The notes under the pieces are model-generated. The model was not told the DNA's origin and did not search any database. It saw only the letters and a program-made list of their open reading frames with translations. Shown here in pieces: positions 1 to 64,000 of a DNA stretch of 64,000 nucleotides (the stretch's first letter is position 1; each line of letters opens with the position of its first letter). Position numbers and translations under genes: made by a program. Source of the DNA: Macrostomum lignano (Eukaryota); assembly GCA_002269645.1 (NCBI GenBank), contig NIVC01000985.1, forward strand, positions 134,587 through 198,586. The letters run 5' to 3'.

Positions 1-1463
1 CAGTATGGGACAGGGGATAGAATGGTCACTGATGCAGTATGGGATAGAGGATAGAATGGTCACTGATGCAGTATGGGACAGAGGATAGAATGGTCACTGA
101 TGCGGTATGGGACAGAGGATAGAATGGTCACTGATGCAGTATGGGATAGAGGATAGAATGGTCACTGATGCAGTATGGGACAGGGGATAGAATGGTCACT
201 GATGCAGTATGGGACAGAGGATAGAATGGTCACTGATGCAGTATGGGACAGAGGATAGAATGGTCACTGATGCAGTATGGGATAGAGGATAGAATGGTCA
301 CTGATGCAGTATGGGACAGAGGATAGAATGGTCACTGATGCAGTATGGGATAGAGGATAGAATGGTCACTGATGCAGTATGGGACAGGGGATAGAATGGT
401 CACTGATGCAGTATGGGACAGAGGATAGAATGGTCACTGATGCAGTATGGGATAGAGGATAGAATGGTCACTGATGCAGTATGGGACAGGGGATAGAATG
501 GTCACTGATGCAGTATGGGACAGAGGATAGAATGGTCACTGATGCAGTATGGGATAGAGGATAGAATGGTCACTGATGCAGTATGGGACAGAGGATAGAA
601 TGGTCACTGATGCAGTATGGGATAGAGGATAGAATGGTCACTGATGCAGTATGGGACAGGGGATAGAATGGTCACTGATGCAGTATGGGACAGAGGATAG
701 AATGGTCACTGATGCAGTATGGGACAGTGGATAGAATGGTCACTGATGCAGTATGGGACAGAGGATAGAATGGTCACTGATGCAGTATGGGACAGAGGAT
801 AGAATGGTCACTGATGCAGTATGGGACAGAGGATAGAATGGTCACTGATGCAGTATGGGACAGGGGATAGAATGGTCACTGATGCAGTATGGGACAGAGG
901 ATAGAATGGTCACTGATGCAGTATGGGACAGGGGATAGAATGGTCACTGATGCAGTATGGGACAGAGGATAGAATGGTCACTGATGCAGTATGGGACAGG
1001 GGATAGAATGGTCACTGATGCAGTATGGGACAGAGGATAGAATGGTCACTGATGCAGTATGGGACAGGGGATAGAATGGTCACTGATGCAGTATGGGATA
1101 GAGGATAGAATGGTCACTGATGCAGTATGGGACAGAGGATAGAATGGTCACTGATGCAGTATGGGACAGGGGATAGAATGGTCACTGGGGCACAGGGGAC
1201 AGAGGATAGAATGGTCACTGGGGCACAGGGGACAGGGGATAGAATGGTCACTGATGCAGTATGGGACAGAGGATAGAATGGTCACTGATGCAGTATGGGA
1301 CAGGGGATAGAATGGTCACTGATGCAGTATGGGACAGAGGATAGAATGGTCACTGATGCAGTATGGGACAGGGGATAGAATGGTCACTGATGTAGTATGG
1401 GACAGAGGATAGAATGGTCACTGGGGCACAGGGGCACAGGGGATAGAATGGTCACTGGGCCAC
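1..1463. repeat. Minisatellite, 34-bp unit CAGTATGGGA(C/T)AG(A/G)GGATAGAATGGTCACTGATG, about 43 copies, runs off the left edge
   Basis: Unit read directly; variant units with GGGGCACAGGGG appear at the right end (about 1185-1460). Confidence 0.97.
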
Positions 1464-2722
1464 AAGGGACAGAGGAGTCAGAGTCAATTTAGATCAGTTG
1501 TTACAAAAACAAACAAAATACAACAGTAACAGTATAATGTTACTTAGCGCATTAATGGCTACTTCGCAACAAAAGCTGATAAAGAACATGTATAATGTAA
1601 TTTACAATACATAAATAATATATAGGATACATGGACAGTCAGATTAAATATACCAGTCGCTAAATTGGGATTAGCAACAATAAATAGAAACTTGTGCAGC
1701 AAAACAATGATTAGTTAGCCAACAGAGCAGATTGCAATGATTAACTAACACAATTCAAGCATTTGAAGCAATAAAGAAAATTATGGTGCCCATAACAATC
1801 CAAGTAGACAATGATGATGATGATGCTTAGACACTTTAGAAGAGACGAAAATCACGGGGAGATCCAGGGAGAGAGTGGAATTCTCGAGAGGAGGCCGAGA
1901 CCATAAGGTAATTCCGGGGTAGAATTTCTGTGGAATTTATCCAGAGAAGACCGATAAAATCAAAGGGGAAACAGGGGAATTCCGTGAGAGAATTGTAGAA
2001 TAATTCCATGAATTATAGGGGAATTCCGTGAGAGAATGTCTCGGGGTAAAAGTTGTAGGAATAACTAAGAGCAGCTTTAATGTCTAACATCTCAGTGGAT
2101 ATTTGGAAACAAAGATAACTCTTATCTAGTACTTAAGCAGCGACGGATCAATACAGTACACGCTTTTATTGATAAAATTTAGCTATAAATGTAAGAAAAG
2201 CAGTTTCTATAGCAGCCGGCAGTGTTGCACAGGAGCTTACAAGTGACAAACACAAAATTGCACGTTTGCACACGAATGAACGAATTTGTTTTAATTTACA
2301 GAAAAGGTGGCGCAAAATGGCAGTTGCAGACAAACTCTGCACTTGCGAAAACTAGCTATAAAAATCGCTTTTGATGTTCCATCTGTCTACTTATAGTAGA
2401 CAGTCGCTAATTGTCACGACATTATTAAATTACAATGTTTGCAAGAGTCTGCATTTGCGAGCAATCGATTATAACAAAAAAATGACAACTTATATAAAAG
2501 CGTGCACTACATTCAAACAAAAAACCATTGTCAATTAAAAGACAAGTTAACTACTCTTAGCTATAAACAAACAAATTATAAAATATTTACAATGTGCCTT
2601 AAAAATAATAGGCAATTTCGGTCTTATACAATAAACTTAGAGAACATGAAAATCAATTATTAGTAAGACTAACAATAACGATTAATTATATTCACGTAAT
2701 TATAATAGCCACAAGGTTTAAC

Positions 2723-3037
2723 AAGGGTGGTAGCAGTTCAGAGAGAGTGGCTATCCGATCAGCAGTTCAGGGAGGGTGGCTATCTGATCAGCAGTTCAGG
2801 GAGGGTGGCTATCCGATCAGCAGTTCAGGGAGGGTGGCTATCCGATCAGCAGTTCAGGGAGGGTGGCTATCCGATCAGCAGTTCAGGGAGGGTGGCTATC
2901 CGATCAGCAGTTCAGGGAGGGTGGCTATCCGATCAGCAGTTCAGGGAGGGTGGCTATCCGATCAGCAGTTCAGGGAGGGTGGCTATCCAGTCAGCAGTTC
3001 AGGGAGGGTGGCTATCCGATCAGCAGTTCAGGGAGGG
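2723..3037. repeat. Minisatellite, 29-bp unit CAGCAGTTCAGGGAGGGTGGCTATCCGAT, about 11 copies
   Basis: Direct reading. ORFs 2727, 2747 and 2863 are frame-cycling translations of this array. Confidence 0.95.
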
Positions 3038-3241
3038 TACCCTATAAACTTTTGGCCTAATCCGAGCCTTTATTTTCACGATCTCATAAATAAAATTCAG
3101 ATAGCTAAAGCATTAATAATTAAGCATGCAATAAAGGACGGTCAAAAAAAGATTATAAAGACATTCTAACAACATCAGTAAACAAAATTTTTCATTTCAG
3201 AAAAAAATTGTTCGAAATATAAGTAGTTTCTAAATAGAGCC

Positions 3242-4924
3242 TCAGGACAGAGTGGAAACTCGAGTCTGCAGATCGCATATTTTGGCGAATATTTTAATAG
3301 CCGGACCCAGCCTAATGCCGACTTTGGTGAGCAAATCCATGCGTCTAATTAGCATTAGAGAGATTCCGTCAACCTGTTCGTTAAGGAAACAGTCAGCTTC
3401 AGCTGGGTAGCCTTCGCACTTCAGCCAGTCTCGAACCTCCTCAACTGTCCAGTCTAACACGCTGGGAGTCTCTTCAACACCCGCGCCGTCGCTGCAGCCG
3501 CCGCCGTTGGTCGCCTGGCCGTCTGCTGGCGCGTCAACAACCGGCGCCGCGGCGGCCTCGCAGGCCCCATTGAGTTGACCGGCGGCAGCAGTCCGACTGG
3601 CGACTGCTTCGGCGGCGATGTCGCCAACAATCATGTGACTTCCGTCCATTGACAGCTTGGCCGTGACAAAAACCGGCTGCTGTTGCTGCTGATGCTGAGC
3701 AGTGGCCTGCTGGTGAATCTGCTGAGTTGAAAATGCCGCGTGAACTATTTGCGTCGTAGCCTGAAGCGGCGGCTGCTGCTGCGGCGGCGCGGGAGCAATA
3801 GCAGTCGGCACCTGATGCTGCTGGCGCTGCTGCGAGTGCGACTGCAGACTCGCCAACGGTATCTGGCCGGACTTGGACACCACAACGGCTGTGGCAGGCA
3901 GCACGACGGGTCGTCCAGCAGCGGCGGCGGCCAGAGCGGCGGCGTGATGATGCTGATGATGATGATGGCCGTGCGGCATCAGCGGCATGCGCATGGGATC
4001 TCCCGGCTCCAGTTTGGGAAACACTGGCGCCAGGGGACGCTTAACGGGCGGAGTCGGCGCCCCGTCTGGCCCGCTGCGTCGGCGCTTCCGACGATCGGCG
4101 GAGAGGCCGCCGCTGCCGACTGCGACTCCGACGCCGGCTACCCCGCCAGCTGGGGCGGGCGACGCGATGCCGCCGCAAGCCGGCGACTTGGCGGTCATCC
4201 GGTAGCTGACATAGTCGGCAATGGGCACACCGATGATGATGCCGCGCTCCTCCATCCGCCGAATCGCCTGGCGAACAGTTTCCGCTCCGACGCTGTGCTT
4301 ATTCAGCGTAAATCGGATTATCGTATCGAGATCGCGGCGCCGCTTCTGCCGCTGGCATCGGTCCATGGCTTCCACCACCCAGGCGCAGATCTGATCGTCT
4401 GCGCCGGACGCAACGCTCCCAACTGCGCCCGCGGCGGTGTCCGCATCGGCTGTTGAATCAGCGCCCGCAACAGCTTCTTCGGGCCCCGCGTCGGCAACAA
4501 CTAGCGCCCCCGCTTCAGCTTCAAGTTCAGGTTCCGCTTCAGCAATAACTTCAGGTCTCGATTCAACTACAACTTCAGGTGTCGCCTCAGCAATAGCTTC
4601 AGGCCCCGCTTCAACAACAGCTAGAGCTGCTGCTTCAGCGACAGCTTCAGGTCTGGCTTCGGCGACAATTTCAGGTCTGGCTTCAGTAATAACTTCAGAT
4701 CCCACTCCGGCATCAGCAACGATAGGAGCAGCCGCGGCCGGCTCCCCGATAGCGCTTGACACCTCCGCCACAATTAAGCCTCGCTTTGCCTCCCAATATG
4801 GGAGACAGATGATAGTAATGGCGAGTGTCAGCCGAGGGAAAATGAAGGTGTAGGAGGAGTGGGAAGGGTGTAAATTTGCAGTAATTGGCTTGTCAGAACA
4901 GCGCAATGTACGTCTGGAATGCAT
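3242..4924 (-). CDS. SAMD1: SAMD1/Atherin-like protein: acidic 8-aa-repeat region, SAMD1/KAT6-type winged helix (about 4196-4399), His/Gln/Ala low-complexity linker, C-terminal SAM domain (about 3260-3465). True 5' end uncertain.
   Basis: AWVVEAMDRCQRQKRRRDLDTII...IRRMEERGIIIGV..YVSYR matches the SAMD1 WH pattern (EWILDTIDSLRSRKARPDLERIC...SISYR). DWTVEEVRDWL...FLNEQVDGISLMLI..DLLTKVGIRLGPAIKI is a typical SAM domain. The first about 45 codons look like a pyrimidine-rich intron end, so a splice acceptor near 4785-4792 is possible. Confidence 0.8.
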   Translation of the reverse strand: MHSRRTLRCSDKPITANLHPSHSSYTFIFPRLTLAITIICLPYWEAKRGLIVAEVSSAIGEPAAAAPIVADAGVGSEVITEARPEIVAEARPEAVAEAAALAVVEAGPEAIAEATPEVVVESRPEVIAEAEPELEAEAGALVVADAGPEEAVAGADSTADADTAAGAVGSVASGADDQICAWVVEAMDRCQRQKRRRDLDTIIRFTLNKHSVGAETVRQAIRRMEERGIIIGVPIADYVSYRMTAKSPACGGIASPAPAGGVAGVGVAVGSGGLSADRRKRRRSGPDGAPTPPVKRPLAPVFPKLEPGDPMRMPLMPHGHHHHQHHHAAALAAAAAGRPVVLPATAVVVSKSGQIPLASLQSHSQQRQQHQVPTAIAPAPPQQQPPLQATTQIVHAAFSTQQIHQQATAQHQQQQQPVFVTAKLSMDGSHMIVGDIAAEAVASRTAAAGQLNGACEAAAAPVVDAPADGQATNGGGCSDGAGVEETPSVLDWTVEEVRDWLKCEGYPAEADCFLNEQVDGISLMLIRRMDLLTKVGIRLGPAIKIFAKICDLQTRVSTLS

Positions 4925-5898
4925 AAAATTTGTTAAAATTTAGCCGCCAAATCTTGAATGGAATGGTGCATAATTAATTTCAATTAATAGCATTACTAAC
5001 AGTAGGTTGACAAGTCTTGCACAAACAATAAAGCAAATAATTTGATCGCATACAACTTTTTTGTAAAGTTTTGCATTTCAGTCTAATTTACAAAAGTAAG
5101 TATTTATTATTAAGTATAGGCTGTTTGTCCATTGGTTTTTAAAAATAACAAATAGTTTACAAAACAGTTAACAAAGAGTTATTATAGCAGGCTGCACATC
5201 TTCAAATAATTGCTGCACATTTAAATGCCAATATTTTGGCACTGATGAATAGGCTAAAAAGCTATGCATCAAATGTAGCACTATAATCAACTAGTCAGTT
5301 CAAAGCCAAGAGCTGCTCTGTTCAACTGTATCTTTGATAACATATTTGCTTAATGTATGACCATACATATAAAAGTTAGCAATTCTAGAACATATTGCCA
5401 ATACCTTAGTCTGATACTTAGTCCAATACTCATTTTTTCTTATTTGTATGCTTTTAAGACTTAAGACTTAAGACTTTAAAAACAAAAAGTACTATTTTAG
5501 GCTTTGCCATTCACTATTGGCAGTTCTAAGTAAGATCACAGTTAGCATGTTGTTGTTATCATATAAAAAATTAAACTCATTCCTAAAATAACAAATATAT
5601 AGTTTCAACTAGTTACACTGTAGTCTAGTTCAACTTCATGTAGACTATGATAGGCTGGTACTTTGATGTACTTGTTTTGTTAACTTTTTTGCTGTTTTTA
5701 ATACTATTGTCTATTGACTATTTGGTCTATTCACAATATACTAAATCTCTTTTATCTTATATACAGGGACAGCTTAATATTTGGGATAGAAAACTACAAA
5801 AGTTGGAAGCCATTCTAATTAATAACTTAGTCCTTGGAAAGTATTTATTTGATAGTAGGTTTTACCTTGTAGTCAATGAGTTTGTGTTAGTGATAAAA

Positions 5899-5956
5899 AC
5901 CTATCTAAGCAATACTTTTTGAGGACTAAGTTATTAATAGATTGGCCTCCAACTTT
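5899..5956 (+). repeat. Fragment of a dispersed repeat; second copy at 58119-58177
   Basis: ACCTATCTAAGCAATACTTTTTGAGGACTAAGTTATTAATAGATTGGCCTCCAACTTT versus ACCTATCCAAGCAATGCTCTTCGAGGACTAAGTTATTAATAGATCGGCCTCCAACTTT. Confidence 0.8.
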
Positions 5957-7424
5957 TGTGCATATTGTTTCCTATTCCTAGTTGTTGAATAGTCCCTATA
6001 TATTCAAATATTCAAACTAGGAAATCATTATAAAATGCAAAGCTAATATAATTATTACTATATTTCCCATTTTTTATCCATCTTTTAAGTTTTATCTTAT
6101 ATTATAATGAATATATCTAAAATTTTGAAAAATTCATGAGTCATCACTTTTACTTTTTTAATACATAAGACATGATATACCATGGCTTAATGATAGAAAA
6201 ATATAGATTTTTGCAAGCTTCTATAACTAAATCTGAATATACAAAAATTTTGAATCTGAATCCAAATATCCAAATGTTTTTCCAAATATAAACAAAAAGT
6301 TAAAGGTAGGGCCTAAAGTTCTAAACAATAGGAGTAACTGACAATAGGCATCCCAGACACTTTTAAATTACAAAAATGCCTTATCATTTAATTAATAAAC
6401 TAATTAGTACCACATATGATTTTATTGTCATATTGACAAGATTGAAGATTCTAACTATCTTTGACTTATACTATATCTAAATCTATATAGTATCTAGCAA
6501 ACCAAATTCTTATAGGGCCTATACCCTATATCTAATCTATTCTAACTACTAGTACTAATACACTAATTGATGTTATATTTGCGCAATTTGATAACTTTAC
6601 TAGGCCTATAGGCCTAGGCTAAATCTATATATTTGCATTTTGAAAAAATTAAGTAATGATTACACTCTTTTACAGTTACATTTGTTTTGATATCTTGATT
6701 TTTTATATTTGGAAGCACATTTTAAAAATATTTGGAAAAAAATTCCAAATCCTAAACTGTCCAACTGTCTAGCCTATGGCAAGCTGCAAATTGTCCATGT
6801 TCTACCTTGCAGCTTCTTCCCCATATCTCTGCTTCTCTTCTGCTCATTAGGCCTATTGCCACTTGAGCTTAGCTTAGATTGTACATAATATAGATATACA
6901 TGTAACTTAGTAATCTGCACCCCACATTAAAAAATTTCTAGATCCACAACTGATAACAATGTAATAATAATAATAGGTTTCGATATTTATGGCCCAGTGT
7001 ATTTCCAATATTAATATTGCGCATAAAATTTTATAGTAATATTAATAAATGAGAAATTATTAACATAACAGAATAACCATGAGTTTACGACATTGACAGG
7101 AACCACATTCTGCATATTGCTTTTAATTTAAATCTGGCTTTTTTGCTAGGTCGGTTATGCCATTTAGCATAATTACTTAATTTTTTTATTTGGATTATAT
7201 GCCATCTAAACATCTGAGCCATCTTCAGGTGGCTCTGAAGATGGCTCTATTCTTCTTTATCTATGCCATCTTCTTGCAATTGCTATGGCACACTAGTCAC
7301 ACCAAAAACCAACTAGGGACACCTAATGTCTCATGATATGCAGCAAGATCAACAGACGACAGCATGCATGCATGCTTGCGCGCTTGCTAATTACGAATAA
7401 TGTGTCAATTGGTCTATTTTAAAG

Positions 7425-7804
7425 GGGTCTCCCTAAAACACGCACCGCACCGCCCCGACCGCTACACATTATAACATTTTTGTCAATGCAGTATTTTGAT
7501 TGCAAAGAAAACTATTTGTTGTAAGAGTAACAGAATAATTGACTTTAATTATTACTTTAAATATTATTATTATTTTTCATATTCTCGTTTGCATTATTAA
7601 ATTATATTATTATTATTTTATTAATATTATTAATTGTATCACTTATTATACACCGAATTAAATATTTTAAAGTAAAAAAAAACTAAATTTTATAAAAGCT
7701 TAAAGCTTAACATAAAACGCATTTTGAAATGTCTTCAGTTATAGTCCAATTTGTTTTAACGTGTAGCGCTGTGGGGCGGGGCGGTGCGTGTTTTAGGGAG
7801 ACCC
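7425..7804. mobile_element. Non-autonomous MULE/Mutator-like MITE, 380 bp
   Basis: TIRs of about 43 bp (7425-7467 and 7761-7804) with the first 24 nt identical (GGGTCTCCCTAAAACACGCACCGC). Perfect 9-bp TSD ATTTTAAAG at 7416-7424 and 7805-7813. AT-rich non-coding interior. Confidence 0.88.
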
Positions 7805-10800
7805 ATTTTAAAGAAAGATAATTATCTACGAAAATTAGCAGAGTTAAAACAAAGTAAATAATATATGTATTTATTTTTTGCCTTGTAGTGAAATAATGTT
7901 TCTTCTTAAAATATTTTCTAAAAAAAAAAAAATTTTTGCCATAGTGTTGCGATGATCTTGCAGCTAGTAATTTAATTGTGATCCGTATAAAATATTTTTG
8001 ATAGGCTATCTGCAGTTGTGCCACAACCACAGAGCCTTTAAAGTCGCATTAAAGAATAAAGATACATGGGTTGTACTTTACTGATTCCGAATACTAAATA
8101 CCTAATTTTGTACTATACATGCAAATACATTTTATGTTGTCCATTCGTGTACCCAAGGTAAAAAATTATCTTACATGGATACGACTATGGTGTTGTCGAT
8201 AATTGTGTTATAACCGCTTTTTTACCCTTGATACTCGCACTGGTTTGGAAATACTTATTACAGGTCCCCCAATAGACCGCGCCTGCGAACTCTTTCTATT
8301 AAGATAAAATTTGACGATTAACTGATCACATCTACACGCACACTTTTGCGAAACTATATATGATAGTATATGTATGGATTTCTGGATTATTTAGGCTAAA
8401 AGCTAGCTGGACGTTGCTGCAACATGTAATCTAAAAATGAAATATAGGCAAAGAAGTGCTACGTTTACCATTTTTATGGAAATTTAGTGAATCACATTTG
8501 TTGGGAAAATCAAGTATTCAAGCAACAAAATACTCGGAATAGTCCAGCAGTTAATTTTTAGCAGTTTTTCGCTAAAAACTTAATCTGTAAAATTTATACC
8601 AGCCTTACTATACAGTGTGTATTTTACGTTCAGCGATTCTGCGATTAGCTATTATAGCTATAACTTTATTGCGGTACATAGGTACATGGCCTAATATCTC
8701 TGGCCCTGATCTTTCCCGAAATGGAATGGTTCTATAGGTCTTGAATTTTTTTATGAATGACAAGCAGTCAAGAAAAGGTCAATGCAATTTCATGAATAGA
8801 ATTTAAATTGCAAAAATTACTTTTTTATAACTTGCAAATGAAGCGCCTGCTAAAATCGGCAAGGGCAGGGAAGGCTGCAGTTTTCCCCTGTGAGACTAGA
8901 ACCTTGCCATGAAGTAAAGGGTATTTGCTCGCTTTTTCGAAAACTTAAGACAAACTGCCTTTGTGGCACTTGTGCAGCCACGCAGAGCTGCCAGACGGCT
9001 CTGAGAACCCAGAAATCTATGCAAGGAGAAAACAAGCCTAACGCCAGCAGGCCTCCTTTCCCACAGGACTGGTTTGAGCTGGAAGAACTGTTTGCTCACT
9101 TCACTGTGACCCAAAATGCCCACGGTTAGTAAACTCCCAATGCCAAACCGTCAACAGCCAGACGCTTCTGCTGAGCTGTCCAACTTCCAAGTCTCTCTTT
9201 CTCGTCCGGGCTCCTTTGAATACCACACCAGAATTGTGGGAGTTCCCACGAATGAATTGGCCGATGGAGATTTCGACCCACCGCACAGTCTGAGACTCAT
9301 TTCCCCAATCTCTTCCTACCTATCAAACATATTCCATTCTCTCTCCCTAGATCTGAACGACCGTTCCAGGCCTTTCCCTCCAAATTCGCAGCCAATTTCT
9401 TGGAGTCGGCTTTTTAAGCTACCCAGCGCTGAATAATAGATTCTCGTCAAACACGAACCGCGGCGCGGAAGCTCTAAAATAGAAGAGAAATTGAAAGCTG
9501 GCCTCTGTAACTTTCCCAGGTGGCTGTCCTGCAACTTTGGCCACCTTTTGCCGATGGGAAGAAGAATCGATAACCAGATGGGAGCAGATAGAGCATTAGT
9601 TCTATCAACTATCCGAAGGTATTTCCTTTCGGAATTAAAATAATCCTAGCTAGTGCATGGAATTTTCTAACACTGTAGCATAAATTTGAAGCTTGATAAA
9701 GATGACTGCCGCCTTGCTGCTAAACCCAAAGCTTTCTTTACTTAAGAATCCAAATAGTGGAGGTCGGAGAAAATCCAGAGTTGGGTTTCATTTTCCACAT
9801 CGAATGCCGGGTCACGGGTTTGCAAGCTGGCCTCTACAGGCTTATCGAACTGACATCGATCATAATTTGATACATGGATAATGAGACATGCTCCATTTTT
9901 ACGTACCATTTTTATATGAAGCTTTAACTGCCATACAGTGCCGTATCGGTTTTCATCTTTGTCCTTAATCTCTGCTACTTGAATTGGGTATCAGAGTTCA
10001 TTCTAATATCGATGTACCCAGAGATACTCGTATAAGCCCTCTTCATAATGTTTACTTTTCTAACGAAAGCGCATTATAGTAGGACGAACATTACATGGTG
10101 TTCAATAGTCAAGATTCCTTGAATATCGCAAATGACCTCCTGTCGTTTGAACATGCGAGTCAGATAAAGTATTGTTTATCCGAATACATCTTCATGTCAT
10201 TACCCAAGGCTGAACTATCGCTCATCCAGTCTCCCTCTCCCACATACAAGCGGACGTTGTCCCTAGATCGTTCCATCTGTCCATCATACGCATGCTAATA
10301 GAATTCCTCCCTTTTGGTCGCTTGTCCGATTCCTTGGCGATGTGTTTAGTTAACTTGACTAGAGGACAAGCCAAATTCTGTCCTGGGGCCAGAATTCAGG
10401 ACTAAATAAGCTTGTGAGCCGCGGATTTCAAAGGGTATATGCTATTGTTTAGCGATATGTGTAGTGACGTACTAACAAGCAAATAAATATTTTGTATAAC
10501 TTTCTGTGCCAAATTTTACTTTCTGATTTAATAGCTAAGTTAAAGTACGAAACACTTTCTTGAACGTATGGACAAGGACGACTAAAGTAACATATATATA
10601 GGACGCAAGACTCAACTTTCGTGGAAAGTTCGTTGGAGGCCGATTTTCGTCATCGTTTGCATAGCCGAAATAGAAATCGGCCTTCAATGATATTTTCACC
10701 AATTCTGAGTCTTGCGTCCTTGTACTTTAGTAGTCCATGCGTATGGAATTTCCCGCGTCGAGTACCCATACTTTATAATGATAAATTTTAGTCACTCGTG

Positions 10801-11043
10801 GCTTCGCCACTCGTGAAAAATAATCATTGTCTACCTTTAAAACCACATACCCAATCTACCATTGCTGCACGATAACTCATCCGACGACAGGGATTCCTTC
10901 ACGTTCACTCGTGCGTGAAGGACATCGTGCACTCGTGCGCACTCCAGACCGTGCATGAATCATTCAATGTCTATGGAACCATCTCCGCGGCGATTCTGGA
11001 TAGACATTCTTCTCGTTTCATGGAATATTACGCTAGTAAATGT

Positions 11044-11305
11044 GAGGGCTTCATAAGACCAAAACTTCACAACGCCGAAATATCTTATTTCCCAAGACCG
11101 AAACTTCACAACGCCGAAACATCTTATTTCACAAGACCGAAACTTCATAAGACCGAAATTTCCCTATGCCGAAAATTCTACATGGTCCTTGTTATATATT
11201 GAGTTTTCTACGATGTGAAATTTCGGTCTTATGAAGTTTCGGTCTTATTAAGGACGAATCAGTAGTTTCCGGCGTTGTGAAATTTCGGTCTTGTAAAAGA
11301 GACCC
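11044..11305. mobile_element. Foldback MITE with CCGAAA subrepeats, probably MULE-like
   Basis: Perfect inverted repeat AAGACCGAAACTTCATAAGACCGAAATTTC / GAAATTTCGGTCTTATGAAGTTTCGGTCTT. Right end GAGACCC. Candidate 9-bp TSD AGTAAATGT (11035-11043) / AATAAATGT (11306-11314), 1 mismatch. Left terminus degenerate. Confidence 0.65.
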
Positions 11306-14300
11306 AATAAATGTATTCCACGCAAGAATATGCAATTAATACGCTCGTATTAATATAGTCAGCTCAGTAGTAGGCTAAGTTTTTGCCTAGACCAGACTAG
11401 ATAGATTCGTCTATGGTAGGCTGGCCTTTCTGCATACCAAATCCAAGTCTGGGCTCGCTTTGCAAGACCGGACTACCATAGACAGCTTTCTGGATACGGC
11501 CATTCATATAGCTCATAATCCACGACGCTACCGCTCGAGTAGTTTCGAAAATGGCAACCGAACGTTCCATACTGAGATTGGTACATCCACTATAAAATAG
11601 CGAATTTGATGTCATTGACTGGACGATAGCCAGCAGAAAAAATCAAGAAATCCGAAAGTGTATTTCTATGCAACATCAACCTTGTAAAAAGAATGTGGCA
11701 CTCAATGTAAAAAAGAGTCGGTCGTAAGAGCTTTTCTGAATTGAGAACTGTAGAGTACTCTTGAAGTACATCATTATAAGCAGGTGGCGCTCCGAGGAAG
11801 TGCCAGTCAATGAAATTCTGCCCCTGTGTCTGTCATTTAAAACATCTTTCCACATTGCTCAAAAGCATATTTGACCATAAATACGAGTTAGCAAATACGT
11901 GCTCCACTGCATGCTTAGAAATTAATTAATCAAGATCCGAAAATGATGCAGGCGCCAACAAAGAAAACAGTTCGATTTCTCTTTTCTGTTTTTACGCACG
12001 ATTGAATTCACAAAGAACACAAGAAAATCATTATCGCACCTGAACAAACTATGGCTTTATGAATGGAAAATACACAGAGAACTGAGAAGCGGAAATCGAT
12101 CAAAGTATCCAAAAGATTAAGAAGGGCACAAGAGAGTCCGAAAACCCAATCCGATCGAGGCGGCAGGTTCAGAGCAGCTGAGTTTGTCCTGTCTTTGAAG
12201 CATCAGTGCCAACCCACGCTGAGAGCGGGCGTCTTCTATAGCGCAAAAGCCGCAAATCTCTCCTGCAATAAAAAGATTATGGGCCCCGCTGGAGGGGATC
12301 GGAGGCCGTCTCGGCGCGAGCGGATCTTCATAAATCACCTGGTATTGCTGCAGTCTCAGCTGTCAAGCCCCCCCCCCCTCGGAGCAGGGTGTTATCTTTT
12401 TTCTACCTGGATTTCTCCTTTTACACCGTTTGGTCACTTCAGCTGCCTCTCTGGTTGCACTTATAATACACTCCTCTCACACTCGCAATGCATTATTAAT
12501 CTGCGGACACCGAAAAAGCGGATCTATCGAATGAAATTTTTTTCTTGTCGCTAAACTTTTGCCAGCGATTTTTGAGAAGGCTCAAACTCAAAATAAAATA
12601 GCATAAAATCCACGGCTAGATGCATGCCCAAGTTCTTGCACCGCAGGAATAACGATATGAACAACCGCAATGACTAAGCCTGCATGTTACAATAGCTTGA
12701 GTTGTTTCTAGTCTCCATTAACCTGACCAGTTCTTAAATGCACCATCAAGTTCCTCTTTCCTCAGTTGCATCATTTATGAGCAGAGAAAGGGTGAACCTT
12801 ACAAATAGCAGGTATTCAAATCGGGAACTGTCTGTCTCTCGCTAGCTCAGTATCACTAGCACAATTTCTATCCCATCTTGGGAAGCTGCTGATCCTACCA
12901 GCCCAGCTTATCCTGCAGCGATGCATGCAGCTGGATAGGGACAGGAAGAATTCCGGGAAGTAGTTCCACAGCTGCCACTGTTTGCGGACTTCACCCTGTA
13001 TAATCGCCAGCCGCACTGGATGACTGACAATCGAGTGCAGAGGCTGGTGGCTGAGCTGGGGGGGAGGGGCTCTCCTTGCCTTGTCACGCCCAGAGCCCGC
13101 CGGGCAGACGCCCTCTCAGCATCAGTTGCCACGAGTCCATTAAGCAGACCGAAGCGCTGCTACAGCTGTCTAATAAATCCCTACGAGCTCAAATTTTATT
13201 ATTTTATGTCGAATTGTCCTTGCAAAGACTGCGCATCGGGTTCGTTGAGTTTTTAGCACCCCCCACAATTCACTGGATCCCGATCTTGGTGCTTGACTGC
13301 CCCAGTTCCGATGCCAAGTCCAAGTCCATATTCGGAGACAGATATATCCTCAGGTCTTGAGTGAATAATTGCTGCTGAGTTATCCAGGAGATTGATAATG
13401 GCTAGAAAGTGTTTGGAGAAATAATCTAGAAAACCTGGGCTGACATCCTAACTGGGCATTGGATTGAATTGAACATGAACATGAACATTGAACATGAGGT
13501 CATACAGCAGTTCCGGGAGCTCATCATGACCCCCTTTCAGACCCGCGGCACCGCGACAAAAAGGCCTGCAGTGGCAGGAATCCTGATCAATGGATGTTTG
13601 CAATAAAATGTTGTCGCAAGATACGAACGTGTCGATTAGAAATACATTGTAAATATTAAGTGTATTGTACGAGCGTATGTGCATGTATAAATGAAACACA
13701 GAAGTATATACGAGTTCTTGTGTGTTTGCGTTGTAGCCCAATCACGTCGGTGGGCCTGGGCCAGTTCCGGCGACCGAGACTTTGGTCTCGAGAAAGGTTA
13801 CTGACCTCCTGATCTGAGGCTGGGTCCAGAGAGCTAAAGGGATCAGTTGCCTTACGTTGCCAGCTAAGAAAAACTTTGGCACCTGCACATGAAAACTGCG
13901 TCGATAATTTAGGCTTGTTTTACTCCACTCTATCTTAAAATGTGAGATCGTGACACCCGTCTGAGACAAAAAACAGATTTCAGAGAAGTAGACCACAGGC
14001 TTGACACAGCGGCTTCTATTCAGAACTACCTCCCACGGTTTCCATTCCATTTTTGAAGCCGCTGTTTAGGTACATGCTGCCGCGTTAAGATACCCTGCTG
14101 TTGACACAAAGGGATCGGAATTAGACAAAGCAAATTATCGAAATTTCCCAACTAGCAGGATAACATAAGATCCTTACACACAGAGCTCTTTCCGTCCTTC
14201 TGCTCCACTTTTTCCCACGCTTCAATCGTCAAACGCTTTGTGCCAAACCAAACAAGAATGGTGGAATTTGAGATGAAGTGGTAATTGAAACTTGTGACGC

Positions 14301-17083
14301 TGCCGACGTAGAGCAGAGAGCAACAGGGATGCTGCTTCCTGATCCCGGATAGTCCAGCATCCGTGCTTCGCCAAATGCTTTCCTGCTCTCTCTATTTCAG
14401 CTCCTATACGCAAATATCTAAAAACACGTCGAAGCATCGATCGGCCAAAACCGGACGTAAATTTCGGGCCCCTCGCAGCTATCCCAGCCACCTCATTCAC
14501 CCTCCAATTCGCCGCAGTCCTCCGCTCGTCTCTACTTAAGCTCGAAATTCGTCTCCCTAAACAGAGCTTTTTCAGCAAGTCGTACAAGACGGAGTGAAAA
14601 AGCAGTAGACGAAGAAACTTCTAACGTTAATTAATAGGAAAACTCAGCAAACACAGTCCCCTATACGCCCGCGCCTTCTTCTCTTTCTCGTCACTGCTTC
14701 TTTTACAATCACAACATGAGAGGCTCTGTTTTCTGATACCATTGGCCCACAAAAATTTCCTGCCAACTTTTCCATAATAGTTTGGATATTTAGGCTACAA
14801 ATTCATTGAAGAGGGCGAACGATGCGCTACCCGAAGGGCCCCCCATTCTGACTCTGACTATGGGGGGGCTGACTTTTTTAGGAGTGTTGCCTAAATGCGT
14901 TATGACACCTCCGGCCCTCTGTATAGCCACCTGTGGTCAGCGCGAGGTGTACCTTGGTGTTGTTGTTCATGGAAGAGTGCGGCCTTACGCTGTCATAATA
15001 AGTGTCTTTGATAAAGTCTGGTACGAGATGTACGTAAAATTAAAACTGTGGGTTTAGCCCTCCTGAATACGTTTGGTCTGGAAAACGTTTAAGTAGTTTT
15101 TAGTTCCTTATATACGCTCTGAGAAGATATGAGAAGAAAAGTTACACTATAGCTATATATATCTTAGTCCTATATCATTGCTAAAACTGCAAGAGCATGC
15201 GTGTGCTGGAAACATCCGACACACCATGCTTAAGGCATTGACACACACTTCGATGGCACTTCAGTCAGGATTTTACATCCTCCAGAATGTCAGTTTCCCA
15301 CGCCTGGAGCGTTTCTTGTTTGACGTCAAACTAATTGGCAGCTGGCAAGCAATGGGGAATGTCATTTCTTTGTTAGAAATGAAAAAGACTTCCTCACTTC
15401 TCTGTAATCATGCTCCCCACCCTCGTCACTCTCATGAACTTGCAATGTCATCAGACGGACGGTTCTGCCAGGAAGTGATTGTCGACTGCAGCGAACTCTG
15501 GCATCGGTCTCTTTGTTTGCAGAAATTATTGGTTGCTGCGTCTCTCGAGCAGTCGTCTCATCCAAAACACAGAAACAGGCCCGAGCAGCACTGTAGCTTA
15601 AACAGCGGCAGTTGCAGCTTTAAATTAACCTAAATTGTCTCGACTATCTCATTTCCAATTTCACTGCACTGCGCTCAGGCCTGCAATTTGCTGCGGCTGC
15701 TCTTTCGTTCTAACCTCTTCAGGTCTCAATGGAATTCTATGGATTACTATGCAGAGTAAGTTCAGGAAGAAAGCTATGGCAAGTTCAACTGCAAAGGCGA
15801 CTGTTTGCTTTCAGGTGAATATTTACCTGCGAGACGAGACCTTGGCGGTTCAGATTGTAAGTGGAACAAGTCTTTAGTAATATTTTATCTCTAAATCAGC
15901 AGAATACTATAGTAAGTCTTTTGAGTATTGCTGAATGAAAATCACGGTGACATTCGACAGTCAGCGCGGGATTTATGCCAATTTTGACTTCTGAGTACTA
16001 GCATACATGCTCAGAAAAAAGCACACATTCCAAGCTTCGACCAGTAGCCAGAAATTCTCGCACAAACGCCATATTAATTTGAAGCCATGCGAAGTCGAAC
16101 CCCTCACTTACGGTATACTCGTAAGCTTCCAAGCAATGAGCGAAATGCATTTATTCACTCGTAAGAGTTGAAGCCGTCGTGCTCAGCACAAGTAGTTATT
16201 CAGAGAAAGAGCGTTGTCCAAATATCAAATCTGAAAACTCAGTTTGAAGCAGAATGTGTGTTAATTTTAACACTAGTATATAGTTAAATAGTTAGAACGA
16301 TCTGTGTATATTTATGCTTGTTGCAATGGAGATGGCACTGCATTTAGTACTCATAAAAAGTGAAGCATATGCAGTGTGAAGACGGAGCCAGGCCTATATA
16401 TTTGTTGTCACTACACTTAACAACAGACAGGGAGAAGAGGCTTTAAGGTAGCTATGAAATTTCTGCTTCAGATTTTCTAGGCAGCTCCGGCTCAAGCTTC
16501 TGGGACAAAAAATCAAAATAACAACATAAATAATGTGACACCTTAAAACGCAAATGGATTTCATTGCATTACGGTATACGATTTTCATAATATTTTACTC
16601 AATGCACAACGCGTAACCAAGTCAAATAATAAAAGCAAACTGATTATTCATTCGCTTTAGGTAAATAGAAAGAAATCCTCACAAAGCATTGATAAATCCA
16701 AAGTCTTAACGCCCAACTATTTGAATATCACGTGGGGGCGTAAGCTATGAAAATTACGAGCGTAGTAACTCATACGGGATGAAAAGTAAAAAAGCAGGTC
16801 AGTGATAATTCGCAAGTGTGGATGGTTACAGAAAAGGATGTTGTTTTTTCAATAGCTAGAATCAGTTTCAATGGTTAACGCGTCAAATTTTTTTTGATAA
16901 ACCGTGCATAGATGCAAGATATCGCAATAAAAAGCTACTGATAATTTGTTTGTGCTTAGTTTTCACTCACAGTACGCAAATATGCCATAAATAGATATAT
17001 AGTTATGATATCAAAGCGGGCGCTATCAAAATATTTTTATTGGTCTCGAGTTCAGAGATTCGAGGCTTTTGTTAAAATCAGGC

Positions 17084-19144
17084 TCACTCCAGCATCTGCC
17101 GCTCCTTTCCCGGCTGGTCCATCAGCTCGATCGCCTCCTCCTGATTGGCCGGATGCTCGTGGATTTCCGGCCTCTGGACTGTACACTGCGGAGCTTCGTC
17201 GACGACAATTTCGTCGCCGTCGTTAGTCCGCCGGTCGCCAGCGACTCCGCCGTTTGCGTCGCCACCGCCACCAGCGCTGCTTCCTCCTCCTCCACCTCCT
17301 CCGCCGCCACCGCCACCGCCGCCCTTGCGATCAGCGCGACCACCTTGCCTCTCCGGACGGATTCTGAGCAGGCGAAACGCCTCCGCCTTGAAGGCTGGCC
17401 CAGCCAGGCAGTACAGCAAGAAATGGATTGCGTAATTAAGATTGAACATGCTGTAGCAGCATACCTGGCCCAGGTAAATCAGGTTCAGNNNNNNNNNNNN
17501 NNNNNNNNNNNNNNNNNNNNNNNNNNNNNNNNNNNNNNNNNNNNNNNNNNNNNNNNNNNNNNNNNNNNNNNNNNNNNNNNNNNNNNNNNNNNNNNNNNNN
17601 NNNNNNNNNNNNNNNNNNNNNNNNNNNNNNNNNNNNNNNNNNNNNNNNNNNNNNNNNNNNNNNNNNNNNNNNNNNNNNNNNNNNNNNNNNNNNNNNNNNN
17701 NNNNNNNNNNNNNNNNNNNNNNNNNNNNNNNNNNNNNNNNNNNNNNNNNNNNNNNNNNNNNNNNNNNNNNNNNNNNNNNNNNNNNNNNNNNNNNNNNNNN
17801 NNNNNNNNNNNNNNNNNNNNNNNNNNNNNNNNNNNNNNNNNNNNNNNNNNNNNNNNNNNNNNNNNNNNNNNNNNNNNNNNNNNNNNNNNNNNNNNNNNNN
17901 NNNNNNNNNNNNNNNNNNNNNNNNNNNNNNNNNNNNNNNNNNNNNNNNNNNNNNNNNNNNNNNNNNNNNNNNNNNNNNNNNNNNNNNNNNNNNNNNNNNN
18001 NNNNNNNNNNNNNNNNNNNNNNNNNNNNNNNNNNNNNNNNNNNNNNNNNNNNNNNNNNNNNNNNNNNNNNNNNNNNNNNNNNNNNNNNNNNNNNNNNNNN
18101 NNNNNNNNNNNNNNNNNNNNNNNNNNNNNNNNNNNNNNNNNNNNNNNNNNNNNNNNNNNNNNNNNNNNNNNNNNNNNNNNNNNNNNNNNNNNNNNNNNNN
18201 NNNNNNNNNNNNNNNNNNNNNNNNNNNNNNNNNNNCTCCGCTTGAAGGCTGGCCCAGCCAGGCAGTACAGCAAGAAATGGATTGCGTAATTAAGATTGAA
18301 CATGCTGTAGCAGCATACCTGGCCCAGGTAAATCAGGTTCAGAACGATTTTCTTTTGCCTCATAAATAGTGTCACGCTTCTCATTCAGCACCACGGTGAG
18401 GATGAGGTAGGGTACGAGGAAACCAGGTAGAAGATGCTGGTGCACAGAAGCATTTTCGTGAGGTTGCTGCCGTCCTTCTCTCTTGTTCGGCGCTTTGTGC
18501 AAATTTTTCTCGCGCTTAGCTTTCACCGATGCAGCGTGCGAATAATGAGCAGGTTGGCAATGAGCATGACTAGAAACGGTCCGACTGTTATTAGCGAAGG
18601 ATCGACGTACTTCACGTACGCTTTCCTAATAAACTCGTCCTCAGACGAGCAGATTGTTTTGTTGTTGTCGTTTACCATTAGGGTCATGTACCATGGATGT
18701 CGGCAGTTGATAAGAGACACTAAACAGGCTATCAGTATGCACACTAGCTTGGAACGTTTAATCGTGCAAAACTGTCTGGCCTTAAAGGGGCACACGACCC
18801 AAACCATCCGATCGATGGTCACGGCCACGAGTACCCAGGCGCTGATCTGCGTCACAGAGTAGTTCAGAAACAGCTGCAGCTTGCAGAGCACTATGTGCGT
18901 GTCTCGAAACTGCGTGCTACTGGTGAAGACAGCAGCCGCCAGGGCCTTTGTTGTCGGGCCGACCAGCAGTACCAGGATGTCAACGGCGGCCAGAACGGTG
19001 AAGTAGAAAGCCGTGCTAGTGTTTCGCAGGTTCGGCGCGCGCAGCACCCTGATGGTGAGGATATTGCCGCCAATTCCAAACAGAGCGATTAGACCGGCCA
19101 GGCTCATCTCCAGGGCGACCAGACCTTCGTAGATTTTTGCTATT
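17084..19144 (-). CDS. Orphan class A peptide-type GPCR (FMRFamide-receptor-like); main coding exon, interrupted by a false gap and small indels; upstream exon not found
   Basis: TM1 GIGGNILT, TM2 LAAVD, TM3 TIDRMVWVVCPFKARQFCT, TM5 GPFLVMLIANLLII, TM6 LTKMLLCTSIFYLV(F)LVPY, TM7 NYAIHFLLYCLAGPAFK. The poly-Gly C-tail is ORF 17084-17449. Acceptor TTTTAG at 19150-19145. In-frame TGA at 18523-18525 and frameshifts near 18420 and 18360. Confidence 0.85.
17489..18235. other. Scaffold gap (747 N) whose flanks overlap by about 107 bp
   Basis: 17381-17488 is repeated at 18236-18342, differing only by one base missing from a CC/GG pair. Confidence 0.97.
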
Positions 19145-22100
19145 CTAAAATTTGTTATTAGAGAAGAGAACTGTCATAAGTTTGATATCCCATAGACACC
19201 ATTAACGCCCGCTAATGTCACTAACCGCCCGGAATTCCGCCCGGCAGATGAAATGTTCTTTTGACCACAGCGAATATCGTCTATGGCAGTAAGTGGGGGC
19301 TTAGCCACATGGATGAATGGTTTTATTCATCTATGCTTCGCCCCACAGCTTCCATTATGGGGACTCTGCCCCCACACCCCCGGCCCTTGCTATGAAGTGT
19401 AGCGTCGGGCAAAGATGTCTATGGTATAATATCATTGATACCCAGGCGTTAATGAGAAACCTTTTTGCAAGTGAATTCGCCCAAGCTGCAAAACCTTTTG
19501 TCCACTATAGGGAGCTAAATGTACAGTCTGGTAGATAATGCCATAGACAGCTGCGTTCATACAAAAACTTTTCTATAGAAAACAGCGCGAAACAAAGTGT
19601 CAATGTTAGAATGTTAACTATGATCCACTTGTCTAGTCTAGGGGACGAAATGTCGTCTTAAGCGCGAAAGAGAGACCGAGTGTTCCTTAACGACGTGTTA
19701 AACAAGCTCACTACCCAGACAGGCCAGCACTTTAGTGATAATGAAACGATAATTGAGCCAATGTTATATTATTCAGTCGATTTGCGAGGGTCATATAGGA
19801 TTAATCGATAAATTTGGGCTTGCCGCTATTAGGCTAACACAACAGTATAACGCAACATACATTGTTAGCAAGATACTAGCGATTGGGGTGGACGGAGCCT
19901 GGAGAGGTGATGGTTGGTTCGAAGGCGAAGCCTCATCAAATTGCTATTTACTGGGCGTGGACATCTGCAGCACTGGATGTCCAAGTCCTTGTACGCGAAT
20001 ATTGGTGCCCCACGCACAATTCAGTCATGCATCCGCCTTCATATACAAATTACTTTTGAGGTCAGCTGCCTAGCGCCATCAGTAAGTATGCAAAGCTCAC
20101 AGAGTTCATTTCCGTCAACTCGCGTCTATCTTTATCCAATTTCTCGCCACTCTGTTTATTCAAGAGCTATTAAAGTTGCGCCCCGATCTGCCTGCAGATT
20201 TTATGCAGCTCTTGCTGTTCCCATCATCCCTCCCAGTCTGTTGACATTGTTTAAGTACTTTTCCCCCGTTGGTTTTTCAAACCTCAACGCATCGCGAGGC
20301 GAACATGGCTGCTGGCGGGGCTGGCAGTGTCAACAAGGGGCTTCGGCGATAACGTGAGGATTTTCGTGCATTTGGCGGGTAGCTCTGCAGCTACAACTGT
20401 ATTTTGGGATGAGAAAATACTGGCAAGTAGGAGCGTCTTTTTCGCGCACAAGGCTCACGATTCAAACTGTAGAAGCCTTCACGATCCTAGATGCTCAAAG
20501 AAGAGAGAAGGAAACTCCCCCCTATCAAGATTTCGTTCCCCTGCATCATTCATCGTCGATACCGTAGCTTGAGATTGCAGAATCCTTAAGTCAGGGAGAA
20601 ATGTTGGTGCTCATGTCAAGAAAGGCAGAGACAGCTTAGGAAGTAGAAAGAGACAACTAGAAAAAGCAGAAAGCCTAAGCTGGGCCAATACTTCAAGGAT
20701 AAGGGTGAAGGAGACAAGCAGCAATAGCTCTCGAGGCTCGGCTTAACCCCTTCGTAAACAATGGAAAGGGTGGGGGGAATTTTTCCAGCAAAAAGAGAGG
20801 ACAGTGCGGATGGGAGTAAGAACAAGAGAAGGGTAGATGGGATTTCAGAGGCTACGTCAGTGCGGATGGGGTGAAGCTGAGAGACAAGAGCAAATGGAGG
20901 TTTGAGCCAAAAACTTGCAGTTCTGCAGCTAAGAATCCAAAATTCGCTTTATCCCTACATCTCCTATTTATTCACTACACAAGGCAAAATCCCCTATCCT
21001 ATGGTGGGAATAATTACCTGCTTGATTCTCTTGATTATCAGTTTCTTATACGGTGCATTCGTACTCGCAGCGTGGAAAATCAAGGAAAGGAAGGCTAAAG
21101 AGACTTGCATGGCTTGTGGGCGGTAATTTGTCTGGGAAGCGGGTGTGAGTCTCGGAGCGCCCAGTTCTCAGCTGGAGGAAGAAAATCGATGGCTGTGGCA
21201 ATGTGTGGGGCTGGAAGCCCTATCCCATCTTCCTTCCATCATGGAATGTGCTGTGCGTTCTTTTTCCATACTTCAAACTCCTATCCTGTCAATAAATCCT
21301 AAAACATGGCTTTAAATAAAATTAGTAACAATACAGATCGCTATATTTTCCTCTACCTGCAGGAGAAGCAGAGTGAGTTGGTTGCATAAAGTGGCTGAAG
21401 CTGAAAAACTCTGCTTGCAATTAGGAGACTCTACTGTCATTGCTGGTGGTTCTGTATCATTGGAAACTAATGACACGGCATGCTGCATAAGCAGTTCTTG
21501 CGATATAAAAGCGGGTCAACTCGGTTCTAAAGTCTTACCAAACCTGTTTTCGCCTTTTTAAATCCCAGCATAGACACGAACTGCTACTGGGCAGTCCTCA
21601 AACAGATAACGGGGGGAACACTAGTGTAAAACAGACTGTTGAGCAAAGAAGGAAGCTAAAGTAATTTTTATGGTTAATAGAATTAATTCGCACTGGCAGT
21701 GGAGGAGAAACTGGCAGGGAAGAGGAGAGGATGGACTGGCTGATGGTGGAGCTGAAAACTCGTTCGTCCCAACCTGCCACCTTGCCCAAATGCGGAGCTG
21801 TAATTTAATGACACCCTCTGTTCGGAACCAGCCTGCACTTCCTCTTTTTTCTCTTCCTCACTATCCTTTCTGCGTATGGCTTGCACTGTGCAAATTCTGG
21901 AGGCTCCATCTCTGGCCACACCTCCTGAGTATACTCTTTGGCTAAAAAGCCGAAAAGGAAAAGAGGAAGCCTTTTCCTGTAATGCCAAGCTGTATTCCTT
22001 TCCACCCAGAGTTTTGCTGTCTCCCGCTCGCACGAACCATGCAGTAATGCAAGTTGGCAGCGGTGGGATTCAAACCCCAGCAAAGTCTGAAAATTTTGTC

Positions 22101-23139
22101 TCATATGCAAAGTGGAAAAGTGCTTTAAAACTAAATAATTATTTTTACAATAGCAATGCATGCATTGACCCACAGCATCAATCTTTTGTAATCTGCATTG
22201 CCAGCTTCCCAGTCTACTCGTAAATAAATCAGCCAAGTCGGACAAGATTGCGACGCGGCAAACCAAAAGCCGGATTATGCCGAGCTGCCACTGAACAAGT
22301 AGAACGTGCTATCGAAAAGAAAGAGGATCTTGGAAGTAGATGAAGAGACGTGAGGCTGCATGTGGGTCACCTCGGACCAGCCGATGATGTGTTGAGATTA
22401 GTTTGAAAGAGCAACGCCAGATGGAGCCAGCGGCAGGAGGCTGAGAATCAATAGGAACTGGAAAATGAAGTGTAGAATTGGAATGAGCCTCATCGGCAAA
22501 GCTCTCAGGTTCCCTTCCTTTCTGTTCCAGAATCGCTCTCCACCAGCCCATGCTGGCCGCTCCCACATGCTATCTCCTATGTTTGAGCACCCACCCCAAA
22601 TCCCAAGTCCTATTGACCCGGAGCTGCCATCAACTCCGCCCTCAGTCTCTCGACAACATCATGTGGCTTCAAACTAGCATCGGACCTAAAAAATAATTTT
22701 CTCTCTCAGATTTCCGCTGTCAGTCTACAGTCTTCCAACTTCCTTTGAGAAATTTGGAGATAATTCAAGATAATTCTTGTTAATCTTTTTGAGGAAGCGG
22801 CGATAGGAAATCGAGGCTATTGATCTTCATCTAACTCACTGGTAGCGTCTGTGTTTGCGTGCAGCTCCGGGGCTCCCGAGCAAATCTTTGCCGACAAATT
22901 GATTCAAGTCTAATTATAAGTCTTCTTTGAAGAAGCTGGGCCCGTTGACCCCAGAGAAAGATATCTGGAGGCCGCATCTTTTTAGCGGGTGAACTAAGCT
23001 TTTTGTCGGGTGGACAGAATCACATTTTGTCTGATAATTTCATTAGTTCAAATCCGATTCAATTTTTATATTAGACAGAGACTATTTGCAAAGGTGTCAG
23101 GCCTGGCTTAAAGTGTAAGTGCGACTGCAAATTAAAACT

Positions 23140-23364
23140 GGTAGGTAGGTAGGTGGGTAGGTAGGTAGGTAGGTAGGTAGAGAGGTAGGTAGGTAGGTAG
23201 GTAGGTAGGTAGGTAGGTAGGTAGAGAGGTAGGTAGGTAGGTAGGTAGGTAGGTAGGTAGGTAGGTAGGTAGGTAGGTAGGTAGGTTGGTTGGTTGGTTG
23301 GTAGGTAAGTAGGTAGGTAGGTAGGTAGGTAGGTAGGTAGGTAGGTAGGTAGGTAAGTAAGTAG
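23140..23364. repeat. (TAGG)n microsatellite
   Basis: Direct reading. Confidence 0.97.
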
Positions 23365-24288
23365 AAAGTAGGCAGTTGGGAAAAGGTTTGAAGCTAGAAA
23401 AGGTAAATAGTGCTGCTATTCTAATTACAGTATATATCTGCGTAAGAGTTATTAAATGCTTATATAAGAGTTATCCTCCAATGTTTTGAATGCTTTTGCT
23501 AATTCTAGTAATATTCTTCTTCCACAATATCCATCTTCGTCACCAAAAGAAACAATGGCCAAAAACTCGGCAGGTGACTTTGCTGCTAAGCAAATATTCT
23601 TCCATTTTGGTTTTACACAAGATGGTCTGAGACAATGAGAGGCGAGCTTGAAGGAATATGTTAGAACGCTTGCGTGTTGCTCAACTGCCTGCCGTCAATT
23701 AGTCTGGCAAAAGAGTAAGAAGAGCTCCTAGAAGAGTCCCAGCAATAATTTATATTCCCTGCTGCGGTTTAGCTACAGGTCTCCCCTACCTCGAAGGAGC
23801 CTCCGTCCCAGAGGCCTGCGGCTGCATCATTAATGCCGCTGCCTGACTTCCTTCTCCTGTTTCAAGCAACTTGCCCCCGCAGGTGCCGCTAGCGGTGCAC
23901 AGTGCGGAGAACGGCAACTTAATACAAGCGAGGGTGAAAATACGCAGCTAGATGATTCGTTTGCGTGTCTGCTCTTGCATGCTGCGTGGCACTTTTCAAA
24001 AATTCATAGCCGATATCATAAAGAAGCCGCGCCAGGCAGTCTCCCACGCCACCAAGGTTTACAGGTGGGTGGGGAGCATAAACTATACAGAGAATTAGCG
24101 GCGCCACTGGCAATGACAGGGCAGGGGCAGCCCGGGCAGCCCTGCTCTAAAAAATCTTGATTGATAAAGCCGGTGAAGCGATGCGGCTCAAGGGGACTGA
24201 ATAAAACTGAAACTCTACTATTTTGGAATCTGGAAACAAAGGGGCTGATGAAGAGGGAAGATTGGCAAAATCGATCTCATTCGTAGCC

Positions 24289-24820
24289 ACCTACCTACCT
24301 ACCTACCTGCCTACCTACCTACCTACCTACCTACCTACCTACCTACCTACCTACCTACCTACCTACCTACCTACCTACCTACCTACCTACCTACCTACCT
24401 GCCTACCTACCTACCTACCTACCTACCTACCTACCTACCTACCTACCTACCTACCTACCTACCTACCTACCTACCTACCTACCTACCTCTCTACCTACCT
24501 ACCTACCTACCTACCTACCTGCCTACCTACCTACCTACTTGCCTACCTACCTACCTCTCTACCTACCTACCTACCTACCTACCTGCCTACCTACCTACCT
24601 ACCTACCTACCTACCTACCTACCTACCTACCTACCTCTCTACCTACCTACCTACCTACCTACCTACCTGCCTACCTACCTACCTACTTGCCTACCTACCT
24701 ACCTCTCTACCTACCTACCTACCTACCTACCTGCCTACCTACCTACCTACCTACCTACCTATCTATCTACCTACCTACCTACCTACCTACCTACCTACCT
24801 ATCTACCTACCTATCTACCT
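24289..24820. repeat. (CCTA)n microsatellite
   Basis: Direct reading. The YLPT ORFs (24223, 24539, 24687) are artefacts of it. Confidence 0.97.
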
Positions 24821-25239
24821 TAGCTACCAACCAATCGACCTCACTCACCTACTACTAGCTCGTATCAAACCTCTCCAGAAAAGTGCAGCCACCCGTAGAG
24901 CCGCAAGAAAGAATGGTTGAGTAAAATGGAATCAAAGCTTTACTAGGAGCAGGGAGTGAAGGCTGATAAAAAGCACTCACTTGAATAGAAGAGGAACTAA
25001 AACTTGAAAGTCAATACTAAATACATGGGACACTTCATAATGTTGCTTTCTGGGAATGTCAGCGGCAGCGCCCACTTTTCAATCGATTGGCAAACTATTC
25101 GGCTCTCTGGCTCTTAGCCGCAGTCTGTTGGATCATTCTGCTCAAATTATACAATTCCTGAAGCACCCCCACCCTCGGCAGGCTACTGCTCGTCTTGGGT
25201 TTCTTAAGTTTGAACTCAAATCAATCGGGTCCGCAAGAT

Positions 25240-25824
25240 AAGAAGACAAACACGAACTGTCAATAAGAAACCTGAGTCGGCGCTCGATTCTGCCTGTGAA
25301 GTGTGAACTGTCTCTGCTGCAGGTTTGGACGATTTGCGCGAAAATTGATCAACCCGCTGCCCCTCTCGCAGGCTCAGAAACGTCTTTCTGAACCAAAATC
25401 GGAAGGAACCAAAATCCTCGTCATGACCTTTGCCGGCCATGGCTACCTCGCCTGGCACTGCTTCCTCCAAGGCGACTTTGAGAGTGAACTTTGCCCTTTT
25501 TGCGAGTACGACAATGAAGATGCTCAGCACTTTGTTTGTCACTGTCCTTTCTTCACCAGAGACCGGCTGTGTTACCTCGGGCCGAACCCGTCCATTTACG
25601 AGGTCTGCCAGCCCGAAAGCATCCCACGGCTCATCCAGCTCCTCCGGGCGACAAGACGAGCCACTTTCTTCTCAACGGAAGATCACGCTGCAGGACGGAC
25701 CGGCGGACCACCCTGACCAGCCCCACGCCTCTGCCTGTCTGCAGGCTTTCAGGGGCTAGCGGAGTGGGCGACCCTCGCCTCCCCGCTGTATCTACGGACC
25801 ACCCTGCAGCTAAGTCAAAAGTAA
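25240..25824 (+). mobile_element. 5'-truncated 3' end of an I-group/LOA-like LINE (diverged relative of the element at 59920-64000)
   Basis: AGHGYLAWHCFLQG..ELCPFC..DNEDAQHFVCHCPFFTRDRL..LGPNP...VCQPESIP aligns with SGHGCFSRHRFLQG..ERCPFC..GSENAENFICHCPVFTRARL..LEPNP...VCRPESIP. The 3' UTR motif and CTAAGTCAA end are shared. Confidence 0.9.
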
Positions 25825-26974
25825 CACCCGCTGCATTTTAGAGACGTTCATCAGTGAGTTCCTATTTAACAAGCCTGCATGGCAGCATAGTGTCGCAAGC
25901 CTGTCAATGTCAAATGCCTCGTTATCTAGTTAGACGCTGGCCTATTGAAAAAAAACAATAAAAACATTTAACCAACCACTTTTGAACTCACTCCGTTGAG
26001 TTGTCGGCCATGCTTTCCAGTGCAAAAAATTATTAGAAATGCAGCTTCAGAGAGGCAGAGGCCTGTTTGTGAACTTTCGGTTCAATATGTTAAGGAAATC
26101 CGAGTGGCAAAGGCTGGCCAGGGTCTCGTCCCGCCCTGCTTTGTATTGCCCATCCGACTGGTCAAAACTTCTCCCATTGGGCGAGCCGGGCAGCCAGTCA
26201 GATCGAAAGAGGAAAGATCGACAAATTTATCTGCTTTGTCGTTAGTTGCAGGAGATTTCTACGGACTTAGCTTTAGGTACAGATGTGACGTTGCGGATAT
26301 CTTAGACTTAAGCAGCATGCTATGCCTTTTCAAAGGACTTTTGACGGAGGTAATTAAAAAACTTTGGCAACCTCCTTAACCACTGTACATAATTCTCCCA
26401 ACCGCAATGTTCATAGCAGCTATTCCATTGTCTGAATATCCTTGAAGAGTCTGGCTGAAATGCATAATTTAGATCTCTTAGATGACGCTCTCCTTCCGAA
26501 ATGGTAAGCTTGAGAGAAACTTAATTCGAATAAGCAATCGATCAAGTCGCTTTAATCGATTGATATGGCGTCGAATTTCTTTGAATATTTCCACGGATAA
26601 ACTTTAAGTTTTGAGCTGTTCCTAAATTAAAGTTACCGAAGAATTTATGGGTCGGAGAATATACTCGTAGCTCGAATTGGAAGTCGTCTTTTTCGAGAGC
26701 TTTCAATTCATCATCCATGTCGTGGACTTCTAGCAGTGGCTAATTTAAAAAATCCACGTTGCACGCGCGAGTTATTAGTATCAATGTATAAATTTAAGTA
26801 CCACCGAGAAACTAAATTCATCCAATGCTTATACTTTTTAAAAAGTTCTGATTTATTGCTGTGATATCTTGAAGGAATGCACAAGTGCGATTTTGAATCC
26901 AGAATTAGTAACTTATTATCTTAAGCAAAAAATCTCATCAATCAATGAGGTGATAAGGCATACAAAATGGCGTT

Positions 26975-28121
26975 TGTGTCTATGTTTTTGGAGTCAGACA
27001 GTGAGGGCAGCTTGTGTCTATGGTGCTTGAGTCAGACAGTGAGGGCAGATTGTGTCTATGGTGCTTGAGTCAGACAGTGAGGGCAGATTGTGTCTATGGT
27101 GCTTGAGTCAGACAGTGAGGGCAGATTGTGTCTATGGTGCTTGAGTCAGACAGTGAGGGAAGATTGTGTCTATGGTGCTTGAGTCAGACAGTGAGGGCAG
27201 ATTGTGTCTATGGTGCTTGAGTCAGACAGTGATGGCAGATTGTGTCTATGGTGCTTGAATCAGACAGTGAGTGCAGATTGTGTCTATGGTGCTTGAGTCA
27301 GACAGTGATGGCAGATTGTGTCTATGGTGCTTGAGTCAGACAGTGAGGGCAGATTGTGTCTATGGTGCTTGAGTCAGACAGTGATGGCAGATTGTGTCTA
27401 TGGTGCTTGAGTCAGACAGTGAGGGCAGATTGTGTCTATGGTGCTTGAGTCAGACAGTGATGGCAGATTGTGTCTATGATGCTTGAGTCAGACAGTGATG
27501 GCAGATTGTGTCTATGGTGCTTGAGTCAGACAGTGATGGCAGATTGTGTCTATGGTGCTTGAGTCAGACAGTGAGGGCAGATTGTGTCTATGATGCTTGA
27601 GTCAGACAGTGATGGCAGATTGTGTCTATGGTGCTTGAGTCAGACAGTGAGGGCAGATTGTGTCTATGGTGCTTGAGTCAGACAGTGAGGGCAGATTGTG
27701 TCTATGATGCTTGAGTCAGACAGTGATGGCAGATTGTGTCTATGGTGCTTGAGTCAGACAGTGAGGGCAGATTGTGTCTATGATGCTTGAGTCAGACAGT
27801 GATGGCAGATTGTGTCTATGATGCTTGAGTCAGACAGTGAGGGCAGATTGTGTCTATGATGCTTGAGTCAGACAGTGAGGGCAGATTGTGTCTATGGTGC
27901 TTGAGTCAGACAGTGAGGGCAGATTGTGTCTATGATGCTTGAGTCAGACAGTGATGGCAGATTGTGTCTATGGTGCTTGAGTCAGACAGTGATGGCAGAT
28001 TGTGTCTATGGTGCTTGAGTCAGACAGTGAGGGCAGATTGTGTCTATGATGCTTGAGTCAGACAGTGATGGCAGATTGTGTCTATGGTGCTTGAGTCAGA
28101 CAGTGATGGCAGATTGTGTCT
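26975..28121. repeat. Minisatellite, 38-bp unit TGTGTCTATG(G/A)TGCTTGAGTCAGACAGTGA(G/T)GGCAGAT, about 30 copies
   Basis: Direct reading. Confidence 0.97.
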
Positions 28122-28573
28122 AATGTCTAAGAAAAAATGAATCATTGTCTATGATGAGACCATATGCACAATCACATTGTCTTATGGCTACATTTTAGTC
28201 GCTTAAATATTGATTTCAAAGCGGGGACTGTTAGCGTATCAATGACCACCGCTCAATAGTAGGCCATAAACATTTAAACAGATTATTAGTCACACGACAA
28301 TAGCCTTTATTCAGTGCAAGTGCACTGAGTCCACGATTACTGCGTTTATTATTGAGAAGCTTTGCGATTTCACCTGCCTGTCTTGAGCCTAAAAACCGTT
28401 GAATGTCACAACTAAGCTCAGCTAAATTTTTGTACTTTATTTAGCTTAATTAATGGTCATGGTCAAAATGGCAAAACAGCTTCTAAAAATGATTTTAGAC
28501 TCAAGCCTCAAGACTTGAGACTCAAGGTAACTGCGCATAATTTCTCATTTCTGCCACGTTTTAGAGTGACAGC

Positions 28574-29423
28574 TGTTTTACAGATGCGTTGCAGATGTGT
28601 TGCAGATGTGTTGCAGATGTGTTGCAGATGTGTTGCAGATGTGTTGCAGATGTGTTGCAGATGTGTTGCAGATGTGTTGCAGATGTGTTGCAGATGTGTT
28701 GCAGATGTGTTGCAGATGTGTTGCAGATGTGTTGCAGATGTGTTGCAGATGTGTTGCAGATGTGTTGCAGATGTGTTGCAGATGTGTTGCAGATGTGTTG
28801 CAGATGTGTTGCAGATGTGTTGCAGATGTGTTGCAGATGTGTTGCAGATGTGTTGCAGATGTGTTGCAGATGTGTTGCAGATGTGTTGCAGATGTGTTGC
28901 AGATGTGTTGCAGATGTGTTGCAGATGTGTTGCAGATGTGTTGCAGATGTGTTGCAGATGTGTTGCAGATGTGTTGCAGATGTGTTGCAGATGTGTTGCA
29001 GATGTGTTGCAGATGTGTTGCAGATGTGTTACAGATGTGTTGTAGATGTGTTGCAGATGTGTTGCAGATGTGTTGCAGATGTGTTGCAGATGTGTTGCAG
29101 ATGTGTTGCAGATGTGTTACAGATGTGTTGTAGATGTGTTGCAGATGTGTTGCAGATGTTTTGCAGATGTGTTGCAGATGTGTTGCAGATGTGTTGCAGA
29201 TGTGTTGCAGCTGTGTTGCAGATGTGTTGCAGATGTGTTGCAGATGTGTTGCAGATGTGTTACAGATGTGTTGTAGATGTGTTGCAGATGTGTTGCAGAT
29301 GTGTTGCAGATGTGTTGCAGTTGTGTTGCAGATGTGTTGCAGCTGTGTTGCAGATGTGTTGCAGATGTGTTGCAGCTGTGTTGCAGATGTGTTGCAGATG
29401 TGTTGCAGATGTGTTGCAACTGC
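28574..29423. repeat. Minisatellite, 11-bp unit TGTTGCAGATG, about 77 copies
   Basis: Direct reading. The MCCRCVADVLQ and ATHLQHICNTS ORFs are artefacts. Confidence 0.97.
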
Positions 29424-29999
29424 GTTGAAAAGTGTTAAAAATTCTCGACACATCAAAAAGCCTCGCAGCCAGAACCCCGGATCCCCCAGAAAGTGCATAA
29501 GTAGACAGCCAGCTCTTCAAATTTGGCAATTGATTTTTTGAAAAAGTCTCTACAAGCCAAATCTAACAGCAAGAGCTGGCAGTCCTCAAATGTGATTCTG
29601 GGATCCGTCTGCACGCCAGGCCACAGTCAGTCATGCAGCCGATCCTAGAGATACTCACACAGCACGCTAGCTGAAAATTTCTAACATTTTTATAACAGCT
29701 GTAGCTTTTAGAAATAATTCCCATTAATGCTATCATAAAACTTCCCATAAATATTAACATCGCTGTAAAGTTGGTAAACGCTTATTCAAGAAGCCCAAAA
29801 ATGATTGGAAATAAACAAGTTCTCAATGAGTTCATATTTAATTTTGATTGAATAAAGAAATTTCGTCAGCATACTACTGCGAGTAAAACCACAGGGGTCG
29901 ACTTACTGTGACAAAATAAATAGAGTACACTCTAGGAAATTTACAAATGCGGGAAATACTTCATAAAACATACTGCAAAAGACAGGTGGTGATGCGGAT

Positions 30000-30645
30000 A
30001 GATATTCTGATAGCTCTGGAGGTGGATAGATGTCCTGGTAGTTCTGGAGGTGGATAGATGTCCTGGTAGCTCTGGAGGTGGATAGATGTCCTGGTAGCTC
30101 TGGAGGTGGATAGATGTCCTGGTAGCTCTGGAGGTGGATAGATGTCCTGGTAGCTCTGGAGGTGGATAGATACCCTGGTAGACAGATATCCAGATAGCTC
30201 TGGAGGTGGATAGATACCCTGGTAGATAGATATCCTGATAGCTCTGGAGGTGGATAGATACCCTGGTAGACAGATATCCAGATAGCTCTGGAGGTGGATA
30301 GATACCCTGGTAGATAGATATCCAGATAGCTCTGGAGGTGGATAGATACCCTGGTAGACAGATATCCAGATAGCTCTGGAGGTGGATAGATACCCTGGTA
30401 GACAGATATCCAGATAGCTCTGGAGGTGGATAGATACCCTGGTAGACAGATATCCAGATAGCTCTGGAGGTGGATAGATACCCTGGTAGACAGATATCCA
30501 GATAGCTCTGGAGGTGGATAGATACCCTGGTAGACAGATATCCAGATAGCTCTGGAGGTGGATAGATACCCTGGTAGACAGATATCCAGATAGCTCTGGA
30601 GGTGGATAGATACCCTGGTAGATAGACATCCTGGTAGCTCTGGAG
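30000..30645. repeat. Compound minisatellite: 28-bp units (left) and 44-bp units (right) sharing TAGCTCTGGAGGTGGATAGAT
   Basis: Direct reading. The 44-mer is the 28-mer plus about 16 bp (TAGACAGATATCCAGA). Confidence 0.93.
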
Positions 30646-31106
30646 TATCGATGAAAATTGAAGTCAATGTTTGCGGGACAGAAAATATTTAATTTTATTA
30701 AAACCTAGCGATAGATGAAGATCTTTTTAACCGTTGACAGGTAAGCTTGATAAATATTCAGTGATCAGTTTTACACTGGGAGCAATGCTTTCATCAACTT
30801 TTACTTTTAGAATGTCTGTTCTAGCTCGTACAAACTGAGTCGCTGCCGTATTTGCATAATTCGAGCCTGTGCGCTTACTCAATTACTAGTAGTAATGCCG
30901 TTATACGTGCAGCTATTGAATTTTGCGTCTCAATATCATGTGCCACCATCCCCAGCAAGACCCGCGCTGATTGGACAGCTGGGCCCAGTCAATGGCGATG
31001 GAACTGGCGTCATGAAAGCTGTGGCTGCTTTTTTATTTTTCCATTTAGCCTCTGTAGAGAGCCTCAGTGTTGCAGAGCGCCGCAGACATCAGCAAAAGCA
31101 GAAACC

Positions 31107-31837
31107 ATGTCCGAAAATCAGGAAGTCAGCACCGTGCTGCCGATGCCAGTGCTGAGCTCCGTGCCCGTGGAGAAATGGCTGGCCGTACCGCTGATGAGCA
31201 TCGTCATCCTGCTGACTGTGGTCGGCAATATCCTTGTCATCCTCGCCGTGTTCACCTACCGGGAGCTCCGGCAGGCGCAGAACTTTCTCATCGTTAGCTT
31301 GGCTTGCGCCGACATGGCGGTTGGCCTCCTGGTGCTGCCGCTGCAGGTCAAAGTCTACCTGACCAACGACGTCTGGCTACTGCCGGACATTGTGTGCACC
31401 GTGTTCACCACTTCGGACATTTTCTTCTGCACGGCCAGCATCTTGAACCTCGCGGCCATCGCTGTGGATCGCTACTGCGCCATCAAGTATCCGATTCTGT
31501 ACGCCAGCAAGCGGACGATGACCACCGTGCTGATTATGATTGCCGCCGTCTTCGGCCTCAGCGGCGCCATCAGCGTCGGGCCGTGCTGAGCTGGGGCTCA
31601 GCCAGAGGCTCAGGTGTTCCTAACGGCACCGACTCTGTCGATCGCTGCCAGCTTCCCAACGACAAAGGCTACATCGTGTTCAGCGCTCTTGGCAGCTTCT
31701 ATATCCCCGCTGTGATCATCGTGTCGCTGTACATCAGCATCTTTTTTGCTCTCCGACGTCGGCTCAAAAAGCGAGCGGCCGCGTCAGCGGCTGGGCGACT
31801 CACCCGGCTGCCGTCGGCTCACAACGCGCCGAATCCG
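31107..31837 (+). CDS. Tyramine/octopamine-type biogenic amine GPCR, exon 1 (TM1-TM5); 1-bp frameshift near 31580
   Basis: AACC-ATG at 31107. VGNILVILAV, QNFLIVSLACAD, TM3 Asp in SDIFFCTASILNLAAIAVDRY. After adding one C: GPVLSW...CQL..DKGYIVFSALGSFYIP. Phase-0 donor CCG|GTGAGT at 31838. Confidence 0.9.
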
Positions 31838-31896
31838 GTGAGTTCAAATGATTTTTACCGGACTTTGACAACATAAGAGAAAGTCGAAAATAAAGT

Positions 31897-32470
31897 ATGA
31901 CACAAATTGTAGCTAGTCTAACACAAATTGTAGCTAGTCTGACGCAAATTGTAGCTAATCTGACACAAATTGTAGCTAATCTGACACAAATTGTAGCTAG
32001 TCTGACGCAAATTGTAGCTAATCTGACACAAATTGTAGCTAGTCTAACACAAATTGTAGCTAATCTGACACAAATTGTAGCTAGTCTGAGACTAACTGTA
32101 GCTAATCTGACACAAATTGTAGCTAGTCTGACACAAACTGTAGCTAATCTGACACAAATTGTAGCTAGTCTGAGACTAACTGTAGCTAATCTGACACAAA
32201 CTGTAGCTAATCTGACACAAACTGTAGCTAATCTGACACAAATTGTAGCTAGTCTGAGACTAACTGTAGCTAATCTGACACAAACTGTAGCTAATCTGAC
32301 ACAAACTGTAGCTAATCTGACACAAATTGTAGCTAGTCTGAGACTAACTGTAGCTAATCTGACACAAACTGTAGCTAATCTGACACAAATTGTAGCTAGT
32401 CTGACGCAAATTGTAGCTAGCCTGACCTAGGAGACAGACAAACTGACGCAGACTGTAGCCAGTCTGACGC
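31897..32470. repeat. Minisatellite, 21-bp unit CTGACACAAA(T/C)TGTAGCTA(A/G)T, about 27 copies, intronic
   Basis: Direct reading. In-frame unit produces the spurious LTQIVAN ORF 31897-32430. Confidence 0.95.
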
Positions 32471-34199
32471 TAGTTTAAATTAGTCTGACAAAGACCTAGC
32501 CCGATACAAATGCATGGCTAAAAAAAGCTTTTTCTTGAGTGCTAGAGTCTGGTTAACAGTGGATAGGCAACCATAACCATCCTCTGTTGTTTTCATACCC
32601 TCTAATTTCTCTGTCTCAAATTCCCTAAAACGAGAAGATAGGACGCGATGGAACGCGGTATGCAATAAGAGCTATCCGAAATCAATGTCGCTAGAACTCC
32701 ATGAGCAGCGAGTAGGGATCTGCCTATCCTAGTCTTTCCTCTCATAAGCGAAGCTTGAAGTGGCGTCTTGCACTGCTACTTCGTTGAGCTGTACTGTAAA
32801 TATACAGCGAAGGTTGCCTGAAGGCGAGCTTATCAAAGCGTCTTTAATACAAGCCTAGCCAACATGACGAAGGCCCAGACTCACAGTCGCATCAGCTCAC
32901 TGCGCTCTCTATTTTTCTGCTTTTCTAAGTTACTAAAGCATTCAGAGTACTCTTGAGGTTGAACACTCAACGGGGTTTTTCTCTAGAAACAATCGCTCCA
33001 AAAATACGTAGACATCGGCTTTTTCGCATGGAGTAAGCGCACTCTACCGTTTTTAGCGCGCGGGTTCGGGGTAAGTGAGGATAGGAATAGGAATTAGGCT
33101 TGAGGATAGGTTTAGTGTAGTGGACTAGCTCTAAGCCCCTCATCGGGGTTGAACAGCAGAAAATAGAATTTTTTGCTTCCGTGCTATGTATATTTTCACA
33201 ACTCACTGGGCGTAAAATGAGTAGTACGAGTACTTGCTTATTTACACTGCTCTTTATAACCTGTTTGTTTTGCTCGGGATGCCTAATATTTGTTTAACTT
33301 GGCGAGTTTCTAGAAGCCTTGCATCGAAAGTTGAGTCTCCGGTCAGTGGGAATTGATTCAGCAAGTCGTGCAACAGCGAAGTTTTTATCTGAGCTAAAAA
33401 AATAGATCAGCGCTTTGAGAAGGCTGCGACGTATGTTTATCCGGGAGCTTCATCAACACTGGCATCTCACACAGCAGTCACTTCTGCTGTGTCCGCGCCT
33501 GTCCTGCGAGGAAGATTAGCGGAGGTCAGCGGAAGGCTGCCAAGGCTGCTTCGAAAGCCGATTATATCTCAATCTCGCGCGGATGACAGGAAATATTTCA
33601 CCCCAGGCCTATAAAGAGAAAAAACACATTTTCCCTCAGGGCGTTGGCGATAGTAGAGGCCGTGGCTCGGGTATTGAAGGCGTTTTATTTTGTTGGATAA
33701 TTAGCTGCGGCAAAGGCGAACGGATGGCGATCCGAGCTTTGTACCTCTATCCCACCCTGGAAGCCAGGACGAGCTAAAACTGTAGAGAAGAGGGCAAAAG
33801 CCGAGTTTTCACTTTTTTGGATGAAGCAAAAATCTGATAAGCTCGTCAGCTCATCTTTTAGTAACTACCGCGTATTTCCTTAATTTTGTTGTCCCCGCAG
33901 GACTAGCGTTAATTGGGGGGGAGTCCATCGTGCCACTCCAGAAAGATGAAGATTTTTTAGCCATTAGAACACTGACTTCAGTAAAAATCTACCTTATTAG
34001 GTAAAATCCTGGCTTTTTATTGTTACCAGGCGGTCAAATCAAAGCCCAAAAAATCTATGTGGATTTATGGGCTTACAGGAATGTATTTCAACCATGCATT
34101 AATTTTGGTGTTGATTTTTACTATTTCTTGCGAGAAAGATACGTACCAATGATAACTAGGCTGGAACACTGAAATTCGAGAGGCCATAACAAGATGACT

Positions 34200-34755
34200 C
34201 TCTCAGCATTCGTCCCACTTCTCATCTCTCTCAACACTTACCTCACCCCACTCCCCGTCTATCTCAGCACCCACCCCCATTCCCTGTCTCTCTCAGCACC
34301 CACCACTCTCCCTGTCTCTCTCAGCACCCACCACTCTCCCTGTCTCTCTCAGCACCCACCCCACTCCCTGTCTCTCTCAGCACCCACCACTCTTCCCGTC
34401 TCTCTCAGCACCCACTTCACTCCCTGTCTCTCTCAGCACCCACCCCCACTCCCTGTCTCTCTCAGCACCCACCCCACTCCCTATCTCTCTCAGCACCCAC
34501 CCCCACTCCCTGTCTCTCTCAGGACCCACCCCACTCCCTGTCTCTCTCAGCACCCACCCCACTCCCTGTCTCTCTCAGCACCCACCCCACTCCCTGTCTC
34601 TCTCAGCACCCACCCACTCCCTGTCTCTCTCAGCACCCACCCCACTCCCTGTCTCTCTCAGCACCCACCCACTCCCTGTCTCTCTCAGCACCCACCCCAC
34701 TCCCTGTCTCTCTCAGCACCCACCCCACTCCCTGTCTCTCTCAGCACCCACCCCG
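34200..34755. repeat. Pyrimidine-rich minisatellite, about 28-bp unit CACCCACCCCACTCCCTGTCTCTCTCAG
   Basis: Direct reading. Confidence 0.93.
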
Positions 34756-37700
34756 CTCCTCATTTTTCCAAGGCACACCCAATCAACTCTAATCCCAGAA
34801 AAAGTGTTTCAAGTGCTTTTGCTAGAATTCCTTAGAAGGAAGAGAGCATCGGAGCTTAACGCTAATCCGATAATTTTCAGGAACGGGAATAGAGCTCAAT
34901 TAGTAGTGTTCTCGCTATCATTTTTGCGACAAAGCCCAGAAAAGTACAGAGCAGCTCTATTTTCAAGCCCACCTATTCCAAAGCCCTTGCACTTTTTATC
35001 GACAATCGCCTCGAGCTGGTTGAAAAATAGCTAGCTAATAGAACAACAAATCAGGATAAATCTGGGCGAAAAGTCAGGTTGAGCAGACAACTATGAGTCG
35101 TCCCAAACATCGCTCTCTCTTGATTCACAAAAATCCATTTATTATTATTCCATTTAGATAGGAAAGTGAGATTGTTCGGCAGCATCCGCTAGCAGGAGCT
35201 GTGCTGCTTACCTTCATTAGATGGCCGAAATTTCAGTCCAGAAAAGATTGAATCGCTGCAAACTTACAGTCGCCATATTGAACTATAATTATTTCCTAGG
35301 CTAGGCTGGAGAATTTAAGTTAGGCTCACTATTAGGCATCCTTAAGGAAAATCTTAGTTGATGGCAAGAACTTTTAAACAAAAGTTTCGTAAACATAAAA
35401 AACTCTTAATGGTAAATCAATGCAGACGTCAATTTTAGGACTAAAGAGATCCTGCCGTGTCCTTCATTGTTATTTTACTGGTTTTCTAAGAGTTATTTAT
35501 TTACGGACTTTCATAACACTTGCAGTACTCAATGTTTGTGGAATATTTATAACTTTTATATTAATTTTTAGGCCGATGTCAAATTCAGGGCTGCTGTAGC
35601 ACACCCGTGTGTCCGTGTGCTCAATAGCGCTAAACATATCATTAACAGTAAAAATTTCTAATGCGAATTTGTTAATAAGTTAATCAAAAATGTCTCAACT
35701 CAAGTCTGTTAACGTTACTAAAAAAATCTTTAACGCTTTTTAACGGTCTGTTGCCCAGCACTTGCTAGACTCAGCCGCATCGAGGAAATCTTCCATAAGT
35801 GCGGAAAAGTTACCTGAAATTACGTCTTAGTCAACCGCTAACTTGTATTCTTGTATCGAAGTGGGGCGCAATGACACTTGAAAAAAACCGGGTGGGAGAA
35901 GAACCTTGATTTGCTAGAGTCGACCAGGCAGTCCTGAAATCCCAAGAAGCTGTTCACCCCGCCTGGCCACCCGCGGTAAGTGTCTACAGCCGCTCCGGCC
36001 ATCGATCTGATGAGTGCAAATCGAGCACAAAACCGTTTGCCCGAAAGAAGAATTTTCAGCTTGCTCTTGTCCTCGTCTTTTTGCGCTTGAATGCTTTGAC
36101 TTGACCTGACTTGGCTACATAGTTCGAAGTTCGTTGACTGGATAGCGAGTCGAGCTGACAGCCTCATAAAAACTTTTTACGCCTTTTTGAAGCACTTTCT
36201 GCAAGTAGGAAGAAATATATTAGCATTTGAATCGGGTGCTCCACCCGGTTTCTTCAGCAAGAAACTCCAGAATCGACTGCCTCCAAGCGTTCAGCTAAAA
36301 GGACAGTCAAGTCAGTATAGCCGGAAGATTTTAAAGAAGAGATTACGCTAACGAAGACCCCATAGCCTCAAAGGGTGATGCGAATGATAACTAGAATAAT
36401 TTTCCTCTGCTCAGTCAGTTGCTCGGTTAATTTAAGTACCGGAAGCGTTCTCTGAGAACCCTTTGAACAAACTTCCTCTAACACAAGGGCGGAAGTTTTC
36501 AAGGAAGGAGAGGCCGCTTGAGAAGAGAGTACGGTGCGAAAAAGTCAGCGGGAAACTGGCCTTCCCCCAATGGAAAATTAATGCAAGAGCATAGGAGAGG
36601 AACTCGCCGGCTCTCAACGAATAGGATTAGTGTGCCGCTGGGTCTAGTGGGGAATCACAGCCCTGCAAAGTGGCCGGGAGGCAGGGCGGGGTTTAACAAA
36701 CGCAATTTTTTATCGCACACGAACAACTTATAGGGCAGACCAGCAGGAGTACTAGACTGGGAGGGAGAGCTGCGGAGCAACTACTTTGCTTCTATATAGG
36801 ACTCAAGCACTGTCTGCTCCCAGTGCCAGTATGCCCCCCTGATCCTCGGCTCCGACGCCAACCACCCCGTGGAATCTCGAACCCAAAGCAAGTCGGGGCA
36901 TAGAATGAAAAGGCGCGGGGGTCGGCGAATCAAGCGGGCTTCCTGCGTCCGTTTTTTTCCCCCTGAAGCGAAGCGAGCGAGGGGGCGCTTGAGAAGATGG
37001 TGAGAAATGGGAGTCTGCAGCTTCCTTCCTATCTTCAACTATGCCGCCCTCTCCAGCCTGCGTCAAGCTTTTCTCCCTATCTATCCGGGGTGGAGCCAGT
37101 TAATTGGATGAGGACACACGCCTCGCTCACTCTCTTCTCTGGCTCCTCTGCTTGCCTCCTCCTCCGCCCATCTCCCCCCTTTTTTCCGCCCGGTCTCTTG
37201 TCTCTCTCTCTCATCCTTCTATTAGCGGCACTGAATGCTTCGTCGAGGCTCTTCAGCAGCCGTCGAGAGCGGCCGGCAGGGCGCCTCCACCTCCGGTCGG
37301 ACATTTATAAGGCCGCCCACTCTTTTTCCTCCTCCTTGTGCTCCAAGCACACTTGGCGGTAGATGAGGTCTGAAGTACGTGGCGCTGCTTCTGCAAAATG
37401 CGGAAGCCAAAATCACGGCTCCCGAGGTAGTTTCGAGTCTTTAATTTTTAATCTTCATTTACTTAAAATGAAGACACCAGCTTTGCTACTCACCTGTGTC
37501 TCAGAAAGCTTTTCTCAATAATTTATGCTTGACAAGAAAAATGTGCATCCAAAATTCATACCGCGTATCCAATTCTATCTATAGAGTCAGCACAAGTATC
37601 TTTGTAATAAAATTGGTGCATGCAGGTACTCTTAGATTGGCTTTAAGCTAGGCCTAAGCTTAAAAAATGATATTGACAAGCATTGTCTACATTTAATTAT

Positions 37701-38071
37701 TTAAAAAGGTCTAGGAATAGCTACTAATATGCATTTAAATGAAACTATTGCTGACAATAGCGGCTTAGGAGTGCCTGTATGCAGGTTTTTTAAAGCAAAT
37801 ATACTTTATTCAAGAAGAAGCAGAACAGATATTTCACTTTTGAGCATTTAAAAAATTTCGGCTGGGCTTATGAAATGAAAAGAAAACCATATGAAAATGA
37901 AACTTTCTACATTAAATACAACAGAGTAACATGTTGTATGTGCTAAATTAAGAGAATGGTAATTTTCACTGCCCCAGATCAAATGCAATCATTGATTTTG
38001 GGATGAAACAAAAATTTTTCTTGTCTCCGCCACAAAAAATATACGATTTTTTTTGTTTTACATTCTTTTAT

Positions 38072-38447
38072 GCTACTGCGGTCAAGGGGGGCCAGCGGTC
38101 TAGCGCAGCTGCTCTGGTGTGCCAGCGACCCAGGCTCGATTCCAAGTGCAGCCACATTAATTTGGGGCTGAATTGGAATCTCGGTTTGGCTCTGCTCGTG
38201 CAATTAACGGCCTTGATGGCCAACCCCCCAAGGCGCAGTGAAGTGTACATGCCTAACGATAATATAAAGTTAGGGCCGCTGTACACTCCTGTGTGAGTGT
38301 GTGCCTGCGTACGTATCCGCGCGCTTGTATGCCTGCTCAGGGGAGTCGGCGGAATGGGCAGTAATGCCTCTCGCCGGTTGTGTGCCTATGTCGCTTAAAG
38401 TGCGCCAGGGTGCACACAACCCCCCTGCCTCTGAAAAAAAAGTCAAA
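38072..38447 (+). mobile_element. tRNA-headed SINE with LINE-like structured 3' tail and A8 run
   Basis: A-box-like GGCCAGCGGTCTAGCG (about 38090), B-box-like GGCTCGATTCC (38133-38143). Body is homologous to the copy at 42865-43510. Tail CAGGGG...CCCCTG resembles the LINE 3' UTR. A8 at 38434-38441. Confidence 0.75.
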
Positions 38448-39149
38448 GAGACTCAGTTACACCTGAGCTTCTCAAACAATCAGGGGAGCTCTCTGATTTG
38501 CCATGGTCATACTCAGTTTAACACGGTTTGATACCCAGCTTTCACGGGCAGCTAAAGAAGTACACCTGTTAAAGGTGACAAGCATAGACAAAAACTACGG
38601 GACCTTTTACTCCTCCTCTGGGGTCTTAAAGCTCAACTTTAAGTTTCAAGATTTACTAGCATACGTCTCCTATCCCTGCACAGTTGACTTTTTAACTATC
38701 TGCGACCTATAGTCCCTGGTAAGACAGCTTGTATTTGCTTTAGAGCTGGCTAATCATGCTCAAAGTTCTCTCGCTTTTGGCAAATTCCAAGTTAAAATGG
38801 TATAATAAAATCCATAGCTGAGCTTGGATGTCCGGCTGTAGCCCATAGATTGCGCGATTATGTTGCTTTCAGCACTTCCGGATTGCTGGTCCAGAAACTG
38901 TGGGCGCGACTTTGGAACCTTTCTAAGCCTATGAGGTTTTAAAGTAAGACTTTTGCGCTGCCGAGATAGTAGCATGATTGAAATCATTCTTAAATTAGGA
39001 GATTTTCTACAACTCTGGCCTATCTGCTGGGTCTGGAAAGCATTCAGAATTTACAGCTGTTTCTCTGAGATGAAATAAGATCAATTGATGTTTAATCAAA
39101 GAAAATATCAGTTTTGAAAATTTCTTTCCAAAACCTACAATGAAAGTGA

Positions 39150-39500
39150 ATATGAGATTGAAGTGAGATAAGATGAAATGAGATGAGATAAGATGAGATG
39201 AGATGAGGTAAGGTGAGATGAGGTGAGATAAGATGAGATGAGATAGATGAGATAAAATGAGATAAGATGAGATGAAATGAGATAAGATGAGATGAGGTGA
39301 GGTGAGATGAGATGAGGTGAGGTGAGATGACGTGAGATGAGGTGAGATGAGGTTGGATGAGGTGAGATTAGGTGAGGTGAGGTGAGATGAGGTGAGGTGA
39401 GATGACGTGAGATGAGGTGAGATGAGGTTGGATGAGGTGAGATTAGGTGAGGTGAGGTGAGGTGAGGTGAGATGAGGTGAGATGAGGTGAGATGGGATGA
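39150..39500. repeat. Pentamer microsatellite (GAGAT/GAGGT/AAGAT)n
   Basis: Direct reading. Confidence 0.95.
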
Positions 39501-39561
39501 GAGGAGGCGATTAAAAGTGATGAGCAAAGTTCAAGCGCACTCCGCACCGTGTCTGCCACAG

Positions 39562-40086
39562 GATGACAGCAGCGATGGCAAAGACGACGAGCCCAATGGA
39601 GACGAAGGCGCTGCTCCGGTCGCGACCTCGATGGTCGCCTCCGCAACCGCTGCGGCTACGGCAGCTGCCACCGCCGCCATCGACAGAAACTCGCCAGCTG
39701 CTGAAACCGCGGCGGCGACGTCGACAGCAAAGGACGCAGGCGGAGCTGCTCCAGCTGATGCCGACGGCACCAACTATCAGGAGCGACGCCGCATGCTTGA
39801 GCAGCATTCTCGACAGAGGCAGAAAATCTCGTTGAGCAGGGAGCGACGCGCTCTCAGAACCCTCGGCATCATCATGGGCATCTTCATGCTATGCTGGCTG
39901 CCATTCTTCGTTGTGTACCTCGGCGAAGCTGCCGACTATCAGACACGCAAAGGCGTCTACAGTTTATTCGTTTGGCTGGGCTATTTGAACTCAGCAATCA
40001 ATCCCATTATTTACACCATCTTCAATGTGGACTTTCGGAAAGCTTTCGCTAACCTGTTGCACCTGAGGGGCTTTTGCTTTGCCTAA
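39562..40086 (+). CDS. Tyramine/octopamine-type GPCR, exon 2 (ICL3, TM6-TM7); joined protein about 418 aa
   Basis: Acceptor CCACAG|GAT, phase 0, matches the exon 1 donor. ERRALRTLGIIMGIFMLCWLPFF and WLGYLNSAINPIIYTIFNVDFRKAF resemble invertebrate Oct/Tyr receptors. Confidence 0.9.
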   Translation, partial: DDSSDGKDDEPNGDEGAAPVATSMVASATAAATAAATAAIDRNSPAAETAAATSTAKDAGGAAPADADGTNYQERRRMLEQHSRQRQKISLSRERRALRTLGIIMGIFMLCWLPFFVVYLGEAADYQTRKGVYSLFVWLGYLNSAINPIIYTIFNVDFRKAFANLLHLRGFCFA

Positions 40087-41107
40087 CTGTACTGGTGAAT
40101 CGGGGGCCTGAGGCGGAGTCTGGCAACAGATACCCTGACAAGTTCAAAAGTGCATAACAGGGTTCGTGCCCTCTGCCCTCATCTATACTCAACTCTTTTT
40201 CTCACAGAGCAATGAACTCAACTGCCAGGCCTCCAGTTCTTCAAGTCTAGGTAATTAATAATTCATGAGTTCGCGCTGGACCCGCAGCTAGCTAATTACA
40301 TAATTAACCCGGAGCCTGGAGTCTTCAATGCCAGGATTTAGTGGACCGCGAGGAGCCCGGCTTAGTGAGTGCTGGTGGCAATAGAGACGAGGGGATTTCG
40401 GTGATATATATGTGTGGGCCACATCGACCCGAACACTTCCCCGCTCTCCGAGTCTGTCCTTCATCTCCTCGTCACGTGCACCAAAAAACACCAGCCGTTT
40501 CTAGTTGCGAACTTCTCAATTCAATGGAACAAATTTGCAACGCGCCTATGCATGTATCTTAGCTCGTAATTCGCGTACTATTTAGGCTCTGTCCCCACCG
40601 TGTGGTTAGAAGTAGCTCGCGTACTTCTGATAGATACTATGCTATACCCGCCTCCTTATCATTTATATTGATGATTACCTGCCTGTCGCATATTGACCAC
40701 GGTAGATAGATTATTTGAAAAAACCTTTCTTTGTCACTATATACACAGATATCTGACGAATGTACTTTTCAAAGACGAAAGTAAAGTACTTTGCTTCTCG
40801 GTGTCTTTTTCATCGGATTAAAAAAATTGCGAACCGATAAAACTGGGAAGAGACTCTAACATGAATTCGCGTGTCGCTTCTTGGAAAGCGAAGGGACCCT
40901 ATGGTCCATATTATAGAAATGTATACTCGTAGAAAAGGATGGGGTTGGGCCATAGACATCCGGCAACTTTCTCACCGAAAATAACAGATACAAGCCAGCT
41001 CCAAATTTTTTTATCTAAACAGGCAGATTAACTGTTTTAAGAGCACATTTAGCTGTAATACGAGGGTAGTTAAGACAATAAAAATGATTAAGACAGCAAG
41101 CCCTTGA

Positions 41108-41410
41108 CAGGGGTTCCCCTAAATCAGGATTCCCTCAAACTAGGCTTCCGTCAATTAAGGACTCCCCTAACTAAAGGTTTCACTAATTAAGGATTCCCTC
41201 AACTCAGGATCCTTTTAATTAAGGATTTCCTTAAATCAGGACTCCCATAATTAAGGATTCCCCCAAGCAGGATTCCCCCAAAACAGGATTCTCCTAATGC
41301 TCAAAAAGGGGTTCATCCCTGGAGATTCCCTTAAATTTTGAAGGATTTAAAAAAACAGGATTCTTACAATTCAAGATTCTCCCAAACCAGGATTCTCGTA
41401 ATTCAGGATT
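41108..41410. repeat. Degenerate tandem array, about 16-bp unit with core (A/C)AGGATTCC
   Basis: Many spaced AGGATTC/AGGACTCC cores. Confidence 0.7.
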
Positions 41411-42864
41411 AGCAGCTAAGCCAGAGTTTTCTGCATCTGGATTACCCTACATTGGAGTTCCTAGAAAGAAAGATACTTTTTTTAAGCCCAGCAACTGCCC
41501 AGCTTGGCCTCCCATCAGGCAGGTCGGTGCTTGACAAAATCGGAGTCCATAAAACTTACCTTAGTTTGAGTTTGATAACACCTAGGCGCTGTCTGGGCTC
41601 ATAAATCATTCTGATCCTACAGACAGCGCGAATCTTGCATATACAGCTTTTCCTTATCAATACCCTGTGCCAGTAGTGACTAAGCCCTTTCATTTCGATC
41701 CCGATACTAAGCTATTGTTTTATCACTCTGCTCTGCTTGACCTGAACTGACTCAAGCTGAGCTTCGTGACTCGCCTTTCATCATTTTACCTGCTGGATGC
41801 GCTACGAGAACAAAAATGGAAAAAAGGTATAAAAAACGCTTTGCTGCCGCAGACGATTCAAAAGCAGGGACGGGTGGTTACAAAAAATTATGCTTCTGAA
41901 ATTTTAAATTCAGAGTTGACAGTGGGAAAAGGGACTCAGTTCAATCAAGCCATTCAAAGTTATATCAGTCAGAAACTATCCATCTACTTCTTTGCGCTAA
42001 TGCAGAAAATGCTATTCAAGGGGGTACCAGTTGAATTGGACAACAATCGAGTCACAAGCGCGGCGCTGTGCCGCCCGTGCCAGCCTGGCCCGTGCAAGCG
42101 ACCTGTTGCCAGCAGCTAAAAAGCTGATAGAGTTTGGTGGGCTGTCCAAAAAGGGGACGGTACCTACTTGGCCACTCCACCTGTCCGGGCAGTAGGCCAA
42201 AATAAGCTTCACGTCTGGCGTGACACCAGAAGTTCTCGCCTTAGGAATTATATTGGGTTACAAGATGTTCCGCAGTACTACAGCCGACAGACGAGCCGAG
42301 TGACCCAAGTTCGACCGAGGCTACTGAATGGGTCGCCAGCGCCGGAGCCCAGAATGACTTGAATTTCCGCGGAAACGTGTAGCCGGGGTCGGCTTGCGAG
42401 ACAGCTTGGGAGAAGTCTGCGACTCCCAGAGGTGAAAAGAGAGTGCAGAACACCCGCAGAGTGCAAACCAGAGGGGGGCAGGCGTGAAGTACTGCATCCT
42501 GTTTAGCTACTCCAGCTGGAAGGCCACATCACCCGCGCCGAGTCGGACAGCCCTCAGCGGGTGCAGGCGTTTTCGTCGACTGTCAACATGTACGTTCGCG
42601 CCCAAACTGTCAATTCAATTAGTTAATTTATTCTTTGAAGAATAAGCTCACTCCAGACTCAGGAAAGCCCAGCCAAATGACACTACCTTCCGTGTATTGA
42701 TTATAGATTTTTCAATGGACTATTCTCTACTGAGAATCGTCTCTGTGTATTTCACTTGTTGCCCATCTATACAGCAAGATAGTTGATAAAACTGTGTATC
42801 AACCTCAAATGCCTTGTTGGAAGTCAGTACTGAGTCTTCTCAATCTTGTCATTATTAACGTTAG

Positions 42865-43510
42865 GCACGCACACGCTCACACTGGGTGTACAGCGTCCTT
42901 GACTTTCTAATCGTCAGGCATGTACACTCTCTCAGGCATGTACACTCTCTCAGGCATGTACACTCTCTCAGGCATGTACACTCTCTCAGGCATGTACACT
43001 CTCTCAGGCATGTACACTCTCTCAGGCATGTACACTCTCTCAGGCATGTACACTCTCTCAGGCATGTACACTCTCTCAGGCATGTACACTCTCTCAGGCA
43101 TTTACACTCTCTCAGGCATGTACACTCTCTCAGGCATGTACACTCTCTCAGGCATGTACACTCTCTCAGGCATGTACACTCTCTCAGGCATGTACACTCT
43201 CTCAGGCATGTACACTCTCTCAGGCATGTACACTCTCTCAGGCATGTACACTCTCTCAGGCATGTACACTCTCTCAGGCATGTACACTCTCTCAGGCATG
43301 TACACTCTCTCAGGCATGTACACTCTCTCAGGCATGTACACTCTCTCTGTGCCTTGGGGGTTGGCTCTCATGGGTGGGAATCGCAGAACAAACCTTGGAT
43401 TAATTTTAGTGCAAAAATGACTGCGATCGAGGACGGAATCGAACCAGGGACCTGTGGGGCGAGTGTCAGATGCGTTTATCGCTGAGCTGCCCTGCTTCCT
43501 GCAGTGTAGG
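42865..43510 (-). mobile_element. Second tRNA-headed SINE copy, lacking the LINE-like tail, with an internal 18-bp array
   Basis: Minus strand: AGCTCAGCGATAAACG (A-box-like), GGTTCGATTCC (B-box, 43445-43435), GCCAACCCCCAAGGCACAG. After the array, CATGCCTGACGAT..AAGTCAAGGACGCTGTACAC..GTGTGAG matches 38248-38305. Confidence 0.8.
42915..43346. repeat. Minisatellite, 18-bp unit CAGGCATGTACACTCTCT, 24 copies
   Basis: Direct reading; nearly homogeneous. Confidence 0.97.
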
Positions 43511-43871
43511 ACAATCAAGAAAATGTATTTCAATTGGATCATCTTAGATTCTTTTGGCTAAGCTTTGCTTGTTTTTCTTGTTTTTTTCTTCCAAAACTTC
43601 CAAAACTTATTCGCTTAAATTTATTACCGTATTTTTTTCTCTCCAGATCAACAGCAGCTAATTTCGTAGTCAAACGGACACAAGGAAATTGCCTGCTTTA
43701 TCGAAGAAATGAGTTCCTAGAGCCGGCTGAATTGTCAATACGAGCTGTTTATTCACTTTCATCAATTTTTAAAACCGCGCAGCAACGCCTTTGACAATTT
43801 GTCTGCTTCTCGGCTGGAGCGAGTGCTTCTGTACTTTTCAAACCAGTGAAGAAAATGGAGCCGCTGACCCT

Positions 43872-44520
43872 CACTGTCTGTCCGTCTCTCTGTCTGCCTG
43901 TCTCACTGTCTGCCTGTCTCACTGTCTGCCTGTCTCACTGTCTGCCTGTCTCACTGTCTGCCTGTCTCACTGTCTGCCTGTCTCACTGTCTGCCTGTCTC
44001 ACTGTCTGCCTGTCTCACTGTCTGCCTGTCTCACTGTCTGCCTGTCTCACTGTCTGCCTGTCTCACTGTCTGCCTGTCTCACTGTCTGCCTGTCTCACTG
44101 TCTGCCTGTCTCACTGTCTGCCTGTCTCACTGTCTGCCTGTCTCACTGTCTGCCTGTCTCACTGTCTGCCTGTCTCACTGTCTGCCTGTCTCACTGTCTG
44201 CCTGTCTCACTGTCTGCCTGTCTCACTGTCTGCCTGTCTCACTGTCTGCCTGTCTCACTGTCTGCCTGTCTCACTGTCTGCCTGTCTCACTGTCTGCCTG
44301 TCTCACTGTCTGCCTGTCTCACTGTCTGCCTGTCTCACTGTCTGCCTGTCTCACTGTCTGACCGTCTCATTGTCTCACTTTGTCCCTGTCTGCCCGTCTC
44401 ATTGTCTCACTGTGTCACTGTCTGCCCGTCTCATTGTCTCACTGTGTCACTGTCTGCCCGTCTCATTGTCTCACTTTGTCACTGTCTGCCCGTCTCATTG
44501 CCTCACTGTGTCACTGTCTG
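43872..44520. repeat. Minisatellite, 16-bp unit TCTCACTGTCTGCCTG, degenerate at right end
   Basis: Direct reading. Confidence 0.96.
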
Positions 44521-44606
44521 TTATATTTACTTTAAATTTAAATTACTTTAAATTTCATAAGAGAAAAATGGCGATGCGAGAGAAGAAATTGTTAAAATAA
44601 AACAAA

Positions 44607-44795
44607 TCAGTCCTCCAGAGCCTTCAGCGCGTCAATAATGATGTCATTAACAATATCCGGCCGCTCCACATAGTGCAGGTGGCTGGCCGAATCAACTGGG
44701 ATCACCCGGGCGGAAGGGATCAGACGGAAGCGCTTGTAGGCTTCCTCGCCTGGCAGGTCATTCTCCGTGCCGTACAAGAGCACCGTGTACACTTT
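44607..44795 (-). CDS. ABHD14: ABHD14-like hydrolase, exon 3 (catalytic Asp/His region, stop)
   Basis: Acceptor CCAG|AAA, phase 0. LLYGTEND (cf. YGDQD), SHLHYVERP (cf. GHPCYLDKP). Confidence 0.85.
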   Translation of the reverse strand, partial: KVYTVLLYGTENDLPGEEAYKRFRLIPSARVIPVDSASHLHYVERPDIVNDIIIDALKALED

Positions 44796-44835
44796 CTGGA
44801 TGGCGAAGGGGGTTAGAACACAAACATTGGACATT

Positions 44836-45565
44836 TAGAACAGCGGGACATTGAGAACAGCGGGACATTGAGAACAGCGGGACATTGAGAACAGCGGGAC
44901 ATTGAGAACAGCGGGACATTGAGAACAGCGGGACATTGAGAACAGCGGGACATTGAGAACAGCGGGACATTGAGAACAGCGGGACATTGAGAACAGCGGG
45001 ACATTGAGAACAGCGGGACATTGAGAACAGCGGGACATTGAGAACAGCGGGACATTGAGAACAGCGGGACATTGAGAACAGCGGGACATTGAGAATTTGG
45101 CATTTGGGACACTGGGAATCATTGGACATTGGGGATCATCCGACACTGGGGATCATCCGACACTGGAGATCATGGGACATTGGGGATCATGGAGCATTGG
45201 GGATCATGGGACATTGAGAATCATGGGTCATTGGGGATCATGGGACATTGGGAATCATGGGTCATTGGGGATCATGGGACATTGGGAATCGTGGGACACT
45301 GGGAATCATGGGACATTGGGGATCATGGGACATTGGGAATCATGGGACACTGGGAATCATGGGACATTGGGAATCGTAGGACACTGGGAATCATGGGACA
45401 CTGGGAATCATGGGACATTGGGAATCATGGGACACTGGGGATCATGGAGCATTGGGGATCATGGGTCATTGGGGATCATGGGACATTGGGAATCATGGGA
45501 CATTGGGAATCATGGGACATTGGGAATCATGGGACATTGGGAATCATGGGACATTGGGAATCATC
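44836..45565. repeat. Two adjoining related 17-bp minisatellites (GGGACATTGAGAACAGC, then GGGACA(T/C)TGGGAATCAT) filling ABHD14 intron 2
   Basis: Direct reading; switch near 45095. Confidence 0.95.
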
Positions 45566-45613
45566 AAGAGTCGGGCATCGGAAGAAAACGATTTCAAAAC
45601 AAGCCGCCATCAC

Positions 45614-45849
45614 CTTGAAGTGCGCGAAGTCCTCCTGCGCGTAGGCCAGCGCGTGCGATGGCGACAGTCCGATGAAGCCGGACAGCCTCGCTTGCATACT
45701 GTGCGGGTCCTCCAGCGCGTAGGCGAAGGCGAAGACCCCGGAGGTTGACGGGGCCACCAGAAGCGGCCGGTCGAGGTCCAAGTAATCCACTACGGCTTGG
45801 ATGAAATCAGAGGGCGCCAGCTTCCCCAACAGCCGGGTGTGGCCTGAGC
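45614..45849 (-). CDS. ABHD14: ABHD14-like hydrolase, exon 2 (nucleophile elbow)
   Basis: Acceptor ACTAG|GC completes a phase-1 Gly. LDRPLLVAPSTSG (cf. VVISPSLSG). Donor AAG|GTGATG. Confidence 0.87.
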
Positions 45850-46654
45850 CTAGTTTGAGCAGAGCGAGGGTGTGCGGTTTGGGATTTAACAGTGGGGAGC
45901 TTTATTAAAAAATCCCTTAGATAAATACAGCTGGATTGGCAACATCAGTGCTAACCGCATCCAAGAGCACCGCCTTGCAGTATATAGCGAGACTACTGTT
46001 GCTATGCGTTCCATCAGTGATCTGAGTGAACTAAGAATCATATTTTCTCCATATTTGATAGGTATTGCTTTTCTATTCGTCTTCTTCTCACATAATAATC
46101 CATTTACATTGCTGTGCTCAAAGCAATAGCTGCAGCAATCGTTTTGCTAAACAAAAGCAGGCTTGGCACCGGTTGAACGGGTAGAAAGGCACGCAAGCTA
46201 AAAGCAAAAGATTTTCCAGCTGAATAACGAGCAGAAATTCTCCCAGGGCCGAGGTGATAATTTGAAATCCATACCTGGTGGGGGGGGGTTAGTGAAATTC
46301 TGTTGGCGGGTGGGTGGGTGGCCGCACCGGACCAGATCTTGGCCAATTCATTTTCATAAATCGTCAGTCAGCTCTGACAGAGAATGCCGCGTTCCTGAAT
46401 GCCCATCATGCACCAGGGGGCGGAAGCGCCCGGGAATGTCTGCGGCTAATTGACTTCCCTAATTAAGCCTGGCTCGCGGTTAGCAGGTGAGACCGGAAAC
46501 CGATGGATTGTCTTTTTAAAATCGATTGATTCAATTTTCTTATGCTTTGCTTCTGCGATGTTCTGTCGTAAAAAGTTCGAATAAGGTTGGTGCCTCGATT
46601 TTTAGAGAACGATCTGGTTTATAACCGTATTTTGGTGCAGCCAGTGGCTACTCT

Positions 46655-48105
46655 ACATTGGCCATATTGGCTATTGACATTGGCTATATTGGCTATTGAC
46701 ATTGGCTATATTGGCTATTGACATTGGCTATATTGGCTATTGACATTGGCTATATTGGCTATTGACATTGGCTACATTGGCTATTGACATTGGCTATATT
46801 GGCTACTCTACATTGGCTATATTGGCTACTCTACATTGGCTATATTGGCTACTCTACATTGGCTATATTGGCTACTCTAAATTGGCTACATTGGCTACTC
46901 TACATTGGCTACATTGGCTGTTGACATTGGCTATATTGGCTATTGACATTGGCTATATTGGCTATTGACATTGGCTACATTGGCTATTGACATTGGCTAT
47001 ATTGGCTACTCTACATTGGCTATATTGGCTACTCTACATTGGCTATATTGGCTACTCTACATTGGCTATATTGGCTACTCTACATTGGCTACACTGGCTA
47101 CTCTACATTGGATACACTGGCTACTCTACATTGGCTACATTGGCTACTCTACATTGGCTACACTGGCTACTCTACATTGGCTACACTGGCTACTCTACAT
47201 TGGATACACTGGCTACTCTACATTGGATACACTGGCTACTCTACATTGGCTACTCTACATTGGCTACATTGGCTGTTGACATTGGCTATATTGGCTATTG
47301 ACATTGGCTATATTGGCTATTGACATTGGCTACATTGGCTATTGACATTGGCTATATTGGCTACTCTACATTGGCTATATTGGCTACTCTACATTGGCTA
47401 TATTGGCTACTCTACATTGGCTATATTGGCTACTCTACATTGGCTACACTGGCTACTCTACATTGGATACACTGGCTACTCTACATTGGATACACTGGCT
47501 ACTCTACATTGGCTACATTGGCTACTCTACATTGGCTACACTGGCTACTCTACATTGGCTACACTGGCTACTCTACATTGGCTACACTGGCTACTCTACA
47601 TTGGATACACTGGCTACTCTACATTGGATACACTGGCTACTCTACATTGGCTACATTGGCTACTCTACATTGGCTACATTGGCTGTTGACATTGGCTATA
47701 TTGGCTATTGACATTGGCTATATTGGCTATTGACATTGGCTACATTGGCTATTGACATTGGCTATATTGGCTACTCTACATTGGCTATATTGGCTACTCT
47801 ACATTGGCTATATTGGCTACTCTACATTGGCTACACTGGCTACTCTACATTGGATACACTGGCTACTCTACATTGGATACACTGGCTACTCTACATTGGC
47901 TACATTGGCTACTCTACATTGGCTACACTGGCTACTCTACATTGGCTACACTGGCTACTCTACATTGGCGGCTTCACTGGCTACTCTACATTGGCTACAT
48001 TGGCTACTCTACATTGGATACATTGGCTACTCTAAATTTGCGGCTACACTGGCTACTCTACATTGGCTACACTGGCTACTCTACATTGGCTATATTGGCT
48101 ATAAT
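46655..48105. repeat. Compound array of 9-, 13- and 14-bp units around ATTGGCT with higher-order blocks
   Basis: Units TGGCTA(T/C)AT, TGGCTATTGACAT and TGGCTACTCTACAT; blocks restart at 46762, 46965, 47320 and 47730. Confidence 0.93.
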
Positions 48106-49446
48106 ATATTCATTTTAGTTTAGATTTTCGCGTCTATTCTTTTCAAAATTTTACCTTATAATCCTGTCCAATACACCATTGGAAATTCAAGGAATGACTA
48201 ATCCGTTTTTATAGATTTTTCTATCTCAAAATTTCCCAATTAGCAACATGACACTCAAGCAGGTGGAATGTGGATATAACTTTGAACTTTATAGTTTAAT
48301 CAGCTAATTTAGTTGAACCTGAAGGTTAGTCGATAGTCGGTTAAATTCATTAAAAAATAAAATTTATATTTACACGTTACTACTAATTTGGTTGCTGTAG
48401 TAGTATGCATGGAATATCAATCAACGGCCAGGCAATGCTTGGTAAACCAATGTTTATTTAGAAGATTGGCATATAAAGCCAGATCAGACCCCACCTACTC
48501 AATCATTTCCAGCCTGACTGCCTTAATTTCACCGCCGAAATTTCACCGCCGACAATTTCACAGACAATTTTACTTATTTTGACTGTAATTTTCATTCATA
48601 TTCATTGGAATTTTTATGCATTAAAGACCTTTGGCTGATTCATTACATTTTTCCCTTGCCCCTGAACCAAAGCAGGAAAAAAGATGCGATGCTCAGAAAG
48701 GGTACAAAATTATACTTTTACCGCACCATTTACGGCACTTCAAAATTAAAACTTTACAGTCTATTTGTACTTTGTACAATCTGTACTATTTGTAAAGTCT
48801 ACAGTATAATTCTAAGGGATGGAATCTAAGGGATTTCTACCAGAAAATCTTCTGGTAGAACAGAAGATCTTGCTCAAAAAACTCTTAGAGTATAGTATAG
48901 TAGTCAGTATGCGTTTTTAATGTCACTTCCTCAAAAAGTCTCGAAAAACATAATAACAGCTAGCGTATTCACAGTTTGAAAGAATAATCACTCTCGCCGC
49001 AGAAAAATAGGGCGATCAGATTGTTGGTCCCAAATATCCCGGTCAAATTGTGCCGGTCAAATTTTCCGGTCTCATCTGGTTGTGGGACGATGTCGCCGAA
49101 GGCTTTGCGCCAGGGTGCCCGCAGCCCTCGTGCCAATGTTTATTTATGCAAGCTTATGAAATATTATTAAGGGACTGGAAAGGTGGTGGTTGAGTAAAGC
49201 TTGAAATCCAAGACATTTGACTGCCCCAACTGCCACTATTCGATCACTAAAAAATTGACTGCTACAAAGCTGAACCTAACTCTAAACGTACTCGTAACAT
49301 AAATCCCCAATTATTATAGCGACAAATATTAGTGATTGAATTCCTCATTTCCGAGGAAGTGGCACCATTGGACATTCACCGTCGCTTTCTGATACTGCCG
49401 AAGACAGCATTGAGTAAGAAATTACTGACACTGGTTCAACTCTCAC

Positions 49447-49846
49447 CAGGAAGATCAATAGCGTAGGCCTTGTGCCCCGTGTCGCCCAGCACCTGCAGGG
49501 TGCCGATCTTCTCCCACATCATGGCTGACTGTTCGTGTCCGTGCAGCAGCAGCACCGAGGGCACCTTGGCTTGGATGTGCTTTCTAGGTTCCACGGCCAC
49601 TAGGCTTAAGCGCAGTGGTACGTCATTGTGCTTAATCGAAGCATTCACCTGGCGCATGGTGTACAGCTCCGTGCTGATGAGCACGCTAGATTCGTCTCGC
49701 TGACTGCCCGGCGCCACCGGCTTTGACTTTTTGAGCCCCTCCGACACAACTGGCGTTCGAGTTGATCGCCTACTCAAGCCGAAGTACAACAGCAGGAGAA
49801 CGGCTACCGTGAGCAGGGCCGCTAGCAGCCTCTGTTCTTGTCGCAT
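49447..49846 (-). CDS. ABHD14: ABHD14A-like hydrolase, exon 1 (N-terminal hydrophobic anchor); joined protein 274 aa
   Basis: LLAALLTVAVLLLLYFG hydrophobic stretch; VLLLHGHEQSAMMWEKIGTLQVLGDTGHKAYAIDLPG. Donor G|GTGAGA, phase 1. Exon lengths 400+236+189 keep frame. Confidence 0.88.
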
Positions 49847-49879
49847 TGCCTGCTGATTGTAATATAATGCTGTAAGATA

Positions 49880-50170
49880 TCCGTGGATATCTGTGCCTCC
49901 AATGCTTTCTCTGTGGATATTTGTGATTACAATGCTTTCTCTGTGGATATTTGTGGTTACAATGCCCTCTCCGTTGATATTTGTGGCTACAATGCTTTCT
50001 CTGTGGATATCTGTGGCTGCAATGCTTTCTCTGTGGATACTTGTGGCTAAAATGCTTTCTCTGTGGATATTTGTGGCTACAATGCTTTCTCTGTGGATAT
50101 TTGTGGTTACAATGCTTTCTCTGTGGATATTTGTGGTTACAATGCTTTCTCTGTGGATATTTGTGGCTAT
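49880..50170. repeat. Minisatellite, 30-bp unit CTGTGGATATTTGTGG(C/T)TACAATGCTTTCT, about 10 copies
   Basis: Direct reading; just upstream of the ABHD14 ATG. Confidence 0.93.
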
Positions 50171-51089
50171 CAGTATAGATTGAGCTGCATCATGGCATTC
50201 CAGAAAATTTCGATGTGCAACTCGTACTCACAAGTAGGATGCTCTAAGAATCCAGATCCGAGAAGAACAAAATTGGCTTTTCAAGTTCAGCGAGGCTGTT
50301 TTACTTGCAAAGCGATTCTTTCCGAGTAAAATTATTAGTAACTTACCGAGTTATTAGTAAATTGAAGTAAAAGCTTATCTCACACTGGCTTGAGTCACTC
50401 CCTGAGTCCCCTGGACTACATTTCAGCCCGCAGCCAGTCCTGACTTACAACCGAGACAGAGACGGGTGAAGCATTATTGATTGTTTTGCGCTTTGTGCAT
50501 GAGTCTTGCTGGGCAGACCAGCTACCCACCCCCCCCCCCTCTAATACAGTTCGGTCAATACACCGAGCGTATACTGTGTCTATGCCCGCCACCATTCAGA
50601 AAATTGATCGCATAGTGCTCACAAGCTTCTCACTGAATAAAAAGATTAGAAAGGATTTGCGTCCATCAGATAATTGCCTTTTGAAGAATGAGGTTCAGAC
50701 AGAAAACTACAAAGTCAGATAGATGAGATAGTTATTAGTTATTATGCTAATGGAATTTTTCTAGGCTAGCTATTGTATTGCTACGGAGCAGATGTATTTT
50801 CTTGTGCAGCCAAGCGCACTCTAGGCTTCCTCTTCGATTTGTGCTATTTTTTTGAGTGACACTCCTGTCATGGAGCCCGGCAGGGGACAGAAGCTATTTA
50901 TTAGGTTACTAATTAAATCTCTGTAATCAATCAGTAAAGTGCGAGCTGCAAAGTTAACCAACAAACCAAATAGTTGGTGGGGCAATCAAAAACAGTCAAA
51001 AGGATTTGACAACTTTCCTGCCTAGATGATGCCACAGAAACAATAGATGAACCCTGAATGCAATTAGTCTCACGAACTGACTGGCTATT

Positions 51090-53600
51090 TGTCAGCTTGA
51101 TTGGCTATTTATCAACTTTATTGCTCTTTATCAGCTTGATTGGCTATTTATCAGCTTGATTGGCGTTTCATCAGCTTGATTGGCTATTTATCAGCTTGAT
51201 TGACTATTTATCAGCTTGATTGGCTTTTTATCAGCTTGATTGGCTCTTTGTCAGCTTGATTGGCTATTTATCAGCTTGATTGGCTATTTATCAGCTTGAT
51301 TGGCTATTTATCAGCTTGATTGACTATTTATCAGCTTGATTGGCTATTTATCAGCTTGATTGGCTCTTTATCAGCTTGATTGGCTCTTTATCAGCTTGAT
51401 TGACTATTTATCAGCTTGATTGGCTATTTATCAGCTTGATTGGCTCTTTATCAGCTTGATTGGCTCTTTATCAGCTTGGTTGGCTATTTATCAGCTTGAT
51501 TGACTATTTATCAGCTTGATTGGCTATTTATCAGCTTGATTGGCTATTTATCAGCTTGATTGGCTATTTATCAGCTTGATTGGCTCTTTATCAGCTTGAT
51601 TGGCTATTTATCAACTTGATTGGCTATTTATCAGCTTGATTGGCTCTTTATCAGCTTGATTGGCTCTTTATCAGATTGATTGGCTTTTTATCAGCTTGAT
51701 TGACTATTTATCAGCTTGATTGACTATTTATCAGCTTGATTGGCTCTTTATCAGCTTGATTGGCTCTTTATCAGCTTGATTGGCTATTTATCAGCTTGAT
51801 TGACTATTTATCAGCTTGATTGACTATTTATCAGCTTGATTGGCTCTTTATCAGCTTGATTGGCTCTTTATCAGCTTGATTGGCTCTTTATCAGCTTGAT
51901 TGACTATTTACCAGCTTGATTGGCTCTTTATCAGCTTGATTGACTATTTATCAGCTTGATTGGCTATTTATCAGCTTGATTGACTATTTACCAGCTTGAT
52001 TGACTATTTACCAGCTTGATTGACTATTTATCAGCTTGATTGGCTCTTTATCAGCTTGATTGACTATTTATCAACTTTATTGGCTTTTTATCAGCTTGAT
52101 TGGCTTTTTATCAGCTTGATTGGCTTTTTATCAGATTTATTGGCTTTTTATCAGCTTGATCGGCATTTCATCAGCTTGATTGGCTCTTTATCAGATTGAT
52201 TGACTATTTATCAGCTTGATTGGCATTTCATCAGCTTGATTGGCTTTTATCAGCTTAATTGGGTCTTTATCAGCTTGATTGACTTTTTATCAGCTTGACT
52301 GGCATTTCATCAGCTTGATTGACTATTTATCAGCTTGATTGGCTTTTTATCAGCTTGATTGACTTTTTATCAGCTTGATTGGCTTTTTATCAGATTTATT
52401 GGCTTTTTATCAGCTTGATCGGCATTTCATCAGCTTGATTGGCTCTTTATCAGATTGATTGACTATTTATCAGATTGATTGGCTTTTTATCAGATTTATT
52501 GGCTTTTTATCAGCTTGATTGGCATTTCATCAGCTTGATTGGCTTTTATCAGCTTAATTGGGTCTTTATCAGCTTGATTGACTATTTATCAGCTTGATCG
52601 GCATTTCATCAGCTTGATTGGCTCTTTATCAGCTTGATTGACTCTTTATCAGATTGATTGACTATTTATCAGCTTGATTGACTATTTATCAGCTTGATTA
52701 ACTATTTATCAGCTTGATTGGCTCTTTATCAGCTTGATTGGCTCTTTATCAGCTTGATTGACTATTTATCAGCTTGATTGGCATTTCATCAGCTTGATTG
52801 ACTCTTTATCAGCTTGATTGACTATTTATCAGCTTGATTGACTATTTACCAGCTTGATTGACTATTTACCAGCTTGATTGACTATTTATCAGCTTGATTG
52901 GCTCTTTATCAGCTTGATTGGCTCTTTATCAGCTTGATTGACTATTTATCAGCTTGATTGGCATTTCATCAGCTTGATTGACTCTTTATCAGCTTGATTG
53001 ACTCTTTATCAGCTTGATTGGCTCTTTATCATCTTGATTGGCTTTTTATCAGATTTATTGGCTTTTTATCAGCTTGATCGGCATTTCATCAGCTTGATTG
53101 GCTATTTACCAGCTTGATTGACTCTTTATCAACTTGATTGGCTTTTTATCAGATTTATTGGCTTTTTATCAGCTTGATCGGCATTTCATCAGCTTGATTG
53201 GCTCTTTATCAGCTTGATTGGCTCTTTATCAGCTTGATTGACTATTTATCAGCTTGATTGGCTCTTTATCAGCTTGATTGACTATTTATCAGCTTGATTG
53301 GCTCTTTATCATCTTGATTGGCTTTTTATCAGATTTATTGGCTTTTTATCAGCTTGATCGGCATTTCATCAGCTTGATTGGCTCTTTATCAGCTTGATTG
53401 GCTCTTTATCAGCTTGATTGACTATTTATCAGCTTGATTGGCTCTTTATCAGCTTGATTGACTATTTATCAGCTTGATTGGCTCTTTATCAGCTTGATTG
53501 GCTCTTTATCAGCTTGATTGACTATTTATCAGCTTGATTGACTATTTATCAACTTGATTGGCATTTCATCAGCTGGATTGGCTATTTGTCGGCTTGATCG
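51090..53600. repeat. Satellite, 20-bp unit TCAGCTTGATTG(G/A)CT(A/C/T)TTTA, about 125 copies
   Basis: Direct reading; lies between the divergent ABHD14 and DEG/ENaC start codons. Confidence 0.97.
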
Positions 53601-54165
53601 GGTTTTTTGGCTTATTTGATAGCTTATTGATCGGCTATTATGAACTGAAGCTCTGCAATCAGCCTACAGTTATCTGAGATTTTAGGATTTGGGGAGGAGC
53701 ATCCATTCCAGGTTCTGGTTCTGGGCCTCCTTGGTTGATTGTAGTGGACCAGACCATTAGTGCGCAGCTGCATTAAACTAATTTACTAGCCAGAAACCAA
53801 CACAATAGGGTTTTTCATTGCTCACATTTGCCGAGGAGAAGGGAGGGAGACTGAACTCTGCACTTAATGGGACAGCAGCTGCAGGGGGCAAATCAGAACT
53901 GACAGCGGATGCGACTCACCCCGGTGGCTTTCATCCAGCTTCCCATTGGACTGGGACAGCATTTGGGAAAAGACGTCTTCGCTCAAAATGGGATTTCTAA
54001 TAAAATATGCGTGCAGACAGACGCTAGCGAAATCGGTGCATGGAACTTTCTGGAATGCCTGTTTAGTTCTCTCCATAAGCTGTGGCCTAAGCTTAACGAG
54101 TGTTAACTGAGAAATTCTTCATCCCTTAGCCATTAGCTCGAAGTGGCGCTTTCTGAAAACCAACC

Positions 54166-54212
54166 ATGCAGGAGAGGCAAAATCACCAGAATCAACAGCA
54201 AAATGATGCTGG
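54166..54212 (+). CDS. DEG/ENaC channel, putative exon 1 (MQERQNHQNQQQNDAG)
   Basis: AACC-ATG context; donor GG|GTAAGG is phase 2 and matches the acceptor at 54761. Confidence 0.6.
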
Positions 54213-54359
54213 GTAAGGTGATCCTATCACTTTTGTTGTTGTGTCTTGACAGTACGTGAAAGAAGCATACAGACTACTTACTGATGTCATAAAATGGACA
54301 AGTTGTTCAAGATATTTTAAGCACTTCTGAATACCAACCAGTTAAACTATTTAGTGATA

Positions 54360-54727
54360 GCTTGGACTTGTGACCGCTTGGATTTGTGATCGCTTGGACT
54401 TGTGACCGCTTGGACTTGTGACCGCTTGGACTTGTGACCGCTTGGACTTGTGACCGCTTGGACTTGTGAACACATGGACTTGTGACCGCTTAGATTTGTG
54501 ACCGCTTGGATTTGTTACCGCTTGGACTTGTAAAGACGGATTTGTGACCGTTTGGACTTGTGACCGCTTAAACTTGTGAACACTTGGACTTGTGACCGTT
54601 TGAACTTGTGACCGCTTGGACTTGTGACCGCTTGGATTTGTGACCGCTTAGATTTGTGACCACTTGGATTTGTGAACGCTTGGACTTGTGAACGCTTGGA
54701 CTTATGAACACTTGGACTTGTGACCGT
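54360..54727. repeat. Minisatellite, 16-bp unit TTGGACTTGTGACCGC
   Basis: Direct reading; in DEG/ENaC intron 1. Confidence 0.94.
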
Positions 54728-54761
54728 TTTTGTTTTAATTGTGTTTTTTCTTATTTCTTAG

Positions 54762-55348
54762 GTTAACCAGTGATGAGACACCGAATGGTGAGACGCTGTC
54801 GTCTAGAGAGCAGCAGCAGCAGCAGCAGCAGCAATCCTACAACGGTCACTCCGGTTCTTCCGAACAACCAACGCGTCGCAAAGATGCTCTGCGCTTCTTC
54901 GCTGCCAGCACAACTGCCCACGGATTTCACAAGCTCAACCAGCCGACCAGAGGCCTCCAGCTGAGCTGGCTGGGTCTCATCACCTGCGCCTTCTGCGGCC
55001 TGGCTGTACACCTTTCCACCCTGGTGATCAAGTATTATGACGAGCCGATCACAACCAAGGTGGACCCAAAGGGCAGCAAGTTTGTCTACCCGGATGTGAC
55101 CGTTTGCAACAAGATGATGTTCGGCATTAGCAACATCATCAACCAGGAGCCCCCGTCTGGCGCCAGCTCCGACGGAGGGTACGCCTACAGCCTCAGGCCG
55201 GAGTTTCAACCGCTGTTCGAGGACATTCAAAAGGTGCGAGGCATACTGAACAGGACTGTGCGCCAGTACCTGATAGAGAACTTTGGAGCCTACGAATTGG
55301 ACCTTGATCTGCTAAGAGTGAAAGACGACACTGTATATAACCTGCCGA
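54762..55348 (+). CDS. DEG/ENaC channel, exon 2 (HG motif, TM1, post-TM1)
   Basis: FAASTTAHGF; TM1 SWLGLITCAFCGLAVHLSTLV; YPDVTVCN. Acceptor TTCTTAG|, donor A|GTAAGT. Confidence 0.9.
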
Positions 55349-56949
55349 GTAAGTTTCCATTGGAGACTTGAAAAATTTCTTTCAAGGCTGTTTGAAAGGA
55401 AACATCAGGCCTACTTAAGACTTCTCGCCTAATCTCCCCAAAACTAATTGATGTAGCTTGCCTTCAAGGGTAATTACAACAGTATTAGGACTTAGGATTG
55501 ATGAAAGTCCATTATCATGGAAAGAATCGGTACCTATAATGAGAAAATTTCGATGAACTGCCTTTCCATTGCGCTAAAGAGTGTCAATTTAATCAGTTTA
55601 ATGCGCGATTCTGGCTCAGGCCAGACGCGGGAACAAGCATTGCCTTGGGGGAAAATGCAATCTATTATGAACTCAAATGAGCCTTGAGTTGAACTATACT
55701 AAACTCGATTTAGTCCGCACAAGTCCGATTGTGAGCTATATTGAGGCCTCTCTTAGTTCAGAAGGGTTTCTTCAGAGTACTGAGTACTTTTCTAGTTGAA
55801 ATGAAGCCAGAATTTTCCAGCAAAAAGAACATTTAAAAATCAGGAAGTTTCCTGCGGATATTATTCACAGGAGCGGTCCCAGCCTTTGCTGGAATCTGGC
55901 AATAAACAGTTTTTAGATGGACCAAATGCGTGCAGATTGGGGCATAGAAATGGAATAGGAGCACCGCGTATGCGACTAGTCTTTACGGAGTATTCTGGGC
56001 TTAGTCCCGAGGAAAAAAGTTGGGTTACCTCCCGAGGAAGCTTCCGGAATACTCGTAATAAAAACTAAGATTACTGAAGAGTTCTCTCTGGTGAAACTTT
56101 CTCTGGCTACAGTTCGACGCACAACGTACTTACTGAGCTGCTTCGAGCGTGCATTCGAGGGTACGAGCTCAAATGAGACGGTGAGACCAAGTGAATATGA
56201 AAATTTAGTGAGAGGCTGAGTAAAAGCATTGCAAACCCGAAATGGCGAGATGTTTTCGAGAAATTAGTCATTGGAAAGGGAGCTGTGCCTTTATGAATTT
56301 TATAAATCCTCCGGGTTCAAGGATTCAAAAACAGAATTTCATTATCCTTTTTGCTTTTATTATCTTGACGCCTCGCCAAGAAACAAAATGAAACGAAATG
56401 ATTGATCAAGTCCAAATGAAAGATATTACGATGGTCTCCTCTAAGAAATTTCCCCTGGGAGCGGACAACAAAATCCCTATTAAATTAATAAGGCCATGAG
56501 GCTATGCAGGCAAGGTTTACCCGGCTCCCAGGTGCGAATGTACTGTCTTCTTTTTTCTATTATACTGATGGTTTCCACCATAATTTTGCACTATGCCTAC
56601 GAGTACAGCTACGATTCTTTAGCAGGAAAGTGATTCGAAACTAAAACAGTACTTTTACGAGTATATGCTGGCTTTTGGTTTTAGCATTTAGAATTCCGTG
56701 AGAAATCGGATCCGGTTTCTTGGACAATGACTGGAGATTTCAGTGGGTATCAAAGTAAATATAGATGACATTCCGGCCCAATTGATCGCTGTGTGCGTGA
56801 CACTGTTAAAACTAAGCTCGTTTTACAGTTTCCATAGTTAAACCTGAGAGTTTTATTTTGACTCACTACATCACTCTAGCTCCTTTTGGATGGATTGATG
56901 ATGAGTGCGTCAATGGCAGAAAAGCACGAGTTCAGTATACTGAATAAAA

Positions 56950-57000
56950 CTAGGGATGGAAAAATGGAATACTAGGGACGAATACTACCACAGACACAAA
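56950..57000 (+). repeat. Short dispersed repeat; second copy at about 58055-58100
   Basis: ACTAGGGATGGAAAAA...GAATACTACCACAGACA occurs in DEG/ENaC introns 2 and 3. Confidence 0.7.
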
Positions 57001-57568
57001 CAGAGCCCCCACATACTAACATTAAGAAGTTTTATCAAAATGCTGCGCTTATCAAAATGATTGACTATGTAAGAGGGCCCCCTCTCTCTCTGGTATGAAT
57101 CTGACCAGAGCTGCAGCAGTCGATCGGATAAGGTCTAGGTAGACAAATTAACTTAATTTTTAGGGCTGGCTGTGCACGGAAGGGGGTGTCAGACTGAGAG
57201 GCGCGGCTAAGGGTAAAAATATTTTATGGCAGACGCAGCGAGGGCTTGGGGGGGGTGGGTCTAGGTGGGTCTAACGATCGATAATTGATGGCTGTGAAAT
57301 GTACAGTAAGCGAGACGGCCTGAAGAAGTTCATTACATTCCACCATAGTATACTCTTGAATAAATCGCACGAATAACATCCTGCACGCATAAGTGTGCAG
57401 GAATGAAATCTTGCACGCGCGCGTGGTCAATCGACAATGGGCCTCCTGACTGCATGCTTACTCACTGGCTGTGCAACTTGCCAATTTAACTAACTAAACT
57501 GCTGCGGAACTGCGGAAAAAACAACAAAAGCACTGCAAGAGTAGTGTTTTCCCCCCACCACCCCACAG

Positions 57569-57987
57569 ACCTTGTGATCCGGGACACCTACGGCATGTCG
57601 CGAGTGTCCCAGTACGCCCCCCAAGCCAGCCAGATGCTTCTTCGCTGTTCCTTTGGCAGCCTGGCCTGCGACTATCGCGACTTTACGCACCTGACTCTGC
57701 CAGCGTATGCTTCTTGTCTGAGCTTCAGCACGGCAAAGTTCGTCAGCCGACGACCCGGCACCGACGTCAGCAATCTCAACGAGCTGCACTTGGTGCTGTT
57801 CGCCGACGCGGCCTCTCAAGAGCCGGCGGTCACCGCCGTTTTGGCCAAATTGCCTGGCGATATCTTCAACATGCAGACCAATGGCGGCGCGGTGGTCTTT
57901 GTGCACGAGCCCGGTACTTATCCGACAAACGGACAGTCAGTCGAGGCTTCCTGCAATCAGGAGACAGTAGTGGATGTCCGCTATCAG
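57569..57987 (+). CDS. DEG/ENaC channel, exon 3
   Basis: Acceptor CCCCACAG|AC completes phase 1. QMLLRCSFGSLACDYRDF...CLSF; GGAVVFVHEPGTYP. Donor CAG|GTCTGT. Confidence 0.88.
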
Positions 57988-58412
57988 GTCTGTCATTTGG
58001 CTTCCCTCAGCTTAGCTTAAGACAATAGTCTTCATGAGGGCATTCAGGGACTACTGAATACTAGGGATGGAAAAACTATCGAATACTACCACAGACAAAC
58101 TCACTGACTTACAACGTTAACCTATCCAAGCAATGCTCTTCGAGGACTAAGTTATTAATAGATCGGCCTCCAACTTTCGTAGTTTCCGGTATTCAGTAAT
58201 CCCTGGGGCATAAAGCATGCCTCTTGATGACGCTTTTACGAGCTGACCAAAAGCTTAATTGTTAGTGAGAACGCTGGTCTTTCGACTGTTGATACTCTTT
58301 TTCTATCTTTGTTTTATGTGATTTTTTTGCGATTTTTCGCACTATATGGAAATTGACAAAATATTTTTCTGTAAACCATCCTAAACGCATTGCTCAATGA
58401 AAAATTATCCAG

Positions 58413-58703
58413 GAGTACTCAGCGAAGAACCGTCGCAAAGAATCCTGCCTCTCTGAAGCAGACGCCGGAACCACTGAGCAGTACATGATAATTCAGGACG
58501 GACAACCCACATTGGCGGAGTTCTCAAGTCAACCCCTGGATTGTCGCATCCGGGTGGCCCAGCAGGTGCTGCTAGAGACCTGCGGCTTCATCGATCCCAG
58601 TCTGCCAATTAGCGACGAGTTTCTACTTAAGCCGCGACGGGCGAATTTGTCGCGACTGATCGACGGCATCGTGAGCTCTAATCCGGGAAAAGTCATCGAC
58701 GAG
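58413..58703 (+). CDS. DEG/ENaC channel, exon 4 (thumb)
   Basis: Acceptor TCCAG|GAG, phase 0. DCRIRVAQQVLLETCGFIDPSLP. Donor GAG|GTACAT. Confidence 0.8.
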
Positions 58704-58863
58704 GTACATGCGCTGGGTGAATTACAATCTGCTGGATTATTGATGCCTTGTCGTTTCTTCGTAGCTCTTACTAATATATATTCATAGATTCCTGCCATTA
58801 GAAGTCAATAATTATTGATTTTAAAAGTTGAATATACTCTAATCAACATTGATAACATTGTAG

Positions 58864-59643
58864 GTCATTGCAGCATTCGAATCAGTATGGGGCAACGCGT
58901 CCTCCGCTGAGAATGCATCTGTCTACCGCCAGCTGCCGGCTGTGCTGGAACGCCTGCTTGATAACGAGACCTGCCTGCGACGTGCTCGGATCCTGGCGAG
59001 CAATGACAGCCGCCTCTCCAGCTGTTTGAACCGCTGCGTCAGCCGAGCCTATTCAGCCGACTTCATGTCCAACAGTTGGCCAGTGGCAAGCGTTGAATTC
59101 CTTCGTCCGCTAGTGCAGCGCTGGCTGCAGTCGAATGTCTACTATTTGAACAACTCATCAACGGGCTTCGGTGGTGGCGTCAACACTGAGTTCGTTCGAC
59201 GCACCAACTGGAACTTGTACTCCGCTTACAACACGATAGGTAGCGGCGAAGCTCTTAAAAACCTTCTGTCTCTGCGAATACGAGTTGGGGACGCACAGGG
59301 CCTTGGCCTGCGCACCGAGGAGAGCTGGGGCTACGAGATCTATGACCTGCTGTCTGACATTGGCGGCATACTGGGCCTCTACCTGGGCATGAGTCTGCTC
59401 ACCCTGTGCGAGATGGCCGAGCTGCTGCTTCAACTGTCCGCCTTTACGCGGATCGCCCGGTCGCAGGGAGCCACTCGAACGACAACCGAGAGCGCTGGCA
59501 GAGTCAACACCGGCCTCGACCTCGAGTTTGACGTTGAGCCAGGCCACAGGCCAACTGAAGCAGAGACCGGAGCTCAGTCTATTGTGCCTCCAGTGCCTAA
59601 GCAGCAGTTGCAGAACAGAAACTTCAGCAGAACCCAAGTTTAA
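58864..59643 (+). CDS. DEG/ENaC channel, exon 5 (TM2, stop); joined protein about 707 aa
   Basis: Acceptor TTGTAG|GTC, phase 0. YEIYDLLSDIGGILGLYLGMSLLTLCEMAEL. Confidence 0.9.
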   Translation, partial: VIAAFESVWGNASSAENASVYRQLPAVLERLLDNETCLRRARILASNDSRLSSCLNRCVSRAYSADFMSNSWPVASVEFLRPLVQRWLQSNVYYLNNSSTGFGGGVNTEFVRRTNWNLYSAYNTIGSGEALKNLLSLRIRVGDAQGLGLRTEESWGYEIYDLLSDIGGILGLYLGMSLLTLCEMAELLLQLSAFTRIARSQGATRTTTESAGRVNTGLDLEFDVEPGHRPTEAETGAQSIVPPVPKQQLQNRNFSRTQV

Positions 59644-60036
59644 GCTTCTTTCCAAGGGTTTTTCAAACTAAGTCCACAATTATTTAGAAACGCAAAGCTA
59701 CGATAACTACGAGTACAATAGCTTCTGTGAGTTAGCTAACAAGGCTATTTTGCAATGGAAAGTATTTGAGCGGCGTCCCGTTGATGCAATTATTTTTTTA
59801 TTGCGTAATAACAATAATGGTAATAAATGATTACACCTGCCCTAATGGCCAGATGTGCAACTGACAGCTCAGCCGCAGCTATTGCGCGGCGCATCTGAAG
59901 GCTGCGTACAGATGTACGGACTTGACTTACTTGACTTAGCTGCAGGGGGCGTCCGGCGGATGCAGCGGGGAGGCGGAGGAGACCGCCCATTCCGCTAGCC
60001 CCTGGCGACCAATGACTTCCGTTGAAGTGAAGTCGC

Positions 60037-63000
60037 TCAGGGGGACCCGTCGGTCTCGCCTGCAGCGCGATCCTCCTCACCGACAGTGGGGAAGAAATCG
60101 GCTCGTCCCGTGTCCCTGAGGTACCGGGCGAGCAACGGGATGCTCTCGGGCCTGCAAACGTTGGAGAGAACCGGGTTTGGCTCGAGGTGAGTGAGCCTGG
60201 CCCTGGTGAAAACCGGGCAGTGGCAGATAAAATTCTCGGCGTTTTCACTGCCTGAGCGGCAGAAGGGGCACCGCTCCTCGGGTACCTGGCCCTGAAGGAA
60301 GCGGTGGCGAGAGAAGCAGCCATGCCCGGAGAGGGCCATGCTAACTGCTCTGAGGTCTCTGCGGTTGAGCCTGAGGAGGGCTCTACGCAGGAGAGGGGAG
60401 GGGCAGGGGACGGCCGCCCGGGATTGCCTACAATTCCGGGTGTCGTGCCACCTGCGGAGATGCTCGGAGTCAGCCCAGCGCTTAACGCGGGAGTTGATCA
60501 CCGAGGCGGGGATGGGGGCCCCCGGGCCCGGCCCCAGCAGCGCGCCGGCGGAGCCAGCCTTGGCCAGCAGGTCGGCGCGCTCGTTGCCGAGGAAACCGGC
60601 GTGGCCCGGGATCCATCTGAGCTCTACCTGGTTGCCTAGCGCAAGCCCGTTGAGCTGGGTGTTGCAGTCCAGGACAGACCTGGAGCTGGTGGTGCAGCGG
60701 CAGAGGGCCCGAAGGGCTGCTTGGCTGTCAGAGTGAAAAATAAGCTTCCGACCGCTAAGCTGCCTTCGGCGCAGTTCTGCCGCGCAGGAGCTGATGGCAA
60801 GCACCTCGCTCTGAAAAACACTGGAGTTGAGCCCAGTGTGCTGGGAGTAGCTCCACGCCACTTCTCCCTTGAAGAAGACGCACGCTCCGAAGCCTGAAAG
60901 ACCATGCTTCATAGAGCCGTCAGTGTAACAGTGGACTTCAGAATCGCTCCAGCTGTCACTCGCCTCATGTCGAGGCTGAATAGTGACCTTATACCTTTGG
61001 CTCAGGAGAAGGGTGGCTGGGATCGAGTCCGAGAGGATGTTGAGCCCGCCACATTCTTCTAGAGCCTTGAGGCAGAGGTCAGAGTGCGGGATAAGCGACC
61101 GCTTCTTAAAGGCCCGCACTTTCTTGAAGGCCACCCCAGCATCCAGAAGACGCCGGGTGCTCTTCGCCGCCTCTCCTTTGATATAAATATCCAGAGGAGG
61201 GGTGCAGAGGAAGGCATTCATGCCTTCAAAAGGAGTAGAGGGTGGAGCGCCCATAGTCATGCGGCAGGCTCTGCCCTGGATTTTGTAGAGAGCGTCGAGG
61301 TTACTCTTGACGCCCAGACCGCTAGCCCACACGAGGCTGGCGTAACTGATCGAGGGGCGGATGATTGCAGTGTAAATCCACCACAGCTTCCTGGGGGTGA
61401 GCCCCCAGGTGGTGCCCACGGCGCGCCTGATCTGAGCCAGGACAGCCAGGGCTTTTTTGGCTTTAGTTTGAGTGTGCGGAGTCCAGTTGAGCCTGTGGTC
61501 CAGAGTGAGGCCCAGGCAGCGGACCTGCTTCTCCATGGAAATGTTCTTTCCATAGAGGGTGAGGGGCTTAATGGTCCAGAGCAGTTTGTTGGTAAACATG
61601 ACCGCTGTGGTCTTCGACTCTGAGAGTCTAAGACCACATTGGTTTGCCCAACGCTCCGCTCGTCCCAGAAAGCCCTGCAGAAGATCTCTGATGGTGTCAA
61701 CCGAGGGGCCCGCGCAGATCGCGGTCACGTCATCGGCATAGCCCACCTTGAGAATGGGGTCGTGGAGATCACTGCAAAGCAGCTCATCCATGACCATGTT
61801 CCAGAGAACGGGGGTGAGAACTCCGCCCTGGGGCCCCCTTTTTGGACAGGCGCCGAAAGAGAGCTGCCGTTCAGGTGGGCCACAACAGTGCGGTTCCGGA
61901 TCATGAACATGATCCACCGGACAAGGTGAGGGTGCGTGGCCCTGGATTCCAGGGCTCTGCAAAAGGCCTCGAAGATGACGTTGTCGAAGGCCCCTCAATG
62001 TCCAGAAAAAGCGAGAGGGCAAAGCCGCTGCCAAGAACGGCCCTCTCCAGGAAGTCAACAATGACATGGAGGGCACTCTCGGTAGACCTGCCCGCGCGGA
62101 AGGCGTCCTGGTTCTGCGAGAGTGGGAAGCGCTTCAGCTCGACTGAAAGTAGGCGCCAGAGCACCAGTCTCTCGAGGAGCTTGAGGCAGAAAGAAGTGAG
62201 GCTGATAGGCCTGAAGGCCTTCACCGATTGGTGATCGCTCTTTCCAGGCTTGGGGATAAAGACCACCCGGGCCTCTCTCCACGCAACTGGTACATAGCCC
62301 AGTTCCACACAAGCTCGGAGGAGACGACAGAGGAGGTCCAGAAAGCGGTGGTTTTTCGCCGCCTCGTGCAAGAACGCTGGGTAGATGCCGTCGGGCCCAG
62401 GCGCCTTGAACGGGTTAAAGGACCTTGCCGCTCTAATAATGCGGTCTTTGGTGATTATAGACTTTGCTAGGCCTTGCCCTCCCACTGTGTGGTCAGGCGG
62501 GCCCTGCTGAGTCGGAGATTTAGGGAAGAAACTGTTGAGCATTAGCTCCAGAGTCTCTTCAGAGCTCCCTGTGACCGAGCCGTCAGGTCTCTTTACAACA
62601 GAGAGTTTAGAAAAACGGTCATTCGTGAGTGCCTTAACCACGCGGGCTACGGGGCGAGAGCCCTCAAGCCCTTCGCAGTATTGGCGCCACTTGGCCATCT
62701 TGGCCCTTCTGACTTGGCCCTTAAACTCGTGGATCGCACGGGTATAGGCCTCTCTGTCAGATGGGTCTTTGGTTTTGAGCGCTCGCCTTTGGAGGGTCCT
62801 GGCTCGGCGCCGAAGGGCCCCGAGCTCTGGGTTCCACCAGGGAGCAGATTTCTTGCCTTTATAGGCTTTTAGAGGGCAGGCTGCTTCAAAGGCAGTGGTG
62901 ATCGCCCCACTCAGGGAGAGGCGAGATCATCCACCACCTGGCAGTCAGAGAGGTCACTGGGGGGTCAAGATCCCGAAGGCCGCGGCTCAGCTTCGAGCCA

Positions 63001-63739
63001 AAGGCGGCCCAATCGGTGTTCCTGACGTTCCGACTCCAAGTGACCTTAGGCTTTTGCTTGGTCGGCCCAATGCAAAAGCGGATAAAGCGGTGGTCCGAGA
63101 GCGAGTCCTCGTCCCACACTCGCCAGCCCGTAACTGCGGAAAGCAGTCCGGGTGAGGCGATGGTGGTGTCGATGACTTCGGCCCACCGCCCATTATTGAA
63201 CGTTGGTGCATTGCCCACGTTACAGAAATTGAGGTTAGTGCTGCTGACATAGGCCAGCAGCTCCTCGCCTCTGCTATTGATGTTTTTGCTGCCCCAATGC
63301 AGGTGGTGTGCGTTCACATCCCCTGCAATGAGCAGCTCGAACCGATGGGACGCAGCATAGTCAATAAGGTTGACTAGCGCGTCGCAGACAACTGGGGCAT
63401 CGCCCGGGGAATAGGCAGATGCTACCAGCACAGGTTTATTGGGAATGAGGTTATTGATTTGAACAACACAGATGTCCCCAGACGAGAGATCAGGTCTCAT
63501 CCATGCCTCAAAAGCTTTCGCAGCAAAGACCAGAGATCTTGGGCGAGGCTGAGAGCCCGCCATGCAAAAACAGTGGTAGCCAGATGGCACATTATTTGGC
63601 TTACCTTTAGTCATCCAGGGCTCCTGTACGAAGACCAGGCCCGGAAGCTGTTGCTCTGCCGTGCGCATCAGATTGACCGACGACGCGCCACGCAGTGCTG
63701 GGTGTTGATCTGCAGACACCAGGTAGTCGCTGGCATCAT
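60037..63739 (-). CDS. LINE ORF2 polyprotein (APE-RT-RNase H), broken by at least four frameshifts
   Basis: Pieces in ORFs 62886-63719, 61901-62698, 61725-61910 and 60037-62076. Breaks near 63690, 62000 and 61830 are repaired by one C or G; a fourth near 62930 was not resolved to the base. Confidence 0.88.
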
Positions 63740-64000
63740 TGCAGATCGGATGTTGCAGCCGCCAGGAGTTCCTCCTCCTCCTCGGCGCTCACCGGCTTCG
63801 GGTCGGGGTCGCCGGTGTCCATGGGCTCTTCTTCAGCAAAAGGCCCCCGATTGGCTGGAAGGCAGTAGGCAGCGTTCGCCGCCCTTTGCCCACCATCCAT
63901 GGGTCCTCCGCCTCAGATTGGCCCAATGCCCTGGAGCAGCCAGCCGCCTGGGCAGGCGGGTCCGTCTCCAGTCGCCCTGCCCCGAGGGTTGGGCCTCAGC
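63736..64000 (-). CDS. LINE ORF1, acidic C-terminal end
   Basis: ...PFAEEEPMDTGDPDPKPVSAEEEEELLAAATSDLQ*. TGA at 63738-63736 overlaps the ORF2 ATGs. Confidence 0.65.

Follow-up and report, generated by a model that had tools for sequence, protein, structure and literature searches.

Kajikawa and Okada reportedly described stringent-type tail recognition in 2002 for the eel pair UnaSINE1/UnaL2. For LINEs of this stringent type, both the common 3' tails of SINEs and LINEs and the recognition of the tail stem-loop by the LINE protein are established (PMC3747384; PMC4176376), and it is typical of such LINEs that each lineage carries its own terminal repeat (PMC3747384). The SINE Gecko of Aedes aegypti is entered in the table of known pairs as the partner of MosquI, a LINE of the I clade (Tu et al. 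2004; PMC3747384 Table 1). In fungi, Mg-SINE is paired with MgL and SINE2-1_BG with Tad1-24_BG (PMC3747384 Table 1), and AfuSINE2-1a with I-1_AF (PMC5063351). Recognition of a structured 3' UTR stem-loop in SART1/R1-clade elements of the silkworm is cited in PMC3747384. Additionally, several SINE superfamilies are modular, including the CORE-, V- and Deu-SINEs and the SINEs of molluscs and bivalves, and join a common head or core to different LINE-derived tails (PMC4758252, PMC11481361).

Macrostomum lignano is a model for regeneration and the germline. Its genome is very rich in repeats, with poor annotation of elements of this sort, and a literature search found no paper on Macrostomum SINEs or LINEs. 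Here we analyze a 64,000-nucleotide stretch of this genome (the window; contig NIVC01000985.1, positions 134,587 to 198,586), which holds a first candidate SINE/LINE pair for the species. A sequence-only reading of the same DNA had proposed that a SINE tail shares a structured 3' RNA element with LOA-like LINEs, forming a candidate partner system, and had inferred that the element and an LOA-type SINE partner were new. This novelty claim was too strong, as SINE partners of RNase-H-bearing clades are on record (PMC3747384 Table 1; PMC5063351). Table 1 of PMC3747384 contains no LOA pair.

Retroposons of the window

GC content is 45% across the window, which is rich in minisatellite arrays. SINE copy 1 lies at 38087-38447 on the plus strand (361 bp) and consists of a head with pol III-like boxes, a body and a LINE-type tail. 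It is non-coding, with stop codons in every frame, and contains no run of four T residues; the nearest downstream TTTT is at 38605. The head has an A-box-like motif, TAGCGCAGCTG, at 38101-38111 (plus), which agrees with TRGCNNAGTGG at 9 of 11 positions, and a B-box-like motif, GGCTCGATTCC, at 38133-38143 (plus), which agrees with GGTTCGANNCC at 10 of 11. These boxes are 32 nt apart and form the window's only such pair, on both strands, at a spacing of 25-60 nt. ARAGORN found no tRNA in the head, Rfam gave no tRNA match over 38000-38520 at E values up to 10, and on inspection the acceptor and T stems are unpaired. The label 'tRNA-derived' is not supported for this copy, whose head has only the A-box-like and B-box-like motifs.

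The 3' end of copy 1 (38428-38448, plus) comprises the linker CCTCTG, a run of eight A residues (A8) and the terminal unit GTCAAAG, the last of which is common to the LINE ends. Just 5' of the copy the sequence reads GTCAAG (38081-38086, plus), possibly the 5' copy of a target-site duplication or a site of microhomology. GTCAAG and GTCAAAG (38442-38448) are the sole direct repeat at the ends of the element. GTCAAAG may double as a target-site duplication, although this is not decisive: the two putative copies are short and do not match exactly, and they are hard to separate from the terminal unit that belongs to the element. Because the direct repeat overlaps the terminal unit, the 3' boundary is ambiguous, with A8 ending at 38441 and the GTCAAA unit at 38447. 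Such an overlap fits the pattern expected from microhomology priming between the RNA end and its target.

The tail of copy 1 (38338-38446) reads CAGGGG AGT CGGCG GAATG GGCA GTAA TGCC TCT CGCCG GTTGTGTGC, 26 nt, GCACACAAC CCCCCTG CCTCTG A8 GTCAA. The RNAfold MFE structure of 38338-38447 is a three-way junction of -49.1 kcal/mol (z = -4.9), and none of 200 dinucleotide shuffles folded as well. This Y-shaped element occupies 38338-38427 on the plus strand. Its outer stem pairs CAGGGG (38338-38343) with CCCCUG (38422-38427) and encloses two stem-loops, SL1 and SL2. SL1 (38348-38375), GGCGG-AAU-GGGCA(GUAA)UGCCU-C-UCGCC, has an AAU internal loop and the apical helix GGGCA/UGCCU, and SL2 (38376-38421) is 46 nt long, with a perfect 10-bp arm, GGUUGUGUGC/GCACACAACC, and an extension.

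LINE A occupies 59920-64000 on the minus strand, its 5' end lying beyond the window. Its ORF2 encodes endonuclease, RT and RNase H (Pfam order Exo_endo_phos_2, RVT_1, RNase_H) but is split among three ORFs. It stops at codon 60037-60039, and the RT-RNase H part (60037-62076, minus) is 98% identical to Macrostomum lignano proteins in UniRef. This domain order is common to I, Tad1, Nimb, Ingi and Outcast and does not discriminate LOA. Pfam searches of ORF1 candidates gave nothing to narrow the LINE clade, and none of the homologues found bore a clade name. The 3' UTR has a Y element at 59938-60004 (minus), composed of an outer stem CAGGGG/CCCCUG, an SL1 of AGCGG-AAU-GGGCGG..CCGCCU-CC-CCGCU and a short SL2, and continues with CAGCU. 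A terminal tandem repeat of two AAGTCAAGT units is read from the sequence at 59920-59937 (minus).

LINE B (25361-25825, plus) is a 5'-truncated copy of 465 bp from a diverged subfamily and shares 67% of its nucleotides with LINE A in the final part of ORF2. Its tail (25750-25825, plus) is a second LINE tail in the window, uncited by the sequence-only reading, and comprises a Y element at 25750-25811 and a terminal AAGTCAAAAGTAAC. A perfect 9-bp target-site duplication, ACCCGCTGC, is read from the sequence at 25352-25360 and 25826-25834 (plus). Truncation at the 5' end together with this duplication is the signature of target-primed reverse transcription by the LINE family.

One MFE topology, an outer stem with an SL1 bearing an internal loop and an SL2, is found in the SINE tail, in LINEs A and B, and in two related LINEs from other samples (L001, or LINE C, and L008, or LINE F). 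The folding energy of the LINE tails is no better than that of shuffled sequences (z = -1.2 for LINE A and -0.6 for LINE B). The SINE, LINE A and LINE B all end in an AAGTCAA(A)G unit. The tail sequences quoted in the sequence-only reading, that of LINE A spanning 60004-59931 (minus), proved exact when checked in the window. The common outer stem, apical hairpin and AAGTCAA terminus that it had described are borne out by the folds and the sequence, but its 'GAAUG/UCY' internal loop needs correction: the loop is AAU opposite C or CC, and the SL1 apical helix is closed by a G.U pair made up of the G from 'GAAUG' and the U from 'UCY'. Likewise, the SINE had been credited with an additional perfect 9-bp arm, which is in fact a perfect 10-bp arm that lengthens an SL2 also present in the LINEs. 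The statement that stem bases differ while pairing is kept holds up. Relative to LINE A, the SINE shows two compensatory double changes in SL1, one at the base, where G-C stands in place of A-U, and one in the apical helix, where A-U stands in place of G-C; there is also one change from G-C to G-U.

Conservation of the Y element in LINE relatives

The LINE relatives are contigs from other samples that encode ORF2 homologues with 32-61% protein identity. In L001 (61%; a JGI metagenome) the tail is nearly the same and ends in AAGTCAAAGT AAGTCAGT AAGTCAA. The tails of L002 (40%), L006 (~42%), L008 (~34%) and L003 (32%) are very different in sequence and have the same layout from the stop codon to the microsatellite. 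In all five, the Y element is flanked directly by the ORF2 stop on one side and by the terminal microsatellite on the other. The layout of the four more distant tails begins with GGGG, two bases, a 5-bp stem and AAU (AAC in L003), and continues with a hairpin closed by G.U or A-U and, after one to three further bases, with the return strand, an SL2 that varies and CCCC. The basal stem of SL1 differs among the LINE lineages (AGCGG/CCGCU, GGUGC/GCACU, UGUGC/GCGCU, GGCGC/GCGUC and GCAC/GUGC). As a proposed recognition module, the element would be characterized by a GGGG/CCCC outer stem, an SL1 with a near-invariant AAU loop beside a G.U pair, and an SL2 of free length. The 3' ends of two further contigs, L017 and L018, were unrelated or unlocated.

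When LINEs A, B and C were the sole input to a model, it scored 25 bits (E about 0.002) on the tails of both L002 and L006. In a MAFFT alignment of seven LINEs, 92% of the cells of SL1 are paired and changes on both sides occur in 7 of 11 pairs; 0 of 500 shuffles matched the observed pairing or covariation score, and slid controls were 36-57% paired. Over five LINEs, in an alignment fitted to the model, the full Y is 93% paired, and RNAalifold independently predicts the outer stem and SL1. Rfam 15 gave no gathering-level match in the window; at E values up to 10, the SINE and the tail of LINE A yielded nothing but noise. The terminal repeats differ by lineage: LINEs A, B and C end in (AAGTCAAGT)n, L002 in (TGA/GTGA)n, L006 in (GAT)n and L008 in (AACTC)n. 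These data support the Y element as a conserved, covarying feature of a LINE lineage.

Affiliation of the SINE tail

Model R2, a covariance model of the SL1 domain made from the seven LINE tails and no SINE, was searched against both strands of the window (128 kb). It matched LINE A at 48.4 bits (88 bits with a full-Y model), LINE B at 45.0 bits and the SINE SL1 at 26.5 bits (E = 0.0012); the next match had 10.7 bits (E = 3.4), and the SINE SL1 is the sole non-LINE match ahead of noise in the window. The R2 score reflects mostly primary sequence, because a bacterial locus that had been pre-selected from a huge collection by a primary-sequence pattern reaches 28 bits. The window-wide E value holds because the window was not pre-selected.

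The composite pattern CAGGGG-N50-80-CCCTGC-N3-15-AAGTCAA, taken from the LINE consensus, occurs in the window only in LINE A and the SINE, with 0.00 occurrences expected from shuffles. Plain BLAST of the SINE tail was marginal, with a best E value of 0.009 against the external tail of L001. The full-Y models R1 and R3 gave the SINE 14.3 and 18.6 bits (E = 0.55 and 0.1, respectively); both mis-register its 46-nt SL2 and penalize its longer linker, and the SL1 model and the composite pattern were relied on instead. When the SINE is added to the SL1 alignment, pairing stays at 92%, and the positions at which the SINE differs form G-C, G-U and A-U pairs. Its terminal unit, AAGTCAA(A)G, matches those of LINE A, LINE B and L001, and other lineages of the clade end in different repeats; the unit is that of the LINE lineage resident in the SINE's own genome. 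We conclude that the likeness between the SINE tail and the LINE 3' UTR is real, through homology or mimicry of the LINE module.

Three other sites in the window were considered as additional tails and set aside as chance matches or relics. The site at 53877-53924 (minus) ends in CCCCCTGCAGCT but is without SL1 or the terminal unit, and those at 49722 (minus) and 36095 (minus) have AAGTCAAA but are without the Y element.

A second SINE copy

A diverged SINE copy without the Y tail, copy 2, was found by sensitive self-comparison and nhmmer at about 42850-43497 (minus). With copy 2 as the query, nhmmer recovered copy 1 (38127-38311) at E = 2.5e-14; the SINE head and body are not single-copy sequence. 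The B box of copy 2, GGTTCGATTCC, is perfect; the copy also contains a T5 run, and its body includes an 18-bp tandem array of 24 units (42914-43347) that has grown from a body motif. Its homology to copy 1 ends at ...ACGT (38313), where copy 2 reads ...GCCTAACGT and then TAATAATGACAAG... (TAATAATGACAAGATTGAG...), and the Y element is absent from its 3' end. Within the 64 kb, two SINE copies were found, one of which bears the tail.

The sequence-only reading had named a missing tail in other SINE copies as a point that would count against it, and the tail is missing from copy 2, the one other copy found in the window. The partner system that it proposed is partly supported: the common structured element and the terminal unit are the hallmark of a stringent-type SINE/LINE pair, but the tail is present in one SINE copy only. 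A tail-less copy 2 fits either tail exchange between SINE subfamilies, a process familiar from modular SINEs (PMC4758252, PMC11481361), or a secondary or one-off acquisition of the tail by copy 1, and any subfamily structure drawn from two copies is conjecture.

Just 3' of both copies there is a weak similarity (AGACTCAGT..., p about 0.011); should it be genuine, the repeated unit may reach beyond the tail. The 5' flanks show no significant similarity (p = 0.33). The BLAST alignment of the copies begins about 58 nt 5' of the presumed SINE start, and no homology between them was detected past about 38029 or 38470. Searches beyond the window returned chance matches. A scan with the tail pattern of a metagenome collection that does not include the source sample of L001 gave eight, all in GC-rich bacterial sequence, and patterns of the SINE body and LINE tail gave a single phage match, present four times, in genome and viral contig collections. 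Translated SINE frames, compared with a protein collection for SINE-derived exons, gave 0 matches.

Alternative explanations

A stringent-type SINE/LINE partnership through the Y-shaped 3' module and the AAGTCAAGT terminal repeat is, in our judgment, probable. The tail could instead be a nested insertion. A LINE from a subfamily not sampled here, with a long SL2, would have left a copy so severely 5'-truncated that it consists of the tail alone, inserted into or close to the 3' end of a tail-less SINE that was already in place; the head and body would then be adjacent to the tail but not part of one element with it. Copy 2, which is a head and body without the Y tail, would agree with this, as would the weak common sequence 3' of both copies, and the 465 bp of LINE B show that the family makes very short 5'-truncated copies. 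However, no target-site duplication brackets the tail itself: what precedes 38338 or 38314 has nothing in common with what follows 38447. This argues against the independent LINE fragment that the sequence-only reading had itself raised. Nor is there an interrupted A-rich SINE end 5' of the tail, and the tail is unlike all sampled LINE tails in its linker, SL2 and A8, so that a matching LINE must be postulated. We regard such an insertion as unlikely. Template switching is the accepted route by which SINEs gain LINE tails, and a switch of the RT from the LINE 3' end to a SINE-like pol III RNA could also have produced a single chimeric copy that founded no family. The one tail-bearing copy seen, beside a tail-less one, is what such an event would leave. 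Yet the divergence of the SINE tail from each of the LINE tails sampled has left all of its pairs intact, a better fit to selection as a functional tail than to a dead chimera, and copy 1 has kept both boxes and is free of internal T4 runs. We consider a one-off origin rather improbable.

Whether the copies are a SINE at all can be questioned on the grounds that no tRNA match was found, that their BLAST alignment starts about 58 nt upstream of the presumed start and that their 3' flanks are weakly similar; they could then be what is left of an ancient segmental duplication, or fragments of some larger repeat, with fortuitous pol III boxes. This is quite improbable, given that the 5' flank similarity is non-significant, homology is confined within about 38029 to 38470, the B box matches fully in copy 2 and at 10 of 11 positions in copy 1, no other A/B pair occurs in the window, and a LINE-type tail with its terminal unit is hard to explain without retroposition. 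A chance resemblance of a GC-rich hairpin region to LINE tails is the reading to which we give very little credence. The marginal BLAST E values, the E values of 0.1-0.55 from the full-Y covariance models and the 28 bits that a bacterial chance locus attains with R2 all lean that way, but a LINE-only model finds the SINE at a window-wide E of 0.0012 with a large gap to the next match, the composite pattern has an expectation of 0.00, and both the position relative to the element end and the terminal unit are identical.

Proposed mechanism and significance

The partnership is best explained by a module of two parts. One is the Y three-way junction, with its CAGGGG/CCCCUG outer stem, an SL1 that combines a conserved AAU loop with an apical hairpin closed by a G.U pair, and an SL2 that varies in length; in the other, a short linker leads to AAGTCAA(A)GT, the terminal repeat unit specific to the lineage. 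SINE copy 1 itself is best explained as a non-coding retroposon with pol III-type boxes in its 5' part, the last ~110 nt of which copy the LINE 3' UTR module. By analogy with described stringent-type systems, pol III would transcribe the SINE through to the downstream T-run, and the LINE ORF2 protein would recognize the Y element in trans, chiefly by SL1, and nick the target DNA. Reverse transcription would then be primed on the terminal AAGTCAA repeat, probably aided by microhomology at the target (GTCAAG at the 5' flank), and the SINE would be mobilized as a new copy. The tail-bearing form is presumably a family and not a single copy.

A wider reading, which we offer tentatively as a possibility, is that the Y junction is the RT recognition module of an undescribed RNase-H-bearing LINE lineage, found in Macrostomum and in the hosts of several metagenome contigs, whose sub-lineages pair the module with their own terminal microsatellite and from which SINEs gain and lose the module as a cassette (copy 1 with, copy 2 without). 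If this cassette reading is true, the two copies would provide a natural with/without pair for dissecting what a stringent LINE requires in trans, in a transgenic flatworm model.

SINEs that borrow LINE tails are textbook biology, and the understanding of retroposons is unchanged by this locus. What is new is a host and a LINE lineage for ordinary SINE-on-LINE parasitism, with the tail in one SINE copy. The most useful by-product is the compact, covarying element of the LINE 3' UTR, which could become an RNA family and could help to annotate LINE and SINE ends in flatworm assemblies. It also offers a concrete target for testing trans-recognition by RNase-H-bearing LINEs, a group in which few recognition elements are defined.

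Comparison with described systems

As in UnaSINE1/UnaL2 of the eel and ZfL2 of the zebrafish, which belong to the L2 clade, the SINE described here bears the 3' tail of a LINE (PMC4176376; PMC3747384). The UnaL2 and ZfL2 tail contains a conserved stem-loop that experiment has shown to be needed for recognition by the ORF2 protein, whereas recognition of the Y element is drawn from analogy. The terminal tandem repeats, thought to serve priming or slippage, are (TGTAA)n in UnaL2 and ZfL2 and (AAGTCAAGT)n here. The L2 clade is without RNase H, in contrast to the endonuclease, RT and RNase H order of LINE A. A single hairpin makes up the RNA element of the L2 pair, in contrast to the three-way junction with an AAU internal loop found here.

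In the fungal pairs, as here, the 3' terminus of the SINE resembles the 3' UTR of a Tad1- or I-type LINE of the same genome. Their hosts are fungi, their sequences are unrelated to those of the window, and a structural comparison of the kind made here is not known for their tails. SART1/R1 resembles LINE A as a LINE of the same broad superfamily with a structured 3' UTR, and SART1/R1 elements need this 3' UTR for retroposition. However, they have no known SINE partner, end in poly(A) and are specific for telomeres or rDNA, whereas LINE B sits at an ordinary site. With the modular SINE superfamilies the two SINE copies have in common a like head and body joined to a different 3' end, which tail exchange would give, although here this is seen in only two copies.

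To our knowledge, no Y-shaped structured element has been described for Gecko/MosquI. The pair differs from the present one in its host, an insect and not a flatworm, and in its unrelated sequences, and Gecko is a documented multi-copy family. In Gecko/MosquI, as in the window, a pol III-type SINE is combined with an RNase-H-bearing LINE of the I superfamily, the two have a common 3' end with short tandem repeats, and the SINE end, like that of copy 1, joins an A-run to the repeat unit.

Genomic context

Minisatellites together occupy a large part of the 64-kb window, in which at least 17 arrays reach a TRF score of 300 or more. The TRF arrays have periods of 4-84 bp and copy numbers of up to 126, and examples of minisatellite arrays lie at 1-1457, 26974-28122, 28570-29418, 46645-48101 and 51078-53598. 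Just upstream of LINE B, a 5'-truncated LINE copy, a (GGTA)n array at 23140-23364 makes an inverted pair with an (ACCT)n array at 24289-24832. The N gap at 17489-18235 is bordered on either side by a copy of one 108-bp sequence (17381-17488 = 18236-18342, 99%), and this arrangement, spanning 17381-18342, looks like an assembly artefact. Additionally, a 560-aa ORF at 3242-4924 (-) matches two domains in Pfam, a SAMD1-like winged helix and SAM, and is probably a host gene exon.

A second SINE copy and its flank

A diverged second copy of the SINE, comprising head and body, is found at 42850-43497 (-) and has no LINE-type tail. It retains a perfect B box and has a T5 run inside the element. It also carries an 18-bp tandem array of 24 copies at 42914-43347 (99% identity), which originated from the body motif AGTGTACATGCCTGAGAG. 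The sequence immediately 3' of copy 1 (38448-38480) resembles that immediately 3' of copy 2 (42838-42800, -), sharing AGACTCAGT.A.CTGA.CTTC.C.AACAA, with p about 0.011 against random windows. If this likeness is genuine, the tail may not be the end of the repeated unit, or the SINE insertion sites may be related.

Possible tail relics

A hairpin at 49076-49139 (+) is 75% similar to SL2, the variable arm of the SINE tail (nhmmer E = 0.0028). Its pairing is retained via compensatory changes (GGUUGUGGG.../...CCCGCAGCC), and the 9-mer CTCTCGCCG, which precedes SL2 in the SINE, also occurs at 48992-49000, about 75 nt upstream of the hairpin. The locus has neither SL1 nor the terminal unit; hairpin and 9-mer may be the relic of a related tail. 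At 36095-36115 (-), AAGTCAGGTCAAGTCAAAG comprises two copies of a unit resembling the terminal repeat of the LINEs and the SINE. The sequence upstream of it contains no Y element (the three-way junction of the tail), and AAGTCAGGTCAAGTCAAAG may represent a decayed element end or chance.

The Y element in LINE relatives

The Y-shaped 3' UTR element recurs in relatives of the LINE on four contigs from JGI/ENA metagenomes, L002 (5093-5211), L006 (4177-4289), L008 (1702-1810) and L003 (3525-3583), the last of which ends before the LINE 3' end is reached. Terminal microsatellites differ among these relatives, being (TGA)n(GTGA)n, (GAT)n or (AACTC)n. The Y element is present in metagenomic relatives of the LINE, and its distribution is therefore wider than Macrostomum.
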